A stretch of DNA of 64,000 nt from a virus, in the IMG/VR virus record IMGVR_UViG_3300029827_000001, positions 22,763 through 86,762 of that record; one strand, given 5' to 3'. The notes beneath the pieces were generated by a model. It worked only from the letters and a program-made list of their open reading frames with translations. It ran no database searches and had not been told where the DNA came from. A program made the position numbers and the translations under genes. Below are positions 1 to 64,000 of this stretch, piece after piece. Within the stretch, counting starts at the first letter, position 1. Each line of letters starts with the position of its first letter.

Positions 1-1084
1 TATTCATTTCTAGAGCTTTCTTCATACTTTCCAATCTAGCTTGCCTTCTATCAGATAGGATACTCAGAATATGCTCTCTCTTATCAACCATCTCTGTAGA
101 TGAAGGATCATCTAACTCTCTTGTTAATAACTCAAAGGAAACCAATTTCAAATTCTTAGATATTAAATTCCTCTCATTTTCTTCTTTAACTATTTGATTT
201 ATATATTTGTTCTTGAAATTTGAGTCACCAAATTGAAAAATTGGTTGAGAATTAAACACATCATCATAGAGTTTCTCTATTCCTCCTAATAAATCAACTA
301 ACTCTCCCAGAAAACTAGCAACTCTCTTCTGACCAATCCCTTGAACTCCATCAACATCATCTCCAGTATCTCCAACTATTGCCATAGCAAGAGGTAAGTA
401 CTCGTCTGGAAAATCATTACTGAATTTCAAGTATTCATCCATTACTTTATTTTTCTTTATTATTTTCTTCTTTCTTCCAGACTTGCAAAACATATAAGAA
501 TTATCTCCAATACACTGATAAAGATCATGGTCATTTGAGTAAATAATATGAGCAACATTTGGATTAGTATCAACTAAAGAATTTCTTAGAAGATAATAAG
601 GAATAAAATCAGTTTCAAGATTAGGTACTCTAATCACTTTAATATTCGGCATCAAATTACACGCACTACTAATCAAAAGAAAATTCTTCTGAACTATCTC
701 TGTAAAAAGTTCTCTTTTTTCCCGTTCCAGACCATAAAGATCGTCTATTGCTCTTGAGATCTTATACTTCTTGCTAATATTAGTATGATAATAAGATCTT
801 CCAGTTTCAAAAAATATATAAAAATTTATATCTATCTTTCTCTTGATAGCATATAACTTATGAAAAGATAAAAAAGAAAGAAGAGATTCAAAAACCGCAG
901 TGTTTATATAATTAGACTTCAACGTAGTCTCAACCAAATTAACAATCGCATGCTTCATATATAAAGACTGCATATTGTTCTTTAAGTCAAGATAAAGATT
1001 CAAAGTATCATAATCAGAATAAGACAAAACTTCATCCAAAATAGAGTATGTTGGATAATAACTAAGAATTGACGACGGATGCAT
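1..1084 (-). CDS. 5'-3' exonuclease / flap endonuclease (T4 RNase H-like), runs off left edge
   Basis: Absent from ORF track. Hand translation from ATG at 1084 (MHPSSILSYYPTY...) is open to position 2 and contains KKYKISR, LETDFI, YSNDHDLYQ and the H3TH motif AIVGDTGDDVDGVQGIG; lies beside clamp and primase. Confidence 0.85.
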   Translation of the reverse strand, partial: MHPSSILSYYPTYSILDEVLSYSDYDTLNLYLDLKNNMQSLYMKHAIVNLVETTLKSNYINTAVFESLLSFLSFHKLYAIKRKIDINFYIFFETGRSYYHTNISKKYKISRAIDDLYGLEREKRELFTEIVQKNFLLISSACNLMPNIKVIRVPNLETDFIPYYLLRNSLVDTNPNVAHIIYSNDHDLYQCIGDNSYMFCKSGRKKKIIKKNKVMDEYLKFSNDFPDEYLPLAMAIVGDTGDDVDGVQGIGQKRVASFLGELVDLLGGIEKLYDDVFNSQPIFQFGDSNFKNKYINQIVKEENERNLISKNLKLVSFELLTRELDDPSSTEMVDKREHILSILSDRRQARLESMKKALEMN

Positions 1085-1571
1085 TATTATCTCCCAAAGA
1101 ATGATATTTTTTTCCAACTTCTATAATTTTTTTATCAATCTCATATATTTGTTCTCGAATTTGTCCCAATTCTCTTTCCTTTTTCTTTAATTCTTGTTCT
1201 TTAAAGTCTCTTCGTCTGACCAGGTCAACCAACTCAAGCGGCTGGTTAACCCTCTCATCATCCAGGTAGATTTCCCAATCAACCTTATCTCCAATAAATT
1301 TCTTTAAATACTTTATTCTTTTCATATTAGTTTTATGAGAATCATAGTGTACTTCCCAACCCGCCAGAAGGTTTCCATCCAGATCATAAACATTATACTC
1401 AATAAGAGCATACTCAGGTTGACTTTTATTCCAACTCTCAAGAGACTTTGGAAATTCCACAACAATATCATCTAAACTATCATACTCATATACATCAGTA
1501 TAAGTACTCTTGCTCTGACAACACCCACACCAATATCCATTATGACTTATCTCCTCAATCTTGAAATACAT
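1062..1571 (-). CDS. hypothetical protein (N-terminal CGCC, C-terminal coiled coil)
   Basis: 169-aa ORF tightly packed in the leftward operon. Confidence 0.6.
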   Translation of the reverse strand: MYFKIEEISHNGYWCGCCQSKSTYTDVYEYDSLDDIVVEFPKSLESWNKSQPEYALIEYNVYDLDGNLLAGWEVHYDSHKTNMKRIKYLKKFIGDKVDWEIYLDDERVNQPLELVDLVRRRDFKEQELKKKERELGQIREQIYEIDKKIIEVGKKYHSLGDNNASVVNS

Positions 1572-2311
1572 TATTCTTCCTCTAAACTAGATAGAGTAGA
1601 CCTACAGTATACATTAATATCAATATCAGATATTGCAGTTGAAATACGATTCAAGCAAGCAGTATCTTCAACATTATACATTGAAAAAACCATATCACCG
1701 TCGTGATCAATAACAAACGGAACTGAAACAATATTTGTAATGGCCTCTAGCTCACGATTAGGTATAATGCCACTTACTAACTTTGCAAACTGATCTTTTG
1801 ACTGAGTTCGAGTAGTTATAGCAGCCGAACCATTTTCAAATAAAACCTGAACATTATTTACATTAAAACTAGAAGTAATAATTTTCATCCTATCAGAAAT
1901 CATCTTCCCAATGGAATGAGTCAAAATAATATCCGACTCATCAACAGTAAATATACTATTCATTTCTTCATCGGGGATGAACTTATTATCCATAAATTCC
2001 AAATTTGGAGAATCAAAACGAATTGAAGAATGCTCATCCGAAAAAGTAAAATCTCTCTGATTTACAGTTATCTCAACTTCTTGCTCACTAAAGCATTTTA
2101 ATAAATCTATCTTCTGCTTCAGATTTACCAAGGGAATATCTAATCCTGGTATTACACTACTTAAATCCATCTCAAAAATTGCTGATAAGTCATTAGTTCT
2201 CTGTCTGATCATTCCATTTCTAATATCTACATCATGACATTCTTCCTTAAGAAGAGAAATACATCTAAGAAATTTTTCGAATTCTTCAGCGCTACGGGTT
2301 ACAGTAACCAT
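1571..2311 (-). CDS. DNA sliding clamp (PCNA/gp45-like)
   Basis: About 246 aa, acidic, beta-rich pattern (FLRCISLLKEECHDVDIRNGMIRQRTND); near RFC and primase. Start moved to the ATG of MVTVTR after AAGGAG. Confidence 0.6.
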   Translation of the reverse strand: MVTVTRSAEEFEKFLRCISLLKEECHDVDIRNGMIRQRTNDLSAIFEMDLSSVIPGLDIPLVNLKQKIDLLKCFSEQEVEITVNQRDFTFSDEHSSIRFDSPNLEFMDNKFIPDEEMNSIFTVDESDIILTHSIGKMISDRMKIITSSFNVNNVQVLFENGSAAITTRTQSKDQFAKLVSGIIPNRELEAITNIVSVPFVIDHDGDMVFSMYNVEDTACLNRISTAISDIDINVYCRSTLSSLEEE

Positions 2312-2705
2312 CCATTTCTCCTTTCTTGTTAACTTTCTTGACAATAACCATATACACAAACTTCTCTTCTTTTACTTCTCTTGAACTGGAAAAATCTATA
2401 GTTGTAAAGCATTCCTCAACATTCTCAATCACTTCCATAACTCGCTCAGAAATATGTTTACTCCCAACTTCTTTCGAGTTTACAGGGATAGAAAAAAGCA
2501 TCAGAACAGCATCTTGATCATCAAACTTACAATTAAACATACAGGTATTATTTCCCATCAACTTAAATAAACGATCTTTTGCCGCTGACTTACATAACAG
2601 ATTATAGTAATCCACTTCTTTAACACTACCTGTATACTTCGCATCTGAATCAATAGTTGCTTCAAATATCTCTCTCAACTTTTGTCTTACAACTTCTTTT
2701 CCCAT
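2292..2705 (-). CDS. hypothetical protein
   Basis: 137-aa ORF with GAGG RBS, between primase and clamp. Confidence 0.6.
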   Translation of the reverse strand: MGKEVVRQKLREIFEATIDSDAKYTGSVKEVDYYNLLCKSAAKDRLFKLMGNNTCMFNCKFDDQDAVLMLFSIPVNSKEVGSKHISERVMEVIENVEECFTTIDFSSSREVKEEKFVYMVIVKKVNKKGEMDGYCNP

Positions 2706-2714
2706 ATCAGTACC

Positions 2715-3722
2715 TCATCTGTCAATCCCTATAACTTCAAACTGAGGATATAGAGGAGTCATATTAAAATCTTTACGATCTTTCTTTATGCCGTTATAAA
2801 CAACCGTTAAGCTATTTATATATCTTCCAACGGAATTCGACATATTCTTATAAAAATCAAGAGTAATATCTTTATCAGATAAGATATATACATCAGGATA
2901 AAGAACTCTTTCATTTTTCATTATACTAACAATCAAAGAAGCATATGAAGTTGAAAACCCACAAGCATATAATCTAGTGTCTTTCTTTATATTTGTAGAG
3001 TCAAATATATGTTCTGTGAATATATTAAATATTCCTTCTGATAGTACAACAGTTTTACCAAATGGACTACCTCCTTTTAACTTATAGTAATCAAGAAACT
3101 TCGTTTCATAAAGACTATATTTCCAATGGTTGAATTCCTGCTTCTCATCAATATTTCTAAAATATAAACGAGTTTGATTTTCAGCTATAAAACATACAAA
3201 ATTCTCCTGAAGATAATCTCTTAAACGAAATAGAGATGGACTAACTGGAATCTCATTTATATCTATAAAGTTATTAATATCAAAAACTAAACCTTTAATA
3301 GCTTCAAGTCTAACATTTCTAAATTTTAATCTTTGTTTTACATAAAGAGCTTTAGATTTAAATCTTCCCTCATCTAACTCAGGTCTCTTCAACTTTTTTG
3401 CTGGAATAATCTGTTGTCTAACAAGTTTTGTCCTTGCCTTTTCCTTCTTCTTCATTTCCCCTTCATCAACAAACTGATCCGACAAATCTTTGCCTTCAAT
3501 CTTCATTACCAATTTTGGTATCAGTCCACTAACATTACATGCTCCATGAAAACAGTGAAAAATTGGTGCTTCTAAAGATATATACATATGATAATGCTTC
3601 TTCTGCCTACCATACTCACACCACGGACAACGACAAATAATATTAGTTGAAGAGATTTTAATTGGTTCGCCCAATCTATCTCTTAGAAATTGAAGAAAAC
3701 TATCCTGATAGATTCCAACCAT
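2715..3722 (-). CDS. DNA primase (T4 gp61/DnaG-like)
   Basis: N-terminal Zn finger CPWC...FHCFHGAC; TOPRIM-like VVLSEGIFN and ILSDKD; C-terminal KDFN. Confidence 0.8.
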   Translation of the reverse strand: MVGIYQDSFLQFLRDRLGEPIKISSTNIICRCPWCEYGRQKKHYHMYISLEAPIFHCFHGACNVSGLIPKLVMKIEGKDLSDQFVDEGEMKKKEKARTKLVRQQIIPAKKLKRPELDEGRFKSKALYVKQRLKFRNVRLEAIKGLVFDINNFIDINEIPVSPSLFRLRDYLQENFVCFIAENQTRLYFRNIDEKQEFNHWKYSLYETKFLDYYKLKGGSPFGKTVVLSEGIFNIFTEHIFDSTNIKKDTRLYACGFSTSYASLIVSIMKNERVLYPDVYILSDKDITLDFYKNMSNSVGRYINSLTVVYNGIKKDRKDFNMTPLYPQFEVIGIDR

Positions 3723-3903
3723 GTAGAGCCTCTCTATCTAAAGGTGTTAAAGCTTCAAAACGATCTTCATCAATATAATAAACAGCACTAAGCTTCTCAT
3801 CATCTAGACACTCAAAGATTACTTTTCTCTCTTCTTCATAAACTTTAAGAGCAAAAAGGTAACCATCAATTTTTCTCAGTTCTCTAATACGAATCCAAGT
3901 CAT
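3700..3903 (-). CDS. hypothetical protein
   Basis: 67-aa ORF overlapping both neighbours. Confidence 0.5.
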   Translation of the reverse strand: MTWIRIRELRKIDGYLFALKVYEEERKVIFECLDDEKLSAVYYIDEDRFEALTPLDREALHGWNLSG

Positions 3904-4159
3904 CTAATTTCTTGTAATCTCCACCAGTCATTAAATGGTCAATCCAATAAACTAGTCCTCTGCCTTCACACTTATCACAATATGAACCATCCCATGCCAT
4001 ATAAGTATTATTACCATCTCTCCACTCTTGAAGACCAGCTAATCCAGTACCTTTACAGTGCTCACATTTCTCAGTAGCTCCAGGAGGTAATTTCTCAAGT
4101 TCTTTATATCTTCTTCTCAAAGCAATCATTCGTTCTGCAGAATGTCTAACTGCCATCAC
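3884..4159 (-). CDS. small DnaJ-type Zn-finger protein (CxxCxGxG x2)
   Basis: CEHCKGTG...CDKCEGRGLVYWIDHL; same pattern as the paralogues at 55.6-58.1 kb. Confidence 0.65.
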   Translation of the reverse strand: MMAVRHSAERMIALRRRYKELEKLPPGATEKCEHCKGTGLAGLQEWRDGNNTYMAWDGSYCDKCEGRGLVYWIDHLMTGGDYKKLDDLDSY

Positions 4160-4470
4160 TCATCCCCAAACCAATGCATGTACTCGTCCTCAGTCATCAT
4201 TATTGGCCAATAATTACCAGACTCAATATCTTTATGACTAGAGTCTGAACCAATGTGCCAACCAGACTTGCCACAAGGATATTTTATCCTAATAACTAAC
4301 CATCTCCACCAATATCTTAATCTTGTATATAAATACCAATGAAAGAACCCAAACCATCGTTTCTTAAAATCGTAAGTACATCCGCACTCAGCATATTCAA
4401 CCCATAACCTCCTTCTACGCGTTGATGCCTGACTAGTAGTAGGAGATGAAGCACTAGTCGTTGAACTCAT
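4156..4470 (-). CDS. hypothetical protein
   Basis: Likely start MSSTTS at 4470, just after the RFC stop; ATGA overlap with the next gene. Confidence 0.5.
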   Translation of the reverse strand: MSSTTSASSPTTSQASTRRRRLWVEYAECGCTYDFKKRWFGFFHWYLYTRLRYWWRWLVIRIKYPCGKSGWHIGSDSSHKDIESGNYWPIMMTEDEYMHWFGDE

Positions 4471-4480
4471 TTGTCTCACC

Positions 4481-5464
4481 TTAGGAAGCAACTGCTTTTC
4501 GATAATCCATAAGTACTTTAATGACTTCATAGATACAACCCATAAAATGCATTGATGGTACTAGACAATTCCCATGACTATTTGAGTATTTATTAATAAC
4601 TATCTTTGCAGGCATAGGAATTCCCTTTCTAAAAAATAAATTAGAATACATACTTCTATATTCCAGGTCTCTTTCATTTAACTTTGAGATAATTATATTT
4701 ACTAATTTGCTTATCTTATGCTGTTGATCTGTCTTTAATGCATCAACTATCTCAACAACAGAACTAATTATAACTCTCTCACTCGTTAAAGCAATATCTT
4801 TATCTACTTTTAAAGAACCCGTTCTTGAACTTTTTTGTAGTCTATTAACAATCCTTCTTATATCGGGATAAAAATTATCAATGATAAATTTCAAATCTTC
4901 ATCAGTATACTTTACTTGCTCACTATCAAGAATCTTCCTACAATAACTAGCTACAAACTCTATTGGTAACTGTTTAAAAAAATACTCTTGAAATCTGCTT
5001 TGAATAGCCTCAGGAAGTTTAGAAATATAATTGCAAGTCAATACAAATCTTCCAAACTTCTCATACTTCTCAATTATAGACCTTAAAGAATGAAAACTAG
5101 CATCTGTTAGATAATCAGCCTCATCAATAAATACCACCCGAAAAGGATCAGATCCAGCAGGAGGGATTTTTAAGAAAGGTTCAATAACATCTTCAACAAA
5201 AGAAATTCCTCTAGTCTTCTTTGACGATCCATTTATCTCTAACAAGTTATCTCTTGGATTACTAAGAATCCCTTTTTTAGAAACTAAAATTCTAGCAATT
5301 GTCGTCTTGCCTCCTCCAGGAGGACCATGAAAAAGAAAATTCGCTATATCCCTCTGATTAATACACCTTTTAAAATCTTCTTTATAATCATCAGGTAAAA
5401 CTAAGTCTTCAATAACTTCTGGTCGATACTTCTCAACCCATAACCTTCCAAGAATTTTCTCCAT
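4481..5464 (-). CDS. clamp loader small subunit (RFC / T4 gp44-like AAA+ ATPase)
   Basis: LWVEKYRP, Walker A GPPGGGKT, Walker B VFIDEAD, LTCNY, IQSRF, YPDIRR. Confidence 0.95.
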   Translation of the reverse strand: MEKILGRLWVEKYRPEVIEDLVLPDDYKEDFKRCINQRDIANFLFHGPPGGGKTTIARILVSKKGILSNPRDNLLEINGSSKKTRGISFVEDVIEPFLKIPPAGSDPFRVVFIDEADYLTDASFHSLRSIIEKYEKFGRFVLTCNYISKLPEAIQSRFQEYFFKQLPIEFVASYCRKILDSEQVKYTDEDLKFIIDNFYPDIRRIVNRLQKSSRTGSLKVDKDIALTSERVIISSVVEIVDALKTDQQHKISKLVNIIISKLNERDLEYRSMYSNLFFRKGIPMPAKIVINKYSNSHGNCLVPSMHFMGCIYEVIKVLMDYRKAVAS

Positions 5465-5479
5465 TACGACTCCAAAAAA

Positions 5480-5887
5480 CTAGCAGTGATAACCTTCAAC
5501 ACTATGAAGTAGATGTAGTTGCTTCTGCTTCTCAATAAAATCTTTTATAATATCGTTTGTTAGTTCTCGCTCGAATGCTCTAACTGCTGTGTGCCCGGTT
5601 ACTAAATTAGTTGAACCATCTTCTGATGGTTCATGAAAAAATGGTTCAGATATCTCAATATCTAATCCTCTTATCTGCCTCAAAACTAAAATCTGAAAAG
5701 CTGCTGAAGTTGGATCAGTCGCTGCATTAAAAGAAACATATAACTTCTTCTCACTAACTTTATAAACTAATATTGAATAATCCGACATAAAAGAATACGC
5801 ATCTTTATTATTTGGATTGTCTTTAATCTTAACATCTCCATCATACTCTTCCAGCTTCTCAATAATTTTTTGAACCATCTTAACCAT
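5480..5887 (-). CDS. hypothetical protein
   Basis: Likely start MVKMVQK after AGGGAG, preceded by the GAACAAA-TAAA motif. Confidence 0.6.
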   Translation of the reverse strand: MVKMVQKIIEKLEEYDGDVKIKDNPNNKDAYSFMSDYSILVYKVSEKKLYVSFNAATDPTSAAFQILVLRQIRGLDIEISEPFFHEPSEDGSTNLVTGHTAVRAFERELTNDIIKDFIEKQKQLHLLHSVEGYHC

Positions 5888-5957
5888 AACATAACTCCCT
5901 TTTATTTTTAATTTGTTCCATACCAAAAAAATTCATACTCAAGATGATATTAGAACC

Positions 5958-5989
5958 AAAAAAAAGAGTCGAAAAGCAACTCTTTTTTT
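5958..5989. terminator. intrinsic terminator (A-tract / hairpin / T-tract)
   Basis: aaaaaaagagt-cgaaaagca-actcttttttt, directly after the stop of 5993..6199 (-). Confidence 0.6.
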
Positions 5990-5992
5990 CTG

Positions 5993-6199
5993 TTATGTAG
6001 GGTCAAAACGGGACTTTAGTATTTGAAATACCTCATCCATTGCGTGTTGTATTTCATCACTAGATATACAACTCCGACCAAAACACACAGAACATATGAC
6101 AGAACCTATAAACTCCTCACCCTTTATAGAAGCTATAGGTCGATGACACAAGCTACAAAAAACCACTGTATCATCTGAAGTTATTAAGTTATCCTCCAT
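5993..6199 (-). CDS. small Zn-ribbon protein
   Basis: CSLC...CSVC; GAGGGG RBS. Confidence 0.55.
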   Translation of the reverse strand: MEDNLITSDDTVVFCSLCHRPIASIKGEEFIGSVICSVCFGRSCISSDEIQHAMDEVFQILKSRFDPT

Positions 6200-6229
6200 T
6201 ATCTACCCCTCTTTTAAAAATCGTGAATT

Positions 6230-6808
6230 CTAAATTTTAGGTAAAGTAATAGAATTACCCTCTCTACAAGCAGGACAATCTGCTTCATCCCAATCAACAA
6301 TCTCATGTTGAATAAGAGATATAGTTTCAATATAAGGATGTTTCCAATGTGTTCTATTCCATATTGAAAATATACCTGAAATAAAAGCTCCATCCTGCTC
6401 CGCTTGTGAGATCAAACCACTAACGGAATTTCCAGTAGTAATTACATCTTCAATTACAATTAAATCACACTTTGATAATTTAGATACCGATGTTGACCTA
6501 AACCTGAATGGATCATTCCAATTATTTACTTTCTCAGCAATGACAAATTTTAGTCCTAATTTGTATGCCAACATTCCAGCTAAAATCATTCCAGCTTCAG
6601 GTGGCCCAGTAATTGTATCAAACTTATACTTAAAGAGAGAAAGTTGTGTCGCTAATGAGTCAATAACTTTTGTTCTCAATATTTCATCATACAATATCAA
6701 ATCTTTTTCTACATAACTCAGTGTATGTCTTCCAGAATTTAGTAAAAAATGACCATTAAGCACAACTTTCTCAATCAAAAGATCTTTAAGACTTGTCTTT
6801 TCGCTCAT
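6230..6808 (-). CDS. pyrE: orotate phosphoribosyltransferase
   Basis: GHFLLNSGRHT, PRPP-binding loop VIEDVITTGNS, C-terminal CPAC...I.LP as in short bacterial PyrE. Confidence 0.9.
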   Translation of the reverse strand: MSEKTSLKDLLIEKVVLNGHFLLNSGRHTLSYVEKDLILYDEILRTKVIDSLATQLSLFKYKFDTITGPPEAGMILAGMLAYKLGLKFVIAEKVNNWNDPFRFRSTSVSKLSKCDLIVIEDVITTGNSVSGLISQAEQDGAFISGIFSIWNRTHWKHPYIETISLIQHEIVDWDEADCPACREGNSITLPKI

Positions 6809-7226
6809 TCCCTTTCCTCACCATATTTTCAACTACAGATTTGATAAGTTGCTCATTTAGCATTGGAAAAGAATCAATAAAGTATCTTACAGTTCTAGCT
6901 TTACATAAGTCACATCTACTAACTAAATCACACCAAGCATCATTTATAGCAAAAGAATTCATTTTGATACCTTTCATCCAGGTATCTAAATAAGGAGTAA
7001 CATCTTCAAGAGGAGACCGATGATTATACCCTCTATGTTCCATCTCCTCGACAATTTCATCATGCCTCTTATTCAAATATTGAGGAACGAGAAAATTCTT
7101 CTCAATATAACCTCTTACTGATCTCCCTTTCTTAATATTTCCGAGAAACTTATGATGCTCAAAATGTTCTCCACGTAAATGTTGTCCACATAATAATCTG
7201 GGTGGTAGAAACCATTGTCTCATCAA
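6786..7226 (-). CDS. denV: pyrimidine-dimer DNA glycosylase / endonuclease V family
   Basis: MRQW..PPRLLCGQHLRGEHFEHH and RHDEIVEEMEHRGYNHRSPL match the T4 DenV-like pattern. Confidence 0.75.
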   Translation of the reverse strand: MMRQWFLPPRLLCGQHLRGEHFEHHKFLGNIKKGRSVRGYIEKNFLVPQYLNKRHDEIVEEMEHRGYNHRSPLEDVTPYLDTWMKGIKMNSFAINDAWCDLVSRCDLCKARTVRYFIDSFPMLNEQLIKSVVENMVRKGNERKDKS

Positions 7227-7233
7227 CCCTCCT

Positions 7234-7497
7234 TTATAAGTAACGAATAATTAACATTATCAAAAAGTAAGCAAAGATACCAATAACAGGAGAAATGTCT
7301 CTTAGGTCTTGGACAAGGGACTTAATTGTTACTACTTTTCGGTAATACTTACTATACTCAACACAAGTCTCTATGCATATAGGACTAATTATACACTCAC
7401 AACATGGACTTCTTCCATAAACAAATCTACGAAACCACAAAGAGCTTCTCCTTCGCCCTTGTGACCCCAGTATATAACCATCTTCGAAAATAGTCAT
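7234..7497 (-). CDS. small Cys-rich membrane-anchored protein (PCxxCx5Cx3C family)
   Basis: SPCCECIISPICIETC plus a hydrophobic C-terminus; likely start MTIFEDG. Confidence 0.5.
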   Translation of the reverse strand: MTIFEDGYILGSQGRRRSSLWFRRFVYGRSPCCECIISPICIETCVEYSKYYRKVVTIKSLVQDLRDISPVIGIFAYFLIMLIIRYL

Positions 7498-8686
7498 CGT
7501 CCCAATACCGACTCCTTTCCTCAAATAAAATAACTTTCTTCCAATCACTCCCCTGAGCTCGGTGAACAGAAATAGCATATCCAAAGTCAAAAAAGTCAAC
7601 ACCATCAAAACCAGTACCTTTTAGACCTGCCTGAATTTTCTTAAAATCAATATCTCCAAGACTATCTTGATAGTTTTCCTTTCCAAAACAGCAATTATGA
7701 ACTAAACCATTATAGTTGTCATTATAATCATCCATCTCAATCGTGGCACTATACATATTTTCAGAAAAAGGCAACAACCACATCAAAGTACCAAGTTGCC
7801 CATTCATTACTTTCGTATTATAGTTGTTCTTAAGACAAATAAGTCTTTCACCTGGATATGGATCAGCAGAATCGAAACCAATTTTCTTTCTAACCATATT
7901 ATTTATTAAAACTCTAGACTTATTCATCCCACATAATGCAATAACTTCATCATTAAAATCAGTTGCCTCAAAAATTTCTCGACATTTCTTCTCATGCCAT
8001 GAAAGTTTAAAAACACCTGGACTGTGCACTCCATATGGAATAGCTCCATTATTTCTAACAATCATTGACAAGTTGATAATTGGATTATCCAATGCTTGTC
8101 TATGAATCTCCTTTAAAACATAGTTAGGTTTCTTCATAAGATAAAAATCTTCTCCAACAGGAGGCAATTGACCATGATCGCCAAAAGCTATTATAGGAAC
8201 TCCATAACTTCCCAGATCACTCCAAATTTCTTTATTAATCATTGATGATTCATCAATTATGATCAAATCTCCTGGGATCTCTAGCTTTCTCTTCCAACCA
8301 TATACAACTTTCTTTCCTGCTTTATCAATTCGATATATTGGTTGATACATCAATGAATGTATAGTTCCAATAAAATCAGTATCATATAACGCATCAGCCT
8401 CTCGTAACCTTGTAGCAAGTACTGATGTTGCTTTTCCAGTAAATGCACAAAAAGAAATATCATAACCTCTTCCAATTTTATTATAAATCTCATGTCTTAA
8501 GTGTGGGATAAGGTGAGTTTTACCAGTACCAGCGTATCCTCCAACTAACTTATAATCCTCAGGAATAGCTATTCCCTCAAAATCAGAACCACACACTGCT
8601 TGGATATATCTTGGTTTTATCGAATACTTTACCCAACCAATTAACTCATCTAAAATAAAAGATTGCTCAGAATTTAGATTATTCAC
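7427..8686 (-). CDS. SF1B helicase (RecD/Dda-like)
   Basis: GYAGTGKT, AFTGKA, TIHS, IIDESSM, GDHGQLPPV, LKEIHRQ, YAISVHRAQGS, LYTGVTRA. Confidence 0.95.
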   Translation of the reverse strand: MNNLNSEQSFILDELIGWVKYSIKPRYIQAVCGSDFEGIAIPEDYKLVGGYAGTGKTHLIPHLRHEIYNKIGRGYDISFCAFTGKATSVLATRLREADALYDTDFIGTIHSLMYQPIYRIDKAGKKVVYGWKRKLEIPGDLIIIDESSMINKEIWSDLGSYGVPIIAFGDHGQLPPVGEDFYLMKKPNYVLKEIHRQALDNPIINLSMIVRNNGAIPYGVHSPGVFKLSWHEKKCREIFEATDFNDEVIALCGMNKSRVLINNMVRKKIGFDSADPYPGERLICLKNNYNTKVMNGQLGTLMWLLPFSENMYSATIEMDDYNDNYNGLVHNCCFGKENYQDSLGDIDFKKIQAGLKGTGFDGVDFFDFGYAISVHRAQGSDWKKVILFEERSRYWDDDYFRRWLYTGVTRAKEKLFVVS

Positions 8687-8939
8687 GATACTCCTCTAGT
8701 AATTTAGTTATTTTTACTAACGCATAGCCAAAAAACTTCTTGGGATCCTTAATCTCCTTTTTCTCAAACTGACTAACAAGTATAGTTTTTAAATCTCCAA
8801 AAAATGGATTAAAATCAATTGAAATGCCCGATGAGGTTTTCTCTTTTGCCATCGGGCATTTCTTACCTGGAATAATTGGATGAAGAAATCCACATTCTGG
8901 ACATACTTGACCAACAGTAGGAATATCTTTACCAGCCAT
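8679..8939 (-). CDS. small Zn-binding protein
   Basis: CPECGFLHP...C; likely start MAGKD after AAAGGTG. Confidence 0.55.
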   Translation of the reverse strand: MAGKDIPTVGQVCPECGFLHPIIPGKKCPMAKEKTSSGISIDFNPFFGDLKTILVSQFEKKEIKDPKKFFGYALVKITKLLEEYRE

Positions 8940-8952
8940 TCTCACACCTTTC

Positions 8953-9102
8953 TTAAAAGAACCATTTAATGTACTGACAAATACCAATCGCCCAAGGCAC
9001 TACTCCAAAAACTATAAAAACAAAAAGTCCACCAAAAACTACTACTTTCGAAATAATATCTGACCTTTCTTTTTCCCAGTATCTCACAACTCGTTCAACC
9101 AT
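8953..9102 (-). CDS. small membrane protein (49 aa, below ORF-track cutoff)
   Basis: MVERVVRYWEKERSDIISKVVVFGGLFVFIVFGVVPWAIGICQYIKWFF; AGGAG RBS and GAACAAA-TAAA motif upstream. Confidence 0.6.
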   Translation of the reverse strand: MVERVVRYWEKERSDIISKVVVFGGLFVFIVFGVVPWAIGICQYIKWFF

Positions 9103-9132
9103 GAGTAACTCCTATTCTTTATTTTTTTGTTC

Positions 9133-9160
9133 CCTCCCGGGATATAAGTATCCCGGGAGG
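9133..9160. repeat. perfect 12-bp GC-rich inverted repeat (hairpin)
   Basis: cctcccgggata-taag-tatcccgggagg, between the stop of 9169..9381 and the next promoter-like motif. Confidence 0.8.
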
Positions 9161-9168
9161 TTCTATAA

Positions 9169-9381
9169 TTATAACCAAATCGAGTTTTCTTCCTTCTTTT
9201 GTTCGAAAACCACTCTCGCCGATTTTATATCTGCTCCTGAGATAAATATTGGATTAGAGCAGAAATTGCAAAAGTATACTCCAATAAGGGCAGTTTTGGA
9301 CATCTTATTAGTACAGTTGTTACACTCAAACTCAACATACTCCTCACCACTCTTATAGACAATAGTAACATTTTTACTCAT
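9169..9381 (-). CDS. small Zn-ribbon protein
   Basis: CNNC...CNFC; GGAGGAG RBS. Confidence 0.65.
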   Translation of the reverse strand: MSKNVTIVYKSGEEYVEFECNNCTNKMSKTALIGVYFCNFCSNPIFISGADIKSARVVFEQKKEENSIWL

Positions 9382-9389
9382 AACTCCTC

Positions 9390-9614
9390 CTATCTTTGAC
9401 CTTTTCTATTAATAACTTTTAAAACTTTCTCAAGAAGAACCTTCCATCCATCGTCATAACGATGTTTGATTACATAATCTTTAAAACCCTTGGGATAAAC
9501 TATTTTATAACTATATATTTTCCTCCTTTCGCTTCGCTCCTCTAATCTTTGAATATGAATCTGACCAATATTTTCATAATCCACAAACGCATGAATTACT
9601 AGCAAATCAACCAC
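9390..9614 (-). CDS. hypothetical protein
   Basis: 74-aa ORF in packed operon, AGGAGG RBS. Confidence 0.55.
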   Translation of the reverse strand: MVDLLVIHAFVDYENIGQIHIQRLEERSERRKIYSYKIVYPKGFKDYVIKHRYDDGWKVLLEKVLKVINRKGQR

Positions 9615-10119
9615 CCTCCTTCAAAACTTTAAATTCAAAAGGACCCAGATTGCCCTTATATACTTCATTGATCAAAAGATTTTCTTGAAGCATAAGATTA
9701 CTAATAGCCTTCTTATCGTTGGTATACCCAATATGACCACTTATATACTCAATAGTCACAATCCTCTCACTATCAGTCACAGGAAAAGTCTTTACTCCCT
9801 CTCCACCAATCATACTCGGGATACCGTCGGCAAACTTTAAACCAGTTTCCTTAGCAATCCGATCTGCAAAAACCTTGTCCCAAATTGGAATAGATATAAC
9901 TCCCCAATATATCTCTTCCCACTTAAGAACCACAAGTTGAAAAAGATCATTCTTGAGAGTATCAGGAGGATAATGGCGATACTCTAAGAGAGTACTGAAA
10001 AGAGCAAAACCAATCCTACCAGGATGAAGCATACCAATTACAAAAAACTTGGTTTCATCTTTGGTCATCTCCTCCAGTTCTCCACTTGCTAGTGGTCTAC
10101 TTATTTCAGGTTCAGTCAT
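9607..10119 (-). CDS. hypothetical protein
   Basis: 170-aa ORF, GGGAGG RBS. Confidence 0.65.
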   Translation of the reverse strand: MTEPEISRPLASGELEEMTKDETKFFVIGMLHPGRIGFALFSTLLEYRHYPPDTLKNDLFQLVVLKWEEIYWGVISIPIWDKVFADRIAKETGLKFADGIPSMIGGEGVKTFPVTDSERIVTIEYISGHIGYTNDKKAISNLMLQENLLINEVYKGNLGPFEFKVLKEGG

Positions 10120-10137
10120 ATAGCCTCCCGTAAAATT

Positions 10138-11349
10138 TCAACTTGAAAAGGATCTAAGCTTTTCTCTAAGACTTATCTTGCCATCCTGCTTAATTTGATC
10201 TAGTTCAAGTTCTATTTCTGCTAAACGAACATCTTTAGTAGCTAGATCACTCTCAAGTTGGAGTATCTTCGCATTTTTGTGATCGAGTTCTTCTTTCTTA
10301 AGATCAAGTTCTTTCTTAATCTCAGAAAATCCATTAACAAATGGTTCCAGTTCCTGAACTTTTTTCTCAAGAGACTTAATAGTATTTTCCCGATCAACCA
10401 TGTATGCAAACACTTTTTTACCAAGATCAGCGTCAGTATAAATTGAGTCTAGTACATGAGTCTCTTGCGTATCTTCTTTGATCTCTTCTATAGGTTCTAT
10501 GGATTCCTCTTTAGAAATACTATTTGTTGTCATCTTCTGCTTCTCCTTTATAGAACTCCAGATTTCCTCTAACTTGGGGTCTCTGAATTTAATACTTGTT
10601 CTGGGTTGTCCCTCAACTATTCGAGTTTCTCTTTTTTCACCTTTAGCCACTTTTCGAAAGAAACTCGAAGTTAGTTCAGTAGGAAGATCTTTTGTGATAA
10701 GATAGTGAACCGGCTGTCTAGCTCCTGCTAATTTTACTCTTTCTAACCCACAATCTGACTGAAATATAGCATTCAGATAATTAGTTACTGTTGATGGTTT
10801 TATTTCTAGATTTCTAGCAGATGCGATTACTTCCAAGTCTTTCCTATTAAATATACTTCTAACTTCCATTTCCAGAAGCATATTATATATAGTTTTATAT
10901 ACGGAATCGGATCGTGCTTTCCACCCAAGAGGTCTTTTTGATAAAGTTTCACAGACTTCCCTTTTCTTTTCCTCATTATAAATCAGTTTATCTATAGGAA
11001 AGTAATTGACCTTTTTGGTTGTAATAACTCCTCTTTCTTTACGAAGAGCACAGGCTCTATTAAAAATTTGAGAGAAAGAAAGATCTATAGGTATATTTCC
11101 AGTTACCCTATAGAAAACTTCAGTAGAACCACTAGGTTTTAATTTATCTATACCATATCCTGCCTGTATGATATAGTCCAAATAGTTAAAGAGAGTTGAT
11201 TTTCTAATATTAAAACCTAGATCTACTAGTCTCTGTTGGAATGTTATTAGCTTAAACGAACACGCATCCATCGACGCCAGATGTACAATGACTGCATCAA
11301 ATATACTTTTTTTCATATTTAATTTAGACATCTTAAATTCTCCTTCCAT
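10138..11349 (-). CDS. putative DNA-binding protein (two wHTH-like repeats plus C-terminal coiled coil)
   Basis: Internal repeat IRKSTLFNYLDYIIQAGYGIDKLK / IKPSTVTNYLNAIFQSDCGLERVK; heptad-rich C-terminus. Confidence 0.55.
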   Translation of the reverse strand: MEGEFKMSKLNMKKSIFDAVIVHLASMDACSFKLITFQQRLVDLGFNIRKSTLFNYLDYIIQAGYGIDKLKPSGSTEVFYRVTGNIPIDLSFSQIFNRACALRKERGVITTKKVNYFPIDKLIYNEEKKREVCETLSKRPLGWKARSDSVYKTIYNMLLEMEVRSIFNRKDLEVIASARNLEIKPSTVTNYLNAIFQSDCGLERVKLAGARQPVHYLITKDLPTELTSSFFRKVAKGEKRETRIVEGQPRTSIKFRDPKLEEIWSSIKEKQKMTTNSISKEESIEPIEEIKEDTQETHVLDSIYTDADLGKKVFAYMVDRENTIKSLEKKVQELEPFVNGFSEIKKELDLKKEELDHKNAKILQLESDLATKDVRLAEIELELDQIKQDGKISLREKLRSFSS

Positions 11350-11352
11350 CTT

Positions 11353-12645
11353 TTATTTATATACAAACAAGATAGATAACATTGGAGTCGTATCCTGGTA
11401 TGTAAAAACTTGTACATCAATTACACAACCATAATTTGAAATAATAGGAATACGCTTATAACAGAATTTTAACTGGGTATGCTCTTGAGAACCCATTGGA
11501 ATTTTATTTCCAAACAACTTACCTCCATGAAATCCTTCAAGTTCAGAGTTTAAACCTGAGTCTTGAAATATAGTTTGAAGTACTTTAAATCTTTCTGATG
11601 GGCCTCCATCATTTCGAGTAGATACTGTAAAAGTTAGAAATTTAATGGAGTCAGGCAGAAAGTAAAGTTGAGTTAATATGCATCTTGTTATTATGTTTAC
11701 CTCCCCTTTTATGGATCCCATTAAATCAAGATCTATATATTGGCAATCTGGAATGATAATATCAGCCAAATCGGCTTTAATAAGGTTTACATTTCCATTA
11801 ATATAATTTGGACATATTAACGCTTCACTGTAAATTTTCCGGAATACCCCTTTCTCTCTTTCCACAACATATACCTTATCTGCAACTGTAGAAAATAAGT
11901 TTTCAATGTGTCGATTGTAGTCAGGACCAGTTACTGACAAACAGCTTATTTTCTGTCCATGTATATATTGCTTAACTGTTGTAAGGAAATGATTCTCTAC
12001 AAAATCTTTATTTAGTCCTAATTTTGTAAATCTATTGATAATTTTTATAGACTTCATCCCAACATTACTGGAAACTGATTTCTTTTTCCTTTTTGACTTT
12101 GTACTCTTCTTACCAGTATACCATTTAATGTGATCCTGAACGAAAAGATCCCATTCTTCTTCCGTTATATCTTTATTGGCGAGAACAAGTCTTTTTGGAA
12201 ACCGACCTTTACCTGATGCTCTCATCAGATTATTAATACCATTGTGTTTAACAATACCCTTCTTGATAGCATAACCGAAAAAGCGATAGAGATAACCTCG
12301 GTTCACTTGTTTTTGGACTGGAGTGACCTTCTGGTATGCCTGCTCAATTTCCAAGAGAACCAGCCCCTGTTTAGACGAGTTTAGAATTGCTGGTAATTTG
12401 CTCAAATCCTTCTGCCTTGTTCGCATATGTTCATATTTATACCCCTTTTTAGGTCCCTTCTTTTGTAATTCAATCTTCTTCAAAATTTTATATTTACCTC
12501 GTCCTATCCTTTCGACATTCCCATTCTCATGAAGTGAGTAAAAGTAGTTACCAACCATAGCTGGTTTTGAAAAATCCTGAAGTGCTACAGTTTTTCCAAC
12601 TCTCTCATTCAAAAAATCTCTAACTTCTTGCCTTGTATTAATCAT
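11353..12645 (-). CDS. hypothetical protein; basic N-terminus, possible SAM-methyltransferase-like C-terminal domain
   Basis: NVERIGRGKYKI (wing-like); VYVVERE and QYIDLDLMG resemble Rossmann MTase strands. Function tentative. Confidence 0.5.
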   Translation of the reverse strand: MINTRQEVRDFLNERVGKTVALQDFSKPAMVGNYFYSLHENGNVERIGRGKYKILKKIELQKKGPKKGYKYEHMRTRQKDLSKLPAILNSSKQGLVLLEIEQAYQKVTPVQKQVNRGYLYRFFGYAIKKGIVKHNGINNLMRASGKGRFPKRLVLANKDITEEEWDLFVQDHIKWYTGKKSTKSKRKKKSVSSNVGMKSIKIINRFTKLGLNKDFVENHFLTTVKQYIHGQKISCLSVTGPDYNRHIENLFSTVADKVYVVEREKGVFRKIYSEALICPNYINGNVNLIKADLADIIIPDCQYIDLDLMGSIKGEVNIITRCILTQLYFLPDSIKFLTFTVSTRNDGGPSERFKVLQTIFQDSGLNSELEGFHGGKLFGNKIPMGSQEHTQLKFCYKRIPIISNYGCVIDVQVFTYQDTTPMLSILFVYK

Positions 12646-12668
12646 ATGATACCCCCATATATCTTATC

Positions 12669-13028
12669 TTATATTCTCTCTATTCCAAATGGACTAGCAT
12701 TAAATCTATGCCTACATTTAGCACACATAATATTAGTAGACGCACCACCACTAGGTCCTTCAAGAAATTTCTTCCCTCCACAATCTGGACAACAGTTATA
12801 TTTTCTGGCTATCTCAGTCAACTTATTATCATCTTTCTCAACCTTATCACATAACTCGGTACAGTTTGCTGCAACTATACATCCCTCACATGGATATATC
12901 TCTTTCTCAATTTCAATAACCACATTCGTTGGTTTAACCATTTCACAAGTAACATCTGATGAGTGTTCATACCCTTCATCTTTCACCAATCCAAAAAATC
13001 TCATAATACTTTGAATAATACTCACCAT
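12669..13028 (-). CDS. Cys-rich protein (PCxxCx5Cx3C plus Zn ribbon)
   Basis: YPCEGCIVAANCTELC; CPDCG...EGPSGG...CAKC. Confidence 0.65.
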   Translation of the reverse strand: MVSIIQSIMRFFGLVKDEGYEHSSDVTCEMVKPTNVVIEIEKEIYPCEGCIVAANCTELCDKVEKDDNKLTEIARKYNCCPDCGGKKFLEGPSGGASTNIMCAKCRHRFNASPFGIERI

Positions 13029-13318
13029 ACACTCCCCACCCCATAGTTAAAAGTACAGGTATTGCATCTATATACACTACATAATGTTGGAGGAATAGAA
13101 CCATCAAACCAACGAGTCTCTCCAGTCCCTATAATCTTTCCTCCACAGTATGCACATAGGTTAGGATACTTATCCTGCATATAATGAATAACCGCCATAT
13201 TTAACTTTATACAATCTTCATTTTTCATAGTACAAGCGGTTAATAATAAACATCCTCGGCAAGGCGGTCTATACCTTGCTAACTCTAGTTTGTTTCTCAA
13301 TCTTTTAAACCATCCCAA
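13022..13318 (-). CDS. Cys-rich protein (same family)
   Basis: PPCRGCLLLTAC; CAYCG...CNTC. Confidence 0.6.
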   Translation of the reverse strand: MGWFKRLRNKLELARYRPPCRGCLLLTACTMKNEDCIKLNMAVIHYMQDKYPNLCAYCGGKIIGTGETRWFDGSIPPTLCSVYRCNTCTFNYGVGSVW

Positions 13319-13330
13319 AGTTATCTCCTC

Positions 13331-13924
13331 TTAGTAGTGAATCTTTTCATCTCCTCTTCGATAAATCCTCTGAGTTATTTGAAGATCAAAATTAAAGTAA
13401 TGACCACAGTTTCTACACTCATAGGCGTCTGGTCCAACACTACCTATCAATCTACGTCTGGCGTCAACTACTAAAAATCTTATATGGTCAAAACGGTTGT
13501 GACCACAATCAACACAACATCTCTCAGATATAAACCTTTCTGTATCAAAATGTCTTTTTTCTTTAACTTCCTCACAAAACTCAGTACAACTTGATATTAG
13601 CAAGCATTCTCGACACGGATAAATGGATTCTATTTTCCTTTTCTTAAACATAAAAAAGATATCAATGATACTTCTATTTAAAAAAGACAATACTAACTCT
13701 ATTGAATAAAATGCCGCTAGAAATACTAATGCGCTAGTTTTCTTAATGACCATTGATATTATTATCTGACTTGCAATACTTCCAAACAAACCGAATCTAA
13801 AAGCATTAACTCGGTGTCTTCTCCTCTTATTTCTAGCAATTATAAGAGGTTCAATAACATCATCAACTAATATATTACTACGTAAAGTCTTTTTCTTAAG
13901 CTTAGTTTCCATCCACACCTCCAA
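13331..13924 (-). CDS. membrane-anchored Cys-rich protein (same family)
   Basis: Two hydrophobic segments, then YPCRECLLISSCTEFC and CVDCG...CRNCG. Confidence 0.65.
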   Translation of the reverse strand: MEVWMETKLKKKTLRSNILVDDVIEPLIIARNKRRRHRVNAFRFGLFGSIASQIIISMVIKKTSALVFLAAFYSIELVLSFLNRSIIDIFFMFKKRKIESIYPCRECLLISSCTEFCEEVKEKRHFDTERFISERCCVDCGHNRFDHIRFLVVDARRRLIGSVGPDAYECRNCGHYFNFDLQITQRIYRRGDEKIHY

Positions 13925-13955
13925 TCAAATAAAATAAACAAGCACAGCATTCATA

Positions 13956-13970
13956 AATTAATATATATAG
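13956..13970 (-). promoter_or_regulatory. class A motif CTATATATATTAATT (putative early promoter)
   Basis: One of 7 near-identical copies, each upstream of a leftward gene block. Confidence 0.7.
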
Positions 13971-14074
13971 TTTATTGAAAGATGAAAAATTATAAATTTA
14001 AACTCGAGCGAGATACTTTTTTGGAATATGGTAACAAATAAATGATAGAATTTGATTTTTAAAAAGGAGTCAGT

Positions 14075-15040
14075 ATGAAAGTGAAAATTGAAAGATCAAT
14101 AAGGCAAGCTCTATCTCCTCATAGATTTGGTTCATGGGGAGACAACTTTAAATGCTCATCGGCAAATGGATCAAAACCTTCATTTAACATTGATGGTATG
14201 CTAATGGTCAATATCATTCATGACCTAATGATTAGTGGATACTGGAAATATGAAAATGAAGGTGATATACCAAAAAGTTGGAAAAAAGAAATTGTCTGGA
14301 AAAATCGAGAACCAATATATCATAAGAATACTTGTAATGATGCTTATGATAGTTTTCTTAAGAACTCAAATGATAAGAGAACTAAAGAATATTCTTACTC
14401 TGAGTTGTCAACAAAAATGTACCCATTCCTAAGAGATAGAATCAGTAGTGCATCATCTTTTAAGAAGACAATTATTAATCTTAGCAACCTAAGGTTTAAC
14501 TTAAATCTAAGGATAAGATCTGTATATCACTCCAAGAAAACTCTATATAATAATAAGACTTTTAAAAACTTTACTATTGAGTTTCCTGAAATTGAAACAT
14601 TCTATCTAAATACAAAAAATAATCCTCCATCTAGTTTAATGGACTTTGTGATAGTTGATGAAACAGATTTTAGTCGAGGGGGAATATCTGATCTAAAGTT
14701 CTATATAAAACTCCATAATCCATTGATGGCAGTTATGCGTCAAGGAGCAATGTATATAAACTTTGACTGGATACCAGAAGAAATCTATACTACTAAAATG
14801 AATAGTTATAGTAAATTTCTATATATACTGATGCTGGCGGGAAAAATTAATAAAGAGTATGAGTATACGATATATGAAATAGTTGATAGATTACAATTAA
14901 ATCCTAATCAAAGCATTAATCAACTTTGTGGTTTAGTTGAAGGATATCTAGGAAGTCTGGAAAAAAATCAGTTCATAACAGTAAATAAGATAAACGGAAA
15001 ATTTAAAAATAGAAGGTATTTTATTACTAATAGGAAGTAA
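14075..15040 (+). CDS. putative replication-initiator-like winged-helix protein
   Basis: EYSYSEL...FKKTIINL, FYIKLHNPL, YSKFLY, YTIYEIVDRLQL...YLGSLEKNQFI resemble plasmid Rep wHTH architecture; sits at the main strand switch before a 310-bp AT-rich gap. Confidence 0.45.
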   Translation: MKVKIERSIRQALSPHRFGSWGDNFKCSSANGSKPSFNIDGMLMVNIIHDLMISGYWKYENEGDIPKSWKKEIVWKNREPIYHKNTCNDAYDSFLKNSNDKRTKEYSYSELSTKMYPFLRDRISSASSFKKTIINLSNLRFNLNLRIRSVYHSKKTLYNNKTFKNFTIEFPEIETFYLNTKNNPPSSLMDFVIVDETDFSRGGISDLKFYIKLHNPLMAVMRQGAMYINFDWIPEEIYTTKMNSYSKFLYILMLAGKINKEYEYTIYEIVDRLQLNPNQSINQLCGLVEGYLGSLEKNQFITVNKINGKFKNRRYFITNRK

Positions 15041-15208
15041 GAACATTAGTAAGGCAGTAAGTATACTATTTTACTCTGTGAGTGGAATTTAAGGAAAAAA
15101 ACTACGTTATTTGAGAAAAAATGTATTAAACTAAAATTGAAATTTAATAACAATTTCATACAATTATAGATCTCAGTTCCCTATATGATTTATGATAATG
15201 ATTATGAA

Positions 15209-15254
15209 CACTTTGGTATAGATAGCTAGGTTGAGAACCTGCTATACCAAAGTG
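15209..15254. repeat. 13-bp inverted repeat in AT-rich intergenic region
   Basis: cactttggtatag (15209-15221) / ctataccaaagtg (15242-15254). Confidence 0.75.
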
Positions 15255-15349
15255 CTTTTGGGCATGCGCCCAGGTTATTAAAGAACAAATTCTTATAGGA
15301 AAAATTCAACCTTAATAAATTTATTAAGGTTCAGAAAGGAGATCAACGA

Positions 15350-17341
15350 ATGTTTAATGGAGATGAAACAATTTGGGTAAATCAAAAGGAATTCCAGTAC
15401 AAAGATGTAGAGTTTGGATCAGCTTCAATGCTAGATATAGCTACTTCAATCAACACGAAAGATTATAAGTACTTCTCTTATGTAACTCTAAATATCTCAA
15501 TTACTTCAGATTCAGATCGTACAAGAAGAAGCTGTAACCTTCAAATTCAAGATGTGAAGAAACTCTTCAACTCATTCAGAGAAGTATCAAAAGATTATGA
15601 GGAGGCATATTATAAGAATTCAGAAATCTCTCTCAAGGTTGGAGATAGATATTTGGAGTTCAAGTATAAAGAGTCAACCTCTGGAACTAGATGTGTGATA
15701 ATCATAATTGCCTATAGTGAGAATGATTATGGCAGAGTAATAGTACCATTGGAAGATTTTGAGACAATTATTCATATATTCTCAACTTTCTTTTATGGTT
15801 ATCAGAACTTTAGGAAAGAGTTAAAAGATCAAATTGTTAATCATAAGATTGCTGAAACTAACTTATCAATAGAGAGAGGTATAAGGTTACTCCCATCTTC
15901 TATTTCAATAGGAGGTATGGAAACTCCAACTTTAGATACAGAAACCAAAACTCCTTCTGATGAGCAAGATCTTCTAAAGGACTTTGAGAAACATATAGAT
16001 GAAAGTCTTGAGAAACCTCTTGAGGAAGAAAAGAAAATTCAGGCAGAAGAGAAAATGGAAGTTATTCCAGATATTAATAGTAGTTTTATTAAAGACACCT
16101 TGAAGTTAGATTTAGCAAATTATGAAAGAATACTAGTTGCTGCATCTGGAGAGTATAACTCAACTCAAGCAGTTATAGATAGATTGAAAGAGTCAATGTC
16201 CTTACCTAAAGATTTTATGGATCTTCCAGGGATCTCCGAGAAAGATTATAAGTCAACATTATATATTTCAAGATTCAATTATCTTACAGCATTCAAATTA
16301 TATATAAGAGATAAAAGTCCAGTTCCCATTTCAATGCCCCCAATAAAATATAAACCAGATCATTCAAAAGTTCATAGTTCTAACGTTGAGTTAGCATATG
16401 ATCTTCTTGTTATTAGTGCTTACCTGAAGAATCTGACGCAAAAGATCGCTCAGAAAAATGCTGATAGTCAGGAGAATAAAGCATTATTCTATTATGCGCA
16501 TAGATGTTTTACAGATATCTTGTGCTTTAGTTTTCTAGATGAAAAAGATGCTGACATTATTAAAAATTGTGTATTAAGTAGATTTCGAGATTATGAAAAA
16601 GCTGGTTTCTTTGCTCAATATCAAAACTTATTGTTTGAGAAAACTTGTACTCCTATAAGTGAGAAAGACATATATAGTTTTCTCGATTTATTAGTTCAGA
16701 AAGTACTCCCATCAAAGATGTATGTAGATGACTTTCATAGTAAACTTTTTGAAGATCGTTTACTAGTACCACCTTCAAACAATATTAGTTTAGAACAAAT
16801 AATAAATGAGGTTGTTAAGATTAACGTTCTACATTGTGTTAATGAACTCAATATTTATGAGGTTGATCTTGCTCAGCTAAATCAAATAATTGATTCTCGA
16901 GTTTCTCCGGAAGTATTTGATATTTTGCGAACTCCTAAAAGTACAAGGAAACAAGTTGAGAAAGTGAAATATACCTCAAATCTTCATTGGTATTTTAATA
17001 AGTACAGAGGAGATCTCCCAAAAGGAGAGGGTGATAAACTTGTTGAGTACTTTAAAGTATTGGGAGAGAACGATTTTCCATTTAATAACCCTCCAGTTAA
17101 TTTGGAAGATCTTGATGAAAGGTATGTACGAGCACTATATCATCATAATAACTTAGAGGGAAGTAAGAGAAATTTAGATAGAAATGGTTTTGTTACTTAT
17201 ATTCACGATAGTTGTGATATGACCAAAAGGGATATTCTTGATAAATATAAAGCAGAAGAAGAATCATCTGAAAAGGGCGAAAGTACTGAACAACCAGCGA
17301 CCGATGCAGATATATTTAATAATATCTCATGGGATTTATAG
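15350..17341 (+). CDS. large hypothetical protein
   Basis: 663-aa ORF, AAGGAG RBS, acidic C-terminal tail ending ISWDL. Confidence 0.75.
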   Translation: MFNGDETIWVNQKEFQYKDVEFGSASMLDIATSINTKDYKYFSYVTLNISITSDSDRTRRSCNLQIQDVKKLFNSFREVSKDYEEAYYKNSEISLKVGDRYLEFKYKESTSGTRCVIIIIAYSENDYGRVIVPLEDFETIIHIFSTFFYGYQNFRKELKDQIVNHKIAETNLSIERGIRLLPSSISIGGMETPTLDTETKTPSDEQDLLKDFEKHIDESLEKPLEEEKKIQAEEKMEVIPDINSSFIKDTLKLDLANYERILVAASGEYNSTQAVIDRLKESMSLPKDFMDLPGISEKDYKSTLYISRFNYLTAFKLYIRDKSPVPISMPPIKYKPDHSKVHSSNVELAYDLLVISAYLKNLTQKIAQKNADSQENKALFYYAHRCFTDILCFSFLDEKDADIIKNCVLSRFRDYEKAGFFAQYQNLLFEKTCTPISEKDIYSFLDLLVQKVLPSKMYVDDFHSKLFEDRLLVPPSNNISLEQIINEVVKINVLHCVNELNIYEVDLAQLNQIIDSRVSPEVFDILRTPKSTRKQVEKVKYTSNLHWYFNKYRGDLPKGEGDKLVEYFKVLGENDFPFNNPPVNLEDLDERYVRALYHHNNLEGSKRNLDRNGFVTYIHDSCDMTKRDILDKYKAEEESSEKGESTEQPATDADIFNNISWDL

Positions 17342-17352
17342 GAGAATTTTGA

Positions 17353-17964
17353 ATGGGTTTAAGTTTGGGAAAATCCCTTGATCGTTGCTTTAGTATAAGA
17401 CTACCTATTCTCGATGGTTACTATAATATAGGGATATTTTTTAACAAGAGGTCAACTTTTTTACTTTTTAAAGTTGACCCCGATTTCCCTAAAGGAGATA
17501 GACTCTCTCATGGAATGAAGATAAATATGTTTAAGAATATTGAGTCATCTAAATTCTGTGAGACCTTTTTAAACTTACACAGCTATAGAGGAGACAATCT
17601 AGATATCTTAAATCAGTTTGACTCAATCAAAGATGAATATTACTCAGAAATAAACTTTATCTTAAATGAAACAATAGTTCTATCAAAAGTAAGTGTTGGT
17701 GATAAGTCTCTATTTGATCAATTAATAATATATGGTTTTACTCTTTCCGCTTTTCAGTCTGAGATAATCTTTCTCCTAGCTGAAAGGCAAAATATTGTAA
17801 AAAGATTAAGCAAGAAAATTGTAAGAACAACTGGAATTCAAGTTTCGACAACATCTGCCATAGATATGATAAATGAGTTTCATGAGGATTTTAGAACTGG
17901 AGGAAAACTAGCAACAAAACCAAGGTTTCCATCAGATGAAATAATAAAATTAGAGGATGAATAA
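17353..17964 (+). CDS. hypothetical protein
   Basis: 203-aa ORF, AGGAG RBS, TAATG overlap with the next gene. Confidence 0.65.
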   Translation: MGLSLGKSLDRCFSIRLPILDGYYNIGIFFNKRSTFLLFKVDPDFPKGDRLSHGMKINMFKNIESSKFCETFLNLHSYRGDNLDILNQFDSIKDEYYSEINFILNETIVLSKVSVGDKSLFDQLIIYGFTLSAFQSEIIFLLAERQNIVKRLSKKIVRTTGIQVSTTSAIDMINEFHEDFRTGGKLATKPRFPSDEIIKLEDE

Positions 17965-19181
17965 TGCCAACCAAACCAGATAGATATGAATATACTTTTA
18001 TACATAATGTTTATGCTCATTTCTTTAGTGATACTGCAAAGTATTTCTCTGAGCATGTTTGGCCAAGATTTGAGTGGGTAACAATTGGAACATACGATAA
18101 AGCTGTTGAGTATATAACAAAGAGGCAACAGGAGCAAAGGGAAACTGATAAACCGTTGCTTCCTGCTCTTATTCTAAATCCGACTGGTGATTGGAATGTT
18201 TCTGACTATGGGGGTAAGCAGTATTGGAGATTTCCAAACTTGCAACCTGGAATGGTCGATAAATTATTTGACCCCATATATCAAGATCAGAATGTTTTAA
18301 TCACTCCAGCTTTTACAAGAATAAGAGGAGATATAGAATTAATTATGCTTCTAAACTCCTTTTATGAGTACTGTGATGTTAGAACATTATTTCTTTTAAT
18401 ATTTGGTGGTATGGAGAGAATAATCTATCCTCGATGGTTTCATAGTTTTATAATTCTTCCAGACGAGCTAATAAACTATAGATATGATAATCCAGTTACT
18501 GGACTTTCATATAAATTGGACTGGGACTCAGCAAATGCTAATCATCAACTAGTAAAAACTACGAACAGGAACGAGTTAGTTGTTCCCTGTCAAATTAGAC
18601 CATGGTATAAACTAACTTCTATAGGAGATGCCAGTACTAGATATGGTGGAGATCGACTAGCAGACTGGCGACTTAGTGCTACAATTGAATATGAAGTTGA
18701 AATGCCAACTTTTCTTGTTATTAAATCAGATTATCTAGCTGAAAATATTGAGTGGGAATTAAGGTATGAGTCAGTTTATACAAAGTATCCTGATTATAAT
18801 AGTGAACTTCCAGGAGACAGGAATTCTTGGAAAAGTCATTGGGATTGGAATCTAGATGAAACATCTAGTACTATAATTGAGCTTGAGGATGGACCAGATA
18901 TAGTTAAGTCAGAGGATTTTAGTTTTAAAACCAGATATTTTCATGTGGTGACTACTGCTGAGGCTGACTCGACTTCAAACATTATAATATCCATGCCAGA
19001 AGCAATAACTGATGAGAAGCGGCTAATTGTAAATTCTTATGATGGTCCACTAAGTTATTGGGATCATTATGAACTTATTGATAGTGGTACTAAGATGGTT
19101 ATAAAAATACCGGAAGTTAAGTTAAATGAAGGAGATATTATAGAACTATACGTTTATGAGGTAACTTATGAAAATCCTTGA
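17964..19181 (+). CDS. putative virion protein (possibly tail terminator/neck-like)
   Basis: 405 aa; KPLLPALIL followed by beta-rich segments is loosely reminiscent of T4 gp15-type proteins. ORF certain, function weak. Confidence 0.35.
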   Translation: MPTKPDRYEYTFIHNVYAHFFSDTAKYFSEHVWPRFEWVTIGTYDKAVEYITKRQQEQRETDKPLLPALILNPTGDWNVSDYGGKQYWRFPNLQPGMVDKLFDPIYQDQNVLITPAFTRIRGDIELIMLLNSFYEYCDVRTLFLLIFGGMERIIYPRWFHSFIILPDELINYRYDNPVTGLSYKLDWDSANANHQLVKTTNRNELVVPCQIRPWYKLTSIGDASTRYGGDRLADWRLSATIEYEVEMPTFLVIKSDYLAENIEWELRYESVYTKYPDYNSELPGDRNSWKSHWDWNLDETSSTIIELEDGPDIVKSEDFSFKTRYFHVVTTAEADSTSNIIISMPEAITDEKRLIVNSYDGPLSYWDHYELIDSGTKMVIKIPEVKLNEGDIIELYVYEVTYENP

Positions 19182-19728
19182 TAGGTACTTAGAAAGTTTG
19201 ATAGGTCAAGAGGATAAAGTCCAAGTCGAAGTAAACGTTGCGGCAGCGGTAATAATGAGACTTGATGACACAGGAAGTCCCGAAGTACTGTTGATTCAAA
19301 GAGCCAGAGAAGATCATTGGCCCAGTCACTGGGAATTTCCTAGAGGAAAATGTGATCAAGGACCAGATGAGAAACTATACCCTTGTTTGAAAAGGGAAAT
19401 AAAAGAAGAAACTGGACTTGATGTTATCCCTGTTAGGTTTATAAACAAATTCGAGTATCTGGCAGATGGGGGAACTAGGAGATCAACTCAGTATAACTAT
19501 TTATGTAAAATGAAAGATCCTGGTCAACCTATTAAGTTATCAAAAGAGCATCAAGACTATCGTTGGGTAAGAACTGCTGGAGAAGTTGAGCTTATGGTTA
19601 ATGCAGGTGAGATGAAGAAGACTCTTGTAAAAGTTTTTGATTCAGACCATAAAGTAGTAACATATCCTGAGAACGGAGCAACTGAGAAGATTGAAGAATC
19701 CATTGAGAAACTATTAGGAAAAATATGA
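19168..19728 (+). CDS. Nudix hydrolase
   Basis: VLLIQR, WEFPRGK...E...CLKREIKEETGL Nudix box, LSKEHQDYRWV. Confidence 0.92.
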   Translation: MKILDRYLESLIGQEDKVQVEVNVAAAVIMRLDDTGSPEVLLIQRAREDHWPSHWEFPRGKCDQGPDEKLYPCLKREIKEETGLDVIPVRFINKFEYLADGGTRRSTQYNYLCKMKDPGQPIKLSKEHQDYRWVRTAGEVELMVNAGEMKKTLVKVFDSDHKVVTYPENGATEKIEESIEKLLGKI

Positions 19729-20195
19729 AACTTATAATTAGACAAACTGGATTTTTTCTATCATTAACTGGACTAAAACCATTTAGGACACCTGCAATAG
19801 TAGATATTTCAAAAGTAAATCTTAACACTCTCAAACTTGAATTGAAGCAACAAGGAGTTGGGAAGTATGAGATTTCTGAGGAACCTTATCTTCCCATATC
19901 TATAGAACCAGATAAAAAACCAGCGGTTAGTGATAGTTCAAATAAGTTAAATGAGATACATAAAATGTTGAGTCAATTGTTGTCTAGACAACCAACAGTT
20001 GAGCATCATTATCATGCTGCTGTACAAACTTTAGATAGATTGGTTGAAGAGAAATCTGAACCTGATATAGAAGAATTTATTCCTGATATTGATCTTGAAG
20101 AATTCTCAGATGTTGAACTAGAATATAGAACTGAGAAATCTGAAGATGCATTTGGTACAGCAGAAGCATTAAGAAAACTAAAAGGAGATAAATAG
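19725..20195 (+). CDS. hypothetical protein directly upstream of actin homologue
   Basis: 156 aa; N-terminus (FRTPAIVDIS...LKQQGVGKYEI) resembles 60709..61005 (VRTPVSIDVT...IQSRGILGYEV). Confidence 0.65.
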   Translation: MKLIIRQTGFFLSLTGLKPFRTPAIVDISKVNLNTLKLELKQQGVGKYEISEEPYLPISIEPDKKPAVSDSSNKLNEIHKMLSQLLSRQPTVEHHYHAAVQTLDRLVEEKSEPDIEEFIPDIDLEEFSDVELEYRTEKSEDAFGTAEALRKLKGDK

Positions 20196-21284
20196 ATGAG
20201 TGATGAGAAGAAAAATGGCATCATCGAAGAACCTGCCAAGCAACCTCCACCGCCACCTCCAAAGAAAGAAGATAGTAGATTATTTGTAGGTCTAGATTGT
20301 GGGACAATGAATATATGTTGTGCTAGGAGTGATAATAATGTAGTTAAAATTACTAGAAATGTTTTTCTTCCCTTAAATGATGAGTCGATCTCAATGTCTG
20401 AACTATCGAATATCAGCTATGTCAAATCGGATGATAACGATTTATTTATTATAGGGGAAGATGCATTTAAATTTGCAAATATATTTGGTCAAGCTGTTTC
20501 AAGACCTATGGAGAAGGGACTAATTTCTCCAAAGGAGATATCTGCTATTGATGTTCTAACATTAATAATTAGAGATTTAATAGGTCCAATAAAAGGTAAA
20601 GATGTATACTGTGCATATAGTATTCCTGCTGAAGCAATTGATGAAAGTAGATCTGTTGTTTATCATACGAGAGTATTTGGAAGAATTCTCAGTGCACTTG
20701 GTATAAATCATAGACCAGTTAATGAAGGTGCAGCAATCATATATTCTGAATGTAGTCAGGAGAGGTTCTCTGGAGTTGGCATATCTTTTGGAGCTGGAAT
20801 GTGTAACGTTGCAATAATGTATAAAGGTGTAGAAGTATTAAAATTTTCAACTTCAAGAAGCGGAGACTATATTGATAATTCTGTGGCTGAGTCTCTTAGT
20901 ATAGTTCCTAATAGAGTTACCTCTTTAAAGGAAAGAAAACTAGATTTAGCTAAGGGATTTGTAGCTGAGAAAGACAAAAAAATTAGGAGAGTTTTGGAAG
21001 CAATTGAGTATTACTATAATGCTCTTATAAATTATACTATAAAGAAGATAATTAATGAATTTAATGAAAAAGTTGATATTGAAGTTGATGAAAGTTTGCC
21101 AGTCATTATATCTGGAGGAACTTCAATGCCAAACGGATTCCTGGAACTATTCAAATCTACAATATCTCAATATGAGTTGCCTTTTGGAGTAAGTGAAGTT
21201 AGACGAGCAAAAAATCCACTTACTTCAGTTGCAAACGGTTTACTAGTATTGACACTTGCAGATTTTTCCGGAACAAAAAAATAA
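20196..21284 (+). CDS. actin-superfamily ATPase, volactin-like
   Basis: Phosphate-1 VGLDCGTMNI, GEDAFKFANIF...RPM, connect PVNEGAAIIYSE, phosphate-2 GVGISFGAGMCNV, adenosine IISGGTS, PLTSVANG. Confidence 0.88.
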   Translation: MSDEKKNGIIEEPAKQPPPPPPKKEDSRLFVGLDCGTMNICCARSDNNVVKITRNVFLPLNDESISMSELSNISYVKSDDNDLFIIGEDAFKFANIFGQAVSRPMEKGLISPKEISAIDVLTLIIRDLIGPIKGKDVYCAYSIPAEAIDESRSVVYHTRVFGRILSALGINHRPVNEGAAIIYSECSQERFSGVGISFGAGMCNVAIMYKGVEVLKFSTSRSGDYIDNSVAESLSIVPNRVTSLKERKLDLAKGFVAEKDKKIRRVLEAIEYYYNALINYTIKKIINEFNEKVDIEVDESLPVIISGGTSMPNGFLELFKSTISQYELPFGVSEVRRAKNPLTSVANGLLVLTLADFSGTKK

Positions 21285-21301
21285 AATAGGAGGAGTTAAC
21301 A

Positions 21302-21706
21302 ATGAAGCCAGAGAATATGGTAGATCTTATACTAGATGGAAAGTATAATAAAGTTAAAAAGGCTGAAAAAATTACTGATAGGTTACTAGAGTTTGAAGAT
21401 GTTGAAACTACAACAGGCACTGATGTTGGAGATTCTTCTGGTCAACTATCTCCAGTTGATGATCTGAAAGATAAAAGAAAAGAAGACATCGCTGAAAAAA
21501 TCAATACGGCCTTGAAAGAAGCTGATGAACTTACTGCTGATGATTTTAAAGACTACTTTGATGACCTCAAGAAGAAGGGTCTGACTGATGAAGATAAACT
21601 AAAGGGTATGCTTAGTCGGGCAAAAGAAATTGCGAAGAAGCAAGGTAAAGAGAATGATAAGCAAGCGGTTATGGGAATTATGCAAGGTTTCATGGGTGGA
21701 AAATAA
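21302..21706 (+). CDS. acidic hypothetical protein (possible head-internal protein)
   Basis: AGGAGGAG RBS and its own GAACAAA-TAAA motif at 21271. Confidence 0.6.
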   Translation: MKPENMVDLILDGKYNKVKKAEKITDRLLEFEDVETTTGTDVGDSSGQLSPVDDLKDKRKEDIAEKINTALKEADELTADDFKDYFDDLKKKGLTDEDKLKGMLSRAKEIAKKQGKENDKQAVMGIMQGFMGGK

Positions 21707-21732
21707 TCGAATTTTCGAAAGGGGTTTGACAA

Positions 21733-22992
21733 GTGAGGAAAAGATTAAGGTACTCAGAGCAGCCCGTAGTAAAGGAGATAACGACTTCTGAACTAAAAAG
21801 GTTTGGCCTATCAGAAGATTCAGTAAGGTTGGTTGAAAGAATTGAGGAACTACGATCTGACCCTCCAAATATAATTATTGCTGAGTGTATCAAGACTGCT
21901 CACTTCATTCAAAATAAGTTTAAACAGCAAGTAGTAAGAAAGAAGAATAGATATGTAATGGGTCTCGGAGTCTATGAGCAGCTAAAATTTGAACCAAGAT
22001 TAAGATCGAAGATTCTGAAACCTGCTAATGTAAAGTTTAAAAATATATATAGACCATATACTGGTCAAGATCTTGAGGATGAAACTTTACTAGTCTGGAG
22101 AACTGGAGGGATAGGAGATCTTCTTTTCATTCAACCAAATTTAAATTATCTCAAAGAAATATATCCAACCTGTGAAATAATTCTTGGGTGTGGTCCTCAA
22201 TATCAAGCAATGGTTGAGGATTGGCCTTCCGTTGATAAGATTCTAGATCTACCATTTCCATTTCAATATTTAATTCGTTCTGATTATCACGCGGTATTTG
22301 AAGGAGTTATTGAAAGATGTAAAGAAGCACAAATTACTAATGCTTATAACTTGTTTACTAGATGGTTAGGGTTGGATTTACCAAAAGAAAAGCTCCTTCC
22401 TAAGCAAACTGTAAAAGCTGATAAAGTTGAAGAATGTAAAAGAATACTAGAAGATGAATGGAATTTGGAAGGTATAGATTTTATTATAATTCAACTAAGA
22501 GCTAGTTCTCCCGTTAGGTCTCCTCGCTTAGGTCTTTGGGGTGATATAATAAATCGTATAACAAAGAATGACCATGTAGTAATTATTACTGATGCTCCTC
22601 ATTATGCGAAGGAGATAGATTTTTTAATTGACAAGTTTATAAAAGATAAAGACCTTGTGTTTAATTTTGCTCGTCATTCGAAAAGTTTAGATTATACAAT
22701 TGCTCTCACATCTTTAGCAAAGATGGCAATATCAACTGATACTGCGTTGATGCATCTTGCTGCTGCTCTAGATGTTAAGAGTTTTGGAATATATGGACCT
22801 TTTCCTGGAGAGATTCGACTTACTACTTATCCAAAAGCTAGATGGATAAATGTTCAATTACATTGTACTCCATGCTTTTTACATGGTCATAAACCCTGTC
22901 CGAACTCAGCATTAGATGGAACCTCTAAGTGTTATGAAGAGTTGAATTTAGATGAGTTTGCTGAAAAGGTTGAGGAACTCTATAATGATTAA
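21733..22992 (+). CDS. glycosyltransferase family 9-like (heptosyltransferase fold)
   Basis: LVWRTGGIGDLLF, ISTDTALMHLAAAL, GIYGPF, CTPC...C...C. Confidence 0.85.
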   Translation: MRKRLRYSEQPVVKEITTSELKRFGLSEDSVRLVERIEELRSDPPNIIIAECIKTAHFIQNKFKQQVVRKKNRYVMGLGVYEQLKFEPRLRSKILKPANVKFKNIYRPYTGQDLEDETLLVWRTGGIGDLLFIQPNLNYLKEIYPTCEIILGCGPQYQAMVEDWPSVDKILDLPFPFQYLIRSDYHAVFEGVIERCKEAQITNAYNLFTRWLGLDLPKEKLLPKQTVKADKVEECKRILEDEWNLEGIDFIIIQLRASSPVRSPRLGLWGDIINRITKNDHVVIITDAPHYAKEIDFLIDKFIKDKDLVFNFARHSKSLDYTIALTSLAKMAISTDTALMHLAAALDVKSFGIYGPFPGEIRLTTYPKARWINVQLHCTPCFLHGHKPCPNSALDGTSKCYEELNLDEFAEKVEELYND

Positions 22993-23815
22993 AATTGCAG
23001 TTACTATACGCAATCGACTTGCGATTACAAAAAAATGTGTAGCTGCGATTAAGAAACACTCAAAAATTCCTCATCAATTATATTTATATAATAACTCTAC
23101 TAGTCATCTTATAAAAGAACATTTTGAGTATGCATATAATCTCTACAGGCAAGGTTTAGTCACTCAGGTAACTTTTAATACAGATGCTAGTACATATAAA
23201 GCATTTAGTAAAGCTTCTGCATTAAATGCTTTCGGATTAGCTCATGAACAAGATCCAAACAAAGACAAATTTTACTACTTAGTATTTCTGGATAATGACG
23301 TTATTGTAACTCCAAATTGGGATTCTACTTTATATGAAGCCTGGAAATTTGTTAATGAAAAGAAATTATCTCATATAAAAGTAGTAGGTCAACTTCCTGG
23401 AGGAATAAAAAGTAGAACACCTTTAAAGACTACTGTTGCTGGATGTAATATGGCAACAGGAAAACTGGGTGGGTCTGGTCTATGGACTGTCAGATCAAAT
23501 TTCTTTCGAGATGTTGGATTTCTTGAGATAAAAAATCTTATTGGCCATAATAAACGTCATGATCAGATGTACTGGAGTATAATGAATAGTAAGAATCATG
23601 GCAAAGATTATATTCTAGGTGTTAGGAAGAAGATTGGCTATCACTGTGGATCTTATGCTGGATCCGTATGTAATGTTTTGACAAAATCTGGTAAGAATAT
23701 AGATAAGAATGAAGCAATAAAATTTGAGTCTCAGGAGAAATTAATTGAGTCAATGACATTTGAAGAATTTTATGAGAGGATAAGCGAGGATCCAAAACTT
23801 CAACGAGGTTGGTAA
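22985..23815 (+). CDS. glycosyltransferase family 2-like (GT-A)
   Basis: IAVTIRNRLAITKKC, LYNNST, LVFLDND, FRDVGF. Confidence 0.8.
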   Translation: MIKIAVTIRNRLAITKKCVAAIKKHSKIPHQLYLYNNSTSHLIKEHFEYAYNLYRQGLVTQVTFNTDASTYKAFSKASALNAFGLAHEQDPNKDKFYYLVFLDNDVIVTPNWDSTLYEAWKFVNEKKLSHIKVVGQLPGGIKSRTPLKTTVAGCNMATGKLGGSGLWTVRSNFFRDVGFLEIKNLIGHNKRHDQMYWSIMNSKNHGKDYILGVRKKIGYHCGSYAGSVCNVLTKSGKNIDKNEAIKFESQEKLIESMTFEEFYERISEDPKLQRGW

Positions 23816-24732
23816 TGCAGGAAGCAGTCTTAATGGGTCCCTTTATTGGGGAGATGGGTTGGGAATTATTAAGGTTTGCTCCAATGCTCCCGTATATGAA
23901 GCTAAAGAAATATAAGAATCGAAATATAAAGTATATAATCTTTACGAGGCCAGAGAGGTTTGACCTATATGGTGCTTGGGCAGATACTCTAGTGCCTCTT
24001 CGTATTGAAAATGACTATTACAAATATAAACCTGAATGCTTTAGAGCAATTGGTTTTTCAGTCGAGGACTATAAAAAATTAGCCCAACAGTTTAAACTAC
24101 AATTTTCCAAAAGGTTTAAAATTGTTGAGCATATATTTCCCAACATAACTAAACCATCATACTTAAGAAAAAATCAATATCCACAAAAGTTAATGGTTTA
24201 TGATTTTCGACCAAGAAAGTCTAACCGACTTTTGGTTAGTAAATATGTTCCTAATGATAAACCGGTTATAGTTCTTGGTCCTAGATTTAGGAAAGGGTTT
24301 AAAAGAAATTGGCCACATTGGCAGAAATTTTACAATATGATTTCTATTAATAGCTGGTTAATGAATAATTTTCACTTTGTTATTTGTGGTAGAGAACCTG
24401 AGTATATCCCGGATGAGAAAGAAAGGTTTTTTGATATTAATAGTATTGAAGAAAGTGAAAGTAGTTCTCTAATTGGACTTACTCTTGAGACAATAAGGCG
24501 TTCTATATTAGTAGTTGGATCTCAATCTGCTATACCAAATATTGGAATGATTTTAAAAGTTGAAGTACTACAGTGGGGCAATGAACCAAAAGAACATACG
24601 AAAACTTATAACGTATTTAATACGAAAGTACACTTCATTACTGATAGGCAGTATCAAACAAAACCAGAAAAAGTTATCTCAGAAATGACGAAAATTCTAA
24701 AAACTAAACTTCATGAAGGAGTAAAGAAATGA
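23809..24732 (+). CDS. putative GT-B glycosyltransferase (GT9-like)
   Basis: FIGEMGWE, KRNWPHW, LVVGSQSAIPNIG; in GT cluster. Confidence 0.6.
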   Translation: MVMQEAVLMGPFIGEMGWELLRFAPMLPYMKLKKYKNRNIKYIIFTRPERFDLYGAWADTLVPLRIENDYYKYKPECFRAIGFSVEDYKKLAQQFKLQFSKRFKIVEHIFPNITKPSYLRKNQYPQKLMVYDFRPRKSNRLLVSKYVPNDKPVIVLGPRFRKGFKRNWPHWQKFYNMISINSWLMNNFHFVICGREPEYIPDEKERFFDINSIEESESSSLIGLTLETIRRSILVVGSQSAIPNIGMILKVEVLQWGNEPKEHTKTYNVFNTKVHFITDRQYQTKPEKVISEMTKILKTKLHEGVKK

Positions 24733-25010
24733 GTGAAAACGTATGGTTAATCTCGAATCGAAGAAGGGTAGATACATTAATCCGACAGTTTGAAGAGTAT
24801 CGAATGATGGGATCTTATGGAGGAAAAATAAACTTTGGTGAAGGGATCCTTTTAGTTAGAGGTCTAGTAAATGAACTTGAAAGAGTAAACAAAGAACTAG
24901 AAAAGAAAGCGGATGAAGATGTTATTAAGAAACTGAAAGCCAGAAATGAGATTTTAGAAACAGAAATCAAGCATCTAAAGCAAAAGATACAAAGTTTAAA
25001 GGGAGAATAA
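24729..25010 (+). CDS. small coiled-coil protein
   Basis: 93 aa, heptad-rich C-terminus, ATGA overlap. Confidence 0.6.
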   Translation: MSENVWLISNRRRVDTLIRQFEEYRMMGSYGGKINFGEGILLVRGLVNELERVNKELEKKADEDVIKKLKARNEILETEIKHLKQKIQSLKGE

Positions 25011-25011
25011 A

Positions 25012-25764
25012 ATGGCTCTTCCTATTGACTCAGTCTACGCGGGTACTAATGTTAAAATAGCGGACGTACAAGCAAAATATAATGACTGCCTTACTTTATT
25101 TCCTGATATTCAAAATCAACTTAATATAGTCTCAGCAAATGTAGCATCTATGTATAATGACTCAGTTGATGCAATTAGTACAGAGATAAGTGGTTTACTT
25201 GAACAGTATGGTATAAACTGTGCATCTAGAGCATACTTTGGTCAAGATGCTGATGACTTGATAACTAATAAGTATGATATATATAAGAAGATGCAGAGTG
25301 GAGATATATATGGGCCAATTACTAATACATTAGATAGTATGCTTGATGAAACTGGTCCCTTTGACTGTAGTATACCAGCAATTGAAGCTTGGGTCAGGAG
25401 TCTATTTGATGGACTATCATTTGAGACAGATAGTCGTGTGGACCTTATGAATACAGTAAAAGATTTTATAAATAGTGCACAAGAATTTTTTGACGATGTA
25501 AATCGTGCCTTAGGATTCTTAGGAGAGTGGTTGGGGTGTGGTGAGCAAATGTTTGGCAACTTTGTTGATCTTGGGCCAGCCATGGAGACATATAATACAT
25601 ATGCTAATGAAACTTTTAGTGCAGTTCAAGATGCAAAATCAATAACAGACAATCCAAAAGAAATTTATGACCGGTCAGTAGCACAAACGAAAGAAACATT
25701 AGGTTTACAAACAAGAATTGATGATCTTAAAAGTGAGGCAGATTCAATATTGACTATATTCTAG
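25012..25764 (+). CDS. acidic helical protein, possibly baseplate-associated
   Basis: 250 aa directly upstream of PAAR; function by context only. Confidence 0.5.
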   Translation: MALPIDSVYAGTNVKIADVQAKYNDCLTLFPDIQNQLNIVSANVASMYNDSVDAISTEISGLLEQYGINCASRAYFGQDADDLITNKYDIYKKMQSGDIYGPITNTLDSMLDETGPFDCSIPAIEAWVRSLFDGLSFETDSRVDLMNTVKDFINSAQEFFDDVNRALGFLGEWLGCGEQMFGNFVDLGPAMETYNTYANETFSAVQDAKSITDNPKEIYDRSVAQTKETLGLQTRIDDLKSEADSILTIF

Positions 25765-25772
25765 GAGGTAAA

Positions 25773-26075
25773 ATGCCAGCAACTGCATATCTTACGTCCA
25801 TTGGAGTTGGAACTTGTTGTTGTCATAATGATCCAAAGTGCAGATCCAAAACTGGGATGATTGTGACTGGTTCTCCAAATAAAGTTACAAATGGGTTACC
25901 AAACGCTAGACTCGGTGATTTATTCTTGGGAACTTGTGGTCATATATCTGTAATGGTAGGAGGATCACCAAATACTTTTGTGAACGGACTACCTCAGTGT
26001 AGAACTGGTGATCCTTTTTCAGGATGTATAGTTGGAGTAATTGTGACTGGTTCTCCAAACTCTATCACTAATTAG
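25773..26075 (+). CDS. PAAR-domain spike tip protein (T4 gp5.4-like)
   Basis: IVTGSPNKVTNGLPNARLGD, CGH, GSPNTFVNGLPQCRTGD, IVTGSPN. Confidence 0.9.
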   Translation: MPATAYLTSIGVGTCCCHNDPKCRSKTGMIVTGSPNKVTNGLPNARLGDLFLGTCGHISVMVGGSPNTFVNGLPQCRTGDPFSGCIVGVIVTGSPNSITN

Positions 26076-26103
26076 ACAAAAAAAGGGAGGTGGGGAACCT
26101 CCC
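26076..26103 (-). terminator. intrinsic terminator of leftward cassette
   Basis: gggaggt-gggga-acctccc stem, followed on the - strand by a T7 tract. Confidence 0.65.
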
Positions 26104-26126
26104 ATAAATCACCCCACCTGGTTGAG

Positions 26127-26498
26127 TTATGAAGATGCAGCCTCTTTTGGCCGCTTCTCTTCGAACATAATGACTTTACTCTCATCCACTTTCGGTCTGG
26201 TCTTAAATTTCCCTTCTCTTATATCTTTCTTATGCTGCTTCCACATCTCAATCTTTTCAACTCCGGTATCTAGAAGATCAGCAAAGAAGACTTGAGAATA
26301 CGAGGATCCACACTGAGGACAAGACAAGTAAGATAGAGAATTATATGCACATCTACAATTCTCACACATCTTGGCGTTTGTCCAATTAGACACTGCTTCG
26401 ATGGGAATTTCTCTCTTCTTGACATTGTCTTCATGGATAAGAGAATAAACAACTACACCTATCAGTACCCCAACTACTAATACAATTAACGTCTGCAT
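26127..26498 (-). CDS. membrane-anchored Zn-ribbon protein
   Basis: N-terminal TM; CENC...CPQCGS. Confidence 0.65.
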   Translation of the reverse strand: MQTLIVLVVGVLIGVVVYSLIHEDNVKKREIPIEAVSNWTNAKMCENCRCAYNSLSYLSCPQCGSSYSQVFFADLLDTGVEKIEMWKQHKKDIREGKFKTRPKVDESKVIMFEEKRPKEAASS

Positions 26499-26672
26499 AT
26501 CTATCAGCCCCTTTCTATTTATTTATACATTTTGGACAGAGACCAGTTTTCAAGAATTTCTTTATTTCATCCTCATTTACAAACTGGTCTATTGACACAT
26601 TTGAAAGACACATAGGACAACGTCCTTGCTTGTCTGATTGAGATATACTCCTTTTTTGTTTGTTCTTGTCGT

Positions 26673-27122
26673 TCATATTGGATACTCCCCTAAGTGTTCA
26701 AGTACCACTTGAGGATTTCCCTTCTTATTCTTCTTTTTTAGTTCTTTTAGTTCTTCCTCAAGGGGTTCAATCAACCTCTTTCTGACGTGGTTTGTCATCT
26801 CATTGAATTGGTCATAGAGATGAGGAGTTCGAGCGATTATTTCTTCTTGAAAAGCTTCAACCATCTCTAGCTGGTTTTTCATGTGGTTTATTCTTTTAGA
26901 CATCTCGGTAGACCCTTTGATGACTTCAATATTTGACTTTAGTGAGACGTTGGAGCTTTCGAGTACCAGCCTCATCTTTTTATGCATATTGGTCAGTGCA
27001 AGTATTAATATGATTAGTAATGTGAAAGAGACAACATTAAGCACTAGTTGTGTAAGCATAAAACGATGGACTGCTTTTGGTCCTGCTTCTGTAAATTTCT
27101 TATACCGTAACATCGTTAACAT
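26673..27122 (-). CDS. membrane-anchored coiled-coil protein
   Basis: Single TM, then helical; AAGGAG RBS. Confidence 0.65.
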   Translation of the reverse strand: MLTMLRYKKFTEAGPKAVHRFMLTQLVLNVVSFTLLIILILALTNMHKKMRLVLESSNVSLKSNIEVIKGSTEMSKRINHMKNQLEMVEAFQEEIIARTPHLYDQFNEMTNHVRKRLIEPLEEELKELKKKNKKGNPQVVLEHLGEYPI

Positions 27123-27135
27123 AGGTGCTCTCCTT

Positions 27136-27447
27136 TCACCTAGCTTGCTGTTTTAGTTCTTGAATCTCCTGGTTGCTTAGAGCACGTATTTGTATTACAG
27201 TAGCTGATGGTATTGCCAACCACAGACTTCTATGGAAATAGTCTCCACCTGGATCCTCCAAGTAGCAATAGACAAAGGTCTCTTCCGGAGAGACTTTAAA
27301 ATACTGAGTGTTGATGGATTGTATTGCCACCATAAACTCAGGGTCTCCAGCTCTTCTGTCTTGATTTGGCAACCAGTACTTATAGGTAATATTAAACATA
27401 AGTACCAGCATGATGATAAAACCTAAGAATTTCTTCCCCATTAGCAT
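27136..27447 (-). CDS. predicted secreted/membrane protein
   Basis: Hydrophobic N-terminus, AAGGAGG RBS. Confidence 0.6.
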   Translation of the reverse strand: MLMGKKFLGFIIMLVLMFNITYKYWLPNQDRRAGDPEFMVAIQSINTQYFKVSPEETFVYCYLEDPGGDYFHRSLWLAIPSATVIQIRALSNQEIQELKQQAR

Positions 27448-27456
27448 CCTCCTTAT

Positions 27457-27615
27457 TTATTCATATTTTGGTAGATTTTCTTTCGCATACTCTTTTGCTC
27501 TCTCAAAAAGGTCGTCAATGGATTCATGCTCCATTATATCGAAGGTTTCCATATGAGTTGCTTTGGTGGTATCAATTATTACTTCAATTCTAAATTGTCT
27601 TACTATTTCTGGCAT
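27457..27615 (-). CDS. small hypothetical protein (52 aa, below cutoff)
   Basis: MPEIVRQFRIEVIIDTTKATH...; AAGGAG RBS; fills the gap between neighbours. Confidence 0.55.
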   Translation of the reverse strand: MPEIVRQFRIEVIIDTTKATHMETFDIMEHESIDDLFERAKEYAKENLPKYE

Positions 27616-27617
27616 CT

Positions 27618-28112
27618 CTATATCTCCTTCCTTCGGAGTAATAGGAAGACAAAGTCAGTAGTTATTCTAACCTCACTTTTGTTATAACGCCAACCTCCTA
27701 TCCCTACTCCATATCCTGAAGCTTCATTGACTGTTTCACTTCCTAGGAAAAGTACCTGATGAGCACCGTCATGACTTGCAAACTTTAGAATCCGATCCAT
27801 TACGTCGTTGATGCTACATTTCTTTGGACCCGACATTCTTATAGTCAAAAATCCAATTGGTTCTAAACCTTCTGGCATTTCTTTGACCAGTTCGCTCTTA
27901 GATGTTGGTTCATACTTTCCGCTTAGATCATGTACCACAATCAGCGCACAGATCTCATCAGGTTTAACTCCAGATTTCTCAAGTCTTTTAAAAACTTCGA
28001 ATACTCCTTCTGGTGTACTTTCAAGAACTTCTGGAGATTTCTGAGTTTCAGCAAAACAAGTTGTCGAAAACAGGACTAAAACTATCAGTATGACTTGCTT
28101 AGAAAAGTTCAT
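27618..28112 (-). CDS. predicted secreted protein
   Basis: Signal peptide MNFSKQVILIVLVLFSTTCFA. Confidence 0.65.
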   Translation of the reverse strand: MNFSKQVILIVLVLFSTTCFAETQKSPEVLESTPEGVFEVFKRLEKSGVKPDEICALIVVHDLSGKYEPTSKSELVKEMPEGLEPIGFLTIRMSGPKKCSINDVMDRILKFASHDGAHQVLFLGSETVNEASGYGVGIGGWRYNKSEVRITTDFVFLLLRRKEI

Positions 28113-28135
28113 AATTTCTTTTCCTCCTTAAAGAA

Positions 28136-28411
28136 CTATTTTGATAGGAACTTTCCTTCTCTTGGTAACCTGGTCTGTTCTATAGGGAGGATTGCTATCC
28201 CCACTGCATGACCGTATGTTTTACTATTTACAATCCAGATAACCACACCCGCTTGTTGATCTATAATTCGGGTTACTATAGATTCATCATCTTTCAAATC
28301 GACGTAAAAATCTGAGATGGTTGTTGGGAGTGATGTTGTTGGTTCAGCATAACATAAACCAGTAGAAAGAAGTAAAACTACTATTAATAAAACTAAAACC
28401 TTCGTTTTCAT
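28136..28411 (-). CDS. predicted secreted protein
   Basis: Signal peptide MKTKVLVLLIVVLLLSTGLCYA after AGGAGG. Confidence 0.65.
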   Translation of the reverse strand: MKTKVLVLLIVVLLLSTGLCYAEPTTSLPTTISDFYVDLKDDESIVTRIIDQQAGVVIWIVNSKTYGHAVGIAILPIEQTRLPREGKFLSK

Positions 28412-28472
28412 AGTACCTCCTCTATCTTTGACATTCAAAATTTTAATATAAACCTATCGACTTGTTATTGGT

Positions 28473-28487
28473 AATTAATATATATAG
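28473..28487 (-). promoter_or_regulatory. class A motif CTATATATATTAATT
   Basis: Exact copy at divergent junction. Confidence 0.7.
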
Positions 28488-28542
28488 AGTAACTTATATT
28501 ATCTAAAAGAACAAATTAATAATTAAAAATGAAAGGAATAAT

Positions 28543-29538
28543 ATGAGAATTCTTTTTAACTCAGTGAATTGTGGGTTAGGTAATAATGGCGGGTCTTCAA
28601 CTATAGTACATTCTGCTAATACCCTTATTGAACTGGGGCATGACGTTAAAATTATTGATAGCATGAGAAATCAGTTTACTTGGTTTGAGCTAAAGGCAAA
28701 ACATATAGTCTTAAAAGATCTAAATGATAGTCCAGACGCAGATGTTGTAATTGCAACTGGTTATAAAACTGTTAGCTCTACCCTTAGGTTGCCAAAAAGG
28801 TGTGGGATTAAAGCACATTGGATAAGAGCATGGGAACACTGGCAAATGTCAGATGATCAGATTTTTACTAGAGTACTAAACGTTCCAACTATAAAGTTAG
28901 TTAATAGTATATGCCTACAAAGGAAACTAGAACAATATCAAATTTCTTCCCATATAGTTCGTCCTGGATATGATTTTGGAAAGTTGTATCCTCTAAACTT
29001 AAGAAATTATAATAGGGGAGAATTTGTAGTAGGAGCTTTATACCGAGAAGGAGTTCATGGACAAAGAAAAAGAACCAAATGGTCTCTTGATATTATAAAA
29101 GAACTAAAATCAAGAAAAAGAATAAAATTCTGGATGTTTGGGTCTGAACCAAAACCAAATTTTTCTTTCATTGATAACTATCTGAAATCTCCATCATTCC
29201 AGGAGAAGAATGATTTTTATAATAGAGTACATTTATGGATTGCTCCTACAATGTCTGAAGGTTTACACTTACCCCCTGCTGAAGCAATGATGACTGAATG
29301 TCCGGTTGTTGGTACCAATGCTCAAATGAGTGGTATGCAAGACTACTTAATTGATAGAGAAACTGGTAGAGTTTCTGGAGATAGTATAAGTTCCTTTAGA
29401 GAAACTATCAGAGAAGTTCTTGATGATCCTAAAAGCATGGAACAGATGGGAAAAAAAGCTAGGCTAAAAATAGCTGATCTTGGAGATAGAAAAACTAATA
29501 TGTATCTAATGGTAAACTATTTGAAGAGTTTAATATGA
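28543..29538 (+). CDS. glycosyltransferase family 4 (GT-B)
   Basis: NNGGSS...LIELGHDV, DADVVIAT, SEGLHLPPAEAMMTECPVV. Confidence 0.9.
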   Translation: MRILFNSVNCGLGNNGGSSTIVHSANTLIELGHDVKIIDSMRNQFTWFELKAKHIVLKDLNDSPDADVVIATGYKTVSSTLRLPKRCGIKAHWIRAWEHWQMSDDQIFTRVLNVPTIKLVNSICLQRKLEQYQISSHIVRPGYDFGKLYPLNLRNYNRGEFVVGALYREGVHGQRKRTKWSLDIIKELKSRKRIKFWMFGSEPKPNFSFIDNYLKSPSFQEKNDFYNRVHLWIAPTMSEGLHLPPAEAMMTECPVVGTNAQMSGMQDYLIDRETGRVSGDSISSFRETIREVLDDPKSMEQMGKKARLKIADLGDRKTNMYLMVNYLKSLI

Positions 29539-30368
29539 GCGTAAAAATATATAAAGTCAAAGAGATTTTAGATAGCTTAGAGGAATGTATAGTTGAGAGA
29601 AAACCTTTCTCTCTAATAAGATTTGGAGATGGAGGGATCAAATTGATCCACTCATATTTCTATAGAGATTATAATCAGTTGCTTAAGATATGTAAAAAAG
29701 AAGGTCTACCGAATGATAAAGTTGAACATATAATTAGACTTTGGGCAAGATATGCAAACGAAGCTGATTTTATTGACTCTCCTCAAGTATATTTCTCTAA
29801 TAAATTCTGGGGTAAATACAAAAAAGGGTTTATCCACGCTTCTGATAAAACTTTAATTAGAATGAAAATGTGGAAGGATTTATATCAAAGGGCAGGTATT
29901 GATATTCATAAGGTCAAATTCTGTAACCCAGAAGTAAATTACTTGATGTGTATAACTATACCTTCTAAAAGAACTATTTTTGAGTTAATGAAAGGTAGAA
30001 AAATATGTTGTATAACGTCTTGTCCTGAAGCGATTAATAATTTATCAAAGTATAATATTGACGTTGTCAAGATTGTTGGGCACTATGAAAATCAGTTTGA
30101 AAATTCTTTCTCAGATGTAGTTAGTGTTATTGAAGGAAGAGCACTGTTATATGACTTTTGGATGGTTGGTGCTGGAGAACTTGGGAGAATATACTCAGGT
30201 TTGATAAAAGCTAGAGGTGGTCGAACTATTGATATGGGATTTGTTATTGACTATTGGAAGAATCATGAGATACCAGCACGTCTTGGTGAATTTGTATCTT
30301 CTCATCCACTAGATCCTCTGAAATTTGTCTTAACTAAATATGGAAATCCCTATGCAGACCATATCTAA
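29535..30368 (+). CDS. GT-D fold (DUF1792-like) glycosyltransferase
   Basis: PFSLIRFGDG, VGAGELG, TIDMG. Confidence 0.7.
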   Translation: MSVKIYKVKEILDSLEECIVERKPFSLIRFGDGGIKLIHSYFYRDYNQLLKICKKEGLPNDKVEHIIRLWARYANEADFIDSPQVYFSNKFWGKYKKGFIHASDKTLIRMKMWKDLYQRAGIDIHKVKFCNPEVNYLMCITIPSKRTIFELMKGRKICCITSCPEAINNLSKYNIDVVKIVGHYENQFENSFSDVVSVIEGRALLYDFWMVGAGELGRIYSGLIKARGGRTIDMGFVIDYWKNHEIPARLGEFVSSHPLDPLKFVLTKYGNPYADHI

Positions 30369-31095
30369 GATTGATATTACAATGACAAGTGTTCTTCGAC
30401 CTGGAATAGTTAATGAAACGCTTGAGTCATTTTGTAATAATCTCTTTACCGAAAAGAGCAGGTATCGCCTAGTAATCAATATTGATCCAGTTGGTGAGAA
30501 AGTAAAAGCAAAAGAAGTAGTAAAAGTTTGCCAAAAATACTTTGATGATGTTGTTTATAATATTCCAAACAAACCATCTTTTCCAGCAGCTGTAATATGG
30601 ACATGGAAAAATTCCAGGTCAGATTGGGTTTTTCACCTTGAAGATGATTGGAAGATAAATAGTAAAGTTGACATAAATCATATGATCAGCATACTTAATA
30701 AGTATAAAGATGTTGCTTGTCTCAGAATGTCAAAACATCCTCTTCCTAGGAGAAAGATAATTAAGCTATTTAGATCGAATTATAGTTTTAAACCAGAAGG
30801 TTTTTTTATTGGTCAAGATAGAAAAGCTCAGTTTGGACTGAATCCTGTACTTATAAGAGGAAAATTCATTAAACGAGCATTACCATATATGGTTACTACT
30901 AAGAACCCTGAGAAGCAGTTTAGATATGGCAATGAACTTCTAAGAGACTTTATTATGAAATGGAGATATGCTATTTATGGAAGACCAGGTCAAGGTGCTC
31001 TAGTGGTTGATAACGGATCAAAATGGAGGAAAGATTTTGGATTTGATAAACCAGACCCAGAGGAGGGTCCGTTTTTAGTATGGAAAAAGAAATAA
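30340..31095 (+). CDS. GT-A glycosyltransferase
   Basis: ITMTSVLRP...TLESF, VINID, VFHLEDDW, FGLNP. Confidence 0.8.
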   Translation: MEIPMQTISKIDITMTSVLRPGIVNETLESFCNNLFTEKSRYRLVINIDPVGEKVKAKEVVKVCQKYFDDVVYNIPNKPSFPAAVIWTWKNSRSDWVFHLEDDWKINSKVDINHMISILNKYKDVACLRMSKHPLPRRKIIKLFRSNYSFKPEGFFIGQDRKAQFGLNPVLIRGKFIKRALPYMVTTKNPEKQFRYGNELLRDFIMKWRYAIYGRPGQGALVVDNGSKWRKDFGFDKPDPEEGPFLVWKKK

Positions 31096-31847
31096 AATTA
31101 TTCTGGAGTCGTCAAGATAATAATTTTGGAGATAAATTATCTCCTTATATTGTTGGAAAAATATCTAAAAGAAAAGTAAAATATTGTAATTCTCCAACTC
31201 CAACTAGAACAGTATATTTGGCTGTTGGAAGTATTTTACATCATTTAGGTTCTTCTATGAAATGGTGTGAAATTTGGGGTTCTGGTTTAATGGATCAGAA
31301 TCATAAATTGTTATCTCCCAAGAAGATTCATGCAGTTAGAGGTCCACTAACTAGACAATTTCTAATAAGACAGAGTATAAATTGCCCAGACATTTATGGA
31401 GATCCAGCTCTTTTATTACCTCGGTTATTTAATCCTGACATTGAGAAAAAATATAAAGTTGGTATTGTTCCACACTTCGTCGATCAAAAAGATAACTGGA
31501 TTGGTATTCAATGTTTAAGAAAAGATGTTTTGTTTATAGATGTTTATGAACCTGTTGAGAAAGTTATTACTAACATTTTATCTTGTCAAGCAATCCTTTC
31601 TAGTTCTCTACATGGTTTAATTGTTGCAGATGCATATAGAGTTCCATCCTTATGGATTGAACTATCTGGTAAAGTAAAAGGAAAAGGTTTTAAGTTTAGA
31701 GATTATCTATTATCTGTTGGAGTTGAACCTTATAAACCATATACTCTTGGTCTTCCTTATAGGAGTATTGATGCCCCTTTGAGGTTTGTAAAGAAATATG
31801 ATCTAAAGATTGATCTGGATAAGCTTTTAGAGAGTTGTCCATTCTGA
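31080..31847 (+). CDS. polysaccharide pyruvyl transferase family (ExoV-like)
   Basis: NFGD, AVGSIL, WGSG, AVRGPLT, GDPALL, VPH, SSSLHGLIVADAY, FKFRDY. Confidence 0.92.
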   Translation: MEKEIKLFWSRQDNNFGDKLSPYIVGKISKRKVKYCNSPTPTRTVYLAVGSILHHLGSSMKWCEIWGSGLMDQNHKLLSPKKIHAVRGPLTRQFLIRQSINCPDIYGDPALLLPRLFNPDIEKKYKVGIVPHFVDQKDNWIGIQCLRKDVLFIDVYEPVEKVITNILSCQAILSSSLHGLIVADAYRVPSLWIELSGKVKGKGFKFRDYLLSVGVEPYKPYTLGLPYRSIDAPLRFVKKYDLKIDLDKLLESCPF

Positions 31848-31859
31848 GGAGTTACAAAA

Positions 31860-33140
31860 ATGAAAATTACTTTGATATATCTACCTCATCCGTATTTAAA
31901 GCAACCAGATGCTCAGGCTCCTTTGGGTATTATGTATCTGGCATCAGTCATAGAAGAAAATGAATTTGAAGTTGAAATAAAAAATTATTCTTCTTACTTA
32001 ACATATGAAGCGATTGCTGACCTTAATGAATCTGACTTTTATGGAATAACAGTAACCAGTTTAGAACTTCCACAAGCAAATAGATTTGCATACCTTATAA
32101 AGGAAAAGTTTCCAGAAGCAATTATTGGTTTAGGTGGTCCCGGAACTTATACAGAAGAGTTTGTTGACTGGTCAGTTGTGGATACTATTTGCAAGGGAGA
32201 AGGTGAGATTACTTTTCTTAATATGTTAGAAGATGTAAGGAATAAGAAACTAAAGAAAATCTACAACGGTCAAATAGTTGATAATCTTGATACAATTCCA
32301 TTTCCATCAAGAGATTTACTTAAGGATAAGCAAGGAGGAAATATCTTTGCGTATAACAAAACATATAAAGAAGGAGGTAGTACCGTTCTCTTAACATCTC
32401 GTGGATGTCCTTTTAAATGTACTTTCTGCTCAGCTCCCAAGTTTACTTATAGTAAGAAGGTTCGTCATAGAAGTTCCAAGAATGTTAAACAAGAAATAGA
32501 GCATGTCATCCAGAAGTATGGCATAAGGCAATTCAGAATTTCAGATGATATGTTTACTGCTAATAGAGATAGAGTCCTAGATTTATGTGATCACTTGAGT
32601 TCCCTTGATATAGTATGGAGAATTTCGACTAGAGTTAAACCAATTGATTATGAGATGTATAAAATTATGTTTGAATCTGGTTGTCGAGAAGTTTCTTTTG
32701 GAATTGAAAGTTTTGACGACGATGTATTAAAAGTTTTAAGAAAGGGAACTACCTCTAAAGATAATGCTAGAGCATTAGAGATAGCTCATCAAGTTGGAAT
32801 GAAAAGCAGAGTTTTATTTATGATAAGAACTCCAGGTCAAACTAAGGAGACAGTTAAAAAGAATATTGAGTGGCTACAGAAAGTTCCATACGATATTATT
32901 TGTGTAACTAGTTTTGTTCCCTTACCTGGTTCTGAGATATGGGAAAAACCAGATGAGTTTGGAGTAGAAATTTTATCTAGAAATTTAGATGACTATAATT
33001 TTTACTTCTTCGGTTCTTCAGGAGAGAATGAACTAAAAAATGTAATTAAGATTAAAAACAGAAGTTTGGAAGAGTTTAATGAAGAAACGCAGTATTTTAA
33101 GGATTGGATTAAGGCAACTGGTAAATTGAATATTGGGTAA
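31860..33140 (+). CDS. cobalamin-binding radical SAM enzyme (class B methyltransferase-like)
   Basis: PLGIMYLAS, GGP, GEGE, TSRGCPFKCTFC, DDMF, FGIES, PLPGS. Confidence 0.92.
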   Translation: MKITLIYLPHPYLKQPDAQAPLGIMYLASVIEENEFEVEIKNYSSYLTYEAIADLNESDFYGITVTSLELPQANRFAYLIKEKFPEAIIGLGGPGTYTEEFVDWSVVDTICKGEGEITFLNMLEDVRNKKLKKIYNGQIVDNLDTIPFPSRDLLKDKQGGNIFAYNKTYKEGGSTVLLTSRGCPFKCTFCSAPKFTYSKKVRHRSSKNVKQEIEHVIQKYGIRQFRISDDMFTANRDRVLDLCDHLSSLDIVWRISTRVKPIDYEMYKIMFESGCREVSFGIESFDDDVLKVLRKGTTSKDNARALEIAHQVGMKSRVLFMIRTPGQTKETVKKNIEWLQKVPYDIICVTSFVPLPGSEIWEKPDEFGVEILSRNLDDYNFYFFGSSGENELKNVIKIKNRSLEEFNEETQYFKDWIKATGKLNIG

Positions 33141-33145
33141 AAAGC

Positions 33146-33841
33146 ATGAGCATACTGAATGAATCTCAAGAGCAACGTGATATAGAACTATCTAAGATAA
33201 CCAAAATCTCTCTGAAAAAGATTAAATCAATTATACCGAAAAGTCCTGACTCAATAAGAATTTATGATGGGCAGTCTTCTATTAAAAGTGAAAATGATAT
33301 TCTATCATTGTATAAAGAGTATAAGTGTTTAGATATTATTGCGTACTTAAAAACTTTAATGGTTACTAGTATTGAATCTAGACATCGTGAACTATACTCT
33401 CTTATTAGAAAAACTAGTAGAAAAGTGTGCCTAGATTTTGGAAGTGGAGTTGGAACTCATGCAATTGCTCTATTTGAGAATTCCAATGAAGTTTCTATAC
33501 TCGATGTCCCAGGGCCTCTTCTTAATTTTACTTTAGATCGAGTTAGGTTAAGAGGATTTAATCCAAAGGTTTACTACCATGATTCTCAACTGCCCGATTC
33601 ATTCTTTGATTTAGTTATTTGTACCGATGTATTAGAACACGTATATGATCCAGTACGAGAGTTAGCAAGAATAACCAATTGCTTAAAGAGATCTGGTATA
33701 TTACATCTACAAGTCAGTTCAAAGATTAAACCTTCTTCTGGTCATTTTGAATCTTCAATTAGAAAGTGGAAAATTGAGGGACCTAAGTTTCTTGGTGGTA
33801 ACTATAAGAAAATTGGTGAAACTATATATAGGAAATTATGA
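33146..33841 (+). CDS. class I SAM-dependent methyltransferase
   Basis: LDFGSGVG, FDLVICTDVLEHV, LKRSG. Confidence 0.9.
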   Translation: MSILNESQEQRDIELSKITKISLKKIKSIIPKSPDSIRIYDGQSSIKSENDILSLYKEYKCLDIIAYLKTLMVTSIESRHRELYSLIRKTSRKVCLDFGSGVGTHAIALFENSNEVSILDVPGPLLNFTLDRVRLRGFNPKVYYHDSQLPDSFFDLVICTDVLEHVYDPVRELARITNCLKRSGILHLQVSSKIKPSSGHFESSIRKWKIEGPKFLGGNYKKIGETIYRKL

Positions 33842-34323
33842 TGATTACTGCTAAACTTACTCAGGGGAAAAATTGCTCCATATCTAAAAACGCGCTTATA
33901 GGATTTAAGGAACACGGTGGAGAAATTATTCTTGGTAACAATGTTGTAATCCGGCATGGAGTGATTCTAAGAACTTGTACTGGTGTAATAAAGATTGGCA
34001 ATAATACTATTATTAACTATCATTGTATTATGCATGGACTTGGTGGAATCACAATTGGTAATGATGTTGTGTTTAGTCCATATGTTCAAATATATGCTCA
34101 AAACCATGGAATCTTACCAGATAAGTTAATACGAGAACAAAAGAATACTGGTCAGGGAGTCATAATAGGAAATGATGTTTGGATAGGTGCAGGAGCAATT
34201 ATTACAGATGGAGTAATGGTTCAAACTGGATCTATAATAGGTGCAGGTTCAATTGTAACAAAAAATATTGGAAGTTATCAGATATGGGCAGGAAATCCTG
34301 CTAGAAAAATTGGAGATAGATAA
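33838..34323 (+). CDS. hexapeptide-repeat (LbH) O-acyltransferase
   Basis: IGNDVWIGAGAII, GSIIGAGSIV, AGNPARKI. Confidence 0.92.
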   Translation: MMITAKLTQGKNCSISKNALIGFKEHGGEIILGNNVVIRHGVILRTCTGVIKIGNNTIINYHCIMHGLGGITIGNDVVFSPYVQIYAQNHGILPDKLIREQKNTGQGVIIGNDVWIGAGAIITDGVMVQTGSIIGAGSIVTKNIGSYQIWAGNPARKIGDR

Positions 34324-34911
34324 TTGAAGAAGTTAAAGAATATACCAGTTTTGGTAAAGTGGATTCATTGGAGAATGTCGAATTTAGTGAGTGAGTATGA
34401 ACCTACTAGCATTATTGATATGGGTGGGGTTGGAAGAATAAAGAGTTTTGTAAACTGTAAAGTTGTAGATGCAAATCTTAAAGCGGGAATTGATGCAACT
34501 AAATTACCATTTAAAGATAACTCATTCGATATATCCTTATCAATTAATACTTTAGAGCATATTAAGAATAAAAAGAAATTTCTCTTAGAAGCAATTCGAG
34601 TAGCAAAAGTTGCTTCGATACATTGGTTTCCTTATGGAGCAGGTGCTAAACTAACTGAGAAGTTAAAAAAAGAGCTTGGCCACAAGCACCCCTGTAGTAT
34701 CCCAGAATATCAGGATATTCTCCCATTTTTAACTGACTCAAAGACTAGTTGTAAATTTAAAGAATCTATAAGTTGTAAAGATCATTTACTGCTGTTAGCA
34801 TCTATAAATGAAAAAATGAATAACAGTAAAACATTTGAGTTTATTGAGAAATACGGAAACGTACCTTATAGTTTTATCTTGTCAGCAGAATATCGAAGAG
34901 GTGAAGAATGA
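34324..34911 (+). CDS. class I SAM-dependent methyltransferase
   Basis: IDMGG, DATKLPFKDNSFD, LEHI, EAIRVA. Confidence 0.82.
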   Translation: MKKLKNIPVLVKWIHWRMSNLVSEYEPTSIIDMGGVGRIKSFVNCKVVDANLKAGIDATKLPFKDNSFDISLSINTLEHIKNKKKFLLEAIRVAKVASIHWFPYGAGAKLTEKLKKELGHKHPCSIPEYQDILPFLTDSKTSCKFKESISCKDHLLLLASINEKMNNSKTFEFIEKYGNVPYSFILSAEYRRGEE

Positions 34912-35801
34912 AGATTCTCTATTTTTCGGACGGATATGCTTGGCATGTTATGGGAACCAAACGCTCGATTTATGAAGAAGTTCAGAAACGGGGTCATGAA
35001 GTTATCTATCTTGATAAGGGTTTAGTTTGGAATATACCACAACTTATATTTGATCATAATCCGGATCAGATTTGGTTAGTTCATACTGGATTATCTTTCT
35101 CGGGACAAGATAGAAAGAAAATAAAAGTACCAATTGTTGGGTTCGGTTTTAGTGATCCAGTGTATAGAATTATAGACTATAGTATCTTTGATATTTATGT
35201 AACTAACCATTTTGAGACATATAAGAAGGTTTCAAAAAAGATGAAATGTATTTATAACCCAACTGCGTGTGATCTTAAATTTCACCAGAAACTTAGCATT
35301 CCAAAAACGACAGATCTCTTAATGATTGGAACTGGAACTCATGCTAGGTTTAAGAGTAAGAAAATGAGAATAACATATGTTAATAAACTTAGAAAAGATA
35401 CAAGTTGGATTGTCACAGCGTATGGAAAAAATTGGCCTAAGCATATTAGAAATCATGGTCATATTGAAGGTCAAGAATTTCTAGTTGCTATAAATAGCGC
35501 AAGATTAGGTTTAGATATCCAAGATGAAGTATCTCCTTTAGCTCATAGGATGTTTGAATTTGGAGCGTGTGGAGTTCCAGTTATAACCAAACACAGACCA
35601 GAAGTCTTAATACATCTTGAAGATGGTAAAGAAATTCTAACCTATCATAACTATAATGACCTTTTGGAGAAAGTAAATCATTATCTTAATAACCAATCTG
35701 AGTTAGAACAAATAAGTACAAATGTATTGGAAAGGTGTGTGAGAGACCATAATATAAGTAATAGGGTTAATCACATATTGGCAGAACTTCAACGAGGGTA
35801 A
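34908..35801 (+). CDS. glycosyltransferase (CgeB / Glyco_trans_1_2-like)
   Basis: RGHEV, FSDP, YGKNW, RMFEFGACG, DGKEILTY, RVNHIL. Confidence 0.82.
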   Translation: MKILYFSDGYAWHVMGTKRSIYEEVQKRGHEVIYLDKGLVWNIPQLIFDHNPDQIWLVHTGLSFSGQDRKKIKVPIVGFGFSDPVYRIIDYSIFDIYVTNHFETYKKVSKKMKCIYNPTACDLKFHQKLSIPKTTDLLMIGTGTHARFKSKKMRITYVNKLRKDTSWIVTAYGKNWPKHIRNHGHIEGQEFLVAINSARLGLDIQDEVSPLAHRMFEFGACGVPVITKHRPEVLIHLEDGKEILTYHNYNDLLEKVNHYLNNQSELEQISTNVLERCVRDHNISNRVNHILAELQRG

Positions 35802-35804
35802 TAA

Positions 35805-36836
35805 ATGACTAAGGACTTTTGGTTATTTAGAACAAACCTGAGGCCATTAGAGTATTACCATCAGTATAAGAGCTTAGAAAACTTTGAAAAGAATTGTCAT
35901 GACTTTTATCTACTAATGGGAATATGGTTTCTTAGAAACCACATATACGATAACTTTATTGTCTGGCGACTAAACCCGAAAAGACAGAAATTAGCAGATA
36001 TTACTTTTAATATAGATGGTAAGAAATTTATCCAGAGATGGGTAGATAACTTTAATGAAGTATTCGATTACATCCCACCAAAAATTTCCTTCTTTCGAGG
36101 AGGATTCCCTGAGTACTGTAAACTTACAAAAATCAATCCTGACCATTTTGGGAAGAAACTATACCTCGGTGCTGGCAAAAGAGTCTATCCTCAGCATGGT
36201 GGTAACTATGATTTAATACTTTTAGAAAGTGAAAAAGATAATCAAAACGAATATAAAACTGCACCTTTCTATAAAACTGCTAATAATGAGATATTTAAAC
36301 CACTTGGAATGCCAAAAAAATATAACCTATGCTGGATTTGTAATTTTGCTCAAATAAGGCACAAAGGTCAAGAATTTTTTATAAGTGAGATTTCTAAATC
36401 TATTCACTTAAAAGGATTATCTATTGTTCACTTGGGGAATAAACCAGAAGATGGGCAAAGAATGTGTAAGAAATATGGAGTTAATAATATTGACTTTGTT
36501 GGGTGGGTTGAAAGACCAATTCTAAATGAGTATCTAAATTCTAGTTTTTTTGGGGTAGTAACATCAAATGAGCAAGATGGTTGTCCTAGAGTTATAACAG
36601 AAATAATGATGTCTGGAGTACCTCTACTATTAAGAAAAAGAACTAGACTCCTTGACTTCTATAAAAGGTCTGGAGTAATAATATTTGATGATAAAAGTTT
36701 AGAAATGAAGATACAGCACGCGATGCATAAGTATCAAGATTATAATAATCAAGCGAAAAAAAATGTTGAAGAAAAACTAATCATGGATAAAGTCTGTAAT
36801 ATGAACTTAAATCTATGGAACAACTCAAAAAAATGA
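35805..36836 (+). CDS. GT-B glycosyltransferase (GT4-like)
   Basis: RHKGQ, IDFVGWV, DGCPRVITEIMMSGVP. Confidence 0.8.
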   Translation: MTKDFWLFRTNLRPLEYYHQYKSLENFEKNCHDFYLLMGIWFLRNHIYDNFIVWRLNPKRQKLADITFNIDGKKFIQRWVDNFNEVFDYIPPKISFFRGGFPEYCKLTKINPDHFGKKLYLGAGKRVYPQHGGNYDLILLESEKDNQNEYKTAPFYKTANNEIFKPLGMPKKYNLCWICNFAQIRHKGQEFFISEISKSIHLKGLSIVHLGNKPEDGQRMCKKYGVNNIDFVGWVERPILNEYLNSSFFGVVTSNEQDGCPRVITEIMMSGVPLLLRKRTRLLDFYKRSGVIIFDDKSLEMKIQHAMHKYQDYNNQAKKNVEEKLIMDKVCNMNLNLWNNSKK

Positions 36837-36854
36837 GGGGACCCGACTCCCCTC
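36827..36854 (-). terminator. intrinsic terminator of leftward cassette
   Basis: gagggga-cccgac-tcccctc stem with a T7 tract on the - strand. Confidence 0.6.
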
Positions 36855-36880
36855 TAATCACGAGTTCACTTCTGATCTCT

Positions 36881-37912
36881 TTAGAAAACCCAGTGATAAA
36901 CCTTTTTGGCTTTTTCGCTTACCCAGTTATAGGCACCCGAGAAATAGTTACTTTTCTTTTCCTCTTTGGCCTTGACAGTTCCTTCTGCTTCAGCAGCTCT
37001 CTGGATGGCGTCGATGGGCTCATTGTCAATCTTGACCTTGAAACTGTCTCCCTTTATCACTCCATTTAAGTTCTCAGAGTGAATGACAATCTTTTGCTCA
37101 TCGGTCTTCCAGAGGATTGAGGCAAAGCGAACAGATTCCTGGCGGATTGTCAAGTCCCCCTGAACCCAATTTTTGATTGGATCAGGCCATGTTCGCCTAT
37201 CTGGGTTTGACATAAACGCAAAGCATTTCTTGAGACCCATTGATCTCATTTTGTCAATGATAATCTCAAGATCTGTTTCATCCTGACCTTGGAAGTCGGT
37301 CCAGAAGACTCTGCCACCTAATGAGTTATAGGCTCTCCCAACTAGTAAAGAATCGTAACCCCAACTCTTCACCTTATGGGACATATCCTCAATTGCCTTT
37401 GATCTCACTTGATCTTTGTAGACGGTTGTAGGAAATATCATAGTGAAACCATCTGAATCAGTGATAGTTTCAACGCCGATCAACTCGGGGTTTTTGACGT
37501 CTTTGATTCTTTTTGATAAAACGTCAACCAACTGCTTTTCAAGGTGTTGCTGCTCTGCTGCGTAGTTGATTGCTTTCTTGATTGCTTCAGGTCCAGTCTC
37601 ATGGAAAATGTATACTCCTGCTATGGTGAAGATCAAAGCAAGAGAAACTATTGAGTACATAAGGACCCTAATTACATAAGCAAACCCACCTTGAGCTTGT
37701 TCCCTCGGTTTTCTGAACAACCGAAAGCTTTTCGGTTTGTCGACCAACTCTGAAAGTTCCCGACTGACTCTTGATAGATTTTCCTTGATCACTAGTAGTC
37801 TCTCCTTGTCCTCGGTGGTTGCGATTCCCTTATTGACTCTCTCTTCTAATTCTGCGCTTTGACGGAGTAAGGAGACTCGCTCCTCACGAAGTAATTTTTC
37901 TTTCTCCTTCAT
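36881..37912 (-). CDS. membrane-anchored hypothetical protein
   Basis: N-terminal coiled coil, single TM, large C-terminal domain; AAGGAGG RBS. Confidence 0.7.
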   Translation of the reverse strand: MKEKEKLLREERVSLLRQSAELEERVNKGIATTEDKERLLVIKENLSRVSRELSELVDKPKSFRLFRKPREQAQGGFAYVIRVLMYSIVSLALIFTIAGVYIFHETGPEAIKKAINYAAEQQHLEKQLVDVLSKRIKDVKNPELIGVETITDSDGFTMIFPTTVYKDQVRSKAIEDMSHKVKSWGYDSLLVGRAYNSLGGRVFWTDFQGQDETDLEIIIDKMRSMGLKKCFAFMSNPDRRTWPDPIKNWVQGDLTIRQESVRFASILWKTDEQKIVIHSENLNGVIKGDSFKVKIDNEPIDAIQRAAEAEGTVKAKEEKKSNYFSGAYNWVSEKAKKVYHWVF

Positions 37913-37936
37913 AGTAATATCCTCCTTCTACTTTGG

Positions 37937-38125
37937 TTAGACTATTTCTTCCCCTCCTGTTTCTGGAATTGCAAAACCCTTAATCACTCTCCATCCATAG
38001 GATGGAAAAGCAATTGCTCCAATGATTGTTCCGACAATTGATCCTACACAACCTCCTAGAAATGCTAGAGATAAGAGAATCAGTACACACGCCACCACCG
38101 CCAGAACATCGAGAACTAGTTTCAC
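37937..38125 (-). CDS. small membrane protein
   Basis: Hydrophobic glycine-zipper-like 62 aa; AAGGAGG RBS. Confidence 0.6.
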   Translation of the reverse strand: MKLVLDVLAVVACVLILLSLAFLGGCVGSIVGTIIGAIAFPSYGWRVIKGFAIPETGGEEIV

Positions 38126-38177
38126 CTTCTATCCTCCTTCCAAATATTAGTTTTAGATACAATAACTTTATTCCAGT

Positions 38178-38192
38178 AATTAATATATATAG
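38178..38192 (-). promoter_or_regulatory. class A motif CTATATATATTAATT
   Basis: Exact copy at divergent junction. Confidence 0.7.
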
Positions 38193-38274
38193 CTTTGGGA
38201 CAGTAACCAAAGAACTATATGAGACATAAATTTTGGATATGAGAACATATTATAAAAATGAAAGGAGTAGTTTT

Positions 38275-38874
38275 ATGGTAAATTTAGGTCCATTAAAAGA
38301 AGATGTGCGAGATCTATTAATTCTTTATAGCGGCGGAGCAGATAGTCGGTTGATGCTGGAAATCGCTTTTAGAACAAATAGAAAGCCTTATTGTCTACTA
38401 ATTGATTATGGACAATTACATAAAGAAGAACTAGATTTTGCTGTTAATCAACTTGACAAACTTAAAGTTCCTTGGCAATTAGTCTCAGTATCAGGTTTAC
38501 TATATGATAGTGCTTTAACTGGAAGTGGTGAGCAGGGCACGTTTGGAAGTAAAGATGAAATTAGTATTTTTCATGTTCCAGGTAGAAATACAATGTTTGC
38601 AGGCATTGCACTAGGAGTTGCTGAGAACAAAAGGATCAGTGAGATTTGGCATGGGGCTGATTTTTCAGATCGTTTAAATCTATTTCCAGATTGTTATCAA
38701 GAGTATGCAGTTAAGTTGAATGAATTATTTGCAATTGCTGGCCCAAGTCCAATTAAATATTTAGTTCCTTTAGCTGGTATGACAAAAGAGATGATACTTG
38801 ATTTACTAAAAGCATATGGGGTTAATTTAGCTACTATTTTTTCAGGATATGGAGAGATTCAAGCAGAGTTATAA
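38275..38874 (+). CDS. queC: 7-cyano-7-deazaguanine synthase-like (QueC), lacking the C-terminal Zn-binding Cys cluster
   Basis: LYSGGADS, DYGQLH..E, SALTG, VPGRN, FPDC; likely start MVNLG after AAGGAG. Confidence 0.85.
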   Translation: MVNLGPLKEDVRDLLILYSGGADSRLMLEIAFRTNRKPYCLLIDYGQLHKEELDFAVNQLDKLKVPWQLVSVSGLLYDSALTGSGEQGTFGSKDEISIFHVPGRNTMFAGIALGVAENKRISEIWHGADFSDRLNLFPDCYQEYAVKLNELFAIAGPSPIKYLVPLAGMTKEMILDLLKAYGVNLATIFSGYGEIQAEL

Positions 38875-38895
38875 GACAAAAAAATAACTGAGAAA

Positions 38896-38926
38896 CAAAA
38901 AGGCATTGGTGAAATATGCCTTTTTG
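38896..38926. terminator. terminator hairpin between convergent units
   Basis: caaaaaggcat...atgcctttttg. Confidence 0.6.
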
Positions 38927-38952
38927 ACTATCCGTTGAATCTAGTGGATAGC

Positions 38953-39129
38953 TTATTCACTACCGAACTTTGATTCCATCATAGCTGAGACAAACAGGTT
39001 TAAGCTCTCAGCGATTGCGATCAGAGCAAACTTTATCTTCTCATTGTCCCTATAGTCAGGACCATCAGACTTTGCTCTGTCGATGTACTTTCTTATTTCT
39101 TTTAGTGTGAGCTCTTCTTTAGTGCTCAT
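38953..39129 (-). CDS. small hypothetical protein (58 aa, below cutoff)
   Basis: MSTKEELTLKEIRKYIDRAK...; AGGAGG RBS. Confidence 0.6.
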   Translation of the reverse strand: MSTKEELTLKEIRKYIDRAKSDGPDYRDNEKIKFALIAIAESLNLFVSAMMESKFGSE

Positions 39130-39142
39130 TGTTTCCTCCTGG

Positions 39143-39700
39143 TTAGAAGGTTCTCCAACGATTGTTTTTCCACATGAGTTGACGGTCGGCCATGATGGTC
39201 GTATTCTTTTTCTTAGCTACATTTGCAGCCATCAGACCGATTGTATCATGAGTAGTGTTAGTAAAAGTGTGACCCAACTCATGAGCAGTAACTATGCCTG
39301 AACCCTGCATAGTCGACCTAATGAGAATATACCGACCAGCATTCTTTGCCATAAAGGGTTTCCCTGGAAGATTCAGGTAACCAATAGCAACGTCATAATC
39401 AATCTTCTTCTCAAGTTGCTTCGCTCTCTTTGTGAGTTGCATCATTATATGGGCACCTGTTTTCTTGTTCCAGTGATACTCTTTAACTGCTACAATCTCA
39501 AGCTCCATATAGACCTGACCCTTTATGATATTGGTGGCATTTGAAACTGCCTGGTAGATCCGGTCTTGCCTGAACACACCATCTGTCAAAACCAGGACTT
39601 TTAAAGTCCGAACTTCGAAACTCTCAGCAAGTACTGGACTTGCCAAACTGAGAACTAACACTATGATCAATAGTGATCTTAACATCATTCTTCGTTTCAT
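39143..39700 (-). CDS. secreted zinc metalloprotease-like protein (zincin)
   Basis: Signal peptide, AHELGHTF...H and GLMA Met-turn-like motif. Confidence 0.75.
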   Translation of the reverse strand: MKRRMMLRSLLIIVLVLSLASPVLAESFEVRTLKVLVLTDGVFRQDRIYQAVSNATNIIKGQVYMELEIVAVKEYHWNKKTGAHIMMQLTKRAKQLEKKIDYDVAIGYLNLPGKPFMAKNAGRYILIRSTMQGSGIVTAHELGHTFTNTTHDTIGLMAANVAKKKNTTIMADRQLMWKNNRWRTF

Positions 39701-39727
39701 GGTATTATCCTCCTTGAAACTATTAGT

Positions 39728-39988
39728 TTATTTCTCTTTTAGTAACTTCCTTACAAATGGGTAAACTTCATTTATCGTAGTATGGACTCCTGCAACTAGC
39801 GCTGCGACTGCTAGTCCTATTCCAAGTATCACGAATGTCCATGCCAGAAAGTGAGACGAGTGGACGAATGTCCATGAAGTTCTTGAAGCGGTAAACGATA
39901 AACCCCCAATACATAGAGCAACTACTAACTGACCAATTATTCTCTTTACTTGGTCAATATTTCTTTTTTCAAACTCACTAAGTTTCAT
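39728..39988 (-). CDS. small two-TM membrane protein
   Basis: Two hydrophobic helices; AAGGAGG RBS. Confidence 0.65.
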   Translation of the reverse strand: MKLSEFEKRNIDQVKRIIGQLVVALCIGGLSFTASRTSWTFVHSSHFLAWTFVILGIGLAVAALVAGVHTTINEVYPFVRKLLKEK

Positions 39989-40012
39989 TTTAACTACCTC
40001 CTTGTTTGAAAC

Positions 40013-40264
40013 TTACTCTGAAAGACTGGGATGTATTAGTAACTCCCGGCTCTTTTGAGTTATTATATCTCTGTACTTCTTAGAGACTAAGTTTTTGAGA
40101 TCTTCTGATGACTCAACTTTCTTAACCAATGCCGTTGAGAGATTTACCATACCTCTCTCTTTAAATCTAGATATTGCTTTTTCAATCTGACTTTGAGGAA
40201 GACCCTTTTCCTCAAGGTCTTGTCTCACTAACTCTTCAATGAGACACTGTAGGATCTTTTTCAT
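40013..40264 (-). CDS. hypothetical protein
   Basis: Likely start MKKILQC after AAGGAGG. Confidence 0.6.
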   Translation of the reverse strand: MKKILQCLIEELVRQDLEEKGLPQSQIEKAISRFKERGMVNLSTALVKKVESSEDLKNLVSKKYRDIITQKSRELLIHPSLSE

Positions 40265-40320
40265 GATATTACCTCCTTGTAAAGTAGATACCAAGAAACC
40301 AAACATTCCGCCCTATCATT

Positions 40321-40335
40321 AAGTAATATATATAG
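40321..40335 (-). promoter_or_regulatory. class A motif variant CTATATATATTACTT
   Basis: One mismatch; divergent junction. Confidence 0.65.
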
Positions 40336-40351
40336 TAGCAAATCTTTATAT

Positions 40352-40738
40352 ATGGTGGTGAAAATGGATCCAACTAAACCTGGAAAAATTATTGGAATTA
40401 TTGGTACTAGAAGAAGAGATAGATTTAATGACTATAAAGTAGTTGAGGAAGCATTCTTTAAAGCTTATGAAGAAGGTGATTGGATTTGCTCTGGTGGTTG
40501 TCCTCAGGGCGGAGATAGATTTGCTGAAAAGATTGCAAAGAAGTATGGAATACCAATTCTTATATTTTATCCGGATTGGAAAAAGTTTGGTAGAGGAGCG
40601 GGTATTGTAAGAAATACTTATATAGCATTAATGTCTGATATTTTGATTGCTTGCGTTGCAGAAGATAGAACTGGTGGATCTGAAGATACCATTGAAAAGT
40701 TTGAGAAATATAAGAAAATGGAGGCGGTGTTAGTATGA
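40352..40738 (+). CDS. SLOG / DprA-like Rossmann protein (DUF2493/YspA-like)
   Basis: IGIIGTR, ICSGGCPQGGDRFAE, DWKKFGRGAGIVRN, TGGS. Confidence 0.8.
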   Translation: MVVKMDPTKPGKIIGIIGTRRRDRFNDYKVVEEAFFKAYEEGDWICSGGCPQGGDRFAEKIAKKYGIPILIFYPDWKKFGRGAGIVRNTYIALMSDILIACVAEDRTGGSEDTIEKFEKYKKMEAVLV

Positions 40739-41562
40739 AACTAAGAGTATATCTAGGTGGTTATTCTCGTGAATCCAAATACCGAGAACTAGTAAAAAAA
40801 GATTATGGGGATAAGATTAACTTTATTGATCCTATTATGGTACATAAAGTAGGAGGGACTGACCCTTCGGAGATTCCTCCAGCAGATAAACTTATGATTC
40901 TTTCTTGTCATGTTCTCGTTGTATATATTAGAAGAGCTTCTTTTGGAACACCTATGGAGATAATGTTTGCTCATACACACGGGATACCCGTTATATTAAT
41001 TGATCCAACAGATGATCAAATTGCTTCAAGAGATATCTGGGTTTCTTATCATATAGATTTTACATTTGCTTCAATCTCATCTTGCTTCAATTATCTTTTA
41101 AGTCATCAATTAGACTATATAGAACAAAAAAATAAAAAGGAGTCGGTTATGGCAGAACCAAAAGTAAGTACAGTAATTCTAGGAAAACACTATTCTCCGT
41201 TTATTATTAGAAAAACAAATAAGTTTGGTTTTCCTCTCTACGTTGGACTCATTTGTGATTATGATATGAGTGATCTAGATGCTGTAATAGAGAAACTTTG
41301 TACAGAAGTAATTGCAGATGATTTTGACGGGGACCAAGATCAGATTTCTGAGAATCCACAAAATTTAAGAAATTTTTCAGGAGAGTTAACTGACCGATTT
41401 GTTAAGTATTACAACGGAAAGCATGCAAATTGTGTTGAGGGGGTTGCAATAATTTTCTACGCAGATAAGATGTTTATATCGAGTTTATTTGGTGACTTTA
41501 TGAATCATGCGATGTGTAGACAAGAACTTTACTTTGCTTTAAATTTTATGACTGGTGTATAA
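40735..41562 (+). CDS. nucleoside 2-deoxyribosyltransferase-like domain, in frame with a second unknown domain
   Basis: VYLGG, FIDP, DKLMI, SFGTPMEIMFAHTHGIPV; internal RBS and ATG at 41149. Confidence 0.7.
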   Translation: MKLRVYLGGYSRESKYRELVKKDYGDKINFIDPIMVHKVGGTDPSEIPPADKLMILSCHVLVVYIRRASFGTPMEIMFAHTHGIPVILIDPTDDQIASRDIWVSYHIDFTFASISSCFNYLLSHQLDYIEQKNKKESVMAEPKVSTVILGKHYSPFIIRKTNKFGFPLYVGLICDYDMSDLDAVIEKLCTEVIADDFDGDQDQISENPQNLRNFSGELTDRFVKYYNGKHANCVEGVAIIFYADKMFISSLFGDFMNHAMCRQELYFALNFMTGV

Positions 41563-41831
41563 TGAATGGAAACTGGGAATTTAAGGACGAAAAAATAGTT
41601 CCATGCTATTACGATAGTCTTCTTGAAGCTAAAGAGATGAACACACTTCCTGATTTAAATTATGGAAATATCTATGTTTATACTCACCCTAACTGGGATC
41701 AGTATGTTATAGAGGTTAGATTTCCATGTTTTTCTAAGTATATATTTACTTACTCTTTTTCAAATTATATAGAACTTATGAATAAATTAACTCCACAATT
41801 TTTCCTAGAACCTATCATAAAGGAGAAGTAA
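41562..41831 (+). CDS. hypothetical protein
   Basis: TAATG overlap with the upstream gene. Confidence 0.55.
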   Translation: MNGNWEFKDEKIVPCYYDSLLEAKEMNTLPDLNYGNIYVYTHPNWDQYVIEVRFPCFSKYIFTYSFSNYIELMNKLTPQFFLEPIIKEK

Positions 41832-41834
41832 AAT

Positions 41835-42194
41835 ATGGAAATTGAAGTAAACACTATTGAGGGTGTAGATATTAGGCCCACCAAATACTCTGTACCTGAT
41901 GGTTTAACTACTGGAGAAGTACTTGAGAATCTTGGATTTACTGAGAGTGTACACCAGTTTATTGAACCAACATTTCCATTTGAAATACTAATAAGTAGGC
42001 GAGAAGAAAGAAATGAGTTTTTACTCTCAGTAGAAGGTTTTGGTGCCTGTGAGTATTTTAAAGCATACTCAATTAGAGAGTTGATGACTTTATTTGAGAA
42101 AGCTTTAACTCCTTTCCTTCTTCCATTTTACTTTGAGCATTTCTTTAAAGCTCTTAGGGCCTTACAACAACAAGGTGATAGACCAGGGAGATAA
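41835..42194 (+). CDS. hypothetical protein
   Basis: AAGGAG RBS. Confidence 0.6.
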   Translation: MEIEVNTIEGVDIRPTKYSVPDGLTTGEVLENLGFTESVHQFIEPTFPFEILISRREERNEFLLSVEGFGACEYFKAYSIRELMTLFEKALTPFLLPFYFEHFFKALRALQQQGDRPGR

Positions 42195-42196
42195 TA

Positions 42197-42484
42197 ATGG
42201 CAAGAGAACATATTAGAGATTTAGTTAGAGATCCTGAGTGGCAAAGAGTAAGAGAAAGTTTACTAGGTCAGTGGAAAGAGAAACCTGAGTGGTGTTGCAG
42301 CCAATTGAAAAAATACTTAGGTTCAGTATCGGGTGCTCATAATAAGAAGATAAGAATAGTTATGAACTACCTCACAGGAACTGGTTTTAGGACGGGAAGA
42401 ATTACTCATCCATGTATTACTAAACTCAGGACTCAATTATCAACTGAGATAAAGGTAAGAAAAGCAAAGAAAACCTGGCAATAA
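42197..42484 (+). CDS. basic hypothetical protein
   Basis: 95 aa, GGGAG RBS. Confidence 0.6.
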   Translation: MAREHIRDLVRDPEWQRVRESLLGQWKEKPEWCCSQLKKYLGSVSGAHNKKIRIVMNYLTGTGFRTGRITHPCITKLRTQLSTEIKVRKAKKTWQ

Positions 42485-42501
42485 GACAAAAAAATGAAAG
42501 A

Positions 42502-42521
42502 AAAAGGGAAGGGTCCCTTTT
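42502..42521 (-). terminator. terminator-like hairpin at left end of leftward cassette
   Basis: aaaaggga-aggg-tccctttt; T7 tract downstream on the - strand. Confidence 0.5.
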
Positions 42522-42540
42522 CCTCCTGATGAAGTCAGGA

Positions 42541-42750
42541 CTAAATATCTACGTATGCTACATGACCTCGAAAGTCAGCAAACGCTCTTTCGAAGAGGAA
42601 ATCATGACACTTGTTGCAAATACAACAATGCCGCTTGACGAGTTCAGAAGTTTCCTCATCAAGTTCTCCCCGTAGGTAGCACTCGACATTCTCACGAACA
42701 ACCATACAACCTGGTTGTTGATTTAATTCTCCATCAAGTTTGAAATTCAT
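42541..42750 (-). CDS. zf-HC2 (anti-sigma-type zinc finger) small protein
   Basis: C..VRENVECYLRGELDEE....VKRHCCICNKC matches YL.GEL...HxxxCxxC; likely start MNFKL after AGGAGG. Confidence 0.65.
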   Translation of the reverse strand: MNFKLDGELNQQPGCMVVRENVECYLRGELDEETSELVKRHCCICNKCHDFLFERAFADFRGHVAYVDI

Positions 42751-42761
42751 ATTTCTTCCTC

Positions 42762-42962
42762 CTACCATCTTCCAAATTGGCCCTTGGTAGACTGGATTTT
42801 ATCCCAGTATCCACCAAATGACAATGATTGCCGAAACTGCTCTTCCTTCCTCTTTCTTTTTCTCTTTGATGAGCGAACGGGTGTACCTTTCCATAACCAA
42901 ATGAAGAAGCAGAGATGAGCAAGAGCAATGACTGCTATTAAGAATTGCCCAAGTGTAAGCAT
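42762..42962 (-). CDS. small membrane protein
   Basis: N-terminal TM, basic tail, AAGGAGG RBS. Confidence 0.6.
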   Translation of the reverse strand: MLTLGQFLIAVIALAHLCFFIWLWKGTPVRSSKRKRKRKEEQFRQSLSFGGYWDKIQSTKGQFGRW

Positions 42963-42976
42963 GTCTATGCCTCCTT

Positions 42977-43234
42977 TCAGTCCTTATAAAAGGATCTGAT
43001 TCTTTCTTTTCTAAGATGTTCTTCTAATTCTTTCTTTCTCTCATCTTCTCTTTCCCGTTTTTCAGCTTTTACGAAACGGATCCAGAGCTTCGCTATTATA
43101 ATCCATGTAACTGTTGTCAGCAGAAATGATGGCACCCTAGTAAAGATGCTAGTACTCGTTTCCATAGCAGCGATTCCTAGTACCTCTATAACCGCATATA
43201 TGAAACACCACTTCATGAGAGTTGTTGATTGCAT
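42977..43234 (-). CDS. small two-TM membrane protein
   Basis: Likely start MQSTT after AGGAGG. Confidence 0.6.
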   Translation of the reverse strand: MQSTTLMKWCFIYAVIEVLGIAAMETSTSIFTRVPSFLLTTVTWIIIAKLWIRFVKAEKREREDERKKELEEHLRKERIRSFYKD

Positions 43235-43253
43235 AGCCCTATTACCTCCTTGT

Positions 43254-43661
43254 TTAATAGTTGGAATTATCTTCAACTACTACATTGTAGAGTTTAGCAA
43301 GAGCAAGGACCATTTCCTTAAAAGCTACTATTTGTCTATGATCCCAATACTTATGGTTTACGATGACCCTGAAATCTTCCTCATCTTTCATCTCAGTGAA
43401 GATCCAGCAGTCATTCTGCTCGTCATATTCATACTCATTAAGATCCATAAGTATGAAGTGAGGAGCCAGGAAGCTACTTAGTGCTCTTACAGTTGTCGTA
43501 CATATATAGCGTTGATACTCATAATTCTTGAAACGTTTGAATACAAACGTTGCAATTCGACCTCGACGATCCCAGCTTTCATTGATCTTATGAAATATTA
43601 CTTTTTCCAGATCAGCTAGGGATGTTGATGTAGCAATTTTAATTCCTTGTGGAAGGCCCAT
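43254..43661 (-). CDS. hypothetical protein
   Basis: AAGGAGG RBS. Confidence 0.65.
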   Translation of the reverse strand: MGLPQGIKIATSTSLADLEKVIFHKINESWDRRGRIATFVFKRFKNYEYQRYICTTTVRALSSFLAPHFILMDLNEYEYDEQNDCWIFTEMKDEEDFRVIVNHKYWDHRQIVAFKEMVLALAKLYNVVVEDNSNY

Positions 43662-43664
43662 AAT

Positions 43665-43874
43665 CTACCTCCTTGGGTCCAAACTACTACCTACTGCAAT
43701 CATGGTTGAGCAAACATTACACTCAACCCCCTCTTTATGATAAGTAAATCCCCAGTAGAGACATTTCAATCTCTGAGCATCAACTATTGAGTGACAACAT
43801 GGACATTCAACATTATTGATGCTTGATTTAAAAGTTTGAGTAGTTCCGAAAGTATCATGATCACTCATAACCAA
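43665..43874 (-). CDS. small Zn-ribbon protein
   Basis: CPCC...CNVC; AAGGAGG RBS. Confidence 0.6.
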   Translation of the reverse strand: MVMSDHDTFGTTQTFKSSINNVECPCCHSIVDAQRLKCLYWGFTYHKEGVECNVCSTMIAVGSSLDPRR

Positions 43875-43914
43875 CTAAGCCTCCTTGTTCAAGAATATAA
43901 ACAGTTCATCCTAC

Positions 43915-43929
43915 AATTAATATATATAG
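43915..43929 (-). promoter_or_regulatory. class A motif CTATATATATTAATT
   Basis: Exact copy at divergent junction. Confidence 0.7.
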
Positions 43930-43981
43930 ACACTTTTTTTATATAAGGTAACAAAATAAAAAAGGAAAGGAGTCTTAAAAA

Positions 43982-44452
43982 ATGGCTGGAGATGAGATTA
44001 TCATTGCTCCTCATTATGACGACGAGATAATTGGATGTTTTGAAATTCTAGAAAGAAGACCTATAGTGGTTTATACTGATCCTCATGATCCGAGAAGAGC
44101 AGAATCTGAAAAACTATTTAAAGAACATAGATTAGTTAAAGCACAATATTTCTCATTTAACCTCCCACCAAATCTGTTAGATCCAAATAATACTTACTAT
44201 TTTCCAGATCCAATTTATGAATTCCACCCATCTCATAGGAAGTGGGGAGCAGTTGGAGAAAGTATGCTTCGGAGTGGTTTTGATATTATCTTTTATTCTA
44301 TCCAGATGAATGCTCCTTATATTCATGAAGTTGAAAATTCTATAGAGAAGTGGAAATTACTAGATTTAGTTTATCCAAGTCAAAAGAGTTTATGGGATCA
44401 TGATAAGAAATACTATCTTTTTGAAGGAAGATGCAAATGGCTAATGAAATAA
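43982..44452 (+). CDS. PIG-L/LmbE-family deacetylase-like protein
   Basis: IIIAPHYDDEIIG, RRAE, HPSH. Confidence 0.75.
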   Translation: MAGDEIIIAPHYDDEIIGCFEILERRPIVVYTDPHDPRRAESEKLFKEHRLVKAQYFSFNLPPNLLDPNNTYYFPDPIYEFHPSHRKWGAVGESMLRSGFDIIFYSIQMNAPYIHEVENSIEKWKLLDLVYPSQKSLWDHDKKYYLFEGRCKWLMK

Positions 44453-44907
44453 AGAGACCTGATTGGAATGCTTATTTTATGAAAATGGCCCACCTAGCAA
44501 AGAGTCGTTCAACTTGACTAAGGAGAAAAGTTGGAGCGGTTCTAGTTAAGGACCGTCAAGTAATAGCAACTGGTTATAATGGAGCACCAACTGGGCAGAA
44601 ACATTGTTTAGATATAGGATGTCTAAGAGAAGAACTAAATATTCCATCAGGCGAAAAACATGAGTTGTGCAGAGCAGTACATGCTGAGCAGAACCTCATA
44701 GCTCAAGCTGCTAAACGAGGTATATCGAGCGAAGGGGCGACTGTCTATTGTACAACTTTTCCATGTTTTATATGCGCTAAACTTCTAATAAACTCAGGTA
44801 TATCTGAGATATACTATGAAGAATACTATAATGCCCCCGAGACAAAAGAGATGCTTGAAGAAGCAAAAGTCAAACTGATTCACTGGAAAGGAGAAAGTTG
44901 TGAGTAG
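44437..44907 (+). CDS. dCMP deaminase with in-frame TGA at codon 27 (candidate selenocysteine)
   Basis: [50 protein letters not shown]...CRAVHAEQN...[14 protein letters not shown]; ORF track shows only the last 80 aa. Confidence 0.9.
44531..44559 (+). promoter_or_regulatory. candidate bacterial SECIS hairpin
   Basis: UUG-(GA bulge)-GCGGUUCU-[AGUUA loop]-AGGACCGU-CAA starting 13 nt after the UGA; paired by eye. Confidence 0.5.
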
Positions 44908-45844
44908 GTTATTTTTTGTTCCACAGCTGCCAGTGAAGATGAGATACCAAGAGTGGTGGTTTTCTCAAATACCAGAAGGACTATCAAAGTATTTTGACGA
45001 AATAATCATAATAGGTAAAGATTGTGTATCGGAACAGAAGTCAAGTCAAGAAGATTTTTCAAATATTGAAAAAGCAATTACTTTTGAGAGTGATCAAGTA
45101 AAAGAGTTTCTAAACTATGATATAAAAGACGATGATTTTCTTCTTCATGCTGATATAAGTTTTCCCGGAATCTTTCATAGTGTTCTTCACCATAGAAGAA
45201 TCAAGAATGCTTTTGCTTTCTGTCATGCAACTTCATTAAATGATTATGACTATTTTGTTCCTGTAAGGGCTAGCAAATGGGCTATTGAGTGTGGTCACAG
45301 TCTTCTGTATAAGAAAGTATTTGTTGCTAGTGATTATCATAAAAGAAAAATTCACTGGAATCATGCGGTAAATTTGGGAGCATTACCAAACCCTCCATTT
45401 AAGGGTCAAAAGTCTGAGAAGGAGTATCATATAATATCAGTTGCTCGAGATTCTGTTCAGAAAAGAACTAAAAGGTTAGAGAATGCAGCAATTGAAAAAT
45501 ATGGAGAAATTGTTGATGCCCCTCCATTTCAAGATTGGAGTGATTATTATGAGTTTATAAGTAAGGCAGAGTGCATGCTAATTACTTCAAAAGAAGAATG
45601 TTATGGATACCAGGTCATTGATGCAGTAATAAATAATTGTATACCAATTGCTCCTAGAAACTTCTCATATCCAGAATTGTTGCCCGATGAGTATCTATAT
45701 AGGGGACAATATGAGATGCTTGAACTATTAAGGTGGACTGATGGGAAAGGAGTAAGAGGACTAAAAACTCCAAAGTTACTCAATCAAGAAAAGATTGATA
45801 ACTTTTATGAGAACTTAGCAATGGAGATGAAAAATGCCGTTTAA
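44900..45844 (+). CDS. GT-B glycosyltransferase (GT4-like)
   Basis: ISVAR...[34 protein letters not shown]. Confidence 0.75.
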
Positions 45845-46346
45845 GACATTTAATAAATGGTTATTTGATGGAAATCTTAAAACCCAAGTTAATTCCGATT
45901 TACTAAAGTATAATTCTCCAATTACTCATACCTATGTTATAAGCATGTTTCAACGTAGTGGTAAGTTGAATCATTTCTTAGATGCATATCTAAACAATAT
46001 TAACTTGTATTATCTTGATAAGGAGGAGTTGTTTAACTTCATCAAGAAGTGTGTAATGGATTTTAGAATCAATAGGAGAGATATAACATTTTCTCCAAGG
46101 ACTTATAACAATGATCTATTCAATTCTCTTCGAGATAAAATTGCTATTCTAAAAGATGATGACCTTGACTTATTGAGTCAAATAATTAATGAGTCAGATG
46201 ATAAAGTAGCAATATTTTCTTCTTTAAATCTTAATAAAAAACAACAGATCAGAAAACCAACTAAGACTTGCCAATTAAACCAAAAAAATAAGATTAGCCT
46301 TGAAGATTTTTTAGAAAACTTTACCACCATAGAGATAGGGAAGTAA
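45834..46346 (+). CDS. hypothetical protein (possible clamp-loader gp62-like subunit)
   Basis: 170 aa near the polymerase; weak resemblance only. Confidence 0.35.
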   Translation: MPFKTFNKWLFDGNLKTQVNSDLLKYNSPITHTYVISMFQRSGKLNHFLDAYLNNINLYYLDKEELFNFIKKCVMDFRINRRDITFSPRTYNNDLFNSLRDKIAILKDDDLDLLSQIINESDDKVAIFSSLNLNKKQQIRKPTKTCQLNQKNKISLEDFLENFTTIEIGK

Positions 46347-46359
46347 CCTATCTCTATGG
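46327..46359. terminator. 13-bp hairpin between convergent genes
   Basis: ccatagagatagg-gaagtaa-cctatctctatgg. Confidence 0.65.
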
Positions 46360-46370
46360 CGGGACAGAGA

Positions 46371-46994
46371 CTACGTTTCCGTCAGTTTTTTGGCAATGTC
46401 TTTTGATAAGACTGGAGTTGAAACTGATAGCGGTTTTCGTCCTATTCCTTTGCATTTCTTACACATAACAATTTCTTTTATTTTTCCAGTATTTACTGGT
46501 TTTGATTTACTGCCGCTTCCTCCACAATTTTTACACTTTATTGGTTGACGTCTTTTTGAAGTTCTCCTGTATTCATATATACCTTTTCCTTTACAAGTTT
46601 GACAAGTCTTCTGACCAACATTTCCTTTGCCTTTACACCGCTTACATATACTTCTCGCGATGCCAGTACCGTCACAAACTTTGCATGGAAGAACTAAGAC
46701 ATCATAAAAAAATTCTGGTTTAAAACCTTTGCCCCTGCAATTTGGACAGGCATTAGGTATTGGAAGCTTGATGTAATATCGAGACCTTTCAGATAACTGG
46801 TCTTCGATTATTGCAGCTAGCAAAGTATTCTTTGCTGCTATTACCTTCTCTGTCCCGCTCTTATCTCCCCCTAACTCGGCAAGTAAATCAATAAAAGAAT
46901 TGACTATAGTTTTCTCACTAACATCATCTTGGTTTAGATCCAAAATTCTGATTGAGTCATCAATCATATCCTGATCTATACATGATTTAGTCAT
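46371..46994 (-). CDS. DnaJ-like Zn-finger protein with degenerate J-like N-terminus
   Basis: Six CxxCxGxG repeats; helical N-terminus without HPD. Confidence 0.7.
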   Translation of the reverse strand: MTKSCIDQDMIDDSIRILDLNQDDVSEKTIVNSFIDLLAELGGDKSGTEKVIAAKNTLLAAIIEDQLSERSRYYIKLPIPNACPNCRGKGFKPEFFYDVLVLPCKVCDGTGIARSICKRCKGKGNVGQKTCQTCKGKGIYEYRRTSKRRQPIKCKNCGGSGSKSKPVNTGKIKEIVMCKKCKGIGRKPLSVSTPVLSKDIAKKLTET

Positions 46995-47084
46995 AGGCCC
47001 TCCCCCCTTTCAAATCATAATTAGTTTCCTCCTTTTAGAACAATTCTTTGAAAATAAAAAAAACCAATCCATTCATTCTTCAAA

Positions 47085-47099
47085 TATTTATATATATAG
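47085..47099 (-). promoter_or_regulatory. class A motif variant CTATATATATAAATA
   Basis: Variant copy at divergent junction. Confidence 0.55.
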
Positions 47100-47177
47100 A
47101 AAAAATCTTAATCTGTAATGAGTATCCATTTTTTATATCTAGAACAAAAATAAAATTAATATTAATGGAGTACGTTT

Positions 47178-50100
47178 ATGTTTAGTATTAAGAGTTCATT
47201 TGCTGATTGTATGACCTGTCCTCTCCTCAGTGCTCCTTCATGCATACTCGAAACAAACTCTCCCAAAAACCTGAAAGATGTAGAAGTTATATTTCTGTCA
47301 GAAAATCCGGGTAAAAATGAAGTTGAAAAAGAAAAACCTCTGATAGGTAGATCAGGTCAAACATTTAGAAAACCATTTAACTTATATATTAGAGATAAGT
47401 TTAAATGGTTATTGACAAACTGTGTTCTGTGTTGTACGATACTTCCCGACGGAAAGACTGGTAATCCAACTCCGGATATAATCAATAGATGTAAGGAAAA
47501 TGCTTTTAAAATAATCGAAGCATGTAATCCTAAGTTAGTAGTAGCTATGGGTGCATCACCAATGATGGCATTTGGTTTTGCTAAAAGTGGAATAACAGAT
47601 TTGAGAGGACAAGTCTTTAAATGGAACGGTTATGATGTTCTTTTAACAGTTCATCCCTCATTTGTAAATAGAAATCAAACTTATAAAGATAAGTTCGAAA
47701 GAGATATTCAAACTGCAGCAGTAATGCTTGGAGCAAAACTTGAAGTAAAACCAGAGAAAACAATAAAGTCTCTAGGAAAAGGAAAATTTCGTTATAAAAT
47801 TCCAGATAAGTTTTATGAACCAGACTATCGACTTATTGATGTTCAGTTTTTAAATAGAACTAGTGAAGTTTTATATATTTTTAGAGATAAAGATAACAAA
47901 AAAGTTTATCATAAGATGAATGATGATTACTATTGCTACCAAGCTCCAGAAGGAATTGAGAATAGGCATTTAGTTAAATATGAGAATTTAGATTTAATAA
48001 AAGTTCCTTATAGACAAAAAGCAAAGTTAGATCCAGAAAGAACATATGAAGGTGATACGAGAATATCAGTAAAGCATGCTCAAGACTATTATCACTTTAA
48101 TAAAGGAGAACCAGAAACCCGACTCAATATTATGTATTTAGATATTGAGACATATAGCGAGACAAAGGAATTTCCAAATGTTGAAGATGCAAAACATGCT
48201 GTATGTGTTATAACTTATTCTTATCATGGTAAATTTATAACGTATGCAGTTGACAATAAAATTCTTCTAAATAATCCAAATGCTTCAGATATTATAACTA
48301 CAAAGGATGATCCAATCCATATTTTTAAATCTGAATATGATATGCTAATTAAGTTTATAAAAGATTTCAGAACTTTAGAACCAGATTTTGTTGTGGGATG
48401 GAATGTAATAGGATTTGACCTTTATTATATTCATAATAGATGTAAGAGGTTAAGAATAAAGTCTGAATCTATGTCAAAGTTTGGAGAAATATCTTTTTCA
48501 ATTGACGAAAAAAGAACATATTGTGAAATTGCTGGAACTGTTGTTCTTGATCTTCTTAAATTATATAGAAGTTTTACGTTCACACAAAAAGAGAATTATA
48601 GACTTGGTACAATTGCCAAAGAAGAATTAGGAGAAGAGAAAACTGATGTTGGAGAGAATTTCTCTGAGAAATACGAGAAAGATATTAATGGAGCAATTGA
48701 GTATAATATAAAAGACGTTGATTTAATCATAGGTATAGAAAATAAACTAAAACTTATAGTTCTAGAAAATGAGATCAGAAAAATTGGTAGCTCAAGTTTC
48801 TCAGGAGCTTTCAGTAATTTAGGGAAACTAGATAGTCTGGTTATATCATTTCTAAAAGATAAAGGATTAGCATCAAGAAATGCTAATGTCTACAAAGTAA
48901 AAGAACAATCAATTCCGGGAGCTTTTGTCAAAGAACCTCGCATCGGAATTCATGAGCATATAGTTGATTTTGACTTTACATCTCTGTATCCCAGTTTAAT
49001 TTTAACTTATAATATTGGAATAAATACTTTTGCGATGAAATTTAAAGATCATACTTTGGGGTATGACTATGTATATCAACCAGACAATCTTCCCAATGAA
49101 TTTGAAATAATATATGATCCAGCATTTCTGAACAAAGAGATGAAAGTTACAAAGGATCAATTTTTTAAGAAGGTAAAAGAAGGAAATCTTATTTATACAA
49201 TAAATGGTTGTTTCTATAAACCTCATGATAAAGAAGTATCAATTTATTCAGAAGTTCTTGACCATTTGCTAAGTTCAAGAAAAGAGTATAAAACCAAGAT
49301 GTTTGAAGCTAAGCAAGCAGGAAATGAAAATTTACAAGATATGTATCATGGTCGTCAGTTAGTTTACAAAGTTCTTGCAAATGCTCTATATGGTATTCTT
49401 ACAAACCACTTCTTTAGATTCTATCATGATGATCTTGGTAGTAGTATTACTCTAAGTGGTCAGGAAGCATTAAAAACTTCAATTCTTTCAGCAAACAATT
49501 ATGTTAAGAAGCTAAAGGAGTTAACTAAGTATGAAGATCCAGATCCTCTAACGAAGCAAGAAATGTACGGTGACCTATCTAGAGATACTAATTTTATTAT
49601 TACCGGAGATACTGATAGTTTATTTATCACGTTTGGAGAACTAGTAAATAAGAATAAACCAGAAGAAGAAACAATGGGTAAGATTGTAAAGTGGTGTAAT
49701 GAAATTCAAATATTTTTGAATGATAAGATAATTGCTCCATTAGTTAATTTACATAATGTCCCGCCTTCAAAAAATCGTCTCGAGTTGAAGAATGAATTAG
49801 TAATTAAGAGAGGACTATTCTTAGCAAAAAAGAGATACGCAATCTATGTGACTTCTCAAGAAGGAAGAGAGACAAGAGAAATTGTAAACATGGGAATTGA
49901 AACAAAAAGAAGTGATTATCCAAGTTATACAAAAGAAAGTTTAAATGAGCTATTAGATAAGATTTTGAAAGAGGAAGAAGCAAGTCCAGCAAAGATTTTC
50001 AAATTTGTTGACCTTAGAGAAAGAGTCTTTCTACAAAAGATAAAAGCTGGAGATAAATCAGTTGCAAGACCATCCTCATTCACGAAGAAATTAGAGAATT

Positions 50101-50435
50101 ACAAGCGAGTACCTCCTGGTGTGATCTCAATGTTGAATTGGAACGAACTCGAGTATAATATCTTTAATACGGGTTCAAAAGGCTATCTCTTTAAGTTATC
50201 TGGTATTGACCTTATGACAGCACCTGAAGATGTGAGGAAGAGATTTGAGGAGAAATTTCTAGCAAATGGGAGAAAGTTAGAATCCATATCTCTCCCAGAT
50301 GAGGAGGTATCTTTGCCCCCATATTATGTAGTTGACGCTCGGGCAATGCTTAAGTTTGCGTGGACCGATAGATCTGACTTATTATTGAATCCAATAATGA
50401 AGAGGTTAGAAAAACGAACCACTGATACTATTTAG
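47178..50435 (+). CDS. polB: family B DNA polymerase with N-terminal family-4 uracil-DNA glycosylase-like domain
   Basis: UDG: CMTCPL, FLSENPG..E, PLIGRSG, TNCVLC, TVHPS. Exo: LDIET, GWNVIGFD, YNIKD. Pol: DFTSLYPS, KVLANALYG, TGDTDS, KKRY. Confidence 0.95.
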   Translation: MFSIKSSFADCMTCPLLSAPSCILETNSPKNLKDVEVIFLSENPGKNEVEKEKPLIGRSGQTFRKPFNLYIRDKFKWLLTNCVLCCTILPDGKTGNPTPDIINRCKENAFKIIEACNPKLVVAMGASPMMAFGFAKSGITDLRGQVFKWNGYDVLLTVHPSFVNRNQTYKDKFERDIQTAAVMLGAKLEVKPEKTIKSLGKGKFRYKIPDKFYEPDYRLIDVQFLNRTSEVLYIFRDKDNKKVYHKMNDDYYCYQAPEGIENRHLVKYENLDLIKVPYRQKAKLDPERTYEGDTRISVKHAQDYYHFNKGEPETRLNIMYLDIETYSETKEFPNVEDAKHAVCVITYSYHGKFITYAVDNKILLNNPNASDIITTKDDPIHIFKSEYDMLIKFIKDFRTLEPDFVVGWNVIGFDLYYIHNRCKRLRIKSESMSKFGEISFSIDEKRTYCEIAGTVVLDLLKLYRSFTFTQKENYRLGTIAKEELGEEKTDVGENFSEKYEKDINGAIEYNIKDVDLIIGIENKLKLIVLENEIRKIGSSSFSGAFSNLGKLDSLVISFLKDKGLASRNANVYKVKEQSIPGAFVKEPRIGIHEHIVDFDFTSLYPSLILTYNIGINTFAMKFKDHTLGYDYVYQPDNLPNEFEIIYDPAFLNKEMKVTKDQFFKKVKEGNLIYTINGCFYKPHDKEVSIYSEVLDHLLSSRKEYKTKMFEAKQAGNENLQDMYHGRQLVYKVLANALYGILTNHFFRFYHDDLGSSITLSGQEALKTSILSANNYVKKLKELTKYEDPDPLTKQEMYGDLSRDTNFIITGDTDSLFITFGELVNKNKPEEETMGKIVKWCNEIQIFLNDKIIAPLVNLHNVPPSKNRLELKNELVIKRGLFLAKKRYAIYVTSQEGRETREIVNMGIETKRSDYPSYTKESLNELLDKILKEEEASPAKIFKFVDLRERVFLQKIKAGDKSVARPSSFTKKLENYKRVPPGVISMLNWNELEYNIFNTGSKGYLFKLSGIDLMTAPEDVRKRFEEKFLANGRKLESISLPDEEVSLPPYYVVDARAMLKFAWTDRSDLLLNPIMKRLEKRTTDTI

Positions 50436-50472
50436 AAAAAAATGTGGGACACCGGCATCAAAGTGTCCCACA
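50436..50472 (-). terminator. intrinsic terminator of leftward cassette
   Basis: tgtgggacac...gtgtcccaca stem with a T7 tract on the - strand; second hairpin at 50474-50512. Confidence 0.65.
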
Positions 50473-50512
50473 ATACTGAGTAGGGGGAAGGCATCTAGTG
50501 CCTGACTCAGTA

Positions 50513-50761
50513 CTATTTTGGTTCTATAAACTGGGGGAGAAATATTACTACAACTATTGCTCCTACCAGATAACCGCCAATGCCTATAAAAGTTCTAATA
50601 AATGTTCTCTGTGTAAAACCTTCTTTTTTATCAGTTGCAGCGATACCAATTGCTATTGCTGAGGCAAACAGAGAAAATAGAGCAAAAGGTGAAGATTTGC
50701 ATGATAGTAAAGTAATCATGCCAATAAAACCTATCAAAAAACAACTAAGGTTTCTTTTCAT
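50513..50761 (-). CDS. small multi-TM membrane protein
   Basis: Hydrophobic 82 aa; AGGAG RBS. Confidence 0.6.
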   Translation of the reverse strand: MKRNLSCFLIGFIGMITLLSCKSSPFALFSLFASAIAIGIAATDKKEGFTQRTFIRTFIGIGGYLVGAIVVVIFLPQFIEPK

Positions 50762-50770
50762 CTCTTTCTC

Positions 50771-50983
50771 CTATATCATCGCATAGGCAATGAGGTAACC
50801 TCCTAGAAAACATATGAACTCTGTACCTCTTGTCTTTACTCCAAGAAAGATGCCTATTATGAGGAGGATTATTAGTACTGGAGTATGAGAAATTCCATAC
50901 TTTCTCGCTTCATTAGCTAGTAGAAATATTAATGCTCCAAAAACGAAAGATGCTAAATTTCTTATAATTGATCTAGTATTCAT
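50771..50983 (-). CDS. small multi-TM membrane protein
   Basis: Hydrophobic 70 aa; AGGAGG RBS; shares GGYL[IV] with its neighbour. Confidence 0.6.
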   Translation of the reverse strand: MNTRSIIRNLASFVFGALIFLLANEARKYGISHTPVLIILLIIGIFLGVKTRGTEFICFLGGYLIAYAMI

Positions 50984-51021
50984 TATCCCCTCCTAAAAAA
51001 AGTTAGAAATTCTCTATTTGA

Positions 51022-51036
51022 AATTAATATATATAG
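51022..51036 (-). promoter_or_regulatory. class A motif CTATATATATTAATT
   Basis: Exact copy at divergent junction. Confidence 0.7.
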
Positions 51037-51100
51037 TCAATTTCAAAATGAGAAAAAGAACTTGAGTTCAAGAACAAAATAAAAATCAGAAAGGAGTTGT

Positions 51101-51772
51101 ATGAAACGGAAGGTTAAAGCAATTGAATGTATTCAGACTTGGCAAGGTGAGGGACCAGACACTGGTCGACTAATGCTTCTAATCAGATTTAAAAATTGTA
51201 ATCGGGTTGATCAGAAGACTCCATGTGAATGGTGTGATACTATGGTTAAGATGAGAGTCAGTCGTGAGGCTGAATACTCTCTTCAAGAACTACAAAATAT
51301 ACTAGATGACTTAAAGTGTGGTCTAATGATAACCGGTGGAGAACCAACTTGGGATCCACATTATAAGGATACAGTTCTCTTATTAGACAAACTAAGTTAC
51401 CAGTCGGCAAATATTGAAACTAACGGTTATCGTTTAAAAGATCTCTATAAACAAACTGCTAGAGATAACATTAACTATATTTACTCTCCAAAGATGTTTC
51501 AGATGACTGAAGTACATGACGCAATTAAAATGGTTGAGTGGGCAAGAGAGTTTAAAAATATCTATATAAAAGTTGTATATGAAGTTACTCCAGAGAATCA
51601 TAACTTTATTGAAGAGATTTCTAAAATGAATATAAATGAAAGAATTTACTTAATGCCACAGGGATGTACTGCTGAAGAACTATTCAAAAATACTCCAATT
51701 GTTCTTGATGCAGCCGAAAAGTTTAGAGTGAATATTTCAACGAGAATGCACTTAATGTTTAATTTTATCTAG
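51101..51772 (+). CDS. queE: 7-carboxy-7-deazaguanine synthase (QueE-like radical SAM)
   Basis: TWQGEG..TG, IRF..CN...CEWCDT, ITGGEP, IETNG, SPK, YLMP, RMH. Confidence 0.88.
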   Translation: MKRKVKAIECIQTWQGEGPDTGRLMLLIRFKNCNRVDQKTPCEWCDTMVKMRVSREAEYSLQELQNILDDLKCGLMITGGEPTWDPHYKDTVLLLDKLSYQSANIETNGYRLKDLYKQTARDNINYIYSPKMFQMTEVHDAIKMVEWAREFKNIYIKVVYEVTPENHNFIEEISKMNINERIYLMPQGCTAEELFKNTPIVLDAAEKFRVNISTRMHLMFNFI

Positions 51773-51783
51773 AGGAGGGAAAG

Positions 51784-52044
51784 ATGATTGATGCAGTAGG
51801 TGACAATGTGATAGTTGAAGTACTCAAAGATGAGAACAAAACTGAAGGTGGAATACTTGTTCCAGAGACTACACAACAACCACAGGCACGAGGAAAAGTA
51901 TTATCTGTTGGGGAGCTAATTACTACAATTAAATCGGGTAATATTATTATGTGTCATAGGGCTGGTGGGCAAGATGTTCTATATAAGGGAAAACTTTATA
52001 AGGTATTAAAGTACGGGGAAGTTTATGGAATTGTGAGGGAATAG
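51784..52044 (+). CDS. groES: co-chaperonin GroES (Cpn10)
   Basis: DNVIV, KTEGGILVPET, GKVLSVG. Confidence 0.88.
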   Translation: MIDAVGDNVIVEVLKDENKTEGGILVPETTQQPQARGKVLSVGELITTIKSGNIIMCHRAGGQDVLYKGKLYKVLKYGEVYGIVRE

Positions 52045-52592
52045 TGTTTGAGAAAGTAAAGAGAAAGATTAAGGAAATAAAGACAAACCTTAGTTCTGGG
52101 TTATCAGGCAATCAATTTCCACCACATAGTCATTCATTACTATCAGGTAATGCGTATACAAGTACAAATCAAGGGCATACTCATACTATACCTGGTCATA
52201 GTCATACTCAAAGTACGGCATGGCCTTATGACCCATCTACTGGACCTCTTGAAGAACCCTTTGAGTGGTTTCATAAAGTATTCTGTCCGTGTGGAAGTAT
52301 TGATTGGGTAGAGGTTGCAAAAGTTTATGCTTGGAGTCATATTAAAAATGCGAATATAACTAGGAAGTTAGCAATATGCCGAGAATGTGAAAAAGTTACA
52401 GTTATTGATGATTTTGAGATTAGTGAACAGCGGCCTCCTATTGAGGCAGACGACAAGTTTGATTTCTTTGAGAAACTTAAAGATTTAAGAATTGATTTTG
52501 AAACCAACAATTATCCCAGAAGTACAACAACATATACTACTAGTACAACCTCAACGACAAGCACAACATTCCCTCCAAGGAGATATAGATGA
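52044..52592 (+). CDS. hypothetical protein with HxH repeats and Zn ribbon
   Basis: HSHS, GHTHT, GHSHT; CPCG...CREC; Thr-rich tail. Confidence 0.6.
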   Translation: MFEKVKRKIKEIKTNLSSGLSGNQFPPHSHSLLSGNAYTSTNQGHTHTIPGHSHTQSTAWPYDPSTGPLEEPFEWFHKVFCPCGSIDWVEVAKVYAWSHIKNANITRKLAICRECEKVTVIDDFEISEQRPPIEADDKFDFFEKLKDLRIDFETNNYPRSTTTYTTSTTSTTSTTFPPRRYR

Positions 52593-53452
52593 ATATCGTG
52601 AAAATTGAAGCTACGACACTTCAAGACGCGTGGTTTCGAGCACTATTTGAAATGATAGAAAATGGTCGGGTATTTAAGATCGACCAAGGGTCTTATGCTG
52701 GTCAAAAGAGACTCGAGTTTGATTATGTTGTAGTTGGAGTTAAGGATCCTGGCAACAAAAATTATATGTACTTGAAAGATAGCGATAGACTTCTACCAAA
52801 AATACCAGAGCAGTATGGTATTCCAAACCCAGTTGCTGACAATTATATAGATGATTATTTACCGTATCTAATGACTGATTTAGTTTCTGAGAACGAGTCA
52901 TATACTTATGGTCAAAGAATAAATAAAGTTCGTATGCCAATGGAGTACTTATACGAAAGAAAGTTTTTTCTAAATGGAAGTAAAAGCGATGAAAAATGCT
53001 TAGTCTATACAGATGAATGTTGGGAAGACCGGGACGTTGTACCATTAGAATTCTCTGATAGGGGAGATGAAATATACTCTCTGAGTCAAGTAAATTGGGT
53101 AATATGGACATACAAGAATAAAGGTTATAGAAATAATCAAATGGTTCTTCAAGTAGCACAGCCATCTGACATTGTCTTAAAAGACCCTCCATGCTTAAGG
53201 CATATTGATACAAGAGTTCAAGATAATAAACTACATTTCTTTCCATATTTTCGAAGTTGGGACTTATGGAATGGTTTCCCAGCAAATCTGGCAGCAATTC
53301 AATTATTAAAAGAATATATGGCAGCAGAAATTGGAGTTGAAGATGGTGAGATGGTTTGTGCTTCTAAAGGACTTCATATTTATGACTATGTTTTTGATAT
53401 GGCAAAATGTGTTAGGATGAAGGAAGATGGATTTAAATTTCAAGGAGAATAA
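52589..53452 (+). CDS. thyA: thymidylate synthase (ThyA fold)
   Basis: YTYGQR, DPPCL, FRSWDLWNGFPAN (Asn indicates dUMP specificity), LHIYD. Confidence 0.88.
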   Translation: MNIVKIEATTLQDAWFRALFEMIENGRVFKIDQGSYAGQKRLEFDYVVVGVKDPGNKNYMYLKDSDRLLPKIPEQYGIPNPVADNYIDDYLPYLMTDLVSENESYTYGQRINKVRMPMEYLYERKFFLNGSKSDEKCLVYTDECWEDRDVVPLEFSDRGDEIYSLSQVNWVIWTYKNKGYRNNQMVLQVAQPSDIVLKDPPCLRHIDTRVQDNKLHFFPYFRSWDLWNGFPANLAAIQLLKEYMAAEIGVEDGEMVCASKGLHIYDYVFDMAKCVRMKEDGFKFQGE

Positions 53453-53566
53453 TTATGATTATAGGTACAATGCAACAGAGACTTATAGCTCCACATTTAA
53501 GCAAACCAATCCATATGCCAGATGAGATGAAAGAATATATCGAAGAATATCATAAAAGGAAAGAGG

Positions 53567-54028
53567 ATGAAAGAAATAGTAGGGGATATGTTCAGCGAGA
53601 AGATAATGAAACTTGCTGACGCAGTATGTATTACTACAAACGGATTTGTGAAGAAAGATGGTTGTTGTGTAATGGGTGCTGGAAATGCTAAACAAGCAAA
53701 AGAAAAGTTTGAAGGAATTGATAAAAGATTGGGGGAATTAATTAAAGAAAATGGAAATATAGTTCAAATTATTTATAGATATTTTGGACCGGATATTATT
53801 GCATTTCCAGTAAAACATAACTGGTGGGAAAAAGCAGATCCAGACTTAGTGACAACTTCAACCAAATCATTGCTTTCACTAACCAATTCTATGGGCTGGA
53901 AAAAAGTTATTCTACCTCGACCTGGTTGTAATAATGGAAAACTCAAGTGGCTTTCAGAAGTAAAACCAATACTTAAGTTATATCTCGATGATAGGTTCTC
54001 AATTATAAGTCTTCCAGGTAGGTACTAA
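53567..54028 (+). CDS. macro-domain (ADP-ribose-binding/hydrolase) protein
   Basis: IVGDMF, DAVCITTNG, VMGAGNA, IIAFPVK, LPRPGCNNGKLKW. Confidence 0.8.
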   Translation: MKEIVGDMFSEKIMKLADAVCITTNGFVKKDGCCVMGAGNAKQAKEKFEGIDKRLGELIKENGNIVQIIYRYFGPDIIAFPVKHNWWEKADPDLVTTSTKSLLSLTNSMGWKKVILPRPGCNNGKLKWLSEVKPILKLYLDDRFSIISLPGRY

Positions 54029-54118
54029 CCCGTTAAACCTATTCTATTTTATGCTTGACTTACCTGGAATATTTTTTTATAATTTGGAACAAATAAAAAA
54101 TTGAGATAGGAGTATATC

Positions 54119-55612
54119 ATGGCATCAGATTACATTTGTGCAGGACTTCAGACAGTAAATAGTATAATAGAGAACTTCTATAAAGATCCTCAGAGAGGTT
54201 TTAAGAACAACTTTACCCGTTTTGGTCTTTCAAGGTTCTTTGGTCAGACTTCTAACTCGTTTCTCCACTCTTTTGGCCAAAACTTACCAGGTAAGAAAGT
54301 TAGCATTAGTGATATGGAGTCTATGAAAAAATATATTGAAGCTGAAGTTAAAATGCTAACAGGTGCAAGACAAAGACTTATTTTTAGTAGGTCAGAGATT
54401 ATAATTGACTCAGGAGGTTATCAAGTTAGTGTTGGAAGGTTGACTGAAGATCAGGCAAAGGCATTAGATTGGATGTATCACTATTTTCTTGAAGTTTATC
54501 AAGCTGTTTATGATAGAGCTTTCACTCTTGATTTTCCTCCAGGACAAGGAAGACATCCAAAGTTTTTTAAAGATTTTAATGATGTTTTTAATTGGAATTA
54601 TCAGTCCTATATGAAAGCAGCAGCATTTCCAAATTCGATTAAAGATAAAATAGTTTATATTCATCACTTTAGAACTCCCGCTCTTTGGAAGATCTTTATA
54701 AAAATTCTACGTCAAAACGACTTATTTAAGGAATTTAAGTATCATGGAACAGGCGGTATGGTTGCAAATCTAGCTTCTGACGCAAATACTCCTTGTATTA
54801 CTTATGTCCTTCCTTTAATTACATTGTTAAATGAAGCAAAGAAGATCAACCGAAATTATTTACACTTTCATATACTTGGAATTGGTAATGCAAGAGATAT
54901 ATTCTTTTATGAGTTTTTTAAAACCCACGTCAAGAGAGTTCACAATATAGATCTGTATATATCTTATGATTCTGCTGGAGCAATGTTTCACCAATTAAAT
55001 CGAGCAAGATACATACCAGTGTATGAAGACGATACTGATATGGTTGTAAAGATGTATTTAAAAACAAACTACTTAGAAAAAAGGTTTGGTAGAAGTAATA
55101 AGTCAGTAATTACTGCTTATGATGAAGAATTATCTAAGATGGCGGAAACATATAACTTTCTAAAAATTCCAGTGAAAGAAATTTCTGACGTCTACCAAAA
55201 ATGTGGTGATTGTAATGGAACAGGAATAACTAATGGGACAGGAAGACAATGTCAGAAATGCCACGGAAGTGGTTGGGGAACTTTCCACGATACTATAAAG
55301 ATCTACTCAATGCTGTATTCAATAGAGTCAGTAAGAAGAATACAGGAAGTTTCAAAGCAACATTCAGATGAGTTATATCCACTATATGAGTCAGGGGCAC
55401 TAGAAGAATTCAATCGAGGAGTTGAACAAATTACTAGAAAATTTAACTATGAGAGAATAACAAGGAAACAGAAAGCAAAGACAAATAGTTTGATAAGATC
55501 TTTAGATATGCTAACAAGTTTAGATGAAGATTACTGTGAGTATATAGTAAATAGATTTCTTGCAAAAGACGAGTTTACTCACCTTAATCATGACCGGACA
55601 TTGAGATTCTGA
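54119..55612 (+). CDS. dpdA: TGT-fold transglycosylase (DpdA-like)
   Basis: IIDSGGYQ, FTLDFP, GTGGMV, HFHILGIG, ISYDS; inserted CxxCxGxG pair; QueC and QueE in the same window. Confidence 0.72.
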   Translation: MASDYICAGLQTVNSIIENFYKDPQRGFKNNFTRFGLSRFFGQTSNSFLHSFGQNLPGKKVSISDMESMKKYIEAEVKMLTGARQRLIFSRSEIIIDSGGYQVSVGRLTEDQAKALDWMYHYFLEVYQAVYDRAFTLDFPPGQGRHPKFFKDFNDVFNWNYQSYMKAAAFPNSIKDKIVYIHHFRTPALWKIFIKILRQNDLFKEFKYHGTGGMVANLASDANTPCITYVLPLITLLNEAKKINRNYLHFHILGIGNARDIFFYEFFKTHVKRVHNIDLYISYDSAGAMFHQLNRARYIPVYEDDTDMVVKMYLKTNYLEKRFGRSNKSVITAYDEELSKMAETYNFLKIPVKEISDVYQKCGDCNGTGITNGTGRQCQKCHGSGWGTFHDTIKIYSMLYSIESVRRIQEVSKQHSDELYPLYESGALEEFNRGVEQITRKFNYERITRKQKAKTNSLIRSLDMLTSLDEDYCEYIVNRFLAKDEFTHLNHDRTLRF

Positions 55613-56001
55613 TGAAAGAAATAGTACCTATGTGTAGGAAGAAAAATTCTAATATAACTTTACTAGAGAATGAATATCTTTGTCCAATATGTTTTGGATG
55701 GGGAAAGGTTATGAATAGTGATCCTTTCTTAAGAGCAATTCAAGTAGACTGTCCATGGTGTCTAGGGGATGGAAAACTTGATTGGATTGAAAATATAGTT
55801 GGAAAAAGAGAAGAGAATATAAAAGGAAAAAGTTGGAGACCTAGGGCAATTACTGGACTTGTATGTAAAAATAAATCACCTAAACCGACAAAAGGTATGA
55901 AATATTATGACATGGATGAAAGATCTCTTAAAGTCTTTAATGGAAAAAGTTGGGTTATCACAACAGACAGAAGGAAAGGAGGAAAAGATGGCCGATTTTA
56001 A
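55612..56001 (+). CDS. CxxCxGxG-DWIEN family protein
   Basis: CPICFGWG...CPWCLGDGKLDWIENIVG. Confidence 0.7.
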   Translation: MKEIVPMCRKKNSNITLLENEYLCPICFGWGKVMNSDPFLRAIQVDCPWCLGDGKLDWIENIVGKREENIKGKSWRPRAITGLVCKNKSPKPTKGMKYYDMDERSLKVFNGKSWVITTDRRKGGKDGRF

Positions 56002-56575
56002 CAAAGCATTTGAAATAACAATGGGACACGAAGGCGGTTATGTTCATGATCCAGATGATCCAGGTGGAGAAACTTATAAGGGTGTTGCAAGAAGTCGTCA
56101 CCCAACTTGGAGAGGTTGGAGTGTAATTGACAAGAAGAAAAGTCAACCAAACTTCCCAAAAAATCTTGATGGAGATGAGGATCTTCAAGAGTGTATTAAA
56201 GAGTTTTATAAACTCACGTTTTGGGATCATGTTGGTGGAGATGAAATTCCAGATGATGATATTGGAATTGAATTATTTGATACAGCAGTTAATATGGGAG
56301 TATACTGGGCATCAATGTTTCTTCAACAGACATTGAATCTGTTAAATAAAGAAGGTCGACTTTATGGAGATATTGCTGAGGATGGAGCGATTGGTAGAAA
56401 TACTATTAAAGCGCTTAGAACTCTATTGAGTTATGACCCACCTGAACTTGTCCTTCTTTGGTTGAATGTTTTCCAAGGATGTCGCTACTCAGATATAACT
56501 AAGAGCAATCCAAAGTTGGAGAAGTATATGAGAGGATGGTCTAAGCGTCTTAAGGTAACAAAGCAGTATGGTTAA
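55988..56575 (+). CDS. glycoside hydrolase family 108 lysozyme (putative endolysin)
   Basis: HEGGYVHDPDDPGGETYKGV, FDTAVNMG, DGAIGRNT, RGWSKR; start MADFNK after AAGGAGG. Confidence 0.92.
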   Translation: MADFNKAFEITMGHEGGYVHDPDDPGGETYKGVARSRHPTWRGWSVIDKKKSQPNFPKNLDGDEDLQECIKEFYKLTFWDHVGGDEIPDDDIGIELFDTAVNMGVYWASMFLQQTLNLLNKEGRLYGDIAEDGAIGRNTIKALRTLLSYDPPELVLLWLNVFQGCRYSDITKSNPKLEKYMRGWSKRLKVTKQYG

Positions 56576-56819
56576 AGCAATTAAGTATTTACTAAAGAAG
56601 ATACGACCTCGCCTAGAAATAGGCGAGGTTTTTTGTGATCGTTGTAACGGGGTTGGGATAGTTAATAATAAAGAAGGTCCTGGTACTTATTACTGTCGTA
56701 AGTGTCTTGGCACTGGAAAACTTGACTGGGTTGAGAATGTTACTGGGAAGGTATATAATGGAAAACCGAGGAGAATTAAACAGAGATATAAGATCATTTC
56801 TAAATCTGAAAGAGGGTGA
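56568..56819 (+). CDS. CxxCxGxG-DWIEN family protein
   Basis: GEVFCDRCNGVG...CRKCLGTGKLDWVENVTG. Confidence 0.7.
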   Translation: MVKAIKYLLKKIRPRLEIGEVFCDRCNGVGIVNNKEGPGTYYCRKCLGTGKLDWVENVTGKVYNGKPRRIKQRYKIISKSERG

Positions 56820-57027
56820 GATGATATGTCCAGATTGTATTGGACTAGGTATTCTGAACCTAGATCATCTACCTAAAGATGTAGATAGTTGGATTGAATG
56901 TAAGTTATGTCACGGAGAAGGAAAGATTGACTGGATTGAGAATATAGTTGGTAAAAAACCAAGAGCACCCTATGGGAGTAATTTTAAATATGACAGAGAA
57001 AGAGGAAAAGTCGTCAGAGTCGACTAA
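56758..57027 (+). CDS. CxxCxGxG-DWIEN family protein
   Basis: GEMICPDCIGLG...CKLCHGEGKIDWIENIVG; likely start MENRG. Confidence 0.7.
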   Translation: MENRGELNRDIRSFLNLKEGEMICPDCIGLGILNLDHLPKDVDSWIECKLCHGEGKIDWIENIVGKKPRAPYGSNFKYDRERGKVVRVD

Positions 57028-57445
57028 AGATGAAGCAATAAAGTATTTTGCTAAAAAATTAGCTGGAGTGAAAGAAACGGATACTCCTTACTATTACTTA
57101 TGGTCCGAGTTTCTTGGAGGCCTTGCTATTGTATCCTTCAAGTTCTGGATTATGTATTTGACAGATCACGAAGGATTTAAAGAAAAGTTAGATGATGATC
57201 CAAAAGTAATTATAGATACAGTACTTCAAATGTGGAAAGTAAAAGTTATAAATGAGATTGATAAAGAAATTGAGCATCATAAAAAGATGGTAGATAGTCC
57301 ATTTGGAAAGATGTTCGGAAAAATGATGACTTCCACTGAGCAAGCACAGAAGGAGATGTACGAAACTATAAATATGGTTGAAGAAAAAGCTAGGCAGGTT
57401 CTTTATGATGGCATCATTACGAAAACTGAAGATAAAACTGAATGA
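56990..57445 (+). CDS. hypothetical helical protein
   Basis: Likely start MTEKEEK. Confidence 0.6.
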   Translation: MTEKEEKSSESTKDEAIKYFAKKLAGVKETDTPYYYLWSEFLGGLAIVSFKFWIMYLTDHEGFKEKLDDDPKVIIDTVLQMWKVKVINEIDKEIEHHKKMVDSPFGKMFGKMMTSTEQAQKEMYETINMVEEKARQVLYDGIITKTEDKTE

Positions 57446-57767
57446 AGGTGAAGTTATTTGTAGTCGTTGTAAGGGGAGAGGATACGAGTTCAGAAAAGCA
57501 GGATGGGGAAAACAGGAAAGATTATCTTGTGCTCTTTGCGATTCTATTGGAAAAGTTGATTGGATTAAAAATATAATTGGACCTAACGCTGCGATGCCAC
57601 AACAGTATTGGCTAGAAAGATCTTTCCTGAGAATCTCATATGACTGGATTTCAGATAAACTTCAATCAGGTAATTTATATAAAGTCGAGAATTTCTTCTA
57701 TTGGTTAGTATCATATACTCTCATTATATTTCTCTTCGTTCTCGTAATTCTAATAATAAAAGGATAG
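57405..57767 (+). CDS. CxxCxGxG-DWIEN family protein with C-terminal TM
   Basis: GEVICSRCKGRG...CALCDSIGKVDWIKNIIG. Confidence 0.65.
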   Translation: MMASLRKLKIKLNEGEVICSRCKGRGYEFRKAGWGKQERLSCALCDSIGKVDWIKNIIGPNAAMPQQYWLERSFLRISYDWISDKLQSGNLYKVENFFYWLVSYTLIIFLFVLVILIIKG

Positions 57768-57770
57768 TAA

Positions 57771-58127
57771 GTGTATAGTAAATATAAATGTGATAAGTGT
57801 AGAGGAAAAGGAAGATATTACGTGCCAAACGAGGGATTAGAGGCTATATCAGTCAGGTGCTCAAAGTGTGATGGAGATGGATATCTGGATTGGGTTGAGA
57901 ATGTTGTAGGGAAAACTCCTAGACGAAGAGCAACTGATTCATCTTCAGCAATAGGCTTAACCGCTACTGAAGTCGCTATTGCTTATCCAAGAATGCACGG
58001 CAAATCTTCTCTTCTAAAAGCACAGGTAAGCATAGAGCGAGAATTAATTCAAATAATGAGTAACAAAATTGCAATAGAGATTGATAAAGAAATATTAGAA
58101 TCATTAGGAGTCAAGGAGGTAAAATGA
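57771..58127 (+). CDS. CxxCxGxG-DWIEN family protein
   Basis: CDKCRGKG...CSKCDGDGYLDWVENVVG. Confidence 0.7.
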   Translation: MYSKYKCDKCRGKGRYYVPNEGLEAISVRCSKCDGDGYLDWVENVVGKTPRRRATDSSSAIGLTATEVAIAYPRMHGKSSLLKAQVSIERELIQIMSNKIAIEIDKEILESLGVKEVK

Positions 58128-59632
58128 TAACAGATTCGTTTATGAATGTCTGTTTCTCTGCTATTTTTTGTAAATTGCCTGAGGATAGCAATATTAGAAG
58201 AGATACTAGTTTATATAGAGATGTTATTCAGATTCTTGAGTTCTTTGAAGATAAAGAGACTGTGGGAATTCGCCTTACATCAAAAACCAAATTAGAGTGT
58301 TTAAAACGAGTCTGTGAATTAAAGATTGAAGGAAAAGGTAATGATGCAGTTATTGATAGTTTAACTTCGTTTGGAAAGAAATTTGCAAGTTTAAAAGACT
58401 TTCTAGAATCTAAAGTATCAGAGGAGTTAGATGCAAAAGAGATCATAAAAAATCTTGACCAAATAAAATTACATAAAAAAGCATTATCAATGTTTTCTAA
58501 TTATGATGAGTTGGTTAGAATAGTTGAGTTAATAAAGGTTGGAAATTTTGAAGCAATTGAGGACTTGGTATCAAACTATGAAGATAATATAAAGCGATTA
58601 TATATAAATGTAATGGAACATCATAGAACTGCAGATATTGAAGCTTCTGCATCTTTGGATTTTATAGAGGACGATCATACTCCTATTCTACAAGAAATAG
58701 TAAATAAGTATTCAAGGAAGAACAAAGTCTCAGCTGGTTTTAAGGTATTTAACAACGAAGTTTTAAATGGTGGATTTGAAACTGAAAGATTATATATTTT
58801 TGGTGGTGGAACCAGCGCAGGAAAATCAACGCTTCTTAATAACATAATAATAAACTCTGCAACTGAAGTAGACGTGTTTGATAGAAAACCATCAAGTGAT
58901 AAAATTGAAAGGGTTTATATATATGTCACTCTTGAAAATTCCCTTAGTGATGCATATTTAAGAACGTATCAACCTTTGTTTGACAGAACAACAGTACAAG
59001 CAGTAGATGATGTTAAAAGAGGAGTAAATATAAAAGAAAAAATAATGGAGAAATTAAGAGAAAGAAATAGCACAATTATTATGAAATTTTTCCGTTCTTA
59101 CTCCATTACTCCCTCTGACCTAATCCCTATTGTGAATGATGCACTTACGATATATGGAGATGGATCCGTTAAAGGGTTATATGTTGATTATCTTGATCTT
59201 CTTCGACCTGAGAGAAAGCATGAGCATTACCGACTTGAGTTAGGTCACATTACTATGTCTCTTAAAGGGTTATCTAACTACTATAAGATTCCAGTTATTA
59301 CTGCTAGCCAATTGGGTCGACAAGTATATGATGGAATAAAAGATGCAAGAGAACTAAATCTTGGAATGATGTCTGAGTCAATCAAGAAAGTAGAACACGC
59401 AGACTTTGTTGCTTTGCTTGCTAGAAATGTGGAGAAGGAAAGTCTAGTTCATATGTTTATTGGAAAAAACAGGAGTGGAAGAGCAAGTGTAGCAATTAAT
59501 TTTGTAGTAAATTTTGAGAAGTATAAGTTTATAAATGGTGAAGTTGCAGTTGTATCAAAGGAGAAAAGACCAGAAAAGCATACAGGTACAAGCACTATCG
59601 CTGATATGGGTTGGGCAGGTATGTCAATTTAA
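58124..59632 (+). CDS. replicative helicase (DnaB / T4 gp41-like, SF4)
   Basis: Walker A GGTSAGKS, YVTLEN, VDYLDLL, ITASQLGR, SES...ADF, GKNRSG. Confidence 0.92.
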   Translation: MITDSFMNVCFSAIFCKLPEDSNIRRDTSLYRDVIQILEFFEDKETVGIRLTSKTKLECLKRVCELKIEGKGNDAVIDSLTSFGKKFASLKDFLESKVSEELDAKEIIKNLDQIKLHKKALSMFSNYDELVRIVELIKVGNFEAIEDLVSNYEDNIKRLYINVMEHHRTADIEASASLDFIEDDHTPILQEIVNKYSRKNKVSAGFKVFNNEVLNGGFETERLYIFGGGTSAGKSTLLNNIIINSATEVDVFDRKPSSDKIERVYIYVTLENSLSDAYLRTYQPLFDRTTVQAVDDVKRGVNIKEKIMEKLRERNSTIIMKFFRSYSITPSDLIPIVNDALTIYGDGSVKGLYVDYLDLLRPERKHEHYRLELGHITMSLKGLSNYYKIPVITASQLGRQVYDGIKDARELNLGMMSESIKKVEHADFVALLARNVEKESLVHMFIGKNRSGRASVAINFVVNFEKYKFINGEVAVVSKEKRPEKHTGTSTIADMGWAGMSI

Positions 59633-59736
59633 GATTCCAACTTATGATGAAAACTGAATATAATAAGAACAAAAAATAAATCATTTGAGAATATAATTAA
59701 AATTTGAAGAAGAAAATCAGATAGGGAGGATTTATT

Positions 59737-60633
59737 ATGAGTAAGAAAACCAAAAAAGTAACATACGCAAATTTACTGAAAGAAGCTCTTAGTGATTTCA
59801 CCGAAATTCCCAAGAGCGTGGACACCGCTGGTCCTTTCCTTGATCCAATTATGAGCTACAGAGGAGATGGTGAACTCCCAACTCACAAAGATGCAGCATC
59901 TATTCTTGAGAGGTATTACTTCCAAGAAGAGCAAGATTCAGGTGTATCAATTGCGATTGACGAAGAAGAGTCAGTCGTCAATAAGGACATTGTAACTGTA
60001 GGTAAAGACAAAGCTGCTCTTCCAGATGAACCAGAAGATGTTGAAGATTCAAAAGATGATATTGAAGATGCCATGGCTATGGAACAAGAAGAAATAGATA
60101 TGAAGGATGAGGAAGAGGAAGAGAAAGAAGAAGAAAAAGAAGAGATGGAAGAGTGGTTGGAGCAGATTGTCCCGAATGAACCTGCTGGACTTGCTGGTGA
60201 TGAGGATGAGCTTCCCCCACGAAAAGGTGCAGATGGCGAGGGGCAAGTAGAACCAGCTGAACTTAAGGAAGATGAAAATGTTGAGTCAGCTGTCATTGAA
60301 AAACTGATCTCTGAAATGGAAGATGAAGGCGAAGAAGAAAAAGAAGAAGAGGAAGAGGAAGAGGAAAAAGAAGAGGAAATGGAAGAACAGGCTGAACCTG
60401 GAAAAGAAGAAGAAGACAAAGAAGAAGAAGAGCTGGATGTTGACAAAGAGATGAAAGGAAAGGAAGAAGTCGAAGAACAGATTCCAATCCAAAAGATAGC
60501 TGGTGCCGGTGGCCTCGATAAGGAAGAAATGCAAGAGTCCTTCCGAATCTTCAAAGAGCAAATTGAAGAGGAAGATGAAGAGGAGAAGGAAGAGGAAGCT
60601 CCTGAGGTCTCGTCAAAAGAAGTCACAGTTTAA
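59737..60633 (+). CDS. highly acidic protein, putative prohead core/scaffold
   Basis: Long Glu runs; own GAACAAA-TAAA motif and terminator; near portal. Confidence 0.55.
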   Translation: MSKKTKKVTYANLLKEALSDFTEIPKSVDTAGPFLDPIMSYRGDGELPTHKDAASILERYYFQEEQDSGVSIAIDEEESVVNKDIVTVGKDKAALPDEPEDVEDSKDDIEDAMAMEQEEIDMKDEEEEEKEEEKEEMEEWLEQIVPNEPAGLAGDEDELPPRKGADGEGQVEPAELKEDENVESAVIEKLISEMEDEGEEEKEEEEEEEEKEEEMEEQAEPGKEEEDKEEEELDVDKEMKGKEEVEEQIPIQKIAGAGGLDKEEMQESFRIFKEQIEEEDEEEKEEEAPEVSSKEVTV

Positions 60634-60646
60634 CTTTTAGAAAGAG

Positions 60647-60690
60647 CTCAACAGTGGAGGTTCTTTCTCCACTGTTGAGTATATTTTTTT
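60647..60690 (+). terminator. intrinsic terminator
   Basis: ctcaacagtggag-gttcttt-ctccactgttgag followed by tatattttttt. Confidence 0.8.
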
Positions 60691-60708
60691 GAATCTTCGG
60701 AAGGTACT

Positions 60709-61005
60709 ATGAAAAAAGAAAAACGAAAAAGAGTAAAAATCCATGAAGCTAATCATATAATTATATTTAGAGGAAGGGGAGTAAGAACTCCAGTCTCTAT
60801 AGATGTTACCGACGAAGAATTCAGAAGTGTTATGATGATAATTCAGTCAAGAGGAATATTGGGTTATGAGGTTGAAGATATAATCGAAAAAGTGAAGATT
60901 GATAAGGATCTTGTTATGCAAGTTCCACAAGAAATTGATGAATCTGTCGCGGTTGAATCATTCGAAGGAGAATCAACCCTTAAAAAACTCTTGGATGAAA
61001 AATGA
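60709..61005 (+). CDS. hypothetical protein
   Basis: 98 aa; resembles the N-terminus of 19725..20195. Confidence 0.6.
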   Translation: MKKEKRKRVKIHEANHIIIFRGRGVRTPVSIDVTDEEFRSVMMIIQSRGILGYEVEDIIEKVKIDKDLVMQVPQEIDESVAVESFEGESTLKKLLDEK

Positions 61006-61277
61006 AATTTATAAAAATAATTCATGAAAATGCAGATCCTATCGAAGTTCAGGACAATGATAAAACTGACCTGGCAAGTTATACAAAGAATTTAGCAAAG
61101 CTTCTTGAAGTAGGTAATGTGTCAATACTCGAGACTAGTTCGGGTTCAGCAATAGTTAGACCGTCGAGAGTATGCTCAATTCTAGTCTCCGAAATTAATG
61201 ATGAGCATAAAGATACTGAGCAAGTCTTAGGTGAAAGCAATCAAATAGTCGAAGACATCATTACTGACGGGGAATGA
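61002..61277 (+). CDS. hypothetical protein
   Basis: ATGA overlaps on both sides. Confidence 0.6.
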   Translation: MKFIKIIHENADPIEVQDNDKTDLASYTKNLAKLLEVGNVSILETSSGSAIVRPSRVCSILVSEINDEHKDTEQVLGESNQIVEDIITDGE

Positions 61278-61735
61278 AAGTGTCAATATATATACAAATA
61301 GGTTTAGTTTTTATACTTCTTCTATCCTTGCTTCTGTATAATAAGAAGCAAGATTCGTTGAAAAGGATAGAAATAATAAAGAATTTTCCGTCGTATGTTA
61401 CTGTTCTAAACTATCACTTAGAAAGAGCATATGAGATAATTCATAAAGATAGGATTTTAATATACTCTCTTGAAGCAACGAGACTGACGAATGCTCAGTT
61501 TGATGCAGTAACAAAAGATTTTATTAATTTAGTGCTAAAATTTCTTGGACCAAAGTTGATAGAAGATTACTCCTATGCTTATGGAAACTTTGATACTTTT
61601 CTCTTTAACATAACTGAGTATTTTAATACCAGATATGAAGAAGATGAAATAAGAAAAGAGTCCATAAAATCTCTGATGGAAGGCGAAATTGAAACTGAGG
61701 AAAAGCCAGAAGAGTCAACTCAAGTTCAAAGTTAA
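61274..61735 (+). CDS. membrane-anchored hypothetical protein
   Basis: N-terminal TM; upstream of portal. Confidence 0.6.
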   Translation: MKVSIYIQIGLVFILLLSLLLYNKKQDSLKRIEIIKNFPSYVTVLNYHLERAYEIIHKDRILIYSLEATRLTNAQFDAVTKDFINLVLKFLGPKLIEDYSYAYGNFDTFLFNITEYFNTRYEEDEIRKESIKSLMEGEIETEEKPEESTQVQS

Positions 61736-61750
61736 ATCTTGGAGATAAAT

Positions 61751-63676
61751 ATGCCACTTAGTGATACGTTTGATAAGTTAAAGTCGTCAGTTCTTGGAGT
61801 TAAAACTGCAAGAATTGATAAAAAACTAGATCAAGCAGTTAAAGATATTTCACTATATAAATCTCAATCAGGCAGAAATGGATATATAGACTTAGTGCGT
61901 TCAGTCATCGCAAAAAGTGGTAATATAGATTTTGGTGTTGGAAGTCAAGGTTTATTCGGTCAAGCAGCAACTCCCGCAATGATGGGTCAAGGTGGGAGAT
62001 TAATGCGCTATAGAACATATGCCGCAATTGTCTCAAATATAAGTTATTGTCATAGAGCTTTAATGGTTCTAACTGATAACATTATTTCTCCAGATGATAT
62101 AACGAAAGTATCACTTGACATAAAACCAGTTGAAGAAATAACTGATGAAATTTCTACTGAATCTTTGACGAACATAGTTGAGCAAGTTATCAAAAAGCTT
62201 AAGCTAGAGAAAAACTTAAGAAAAGTTGTTTCAAATACTCTACAATTTGGAGATTACTTTTGTGAGGTAGCAGATACAAGAACCGCTTTAACTTCAAGAG
62301 CAATCATTTCAGAACAACAACAGTATTTAGATTCAAATAATAGAGCTACATATAGAGAAGAAATAACATTAGAAGGTCTTGAGAAAACTGACCTAAAAAA
62401 TCTCTCTATTACTATTGATTACTCAGCATTTACTGAAGATATAAAGAAAGATGATGAGAATATCACCAAAGAAGAAGAGAAAGAAGAAAGTGAAGAAGAT
62501 AAGGAAAAAATTGATATACGAGATATACATTTAGTATTTCATGATCCAAAATTTGTGGCAAAACTGCAAAGTGATCTTTTCCCAATTTGTTTTGGGTATT
62601 TAGTATTCCCTAGAGCATTAGCTATTCCACAACTAGCAATACAAGATCAAATAATAAATAACATCTGTTTAGCAATCTTGAAAAACGTCGAAAAGAAAGT
62701 TCCACAAGCTAAGGAGTTGGAAAATAATGAAGATCTAAAAGATGTTATTAAGTCAATGATTAAGTCTGCAGATTTTTCAAGATCCCTAAACATTCGATAT
62801 GTCCCACCAGACAAGATGGAACATTTTCATATTCCATCTGATAAATACTTCCCATATGGTGAGTCAATATTTGATCCATGCCAATATAACGCAAAAGTTC
62901 TAATTGCTCTTGAAACAGCTTTAGCGATTCATAGATTGACTAGATCTATTGAGAAGAGAAAAATAGCAGTAGAAATAGGTCTTCCAAGAGATGCGAAGAA
63001 CGCAATTGAGAAAATGAAGGAAGAATTCAGAAAAAGAAAGATTAGTTTAGATTCATTTGGTACAGTTGATACTATTCCGAGTATGATTACTACATTCGAA
63101 GATATCTATATACCTCAGAAAGACGGAAAACCATTCGTTGATGTTAGTTCATTTAATGAAGGTGGTGCAGATGTAAGAGGTAAAGTTGACGAACTTAAAT
63201 TCTTGAGGGATAGTGTTGTTGCGTGTTTAGGAGTTCCTGCTAGCTTTCTAAATATTGAAGAAAATCTTTCAAATAAAGCAGCTCTTTCAGAAGAAAATAT
63301 CCTTTTTGCAAGAACAATTATTGGTCATCAGAAATACTTTACTCATCAGATAAATGATCTTCTTCATAAAGTTATGAAACTCGTTAAACCTGAAATTGCT
63401 TTACAACTACTAGATCGACTTCTTATCTCACTTGCTCCACCCAAGTCACTTCAATTTGAGAGAGAGGCAAGATACTTAAGTGACCTTGCGAATATGATTG
63501 ATACACTAGATAGAATAGGGATACCAAAAGATTACGCTAAAAAGAAATACCTTAGTCAAATCGACTGGGCTGAAGTTGAGAAATATAAAGTTGAAGAAGA
63601 TATTGATAAGGGAGTTGGAACTGAGAAAGAAGAAGAAGCAGGATTTGGTGGAGGTATGGGAACGCCCACATTCTAA
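61751..63676 (+). CDS. portal protein (T4 gp20-like)
   Basis: YGESIF, IHRLTRSIEKRKIAVEIG, EDIYIP, DELKFLRD...LGVPAS, ILFARTI; likely start MPLSD after GGAG. Confidence 0.85.
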   Translation: MPLSDTFDKLKSSVLGVKTARIDKKLDQAVKDISLYKSQSGRNGYIDLVRSVIAKSGNIDFGVGSQGLFGQAATPAMMGQGGRLMRYRTYAAIVSNISYCHRALMVLTDNIISPDDITKVSLDIKPVEEITDEISTESLTNIVEQVIKKLKLEKNLRKVVSNTLQFGDYFCEVADTRTALTSRAIISEQQQYLDSNNRATYREEITLEGLEKTDLKNLSITIDYSAFTEDIKKDDENITKEEEKEESEEDKEKIDIRDIHLVFHDPKFVAKLQSDLFPICFGYLVFPRALAIPQLAIQDQIINNICLAILKNVEKKVPQAKELENNEDLKDVIKSMIKSADFSRSLNIRYVPPDKMEHFHIPSDKYFPYGESIFDPCQYNAKVLIALETALAIHRLTRSIEKRKIAVEIGLPRDAKNAIEKMKEEFRKRKISLDSFGTVDTIPSMITTFEDIYIPQKDGKPFVDVSSFNEGGADVRGKVDELKFLRDSVVACLGVPASFLNIEENLSNKAALSEENILFARTIIGHQKYFTHQINDLLHKVMKLVKPEIALQLLDRLLISLAPPKSLQFEREARYLSDLANMIDTLDRIGIPKDYAKKKYLSQIDWAEVEKYKVEEDIDKGVGTEKEEEAGFGGGMGTPTF

Positions 63677-63688
63677 GGAGATAATGTT

Positions 63689-64000
63689 ATGTCAGAAAGA
63701 CTTAAGAAGATATACGAGCAGATAAATAATGCTCTATTCTGGGGAACCCAAGGCCTTAGACGCCAGTCTCAAGATATTACTACTTATTATGACCCAAGGT
63801 TTGCAAGTGGTTGGGAAGATTATGTTACTCATATGTCAGTTGGAGCTATGGGTCCTCCGACAACAGCAATCGGTAGTTCTATACCAATGGAAGCTGGTCC
63901 TTTAACAAATAAGAAAACTGAAGAGATAGAAGATGAAGAAAAGTTGGAGAAAAAATTAGCAGGTGGAGTATATGAGCAGGAAGAACCAGCTCCCGCAGCA
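63689..64000 (+). CDS. hypothetical (likely head-related) protein, runs off right edge
   Basis: Absent from ORF track; MSERLKKIYEQINNALFWG... is open to the window end, AAGGAG RBS. Confidence 0.6.
   Translation, partial: MSERLKKIYEQINNALFWGTQGLRRQSQDITTYYDPRFASGWEDYVTHMSVGAMGPPTTAIGSSIPMEAGPLTNKKTEEIEDEEKLEKKLAGGVYEQEEPAPAA

Follow-up and report, generated by a model that had tools for sequence, protein, structure and literature searches.

To our knowledge, the PhuZ tubulin spindle and one prophage actin, AlpC, are the only phage cytoskeletons that have been studied in depth. In the ParMRC system of plasmids, the adaptor places its C-terminal helix in a cleft that opens at the end of the filament. 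PhuZ, the tubulin of nucleus-forming jumbo phages (Chimalliviridae), is described as positioning contents inside the cell (PMC7950403, PMC8314001). For the prophage CGP3 of Corynebacterium glutamicum, the published account places alpA upstream of alpC within one operon. There, AlpA binds DNA repeats, co-sediments with AlpC and links this actin to the phage DNA, and both proteins are needed for efficient replication (PMC4446434). An earlier note on the DNA studied here, made from the sequence alone, had stated that characterized jumbo-phage cytoskeletons are tubulin-based. This needs correction: since AlpC/AlpA, i.e., a phage actin with an adaptor, is already characterized (PMC4446434), known phage cytoskeletons are not all tubulin-based. 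Among cellular actins, the founding volactin (VolA, HVO_2015, from Haloferax volcanii) is reported to polymerize dynamically in vivo and to act in the rod-to-disk shape change (PMC10869688). In the literature searched, with huge-phage supplements lying outside the search, we found no description of a volactin-family actin in a phage or of an actin-adaptor pairing.

The window, i.e., the whole stretch of DNA that was analyzed, covers 64 kb of an 86.8 kb IMG/VR virus record with an estimated completeness of 28%. It is a fragment of the genome of an uncultured phage with a size of roughly 300 kb. Its gene content comprises a T4-like portal (61739-63676), PolB, a T4-type clamp loader, a GH108 endolysin, a DnaB-type helicase and a Dda helicase; a large tailed phage is supported as the carrier. 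We focus on an actin gene and the 156-aa gene directly in front of it. The actin gene and its parts are as follows.

20196..21284, + strand: volactin-family actin-fold ATPase of 362 aa (Pfam PF25216, AF2, Foldseek)
20196..20276, + strand: disordered N-terminal arm with QPPPPPPKK, residues 1-27 (pLDDT below 50 for residues 1-23)
20289..20315, + strand: phosphate-1 motif GLDCGTMNI, residues 32-40 (G32, D34, G36 and T37 invariant in 30 sequences; also found in archaeal volactins)
20769..20807, + strand: phosphate-2 motif SGVGISFGAGMCN, residues 192-204, family-specific (G193, G199, G201 and N204 invariant in 30 sequences)
21111..21140, + strand: adenosine-binding motif SGGTSMPNGF, residues 306-315 (S306, G307, G308, T309 and F315 invariant in 30 sequences; common across clades)

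The Pfam family Volactin (PF25216) matches the 362-aa ORF with E 1.7e-70 and 238.5 bits (cut-off 35) over model positions 3-319 of 321, and the match is repeated on the genome record with 238.6 bits. MreB_Mbl (PF06723) reaches 18.7 bits, which is under its gathering cut-off of 27, and no Hsp70 or kinase family of Pfam matches the protein. Among the PHROGs, phrog_691 ('partition protein') gives a weak match to the C-terminal half (E 7.1e-6, residues 179-351), and a phmmer search of PDB sequences returns nothing better than E 0.36. The motif strings listed in the earlier note are all found in the translation, i.e., GLDCGTMNI, GEDAFKFANIF...RPM, NEGAAIIYSE, GVGISFGAGMCNV, GDYID, GGTSMPNGF, PLTSVANG and QPPPPPPKK. 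We compared motif consensus sequences over 23 and 45 viral rows, 42 cellular rows and 2 outgroups. The motifs form a family signature that is common to both viral clades and the 42 cellular archaeal volactins, while the MreB-like outgroups differ at phosphate-2 (DIGFGTTD). The glutamate of NE(G/A)xAxIYSE and the nucleotide-binding motifs are conserved as in cellular volactins. Four relatives (P0123-P0125, P0127) carry an intein at the phosphate-2 motif (Volactin model positions of about 179-183), and three of these also have an HNH endonuclease domain. Inteins are typically located at conserved sites under functional constraint.

The AF2 model of the actin has a mean pLDDT of 88.0 and a pTM of 0.86. 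When it is compared with the PDB by Foldseek, filament formers lead the list, i.e., BeeR (8r2n, E 6.2e-15, TMq 0.67), MamK (5ljv, TMq 0.68) and MreB (1jcf), and the first non-filament ASKHA protein, EutJ, appears at rank 40. In the tree, the cellular archaeal rows, 42 in all, group into a single clade (SH-aLRT 99) with the window actin outside, and the latter falls into a 23-row clade (99) of 21 IMG/VR sequences and two virus-like MAG contigs. That is, the window actin is a member of a virus-only sister clade to the archaeal volactins. Its identity to cellular archaeal members is about 34-39%, and PF25216 scores it with 238 bits vs 360-465 bits for cellular volactins. The earlier note had preferred haloarchaeal volactin over ParM, MreB or MamK. 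By sequence (PF25216) the volactin part of this assignment stands, but membership in the haloarchaeal or cellular clade has to be dropped, as the tree excludes the window. A similar split applies to the extra N-terminal poly-proline arm described there: it is present in the window actin but not conserved, with the poly-proline run occurring only in the window and its closest relative. The arm varies in length and sequence (median of 22 aa in the window's clade vs 3 aa in cellular volactins); in other clade members it is short, acidic and then lysine-rich, with at most one proline.

With regard to the upstream partner, the relevant features are listed below.

19168..19728, + strand: NUDIX hydrolase gene (Pfam NUDIX, E 7.4e-17), whose family (f9) keeps the same position in the window's clade
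19725..20195, + strand: adaptor or partner gene of 156 aa (ORF; iterative-profile family upstream of the actin)
19725..19880, + strand: folded N-terminal domain of the partner, residues 1-52, with beta strands, one helix and one strand (pLDDT 95-97 in blocks 1-50)
19935..20051, + strand: helical hairpin or coiled-coil region of the partner, residues 71-109 (helices 71-87 and 92-109)
20076..20090, + strand: FIPxI motif (here FIPDI), residues 118-122 (P120 invariant in 35 sequences, F118 and I119 nearly so)
20142..20183, + strand: C-terminal amphipathic helix of the partner, residues 140-153, consensus ddAAxALkxLRK (predicted helix 143-153; L149 invariant in 35 sequences)
20182..20187, + strand: Shine-Dalgarno sequence AAGGAG within the 3' end of the partner gene, 8 nt upstream of the actin start codon (read from the sequence)

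Neither Pfam nor PHROG holds a match for the partner, and judged by its sequence it is the founding member of a new, fast-evolving, phage-only family. Its AF2 model has a mean pLDDT of 76.2. The N-terminal domain (median net charge of +1) shows a core 'I.DLG..v..G' that is conserved over 63 unique sequences. The hairpin region, on the other hand, is variable in both length and sequence in the family alignment, being either proline-rich or heptad-like. The acidic tail reported by the earlier note is there, with 13 D/E and 6 K/R among the last 40 residues. For the fold of the partner, Foldseek finds no PDB match below E 3.9, the VIA-wide structure comparison has a best Z of 4.1 with mostly coiled-coil rows over residues 65-117, and TM values to the atlas structures are at most 0.37. 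Neither Foldseek nor the structure comparison finds a recognizable DNA-binding fold in the N-terminal domain. Candidate folds for residues 1-63 (HisG C-terminal domain, TT1823, DUF3240) have Z values of 3.6-3.9, and no fold was assigned.

The two genes are coupled. The stop codon of the partner (TAG, 20193-20195) directly abuts the actin ATG at 20196, just as the earlier note had read it, and the NUDIX stop overlaps the partner start as ATGA (19725-19728), such that the partner gene has no intergenic region in front of it. Partner and actin are presumably co-transcribed. NUDIX is a conserved upstream neighbor in the window's clade only. Within 13500-27000, we counted 69 promoter-like sites (58.3 +/- 8.0 in shuffles) and nine terminator-like sites (5.5 +/- 2.3 in shuffles); both counts are uninformative.

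We assessed co-conservation on loci with at least 3 kb of upstream sequence. The partner is found in 18/21 unique loci of the window's clade (missing in L021, L036 and L037) and in 34/35 of the second viral clade, where the only miss (L064) is an artefact of the overlap rule used. The upstream gene, proposed as coupled to the actin by the earlier note, is thus co-conserved with it. No member of the partner family was found in the seven archaeal genome loci or in the two loci of a small partner-less viral clade, and it was also undetected in LR756511.1. The partner evolves faster than the actin: where the actins are 60-67% identical to the window's copy, the partners are at 27-36%, and the FIPxI and C-terminal motifs persist despite this low identity. 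The two viral clades have only the actin-partner pair in common and not the flanks, whose families show no homology in 12 hhalign pairs (all below 3%, without secondary structure). Archaeal volactin loci have a DUF7139 protein upstream in 7/7 loci with upstream sequence. We also considered the partner as a homologue of this archaeal gene, which was rejected at an hhalign probability of 0.5%.

To relate the two conserved partner motifs to the actin, we consider the predicted complex. Partner and actin reach an ipSAE of 0.73, compared with 0.08 for the best of three controls. The ipSAE mark is reached by 116/157 solved complexes and 2/215 mismatched pairs, rates that hold only roughly here because own alignments were used. 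Between prediction runs, at least 68% of the contacts agree, and the partner pLDDT is at least 64. The predicted interface is made of exactly these two motifs (residues 117-153), with residues 117, 119, 120 and 122 on the FIPxI side, and the contacts of lowest error join partner residues 142-150 and 152-153 with actin residues 183-191 and 348-355. The predicted site thus lies between the helix after the catalytic glutamate (NEGAAIIYSE) and the C-terminal helix of the actin, which we take to be the counterpart of the hydrophobic cleft that receives ParR in ParM and WH2 domains in actin. Binding of an adaptor to the actin, as imagined by the earlier note, is therefore predicted, with the partner docking its tail on the actin. 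Solved actin-peptide complexes exist for ParM with a ParR peptide and for actin with WH2, and part of the predicted docking may be an echo of such complexes learned by the model. With regard to conservation, predicted interface positions do not exceed other positions: the mean maximum residue frequency is 0.68 vs 0.67 in the window's clade and 0.60 vs 0.70 in the second viral clade.

Given these observations, we hold it to be moderately probable that the pair of genes constitutes an actin-cytoskeleton module of the phage, i.e., a filament-forming ATPase with a dedicated adaptor that positions cargo. Here, the 362-aa protein would be an active filament-forming actin-fold ATPase of the virus-specific Volactin clade. 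The 156-aa adaptor would dock on it via its flexible C-terminal part (FIPxI and the terminal amphipathic helix), and its N-terminal domain, the presumed cargo binder, would hold the cargo and is probably paired via the helical hairpin. Translation of the two genes would be coupled within one long array of co-directional genes. In an infected bacterium, the filaments would then move or position phage DNA, the replication site or particles, just as ParMRC does for plasmids, AlpAC for prophage CGP3 and, in nucleus-forming jumbo phages, the PhuZ tubulin. Several observations weigh against this reading: no centromere-like array was seen near the operon, the N-terminal domain of the partner shows neither a recognizable DNA-binding fold nor more than a small net charge, the partner gene lacks an intergenic region in front of it, the partner was not found in some loci, the predicted interface does not stand out in conservation, and relatives repeatedly bear archaeal MAG labels.

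The actin could instead act on the host, i.e., copolymerize with, replace or poison the MreB-type cytoskeleton and so alter shape, size and wall synthesis for a large burst, with the partner serving as cap, nucleator or sequestering factor. Cappers and sequesterers likewise use a helix in the end cleft, such that the predicted contact would also fit this reading. MreB is among the nearest structures, the weak MreB_Mbl signal (18.7 bits) points in the same direction, and the founding volactin is described as working in cell-shape change (PMC10869688). Furthermore, a large glycan-modification gene cluster (21733-36836) adjoins the cassette, and centromere-like repeats were not found near the pair: positions 13000-22000 hold no such array, tandem repeats do not occur close to the two genes, and the repeats near the operon are only two-copy short ones and a 24-nt palindrome at 15308-15331. 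Against this, the separate, confidently folded N-terminal domain of the partner and its linker, seen in 63 unique sequences, exceed what a cap or sequestering peptide needs. Copolymerization with MreB is unlikely because the identity to MreB structures is only 14-18%. We thus regard an action on the host cytoskeleton as unlikely.

Quite unlikely, too, is a role in virion assembly. On this reading, the filaments and their adaptor would serve to transport procapsids, necks or tails, or to bring them into line, at a late stage of infection, and the 663-, 203- and 405-aa genes would encode neck or tail proteins. The block 663-203-405-NUDIX-partner-actin is indeed collinear across the window's clade, and an atlas cluster resembling the 405-aa neighbor carries T4-gp15_tss on 12% of its members. 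But this is the sole hint of that kind. None of the three neighbors has a relevant Pfam match (E up to 5), a PHROG match (E up to 0.01) or, using profiles, a hit to PDB sequences below E 0.24, and the 405- and 663-aa proteins are without match in INPHARED. The recognizable neighbors of the pair are the NUDIX hydrolase and glycosyltransferases, and the portal is 40 kb away. In the other clades, whose flanks are not shared, the pair is placed beside RNR, a UvsX-like recombinase, a polymerase exonuclease subunit or a Dps-like protein. The idea of the earlier note that the genes are embedded among probable virion genes finds no support in this neighborhood.

We further find it very doubtful that the virus infects an archaeon (Asgard or Thermoplasmatota) and that its actin reflects an archaeal origin of the host cytoskeleton. 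Labels point that way for some relatives: those of the actin occur on MAGs labeled Heimdallarchaeaceae (twice), Thermoplasmatales and 'uncultured archaeon', and those of the endolysin on ones labeled Heimdallarchaeaceae and Thorarchaeota (the latter a 255 kb contig). The Thermoplasmatales MAG also holds a cellular volactin (405.7 bits), and the cellular family is archaeal in the genomes sampled, which came from two archaeal phyla (61/301 and 19/201 genomes). However, MAG labels name bins and are not host evidence, and the Thermoplasmatales contig is collinear with the phage. Other relatives bear bacterial labels (Calditrichaeota, 'bacterium', Patescibacteria, Minisyncoccales). Cluster look-ups for taxon labels gave 3 named clusters in 20, all from Patescibacteria or Minisyncoccales MAGs, which is too few for the range of the family. 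The endolysin combines a GH108 muramidase (E 1.3e-22) with PG_binding_3 (E 2e-13), families that target bacterial peptidoglycan, and the GH108 endolysin is kept in 5/13 close-subclade records searched, including a complete 277 kb genome. The DnaB-type helicase, the T4-type clamp loader and the Dda helicase likewise argue for a bacterial host, as do the closest cultured relatives of the portal, which are the Bacillus jumbo phages AR9 and PBS1, and the position of the viral actin outside the archaeal clade. TFIIB is absent from five records, but sigma-70 region 2 (Sigma70_r2) is equally absent from the same five, such that this comparison does not discriminate between hosts. Overall, we infer a bacterial host.

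It is highly improbable that the protein is a non-polymerizing, chaperone- or kinase-like ASKHA ATPase for which the upstream protein would act as a cofactor or as the substrate. The fold is one that Hsp70, EutJ and sugar kinases have in common, and Hsp70-like proteins dominate the fold matches among viral proteins, but the Volactin match with none to Hsp70 or kinase families, the filament formers at the head of the PDB list and the filaments reported for the founding member (PMC10869688) argue against it.

Returning to the actin cytoskeleton module with a dedicated adaptor, we can ask how far it extends. Relatives of the window actin are encoded on 546 stretches of IMG/VR, and the published huge phage LR745208.1 (485 kb) carries the partner family too. 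Five actin-carrying records, three of them complete genomes (241, 277 and 407 kb), have no match to Pfam Tubulin. We consider it probable that these giant phages without tubulin assemble an actin cytoskeleton themselves. More tentatively, and with slightly less than even confidence, we propose that huge phages of a very large group, spread around the globe and devoid of tubulin, do so with the adaptor tail seated in the filament-end cleft and the N-terminal domain carrying the genome, the replication compartment or particles. If true, phages would have a second cytoskeleton, independent of the PhuZ spindle, and the viral actins would be a deeply split sister lineage of the archaeal volactins instead of having been captured recently. 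A bolder version, in which some members of this group infect Asgard or other archaea, is improbable.

The Volactin family, named only in 2024, has a virus-specific branch that is nearly always paired with a previously unrecognized adaptor family, and the depth of the divergence between its viral and archaeal members is relevant to the origin of this actin lineage. If filaments and docking are real, actin would join tubulin among the polymers with which huge phages organize their infected cells. The pair would then offer a defined two-protein system for how bacterial-type actins couple to cargo, with the FIPxI and terminal-helix motifs as direct targets for mutagenesis.

Finally, we compared the pair with the known systems. 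Volactin and the window actin are alike in belonging to the same Pfam family over the full length, in their fold class and in the motifs GLDxGTMN, NEGxAxIYSE, SFGAGMxN, GGTSxPxGF and PLxxVAxG. They differ in the longer disordered N-terminal arm and viral context of the window actin, and in the neighboring gene, which is a phage-only adaptor here and a DUF7139 protein in archaea. BeeR, MamK and MreB are the best structural matches (TMq 0.61-0.68, E 6e-15 to 6e-14), but their identity is 14-18%, and phosphate-2 reads SFGAGM here instead of D-x-G-x-G-T. With PhuZ, the module would have in common that a very large phage encodes a cytoskeletal polymer, which has a tubulin fold in PhuZ and an actin fold here. 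By function, the closest analogue is AlpA/AlpC or ParR/ParM. Compared with ParMRC, the gene order is reversed (adaptor first), the actin is of a different family, and neither a ribbon-helix-helix domain nor parC-like repeats were found here; both combine an actin-like filament, presumably so for the window, with an adaptor, and the predicted contact has the same geometry. AlpC belongs to another actin family and to a temperate prophage, in contrast to the lytic-type huge phage here. In the latter, no DNA-binding fold was detected in the adaptor, and the surroundings of the pair hold no repeat array. On the other hand, both systems consist of a phage-encoded actin-like ATPase and a small adaptor gene upstream of it, with the adaptor here predicted to bind its actin.

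The earlier note had called two abutting ORFs on the plus strand, an actin and its upstream partner, and both are found in the window at the positions called, i.e.,

19725-20195, plus strand, partner (putative adaptor), 156 aa
20196-21284, plus strand, actin, 362 aa, abutting the partner ORF

Every quoted motif string is present in the translation. Reading the junctions in the sequence, the stop of the preceding NUDIX gene and the partner's ATG overlap as ATGA, with AGGA 5 nt ahead. The partner's TAG is directly followed by the ATG of the actin, and AAGGAG is located 8 nt upstream of this ATG, within the partner's final codons.

With regard to the actin, the proposed volactin family proved right in an HMM search: the 362-aa protein matches Pfam Volactin (PF25216) with E 1.7e-70 and 238.5 bits (curated cut-off 35 bits) over model positions 3-319 of 321. 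MreB_Mbl stays below its cut-off of 27 bits, with a score of 18.7 bits only. In PHROGs, the sole match is a weak one to a 'partition protein' (phrog_691, E 7.1e-6), and phmmer finds no related sequence in the PDB. The AlphaFold2 model, computed from a 30-sequence alignment, shows a mean pLDDT of 88.0 and a pTM of 0.86, with pLDDT below 50 in residues 1-23 only. Searching the PDB with this model, Foldseek ranks prokaryotic actins that form filaments highest, i.e., BeeR (8r2n, E 6.2e-15, TMq 0.67), MamK (5ljv, TMq 0.68) and MreB; eukaryotic actins and Arps come next in the list, and the first non-filament ASKHA protein, EutJ, appears at rank 40. Gp506 of the cultured Bacillus phage G (498 kb; BFVD G3MAP7) is an actin-fold protein of 371 aa (TMq 0.56, 13% identity) that belongs to a different family.

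Clustering of the actin family gives 1015 representatives at 50% (E up to 0.001) and 1166 clusters at 90% identity (E up to 1e-5). In IMG/VR, 546/596 pattern-matched stretches encode a relative, many of them on contigs of 200-400 kb, while INPHARED holds two relatives only, both from uncultured huge phages (485 and 595 kb). Among cellular genomes, of which only archaeal ones were sampled, PF25216 occurs in 61/301 genomes from the phylum to which a Methanosalsum genome belongs, and in 19/201 from that of a Thermoplasmatales MAG. Scores of cellular copies lie at 360-465 bits, compared to about 240 bits for the viral type. Four relatives with 47-57% identity (P0123, P0124, P0125 and P0127; 706-798 aa) carry an intein at the phosphate-2 ATP-binding motif (Volactin model positions ~179-183; Intein_splicing E 1e-19 to 1e-23), and all but P0127 also have an HNH endonuclease domain. 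Inteins at such a place are typical of sites under strong functional constraint. Other relatives are extended: P0214 (1160 aa) fuses the Volactin domain to Wzz/GNVR and a ParA/MinD-like P-loop domain, resembling a polysaccharide co-polymerase or BY-kinase, and in P0126, P0134 and P0163 the N-terminus is extended by 340-580 aa that match no Pfam family.

We also computed a tree of 115 rows by maximum likelihood in IQ-TREE (LG+G4, quick search), with SH-aLRT values as support and two MreB-like outgroup rows. The window's clade comprises 23 rows, i.e., 21 from IMG/VR and two virus-like MAG contigs (support 99), and a second viral clade comprises 45 rows (support 83). All 42 cellular archaeal rows form one clade (support 99), whose sister is a small viral group that lacks the partner (L004-L006, support 94). 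The base joining these three groups is not resolved. A tree uniting both partner-bearing viral clades, a group defined only after the tree was seen, is not rejected (p-AU 0.748), its log-likelihood being 15.8 above that of the free search. The motifs GLDxGTMN, NE(G/A)xAxIYSE, SFGAGMxN, SGGTSxPxGF and PLxxVAxG are common to both viral clades and the 42 cellular archaeal volactins, while phosphate-2 of the MreB-like outgroups reads DIGFGTTD, unlike SFGAGMxN. The earlier placement in the haloarchaeal volactin clade thus holds for the Pfam family but not for the clade: judging from the tree groupings, the phage actin is a family member that falls outside the archaeal volactin clade and was apparently not captured from it recently.

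A direct search with the 156-aa partner, which is without Pfam or PHROG match, returned nine clusters of relatives only. An iterative profile search, limited to the 5931 ORFs (at least 40 aa) of the fetched loci, converged at 78 ORFs, of which 77 are upstream of an actin on the same strand. The remaining weak match (E 2.1e-5) is a 98-aa ORF at window 60709-61005 near the portal gene; this match may be due to chance or low complexity, or the ORF may encode a distant partner paralogue. Among unique actins whose locus extends at least 3 kb upstream, the partner is present in 18/21 loci of the window's clade (missing from L021, L036 and L037), adjacent with a gap of at most 60 nt in 15 of these, and in 34/35 loci of the second clade, where the sole miss (L064) is a partner ORF overlapping an over-extended actin ORF call. 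The profile matches none of seven archaeal genome loci and neither of two loci of the small viral clade. In LR745208.1, a published phage of 485 kb, it places a partner immediately ahead of the actin, and it finds no match in LR756511.1 or in the cellular loci L098-L136. That is, the upstream gene is co-conserved in synteny with the viral actin, as had been proposed. With respect to the window's copies, identity is 27-36% for the partner and 60-67% for the actin. The 63 unique members of the partner family have one architecture in common:

N-terminal domain, ~55 residues in the family, AF2 pLDDT 95-97 over residues 1-50
Linker, variable, proline-rich or heptad-like
FIPxI motif, F118 and I119 nearly invariant, P120 invariant
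C-terminal helix ddAAxALkxLRK, L149 invariant

In the AF2 model of the window's partner, helices 71-87 and 92-109 are followed by a flexible tail that ends in helix 143-153.

The genes around the pair differ between the clades. In the window's clade the order is 663 aa, 203 aa, 405 aa, NUDIX, partner, actin, a small variable gene, a GT9-like glycosyltransferase, 287 aa and 307 aa, and this cassette is collinear even in a contig deposited under a Thermoplasmatales MAG. The second clade shows f2 (~450 aa), f6 (~180 aa), partner, sometimes a Dps/ferritin-like protein plus another gene, actin, f1 (~400 aa) and f5 (~150 aa; weak Zn-ribbon match under Pfam's cut-off). Profile-profile comparison of the flanking families (12 comparisons) gave probabilities below 3% throughout, and in other lineages the pair adjoins an RNR large subunit, a UvsX-like recombinase or a polymerase exonuclease subunit. 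At the level of sequence, the partner-actin pair alone is common to the cassettes of the viral clades. The suggested embedding among probable virion genes finds no support in this window. Upstream of cellular archaeal volactin, a DUF7139 protein (243-270 aa) is encoded in 7/7 loci with upstream sequence (L010-L016) and is a candidate cellular volactin partner; as a homologue of the phage partner it was rejected as unrelated (hhalign probability 0.5%). A perfect 24-nt palindrome (window 15308-15331), which could serve as operator, as terminator or as binding site of the adaptor, lies in the 310-nt intergenic gap before the 663-aa gene that opens the conserved block.

In complex prediction with both alignments, a contact of both proteins is predicted with a score of 0.73 vs. 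0.08 for the best of three controls. The mark for this score is reached by 116/157 solved complexes and 2/215 mismatched pairs, counts that are approximate here since the alignments were our own. Agreement of contacts between the runs is at least 68%, with a partner pLDDT of at least 64. On the partner side, the predicted interface covers residues 117-153, i.e., exactly the FIPxI and C-terminal helix motifs; on the actin side, it covers residues 156-168, 183-191, 210-211 and 339-359. The pairs with the lowest error connect partner residues 143-149 to Y183, S184, S187, R190 and F191 of the actin and to its C-terminal helix 348-355. Conservation at interface positions does not exceed that of the remaining protein. 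We take NEGAAIIYSE to correspond to the helix that follows the catalytic residue of MreB and actin; on that basis, the predicted site would be the cleft that is bound by ParR on ParM and by WH2 domains on actin. Since such complexes are solved, the docking score may partly reflect the model's memory of them.

The window represents bases 22763-86762 of an 86,762-base IMG/VR virus record, which CheckV estimates to be 28% complete, implying a genome of about 300 kb. One relative, with 86% identity in the actin, is represented by its complete genome (277,131 bases, direct terminal repeats). IMG/VR classes six actin-carrying contigs of 128-407 kb (G507, G516, G517, G523, G525, G526) as proviruses. 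The following features stand out in the window:

21733-36836, long co-directional glycan-related gene cluster, broken by a minus-strand block (26127-28438)
38233-38874 and 51101-51772, QueC-like and QueE-like genes
47178-50435, family-B DNA polymerase, 1085 aa, with an N-terminal uracil-DNA-glycosylase-superfamily domain (UDG E 1.6e-14, residues 34-173)

The glycan-related cluster encodes a GT9-like protein, GT1-family and GT-D-like glycosyltransferases, a polysaccharide pyruvyl transferase, a B12-binding radical SAM enzyme, two methyltransferases and a hexapeptide acyltransferase. The QueC-like and QueE-like genes suggest 7-deazaguanine modification of the phage DNA. Replication genes comprise a clamp loader, Dda-type and DnaB-type helicases and a primase; a thymidylate-synthase-like protein, a GH108 plus PG_binding_3 endolysin and a T4-like portal are also encoded, the latter with Bacillus jumbo phages AR9 and PBS1 as nearest cultured relatives (~29% identity). 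No tRNA genes were found in the window.

GH108, replication genes of DnaB and T4 type and the relatives of the portal point to a bacterial host. The GH108 domain is present in 5/13 searched records of the window's close subclade (mostly fragments), one of the five being the complete genome, and in 0/17 records of the other lineages. We consider an archaeal host for the phage group quite improbable. Named relatives of the actin and of the endolysin recur under archaeal MAG labels (Heimdallarchaeaceae, Thorarchaeota, Thermoplasmatales, 'uncultured archaeon'), but others bear bacterial labels (Calditrichaeota, 'bacterium', Patescibacteria, Minisyncoccales), and MAG bins are no host evidence, at least one archaeal-labelled contig being plainly a collinear phage contig. 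The archaeal deposits (G004 contig C47, i.e., L008, as well as P0028, P0055, P0337 and P0364; one contig of 255 kb) are due to systematic mis-binning or else hint at the host.

The pair probably acts as an actin filament with a cargo adaptor. Here, the actin would polymerise and the partner would carry a cargo whose nature, like the timing of the pair's expression, we infer; the filament might stand in for PhuZ, the tubulin spindle of nucleus-forming jumbo phages. Pfam Tubulin matches 0/5 actin-carrying records, including complete genomes of 241, 277 and 407 kb. Against DNA as cargo count that no repeat array was found near the operon, that the partner's N-terminal domain has a median net charge of +1, and that structure searches could assign no fold to it.

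Volactin is known only as a haloarchaeal cell-shape protein, and the volactin paper (PMC10869688) has 0 occurrences of 'virus' or 'phage'. Our literature search, with the supplements of huge-phage papers outside its scope, found neither an actin of the volactin family nor this adaptor family reported from phages. Phage actin-plus-adaptor systems as such are already known: the analogous pair is AlpA/AlpC, adaptor and actin of the Corynebacterium glutamicum prophage CGP3. According to PMC4446434, the genes of both form one operon with that of AlpA upstream; AlpA co-sediments with AlpC and binds to repeats within its own promoter region, and efficient phage DNA replication needs both. ParR/ParM provides a second analogue for an adaptor and actin pair.

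What the first reader, a model, noticed from the sequence alone, without database searches (positions are those of the whole stretch)
44437..44907. Candidate phage-encoded selenoprotein: dCMP deaminase with UGA at a conserved Cys plus a SECIS-like hairpin
Seen: one intact frame from ATG 44437 (RBS GAAGGAAG) to 44907, broken only by TGA at 44515-44517 and reading ...[13 protein letters not shown]...; both halves are well conserved and the Zn ligands (HAE, PCxxC) are intact. Known: dCMP deaminases have RSTC[LI]RR.VGAV here, so the stop replaces exactly the Cys, the classic Sec/Cys signature. Seen: a stem-loop (44531-44559; 8-bp upper stem, GA bulge, AGUUA loop with G second) begins 13 nt after the UGA, fitting bacterial SECIS geometry. 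TGA is an ordinary stop elsewhere (many ATGA overlaps), so this is not genome-wide recoding. Inference: the phage uses host SelB/tRNA-Sec, tying dUMP/dTTP supply (ThyA at 52589) to selenium availability. The viral selenoproteins I know of are poxvirus glutathione peroxidases, so a phage case would be unusual.
Basis: partly seen in the sequence, partly recalled or inferred. Interest (0 to 1): 0.88.

Follow-up and report, generated by a model that had tools for sequence, protein, structure and literature searches.

The report
Likely selenocysteine codon in phage deaminase
A giant marine-sediment phage and its relatives keep a UGA "stop" exactly where their dCMP deaminase needs a cysteine and still translate past it, so the codon is most likely read as selenocysteine, which I found described for no virus of bacteria.

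Summary
One dCMP deaminase frame (44437-44907) is broken only by TGA 44515-44517, and HAE, PCxxC and GYNG are intact.

It is not an error. Contigs from four runs of one marine-sediment study carry it unchanged. Three IMG/VR contigs of a 277-kb relative (about 74% genome identity) have TGA at the same codon.

It is not a pseudogene. Omega is 0.03 downstream of the TGA at dS about 1.

Every full-length homologue examined has Cys there: 80 of 80 loci and 119 of 119 proteins.

Fifteen further variants, all called from the same internal codon, form one clade with the two TGA lineages, support 100/98.

The hairpin 18 nt after the UGA is more stable than about 99% of synonymous recodings in both lineages. 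Cruder structure measures are unremarkable.

No other gene is interrupted. The phage has no sel genes or tRNA-Sec. The host is unknown.

Best reading is selenocysteine through the host's machinery, at about 0.55. Near-cognate read-through is the main rival.

This scan has flagged similar phage candidates on other DNA.

The parts
44423..44430 (+). Shine-Dalgarno-like GAAGGAAG, 6 nt before the start codon
   Evidence: Read. Identical in the relative L002-L004.
44437..44907 (+). dCMP deaminase gene (ComEB/T4 cd type), 156 codons plus TAG, with one internal UGA
   Evidence: Translation. PF00383 92.2 bits. Best PDB relatives are 2hvv, 1vq2 and 4p9c. Omega is 0.054 against L002.
44515..44517 (+). 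In-frame TGA (codon 27) at the position of an invariant Cys, in the context UGA-C
   Evidence: The same codon is TGA in L002-L004. It is Cys in 80 of 80 metagenome loci and 119 of 119 full-length proteins. Contigs of four runs show zero differences.
44508..44535 (+). Helix of 8 bp (44508-44515 / 44528-44535) whose 12-nt loop holds the GA of UGA and an AAGGAG
   Evidence: Predicted. It lies within a 10-codon run with no substitution between the two lineages. The chance of such a run covering this codon is 0.025. No covariation is possible because it is invariant.
44531..44559 (+). SECIS-like hairpin: 8-bp stem 44536-44543/44549-44556, loop AGUUA, lower 3 bp across a GA bulge
   Evidence: MFE is -10.3 kcal/mol in the window. 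It is -9.4 in L002, where the stem re-forms with a one-base bulge after four synonymous changes. Only 0.5% and 1.1% of 5000 synonymous recodings fold as well.
44537..44572 (+). Alternative 'far' helix 44537-44544 / 44564-44572, mutually exclusive with the hairpin above
   Evidence: RNAalifold consensus with 2 pairs changed on both sides and none broken. Of 551 control windows of the same two genomes, 13 do as well.
44680..44688 (+). HAE: catalytic zinc ligand and proton-shuttle Glu
   Evidence: Conserved in all 15 truncated clade members listed.
44761..44775 (+). PCFIC: the two Cys ligands of the catalytic zinc
   Evidence: Conserved in all 15 truncated clade members listed.

Best explanation
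The gene encodes a full-length dCMP deaminase whose codon 27 (UGA) is decoded and does not terminate translation. The most likely mechanism is bacterial-type selenocysteine insertion. The host's SelB with Sec-tRNA(Sec) would be recruited by the hairpin that starts 18 nt after the UGA, and would outcompete RF2 at a weak UGA-C stop. That would put Sec where all relatives have Cys. Shown: the UGA is real, conserved and under coding selection on both sides; it replaces an invariant Cys; it arose once in a clade that has since diversified; the hairpin is maintained. Inferred: the inserted residue is Sec; the host has the Sec machinery; the Cys it replaces is a ligand of the second zinc (recalled, not tested).
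For: The TGA is real. Contigs of 4 runs (one study, depth 12-35) match with 0 differences.

The same codon is TGA in L002, L003 and L004, which come from three other metagenomes. Their genome is collinear with the window's at 74.3% identity over 74,448 aligned bases.

Between the two lineages dS is 0.97 and dN 0.05. Omega is 0.032 over the 130 codons after the TGA and 0.25 over the 25 codons before it. Codons 28-41 carry 4 synonymous and 0 non-synonymous changes and hold no in-frame ATG, GTG or TTG.

The aligned residue is Cys in 80 of 80 metagenome loci, TGT 41 and TGC 39. It is Cys in 119 of 119 full-length protein hits and in PDB 2hvv, 1vq2 and 4p9c.

A 26-member protein cluster (84% identity) consists of 115-aa calls. 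All 15 listed start at the same internal Val codon. Window, L002 and these 15 form one clade with 100/98 support, nested among Cys forms. No full-length protein above 71% identity appeared among the 120 best hits, so no Cys revertant of the clade was seen.

The hairpin is -10.3 and -9.4 kcal/mol in the two lineages, against a median of -3.8 for synonymous recodings. The fraction of recodings as stable is 0.5% and 1.1%.

A 10-codon invariant run spans the UGA, p 0.025.

This is the only interrupted gene found in 86.8 kb and in the 277-kb relative.

All 12 organism-named hits among the 120 best are sulfate-reducer lineages (Dissulfurimicrobium, Desulfonauticus, Desulfofervidus, Desulfobacteria/-ales, Thermodesulfobacteriota). 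From recall, that group uses Sec heavily.
Against: The host is unknown, so the Sec machinery could not be checked.

The phage records carry no selA, selB or selD (0 of 4 records each). None has a tRNA-Sec over the Rfam cut-off (0 of 4).

A motif scan of one genome for each of 185,579 prokaryote species found no cellular dCMP deaminase with TGA at this site. It gave 3 matches, all chance.

No Rfam family matches the region at E up to 10.

Folding z-scores of the 70-nt stretch rank only 13th and 16th of 85 against Cys homologues.

With gene-own codon weights the hairpin percentiles are 1.6% and 4.3%, and 3 of 83 Cys homologues also reach 5% or less.

DNA is available for only two independent TGA lineages, so covariation is thin.

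The replaced Cys is, from recall, a structural zinc ligand and not a redox residue.

The interruption in the 15 truncated proteins is inferred from their length. Their DNA was not seen.
Confidence: 0.55

Rival explanations
1. Programmed or tolerated near-cognate read-through. RF2 terminates poorly at UGA-C, and tRNA-Cys(GCA) or tRNA-Trp(CCA) occasionally reads the codon. Local RNA structure and the phage's own copies of these two tRNAs may help. The result would be a low, set level of full-length enzyme.
For: The context is UGA-C. From recall this is the weakest RF2 signal in E. coli. The complete relative encodes only four tRNAs, and two are exactly the near-cognates, adjacent Cys-GCA and Trp-CCA. 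No cellular Sec form of this enzyme was found. The Cys is probably structural, where Sec brings no obvious gain. Sequence around the UGA is invariant, as expected for a read-through context.
Against: The residue is invariant Cys in 80 of 80 loci and 119 of 119 proteins. Trp, the usual read-through product, should therefore be harmful, and Cys insertion by a G:A wobble mismatch is rare (recalled). A single A-to-T or A-to-C change would restore Cys, yet no full-length clade member was found. The phage tRNA-Trp has a normal C11-G24 pair and no visible suppressor feature. A stable hairpin at SECIS-like spacing is maintained. I know of no structure-stimulated read-through in bacteria (recall).
Confidence: 0.22
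2. A phage-borne decoder reads the UGA. The relatives carry a 104-nt tRNA-like RNA with tRNA-Sec hallmarks that could act as a suppressor.
For: G002:80243-80346 (minus strand) has an 8-bp acceptor stem, a 5-bp T arm with UUCGACU, a variable arm, and G at the discriminator position. Its best Rfam match is tRNA-Sec at 29.8 bits. A copy in another phage contig (L071) keeps these arms through compensatory changes. Its 7-nt loop has UCA, the complement of UGA, in the centre.
Against: In G002 and G003, the lineage that has the TGA, the loop is UAUUAUU with centre UUA, which does not pair with UGA. The score is below the tRNA-Sec cut-off of 47 bits. There is no D arm, the 'anticodon' stem is 8-9 bp, and position 33 is A. 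ARAGORN calls it only with forced settings, as something else. The window's own record is a fragment without this region.
Confidence: 0.05
3. The enzyme is made in two pieces, or only as a C-terminal piece. Translation stops at the UGA and restarts just downstream, helped by the AAGGAG exposed in the loop of the first helix.
For: AAGGAG lies 3 nt after the UGA. Gene callers start the relatives' proteins at an internal Val codon.
Against: No in-frame ATG, GTG or TTG exists between the UGA and codon 77 in the window; the first is TTG at 44665. Codon 42 is GTA in the window and in L002. The nearby TTG is out of frame and runs into TAG after four codons. Codons 28-41 are under coding constraint. 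A protein without helix 1 and strand 1 would lack the core of the fold (inference from alignments to solved structures).
Confidence: 0.03
4. The gene is inactivated: a nonsense mutation in a dispensable gene.
For: A premature stop at codon 27 is what a knock-out looks like. Phage nucleotide-metabolism genes are often dispensable.
Against: Omega is 0.032 downstream at dS about 1. There is no second stop or frameshift in either lineage. The catalytic motifs are intact in 15 of 15 further clade variants.
Confidence: 0.03

Closest known systems
Bacterial selenoprotein genes with an in-ORF SECIS read by SelB (prototype E. coli fdhF; bSECISearch consensus, recalled)
   Same: There is an in-frame UGA aligned with Cys in homologues, and coding continues after it. 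A hairpin lies immediately downstream. Its loop starts 26 nt after the UGA, the loop has 5 nt with G second, and the stem has 8 bp (with a bulged base in the relative). The context is UGA-C, as I recall for fdhF.
   Different: The gene sits in a virus that carries none of the Sec machinery. The protein family is not a known selenoprotein family in anything I could search. The residue is probably a zinc ligand and not a redox centre. No SelB binding or selenium incorporation has been shown.
ComEB / T4 cd-type dCMP deaminases with solved structures (2hvv/2hvw S. mutans, 1vq2 T4, 4p9c cyanophage S-TIM5)
   Same: The fold family is the same, with HAE, PCxxC and the GYNG allosteric motif. The aligned residue is Cys in all three. 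T4 enzyme binds two zinc atoms per subunit (title of Moore et al. 1993, seen in the reference list of PMC7029224). A secondary zinc sits at loop 3 in dCMP deaminases (passages of PMC4683357).
   Different: Here the codon for that Cys is UGA.
Poxvirus glutathione peroxidase selenoproteins (molluscum contagiosum, fowlpox; recalled)
   Same: They are virus-encoded selenoproteins that depend on host Sec machinery.
   Different: They belong to eukaryotic viruses, have a 3'-UTR SECIS of the eukaryotic type, and are copies of a classic host selenoenzyme.
Phage Q-beta A1 protein: UGA read-through by tRNA-Trp (recalled)
   Same: It is a phage gene that depends on decoding of a UGA.
   Different: There the UGA ends a complete protein, and a few per cent read-through adds an extension. 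Here the UGA is at codon 27, at an invariant Cys, and nothing functional precedes it.
Other candidate phage selenoproteins noted in this scan (e1-5362015, e1-5998498, e1-5778751, e1-6036874 and others; AI notes)
   Same: They show UGA at a Cys position with a downstream hairpin in uncultured phages, several from marine sediment.
   Different: They involve other protein families, mostly small proteins, with up to 130 lineages. Here the protein is a well-known enzyme and DNA exists for only two lineages.

Membership tests
Bacterial-type selenoprotein gene | In-frame UGA kept at the same codon in orthologues | tested here: met
   TGA in the window and in L002-L004. Fifteen further clade variants are truncated at one common point, but their DNA was not seen.
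Bacterial-type selenoprotein gene | Homologues with Cys aligned to the UGA | tested here: met
   80 of 80 loci, 119 of 119 proteins, and 3 PDB relatives.
Bacterial-type selenoprotein gene | Protein-coding conservation on both sides of the UGA | tested here: met
   Omega is 0.25 upstream (25 codons) and 0.032 downstream (130 codons), with dS 0.97 overall.
Bacterial-type selenoprotein gene | SECIS hairpin just downstream (recalled consensus: loop 16-37 nt after UGA, loop 3-14 nt with G in the first two positions, stem of 4 bp or more) | tested here: inconclusive
   The geometry is met and stability is in the top 0.5-1.1% of synonymous recodings. There is no Rfam match. The z-score ranks only 13th and 16th of 85. 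Among Cys homologues, 3 of 83 reach a percentile of 5% or less. Only two lineages are available for covariation.
Bacterial-type selenoprotein gene | selA, selB, selC and selD in the organism that translates it | not testable with these tools
   The host is unknown. The phage records have none. Host kin cannot be drawn for a virus record.
Bacterial-type selenoprotein gene | Selenium in the protein | not testable with these tools
   This needs 75Se labelling or mass spectrometry.
dCMP deaminase (PF00383, ComEB/T4 cd type) | H(C)xE and PCxxC catalytic zinc motifs | tested here: met
   HAE at 44680-44688 and PCFIC at 44761-44775. PF00383 scores 92.2 bits against a cut-off of 25.
dCMP deaminase (PF00383, ComEB/T4 cd type) | G(Y/W)N(A/G) allosteric-site motif that separates dCMP deaminases from other cytidine deaminases (PMC12088426, passages) | tested here: met
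   ATGYNGAP at residues 44-51.
Genome-wide stop-codon reassignment (code 4 or 25, or recoded phage) | Many genes with in-frame TGA, and TGA not used as a stop | tested here: not met
   TGA ends 50 of 189 ORFs. One interrupted gene was found in 133 and in 389 mapped ORFs.

The most novel reading that the evidence does not exclude
This jumbo-phage lineage may run a stop-codon decoding toolkit of its own. It would consist of a selenocysteine (or Cys) UGA in an essential zinc site of its dCMP deaminase, together with tRNA-Sec-shaped RNAs. These RNAs have an 8-bp acceptor, a 5-bp T arm, a variable arm and G73, and their 7-nt loops carry stop-codon complements (UCA in one relative, UUA in another). 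On this reading the phage, and not only the host, would decide how the stop is read.
Probability: 0.06. Interest if true: 0.92.

Novelty: new variant of a known kind. Interest (0 to 1): 0.72.

Why it matters
If the UGA is read as Sec, this would be a selenoprotein encoded by a virus of bacteria. It would also add dCMP deaminase to the selenoprotein families, with Sec in what is probably a zinc site and not a redox centre. My searches of the open literature found neither. The marine trace-element survey PMC9402790 says that the selenoprotein families it examined have few or no viral sequences (passages). It would make phage dTTP synthesis depend on the host's Sec machinery and selenium supply. 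It would also provide a host-range marker for an uncultured jumbo-phage clade. In practical terms, gene callers split or truncate this gene in every clade member found, so such genes are systematically missed.

Tried and rejected
Phage collection: blastn of 44300-45100 found nothing. tblastn of the polymerase found only relatives of 29% identity or less. There is therefore no cultured relative and no host from that route.

Expression: no RNA holder was listed among the sequencing runs.

Rfam: scanning 44400-44700 at E up to 10 gave only four chance-level hits and no SECIS family.

Host hints: the ThyA homologue search gave one organism name among the 120 listed, an archaeal MAG. The protein-atlas look-up of the radical-SAM gene gave mixed taxa. 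Neither helped.

Role of the Cys: paper searches for the second zinc site of dCMP deaminases and reading PMC12386326 did not name the ligands. PMC4281768 is not held. The ligand role therefore rests on recall. A co-occurrence count of this Cys with loop-3 Cys was inconclusive: 14 sequences, split 9, 4 and 1.

In-frame stop scan: a tblastn scan for conserved in-frame stops was too noisy, because non-coding frames also align at 74% identity. I replaced it with gene-map gap scans. Those scans only see breaks that leave a gap or a long start-less stretch, and the relative's own deaminase was filtered out by the overlap rule.

Frameshifting or hopping at the UGA is rejected, because only the zero frame stays open.

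ARAGORN at a relaxed threshold called a 65-nt tRNA-Gly and a tRNA with anticodon CTA in G002. I did not follow these up.

Supplementary files of papers were not used.

Full report
WHAT IS THERE. The window is bases 22763-86762 of an 86,762-base IMG/VR virus record that CheckV rates 28% complete. GC content is about 34%. At 44437-44907 on the plus strand lies one frame of 156 codons. It is preceded by GAAGGAAG, ends in TAG, and is broken only by TGA at 44515-44517. Read through, it is a dCMP deaminase. PF00383 scores 92.2 bits against a cut-off of 25. The best solved relatives are the S. mutans, T4 and cyanophage S-TIM5 enzymes. HAE, PCxxC and the GYNG allosteric motif are all intact.

THE TGA IS REAL AND OLD. 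Assemblies of four sequencing runs from one marine-sediment study, at depth 12-35, each contain a contig that covers 44300-45000 with zero differences. These may be the source samples. They rule out a consensus error but are not independent of the window. Independent support comes from IMG/VR: of 58 related loci, the three closest carry TGA at the same codon. Those three (L002-L004) are 90% identical to the window in protein, identical to each other over the gene, and come from three other metagenomes. One of them is a complete 277,131-base genome with terminal repeats. It is collinear with the window's record at 74.3% identity over 74,448 aligned bases. The two lineages are therefore well separated.

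THE GENE IS TRANSLATED PAST THE TGA. Between the two lineages dS is 0.97 and dN 0.05. Omega is 0.032 for the 130 codons after the TGA and 0.25 for the 25 codons before it. Codons 28-41 differ by four synonymous changes and no replacement. They contain no in-frame ATG, GTG or TTG, and the first one after the stop is TTG at 44665. A dead gene or a restart downstream does not fit these facts.

THE CODON STANDS FOR AN INVARIANT CYS. Among the 19 viral loci I translated, 3 have the stop, 10 have Cys, 4 have Ala and 2 have another residue. The non-Cys forms are the most distant ones. All 80 metagenome loci kept by the scan (54-66% identity) have Cys, TGT 41 and TGC 39. All 119 full-length proteins among the 120 best hits of the protein search have Cys. 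The three solved relatives have it too.

The one exception among the 120 is P0001, at 84% identity. It represents 26 sequences, and all 15 listed are 115 aa long and start at the same internal Val codon. That is what a gene caller produces when an upstream stop cuts the frame. In a maximum-likelihood tree of 59 rows, the window, L002 and these 15 form one clade with 100/98 support. The clade is nested among Cys forms. I left out P0041-P0120 and the viral loci other than L002, L005, L007 and L008 to keep the tree small. No full-length protein above 71% identity was listed, so I saw no member of the clade that has reverted to Cys. Their break is therefore inferred and not read.

RNA STRUCTURE: EVIDENCE FOR. 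In L002 four synonymous changes fall in its arms. The stem re-forms in a shifted register with one bulged base, at -9.4 kcal/mol, with the loop unchanged. I re-coded the same 11 residues 5000 times with the phage's codon usage. Only 0.5% of recodings fold as well as the window and 1.1% as well as L002, against a median of -3.8. The ten codons around the UGA carry no substitution at all. The chance of such a run covering this particular codon is 0.025, although a run that long somewhere in the gene has a chance of 0.29. RNAalifold prefers a different partner for the same 5' arm (44564-44572), with two pairs changed on both sides. Of 551 control windows from the same genome pair, 13 do as well.

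RNA STRUCTURE: EVIDENCE AGAINST. With weights taken from the gene's own codons the percentiles are 1.6% and 4.3%, and 3 of 83 Cys homologues also reach 5% or less. The shuffle z-score of the 70-nt stretch ranks 13th and 16th of 85. No Rfam family matches. My reading is that the hairpin is probably maintained by selection. Two lineages cannot prove it, and they cannot decide between the near and the far pairing.

WHO DECODES IT. The four phage records hold no selA, selB or selD (0 of 4 each) and no tRNA-Sec above the cut-off. The complete relative has four tRNAs: Pro-UGG, His-GUG and an adjacent pair, Cys-GCA and Trp-CCA. The last two are the near-cognates of UGA, and both look ordinary. TGA is a normal stop in this genome. 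The deaminase is the only interrupted gene that my gap scans found among 133 mapped ORFs here and 389 in the relative. Genome-wide recoding is therefore excluded.

The host is unknown. There is no cultured relative, and kin cannot be drawn for a virus record. The only hint is that all 12 organism-named proteins among the 120 best deaminase hits belong to sulfate-reducer lineages of Thermodesulfobacteriota or the former Deltaproteobacteria. From recall, that group has the richest bacterial selenoproteomes.

MECHANISM AND RIVALS. UGA at an invariant Cys, kept for a long time although one base change would restore Cys, with a maintained hairpin at the right distance, is the standard signature of Sec. 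I put this reading at 0.55.

The main rival (0.22) is near-cognate read-through at a weak UGA-C stop. It is favoured by three things: no cellular Sec form was found in a motif scan of 185,579 species (3 matches, all chance); the role of the Cys is probably structural; and the phage carries its own tRNA-Cys and tRNA-Trp. It is disfavoured because Trp should not be tolerated at this position and Cys misreading is rare.

A phage-borne decoder is a long shot (0.05). The relatives carry a 104-nt tRNA-Sec-shaped RNA, but in the TGA lineage the centre of its loop is UUA and not UCA. A split protein and a dead gene are each at about 0.03.

COMPARISON AND NOVELTY. In mechanism this would be an ordinary bacterial Sec gene. 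What is new is where it sits: in a phage, and in an enzyme family not known to use Sec. I found no paper that reports a selenoprotein of a bacteriophage. The searches were made, read as listings and abstracts only. Of the papers that name both selenocysteine and deoxycytidylate deaminase, I read passages only of PMC7029224, where both terms stand only in the reference list; the other two I saw as listing and abstract. PMC9402790 states that the selenoprotein families it examined have few or no viral sequences in the GOS data (passages). Notes from this scan report similar candidates in other phages, several from marine sediment. They raised my prior a little, but they are unchecked AI notes and I tested none of them.

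LIMITS. DNA is available for two lineages only. There is no host, no expression data and no protein data. The zinc-ligand role of the Cys is recalled. The only backing from calls is the two-zinc title for the T4 enzyme, the loop-3 secondary zinc described in PMC4683357, and the presence of the Cys in the solved bacterial and phage enzymes. The consensus values quoted for bacterial SECIS elements are recalled as well.

Noticed in passing
G002:C1:80243-80346 (minus strand; L068:14244-14347), G003:C1:27312-27415, L071:7428-7532: A 104-nt tRNA-like RNA with an 8-bp acceptor stem, a 5-bp T arm (UUCGACU loop), a variable arm kept by compensatory changes, and G at the discriminator position. It has no D arm and an 8-9-bp 'anticodon' stem. 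Its best Rfam match is tRNA-Sec at 29.8 bits (cut-off 47). The centres of the 7-nt loops are UUA (G002/G003) and UCA (L071), both complements of stop codons.
   Followed up: partly
G002:C1:78662-78817 (minus strand): The complete relative encodes only four tRNAs. Two of them, adjacent and 4 nt apart, are Cys-GCA and Trp-CCA, the two near-cognates of UGA. Both look canonical (U73 and G73, with CCA encoded).
   Followed up: partly
window 47178-50435 (+): The family-B DNA polymerase (1085 aa) carries an N-terminal uracil-DNA-glycosylase-superfamily domain (PF03167, residues 34-173) fused to the exonuclease and polymerase domains. Cultured phages match it at 29% identity or less, and only from about residue 220 onward.
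   Followed up: no
window 43982-44452 (+) and 44900-45844 (+): The two genes that overlap the deaminase at either end have no Pfam match at E of 0.001 or less. The PIG-L deacetylase and glycosyltransferase labels in another note on this window are not supported by that test.
   Followed up: partly
window 46371-46994 (-): A 207-aa protein on the opposite strand carries a DnaJ-type CxxCxGxG zinc-finger domain (PF00684, 40.7 bits) without a J domain.
   Followed up: no
G002:C1:255265-255337 (minus strand): At a relaxed ARAGORN threshold a 73-nt tRNA with anticodon CTA (complement of TAG) is called. It is not found at default settings.
   Followed up: no
window 44431-44439 versus L002:2992-3000: The window has two in-frame ATGs six bases apart. 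In the relative the first is followed directly by TAA, so only the second can be the shared start.
   Followed up: yes
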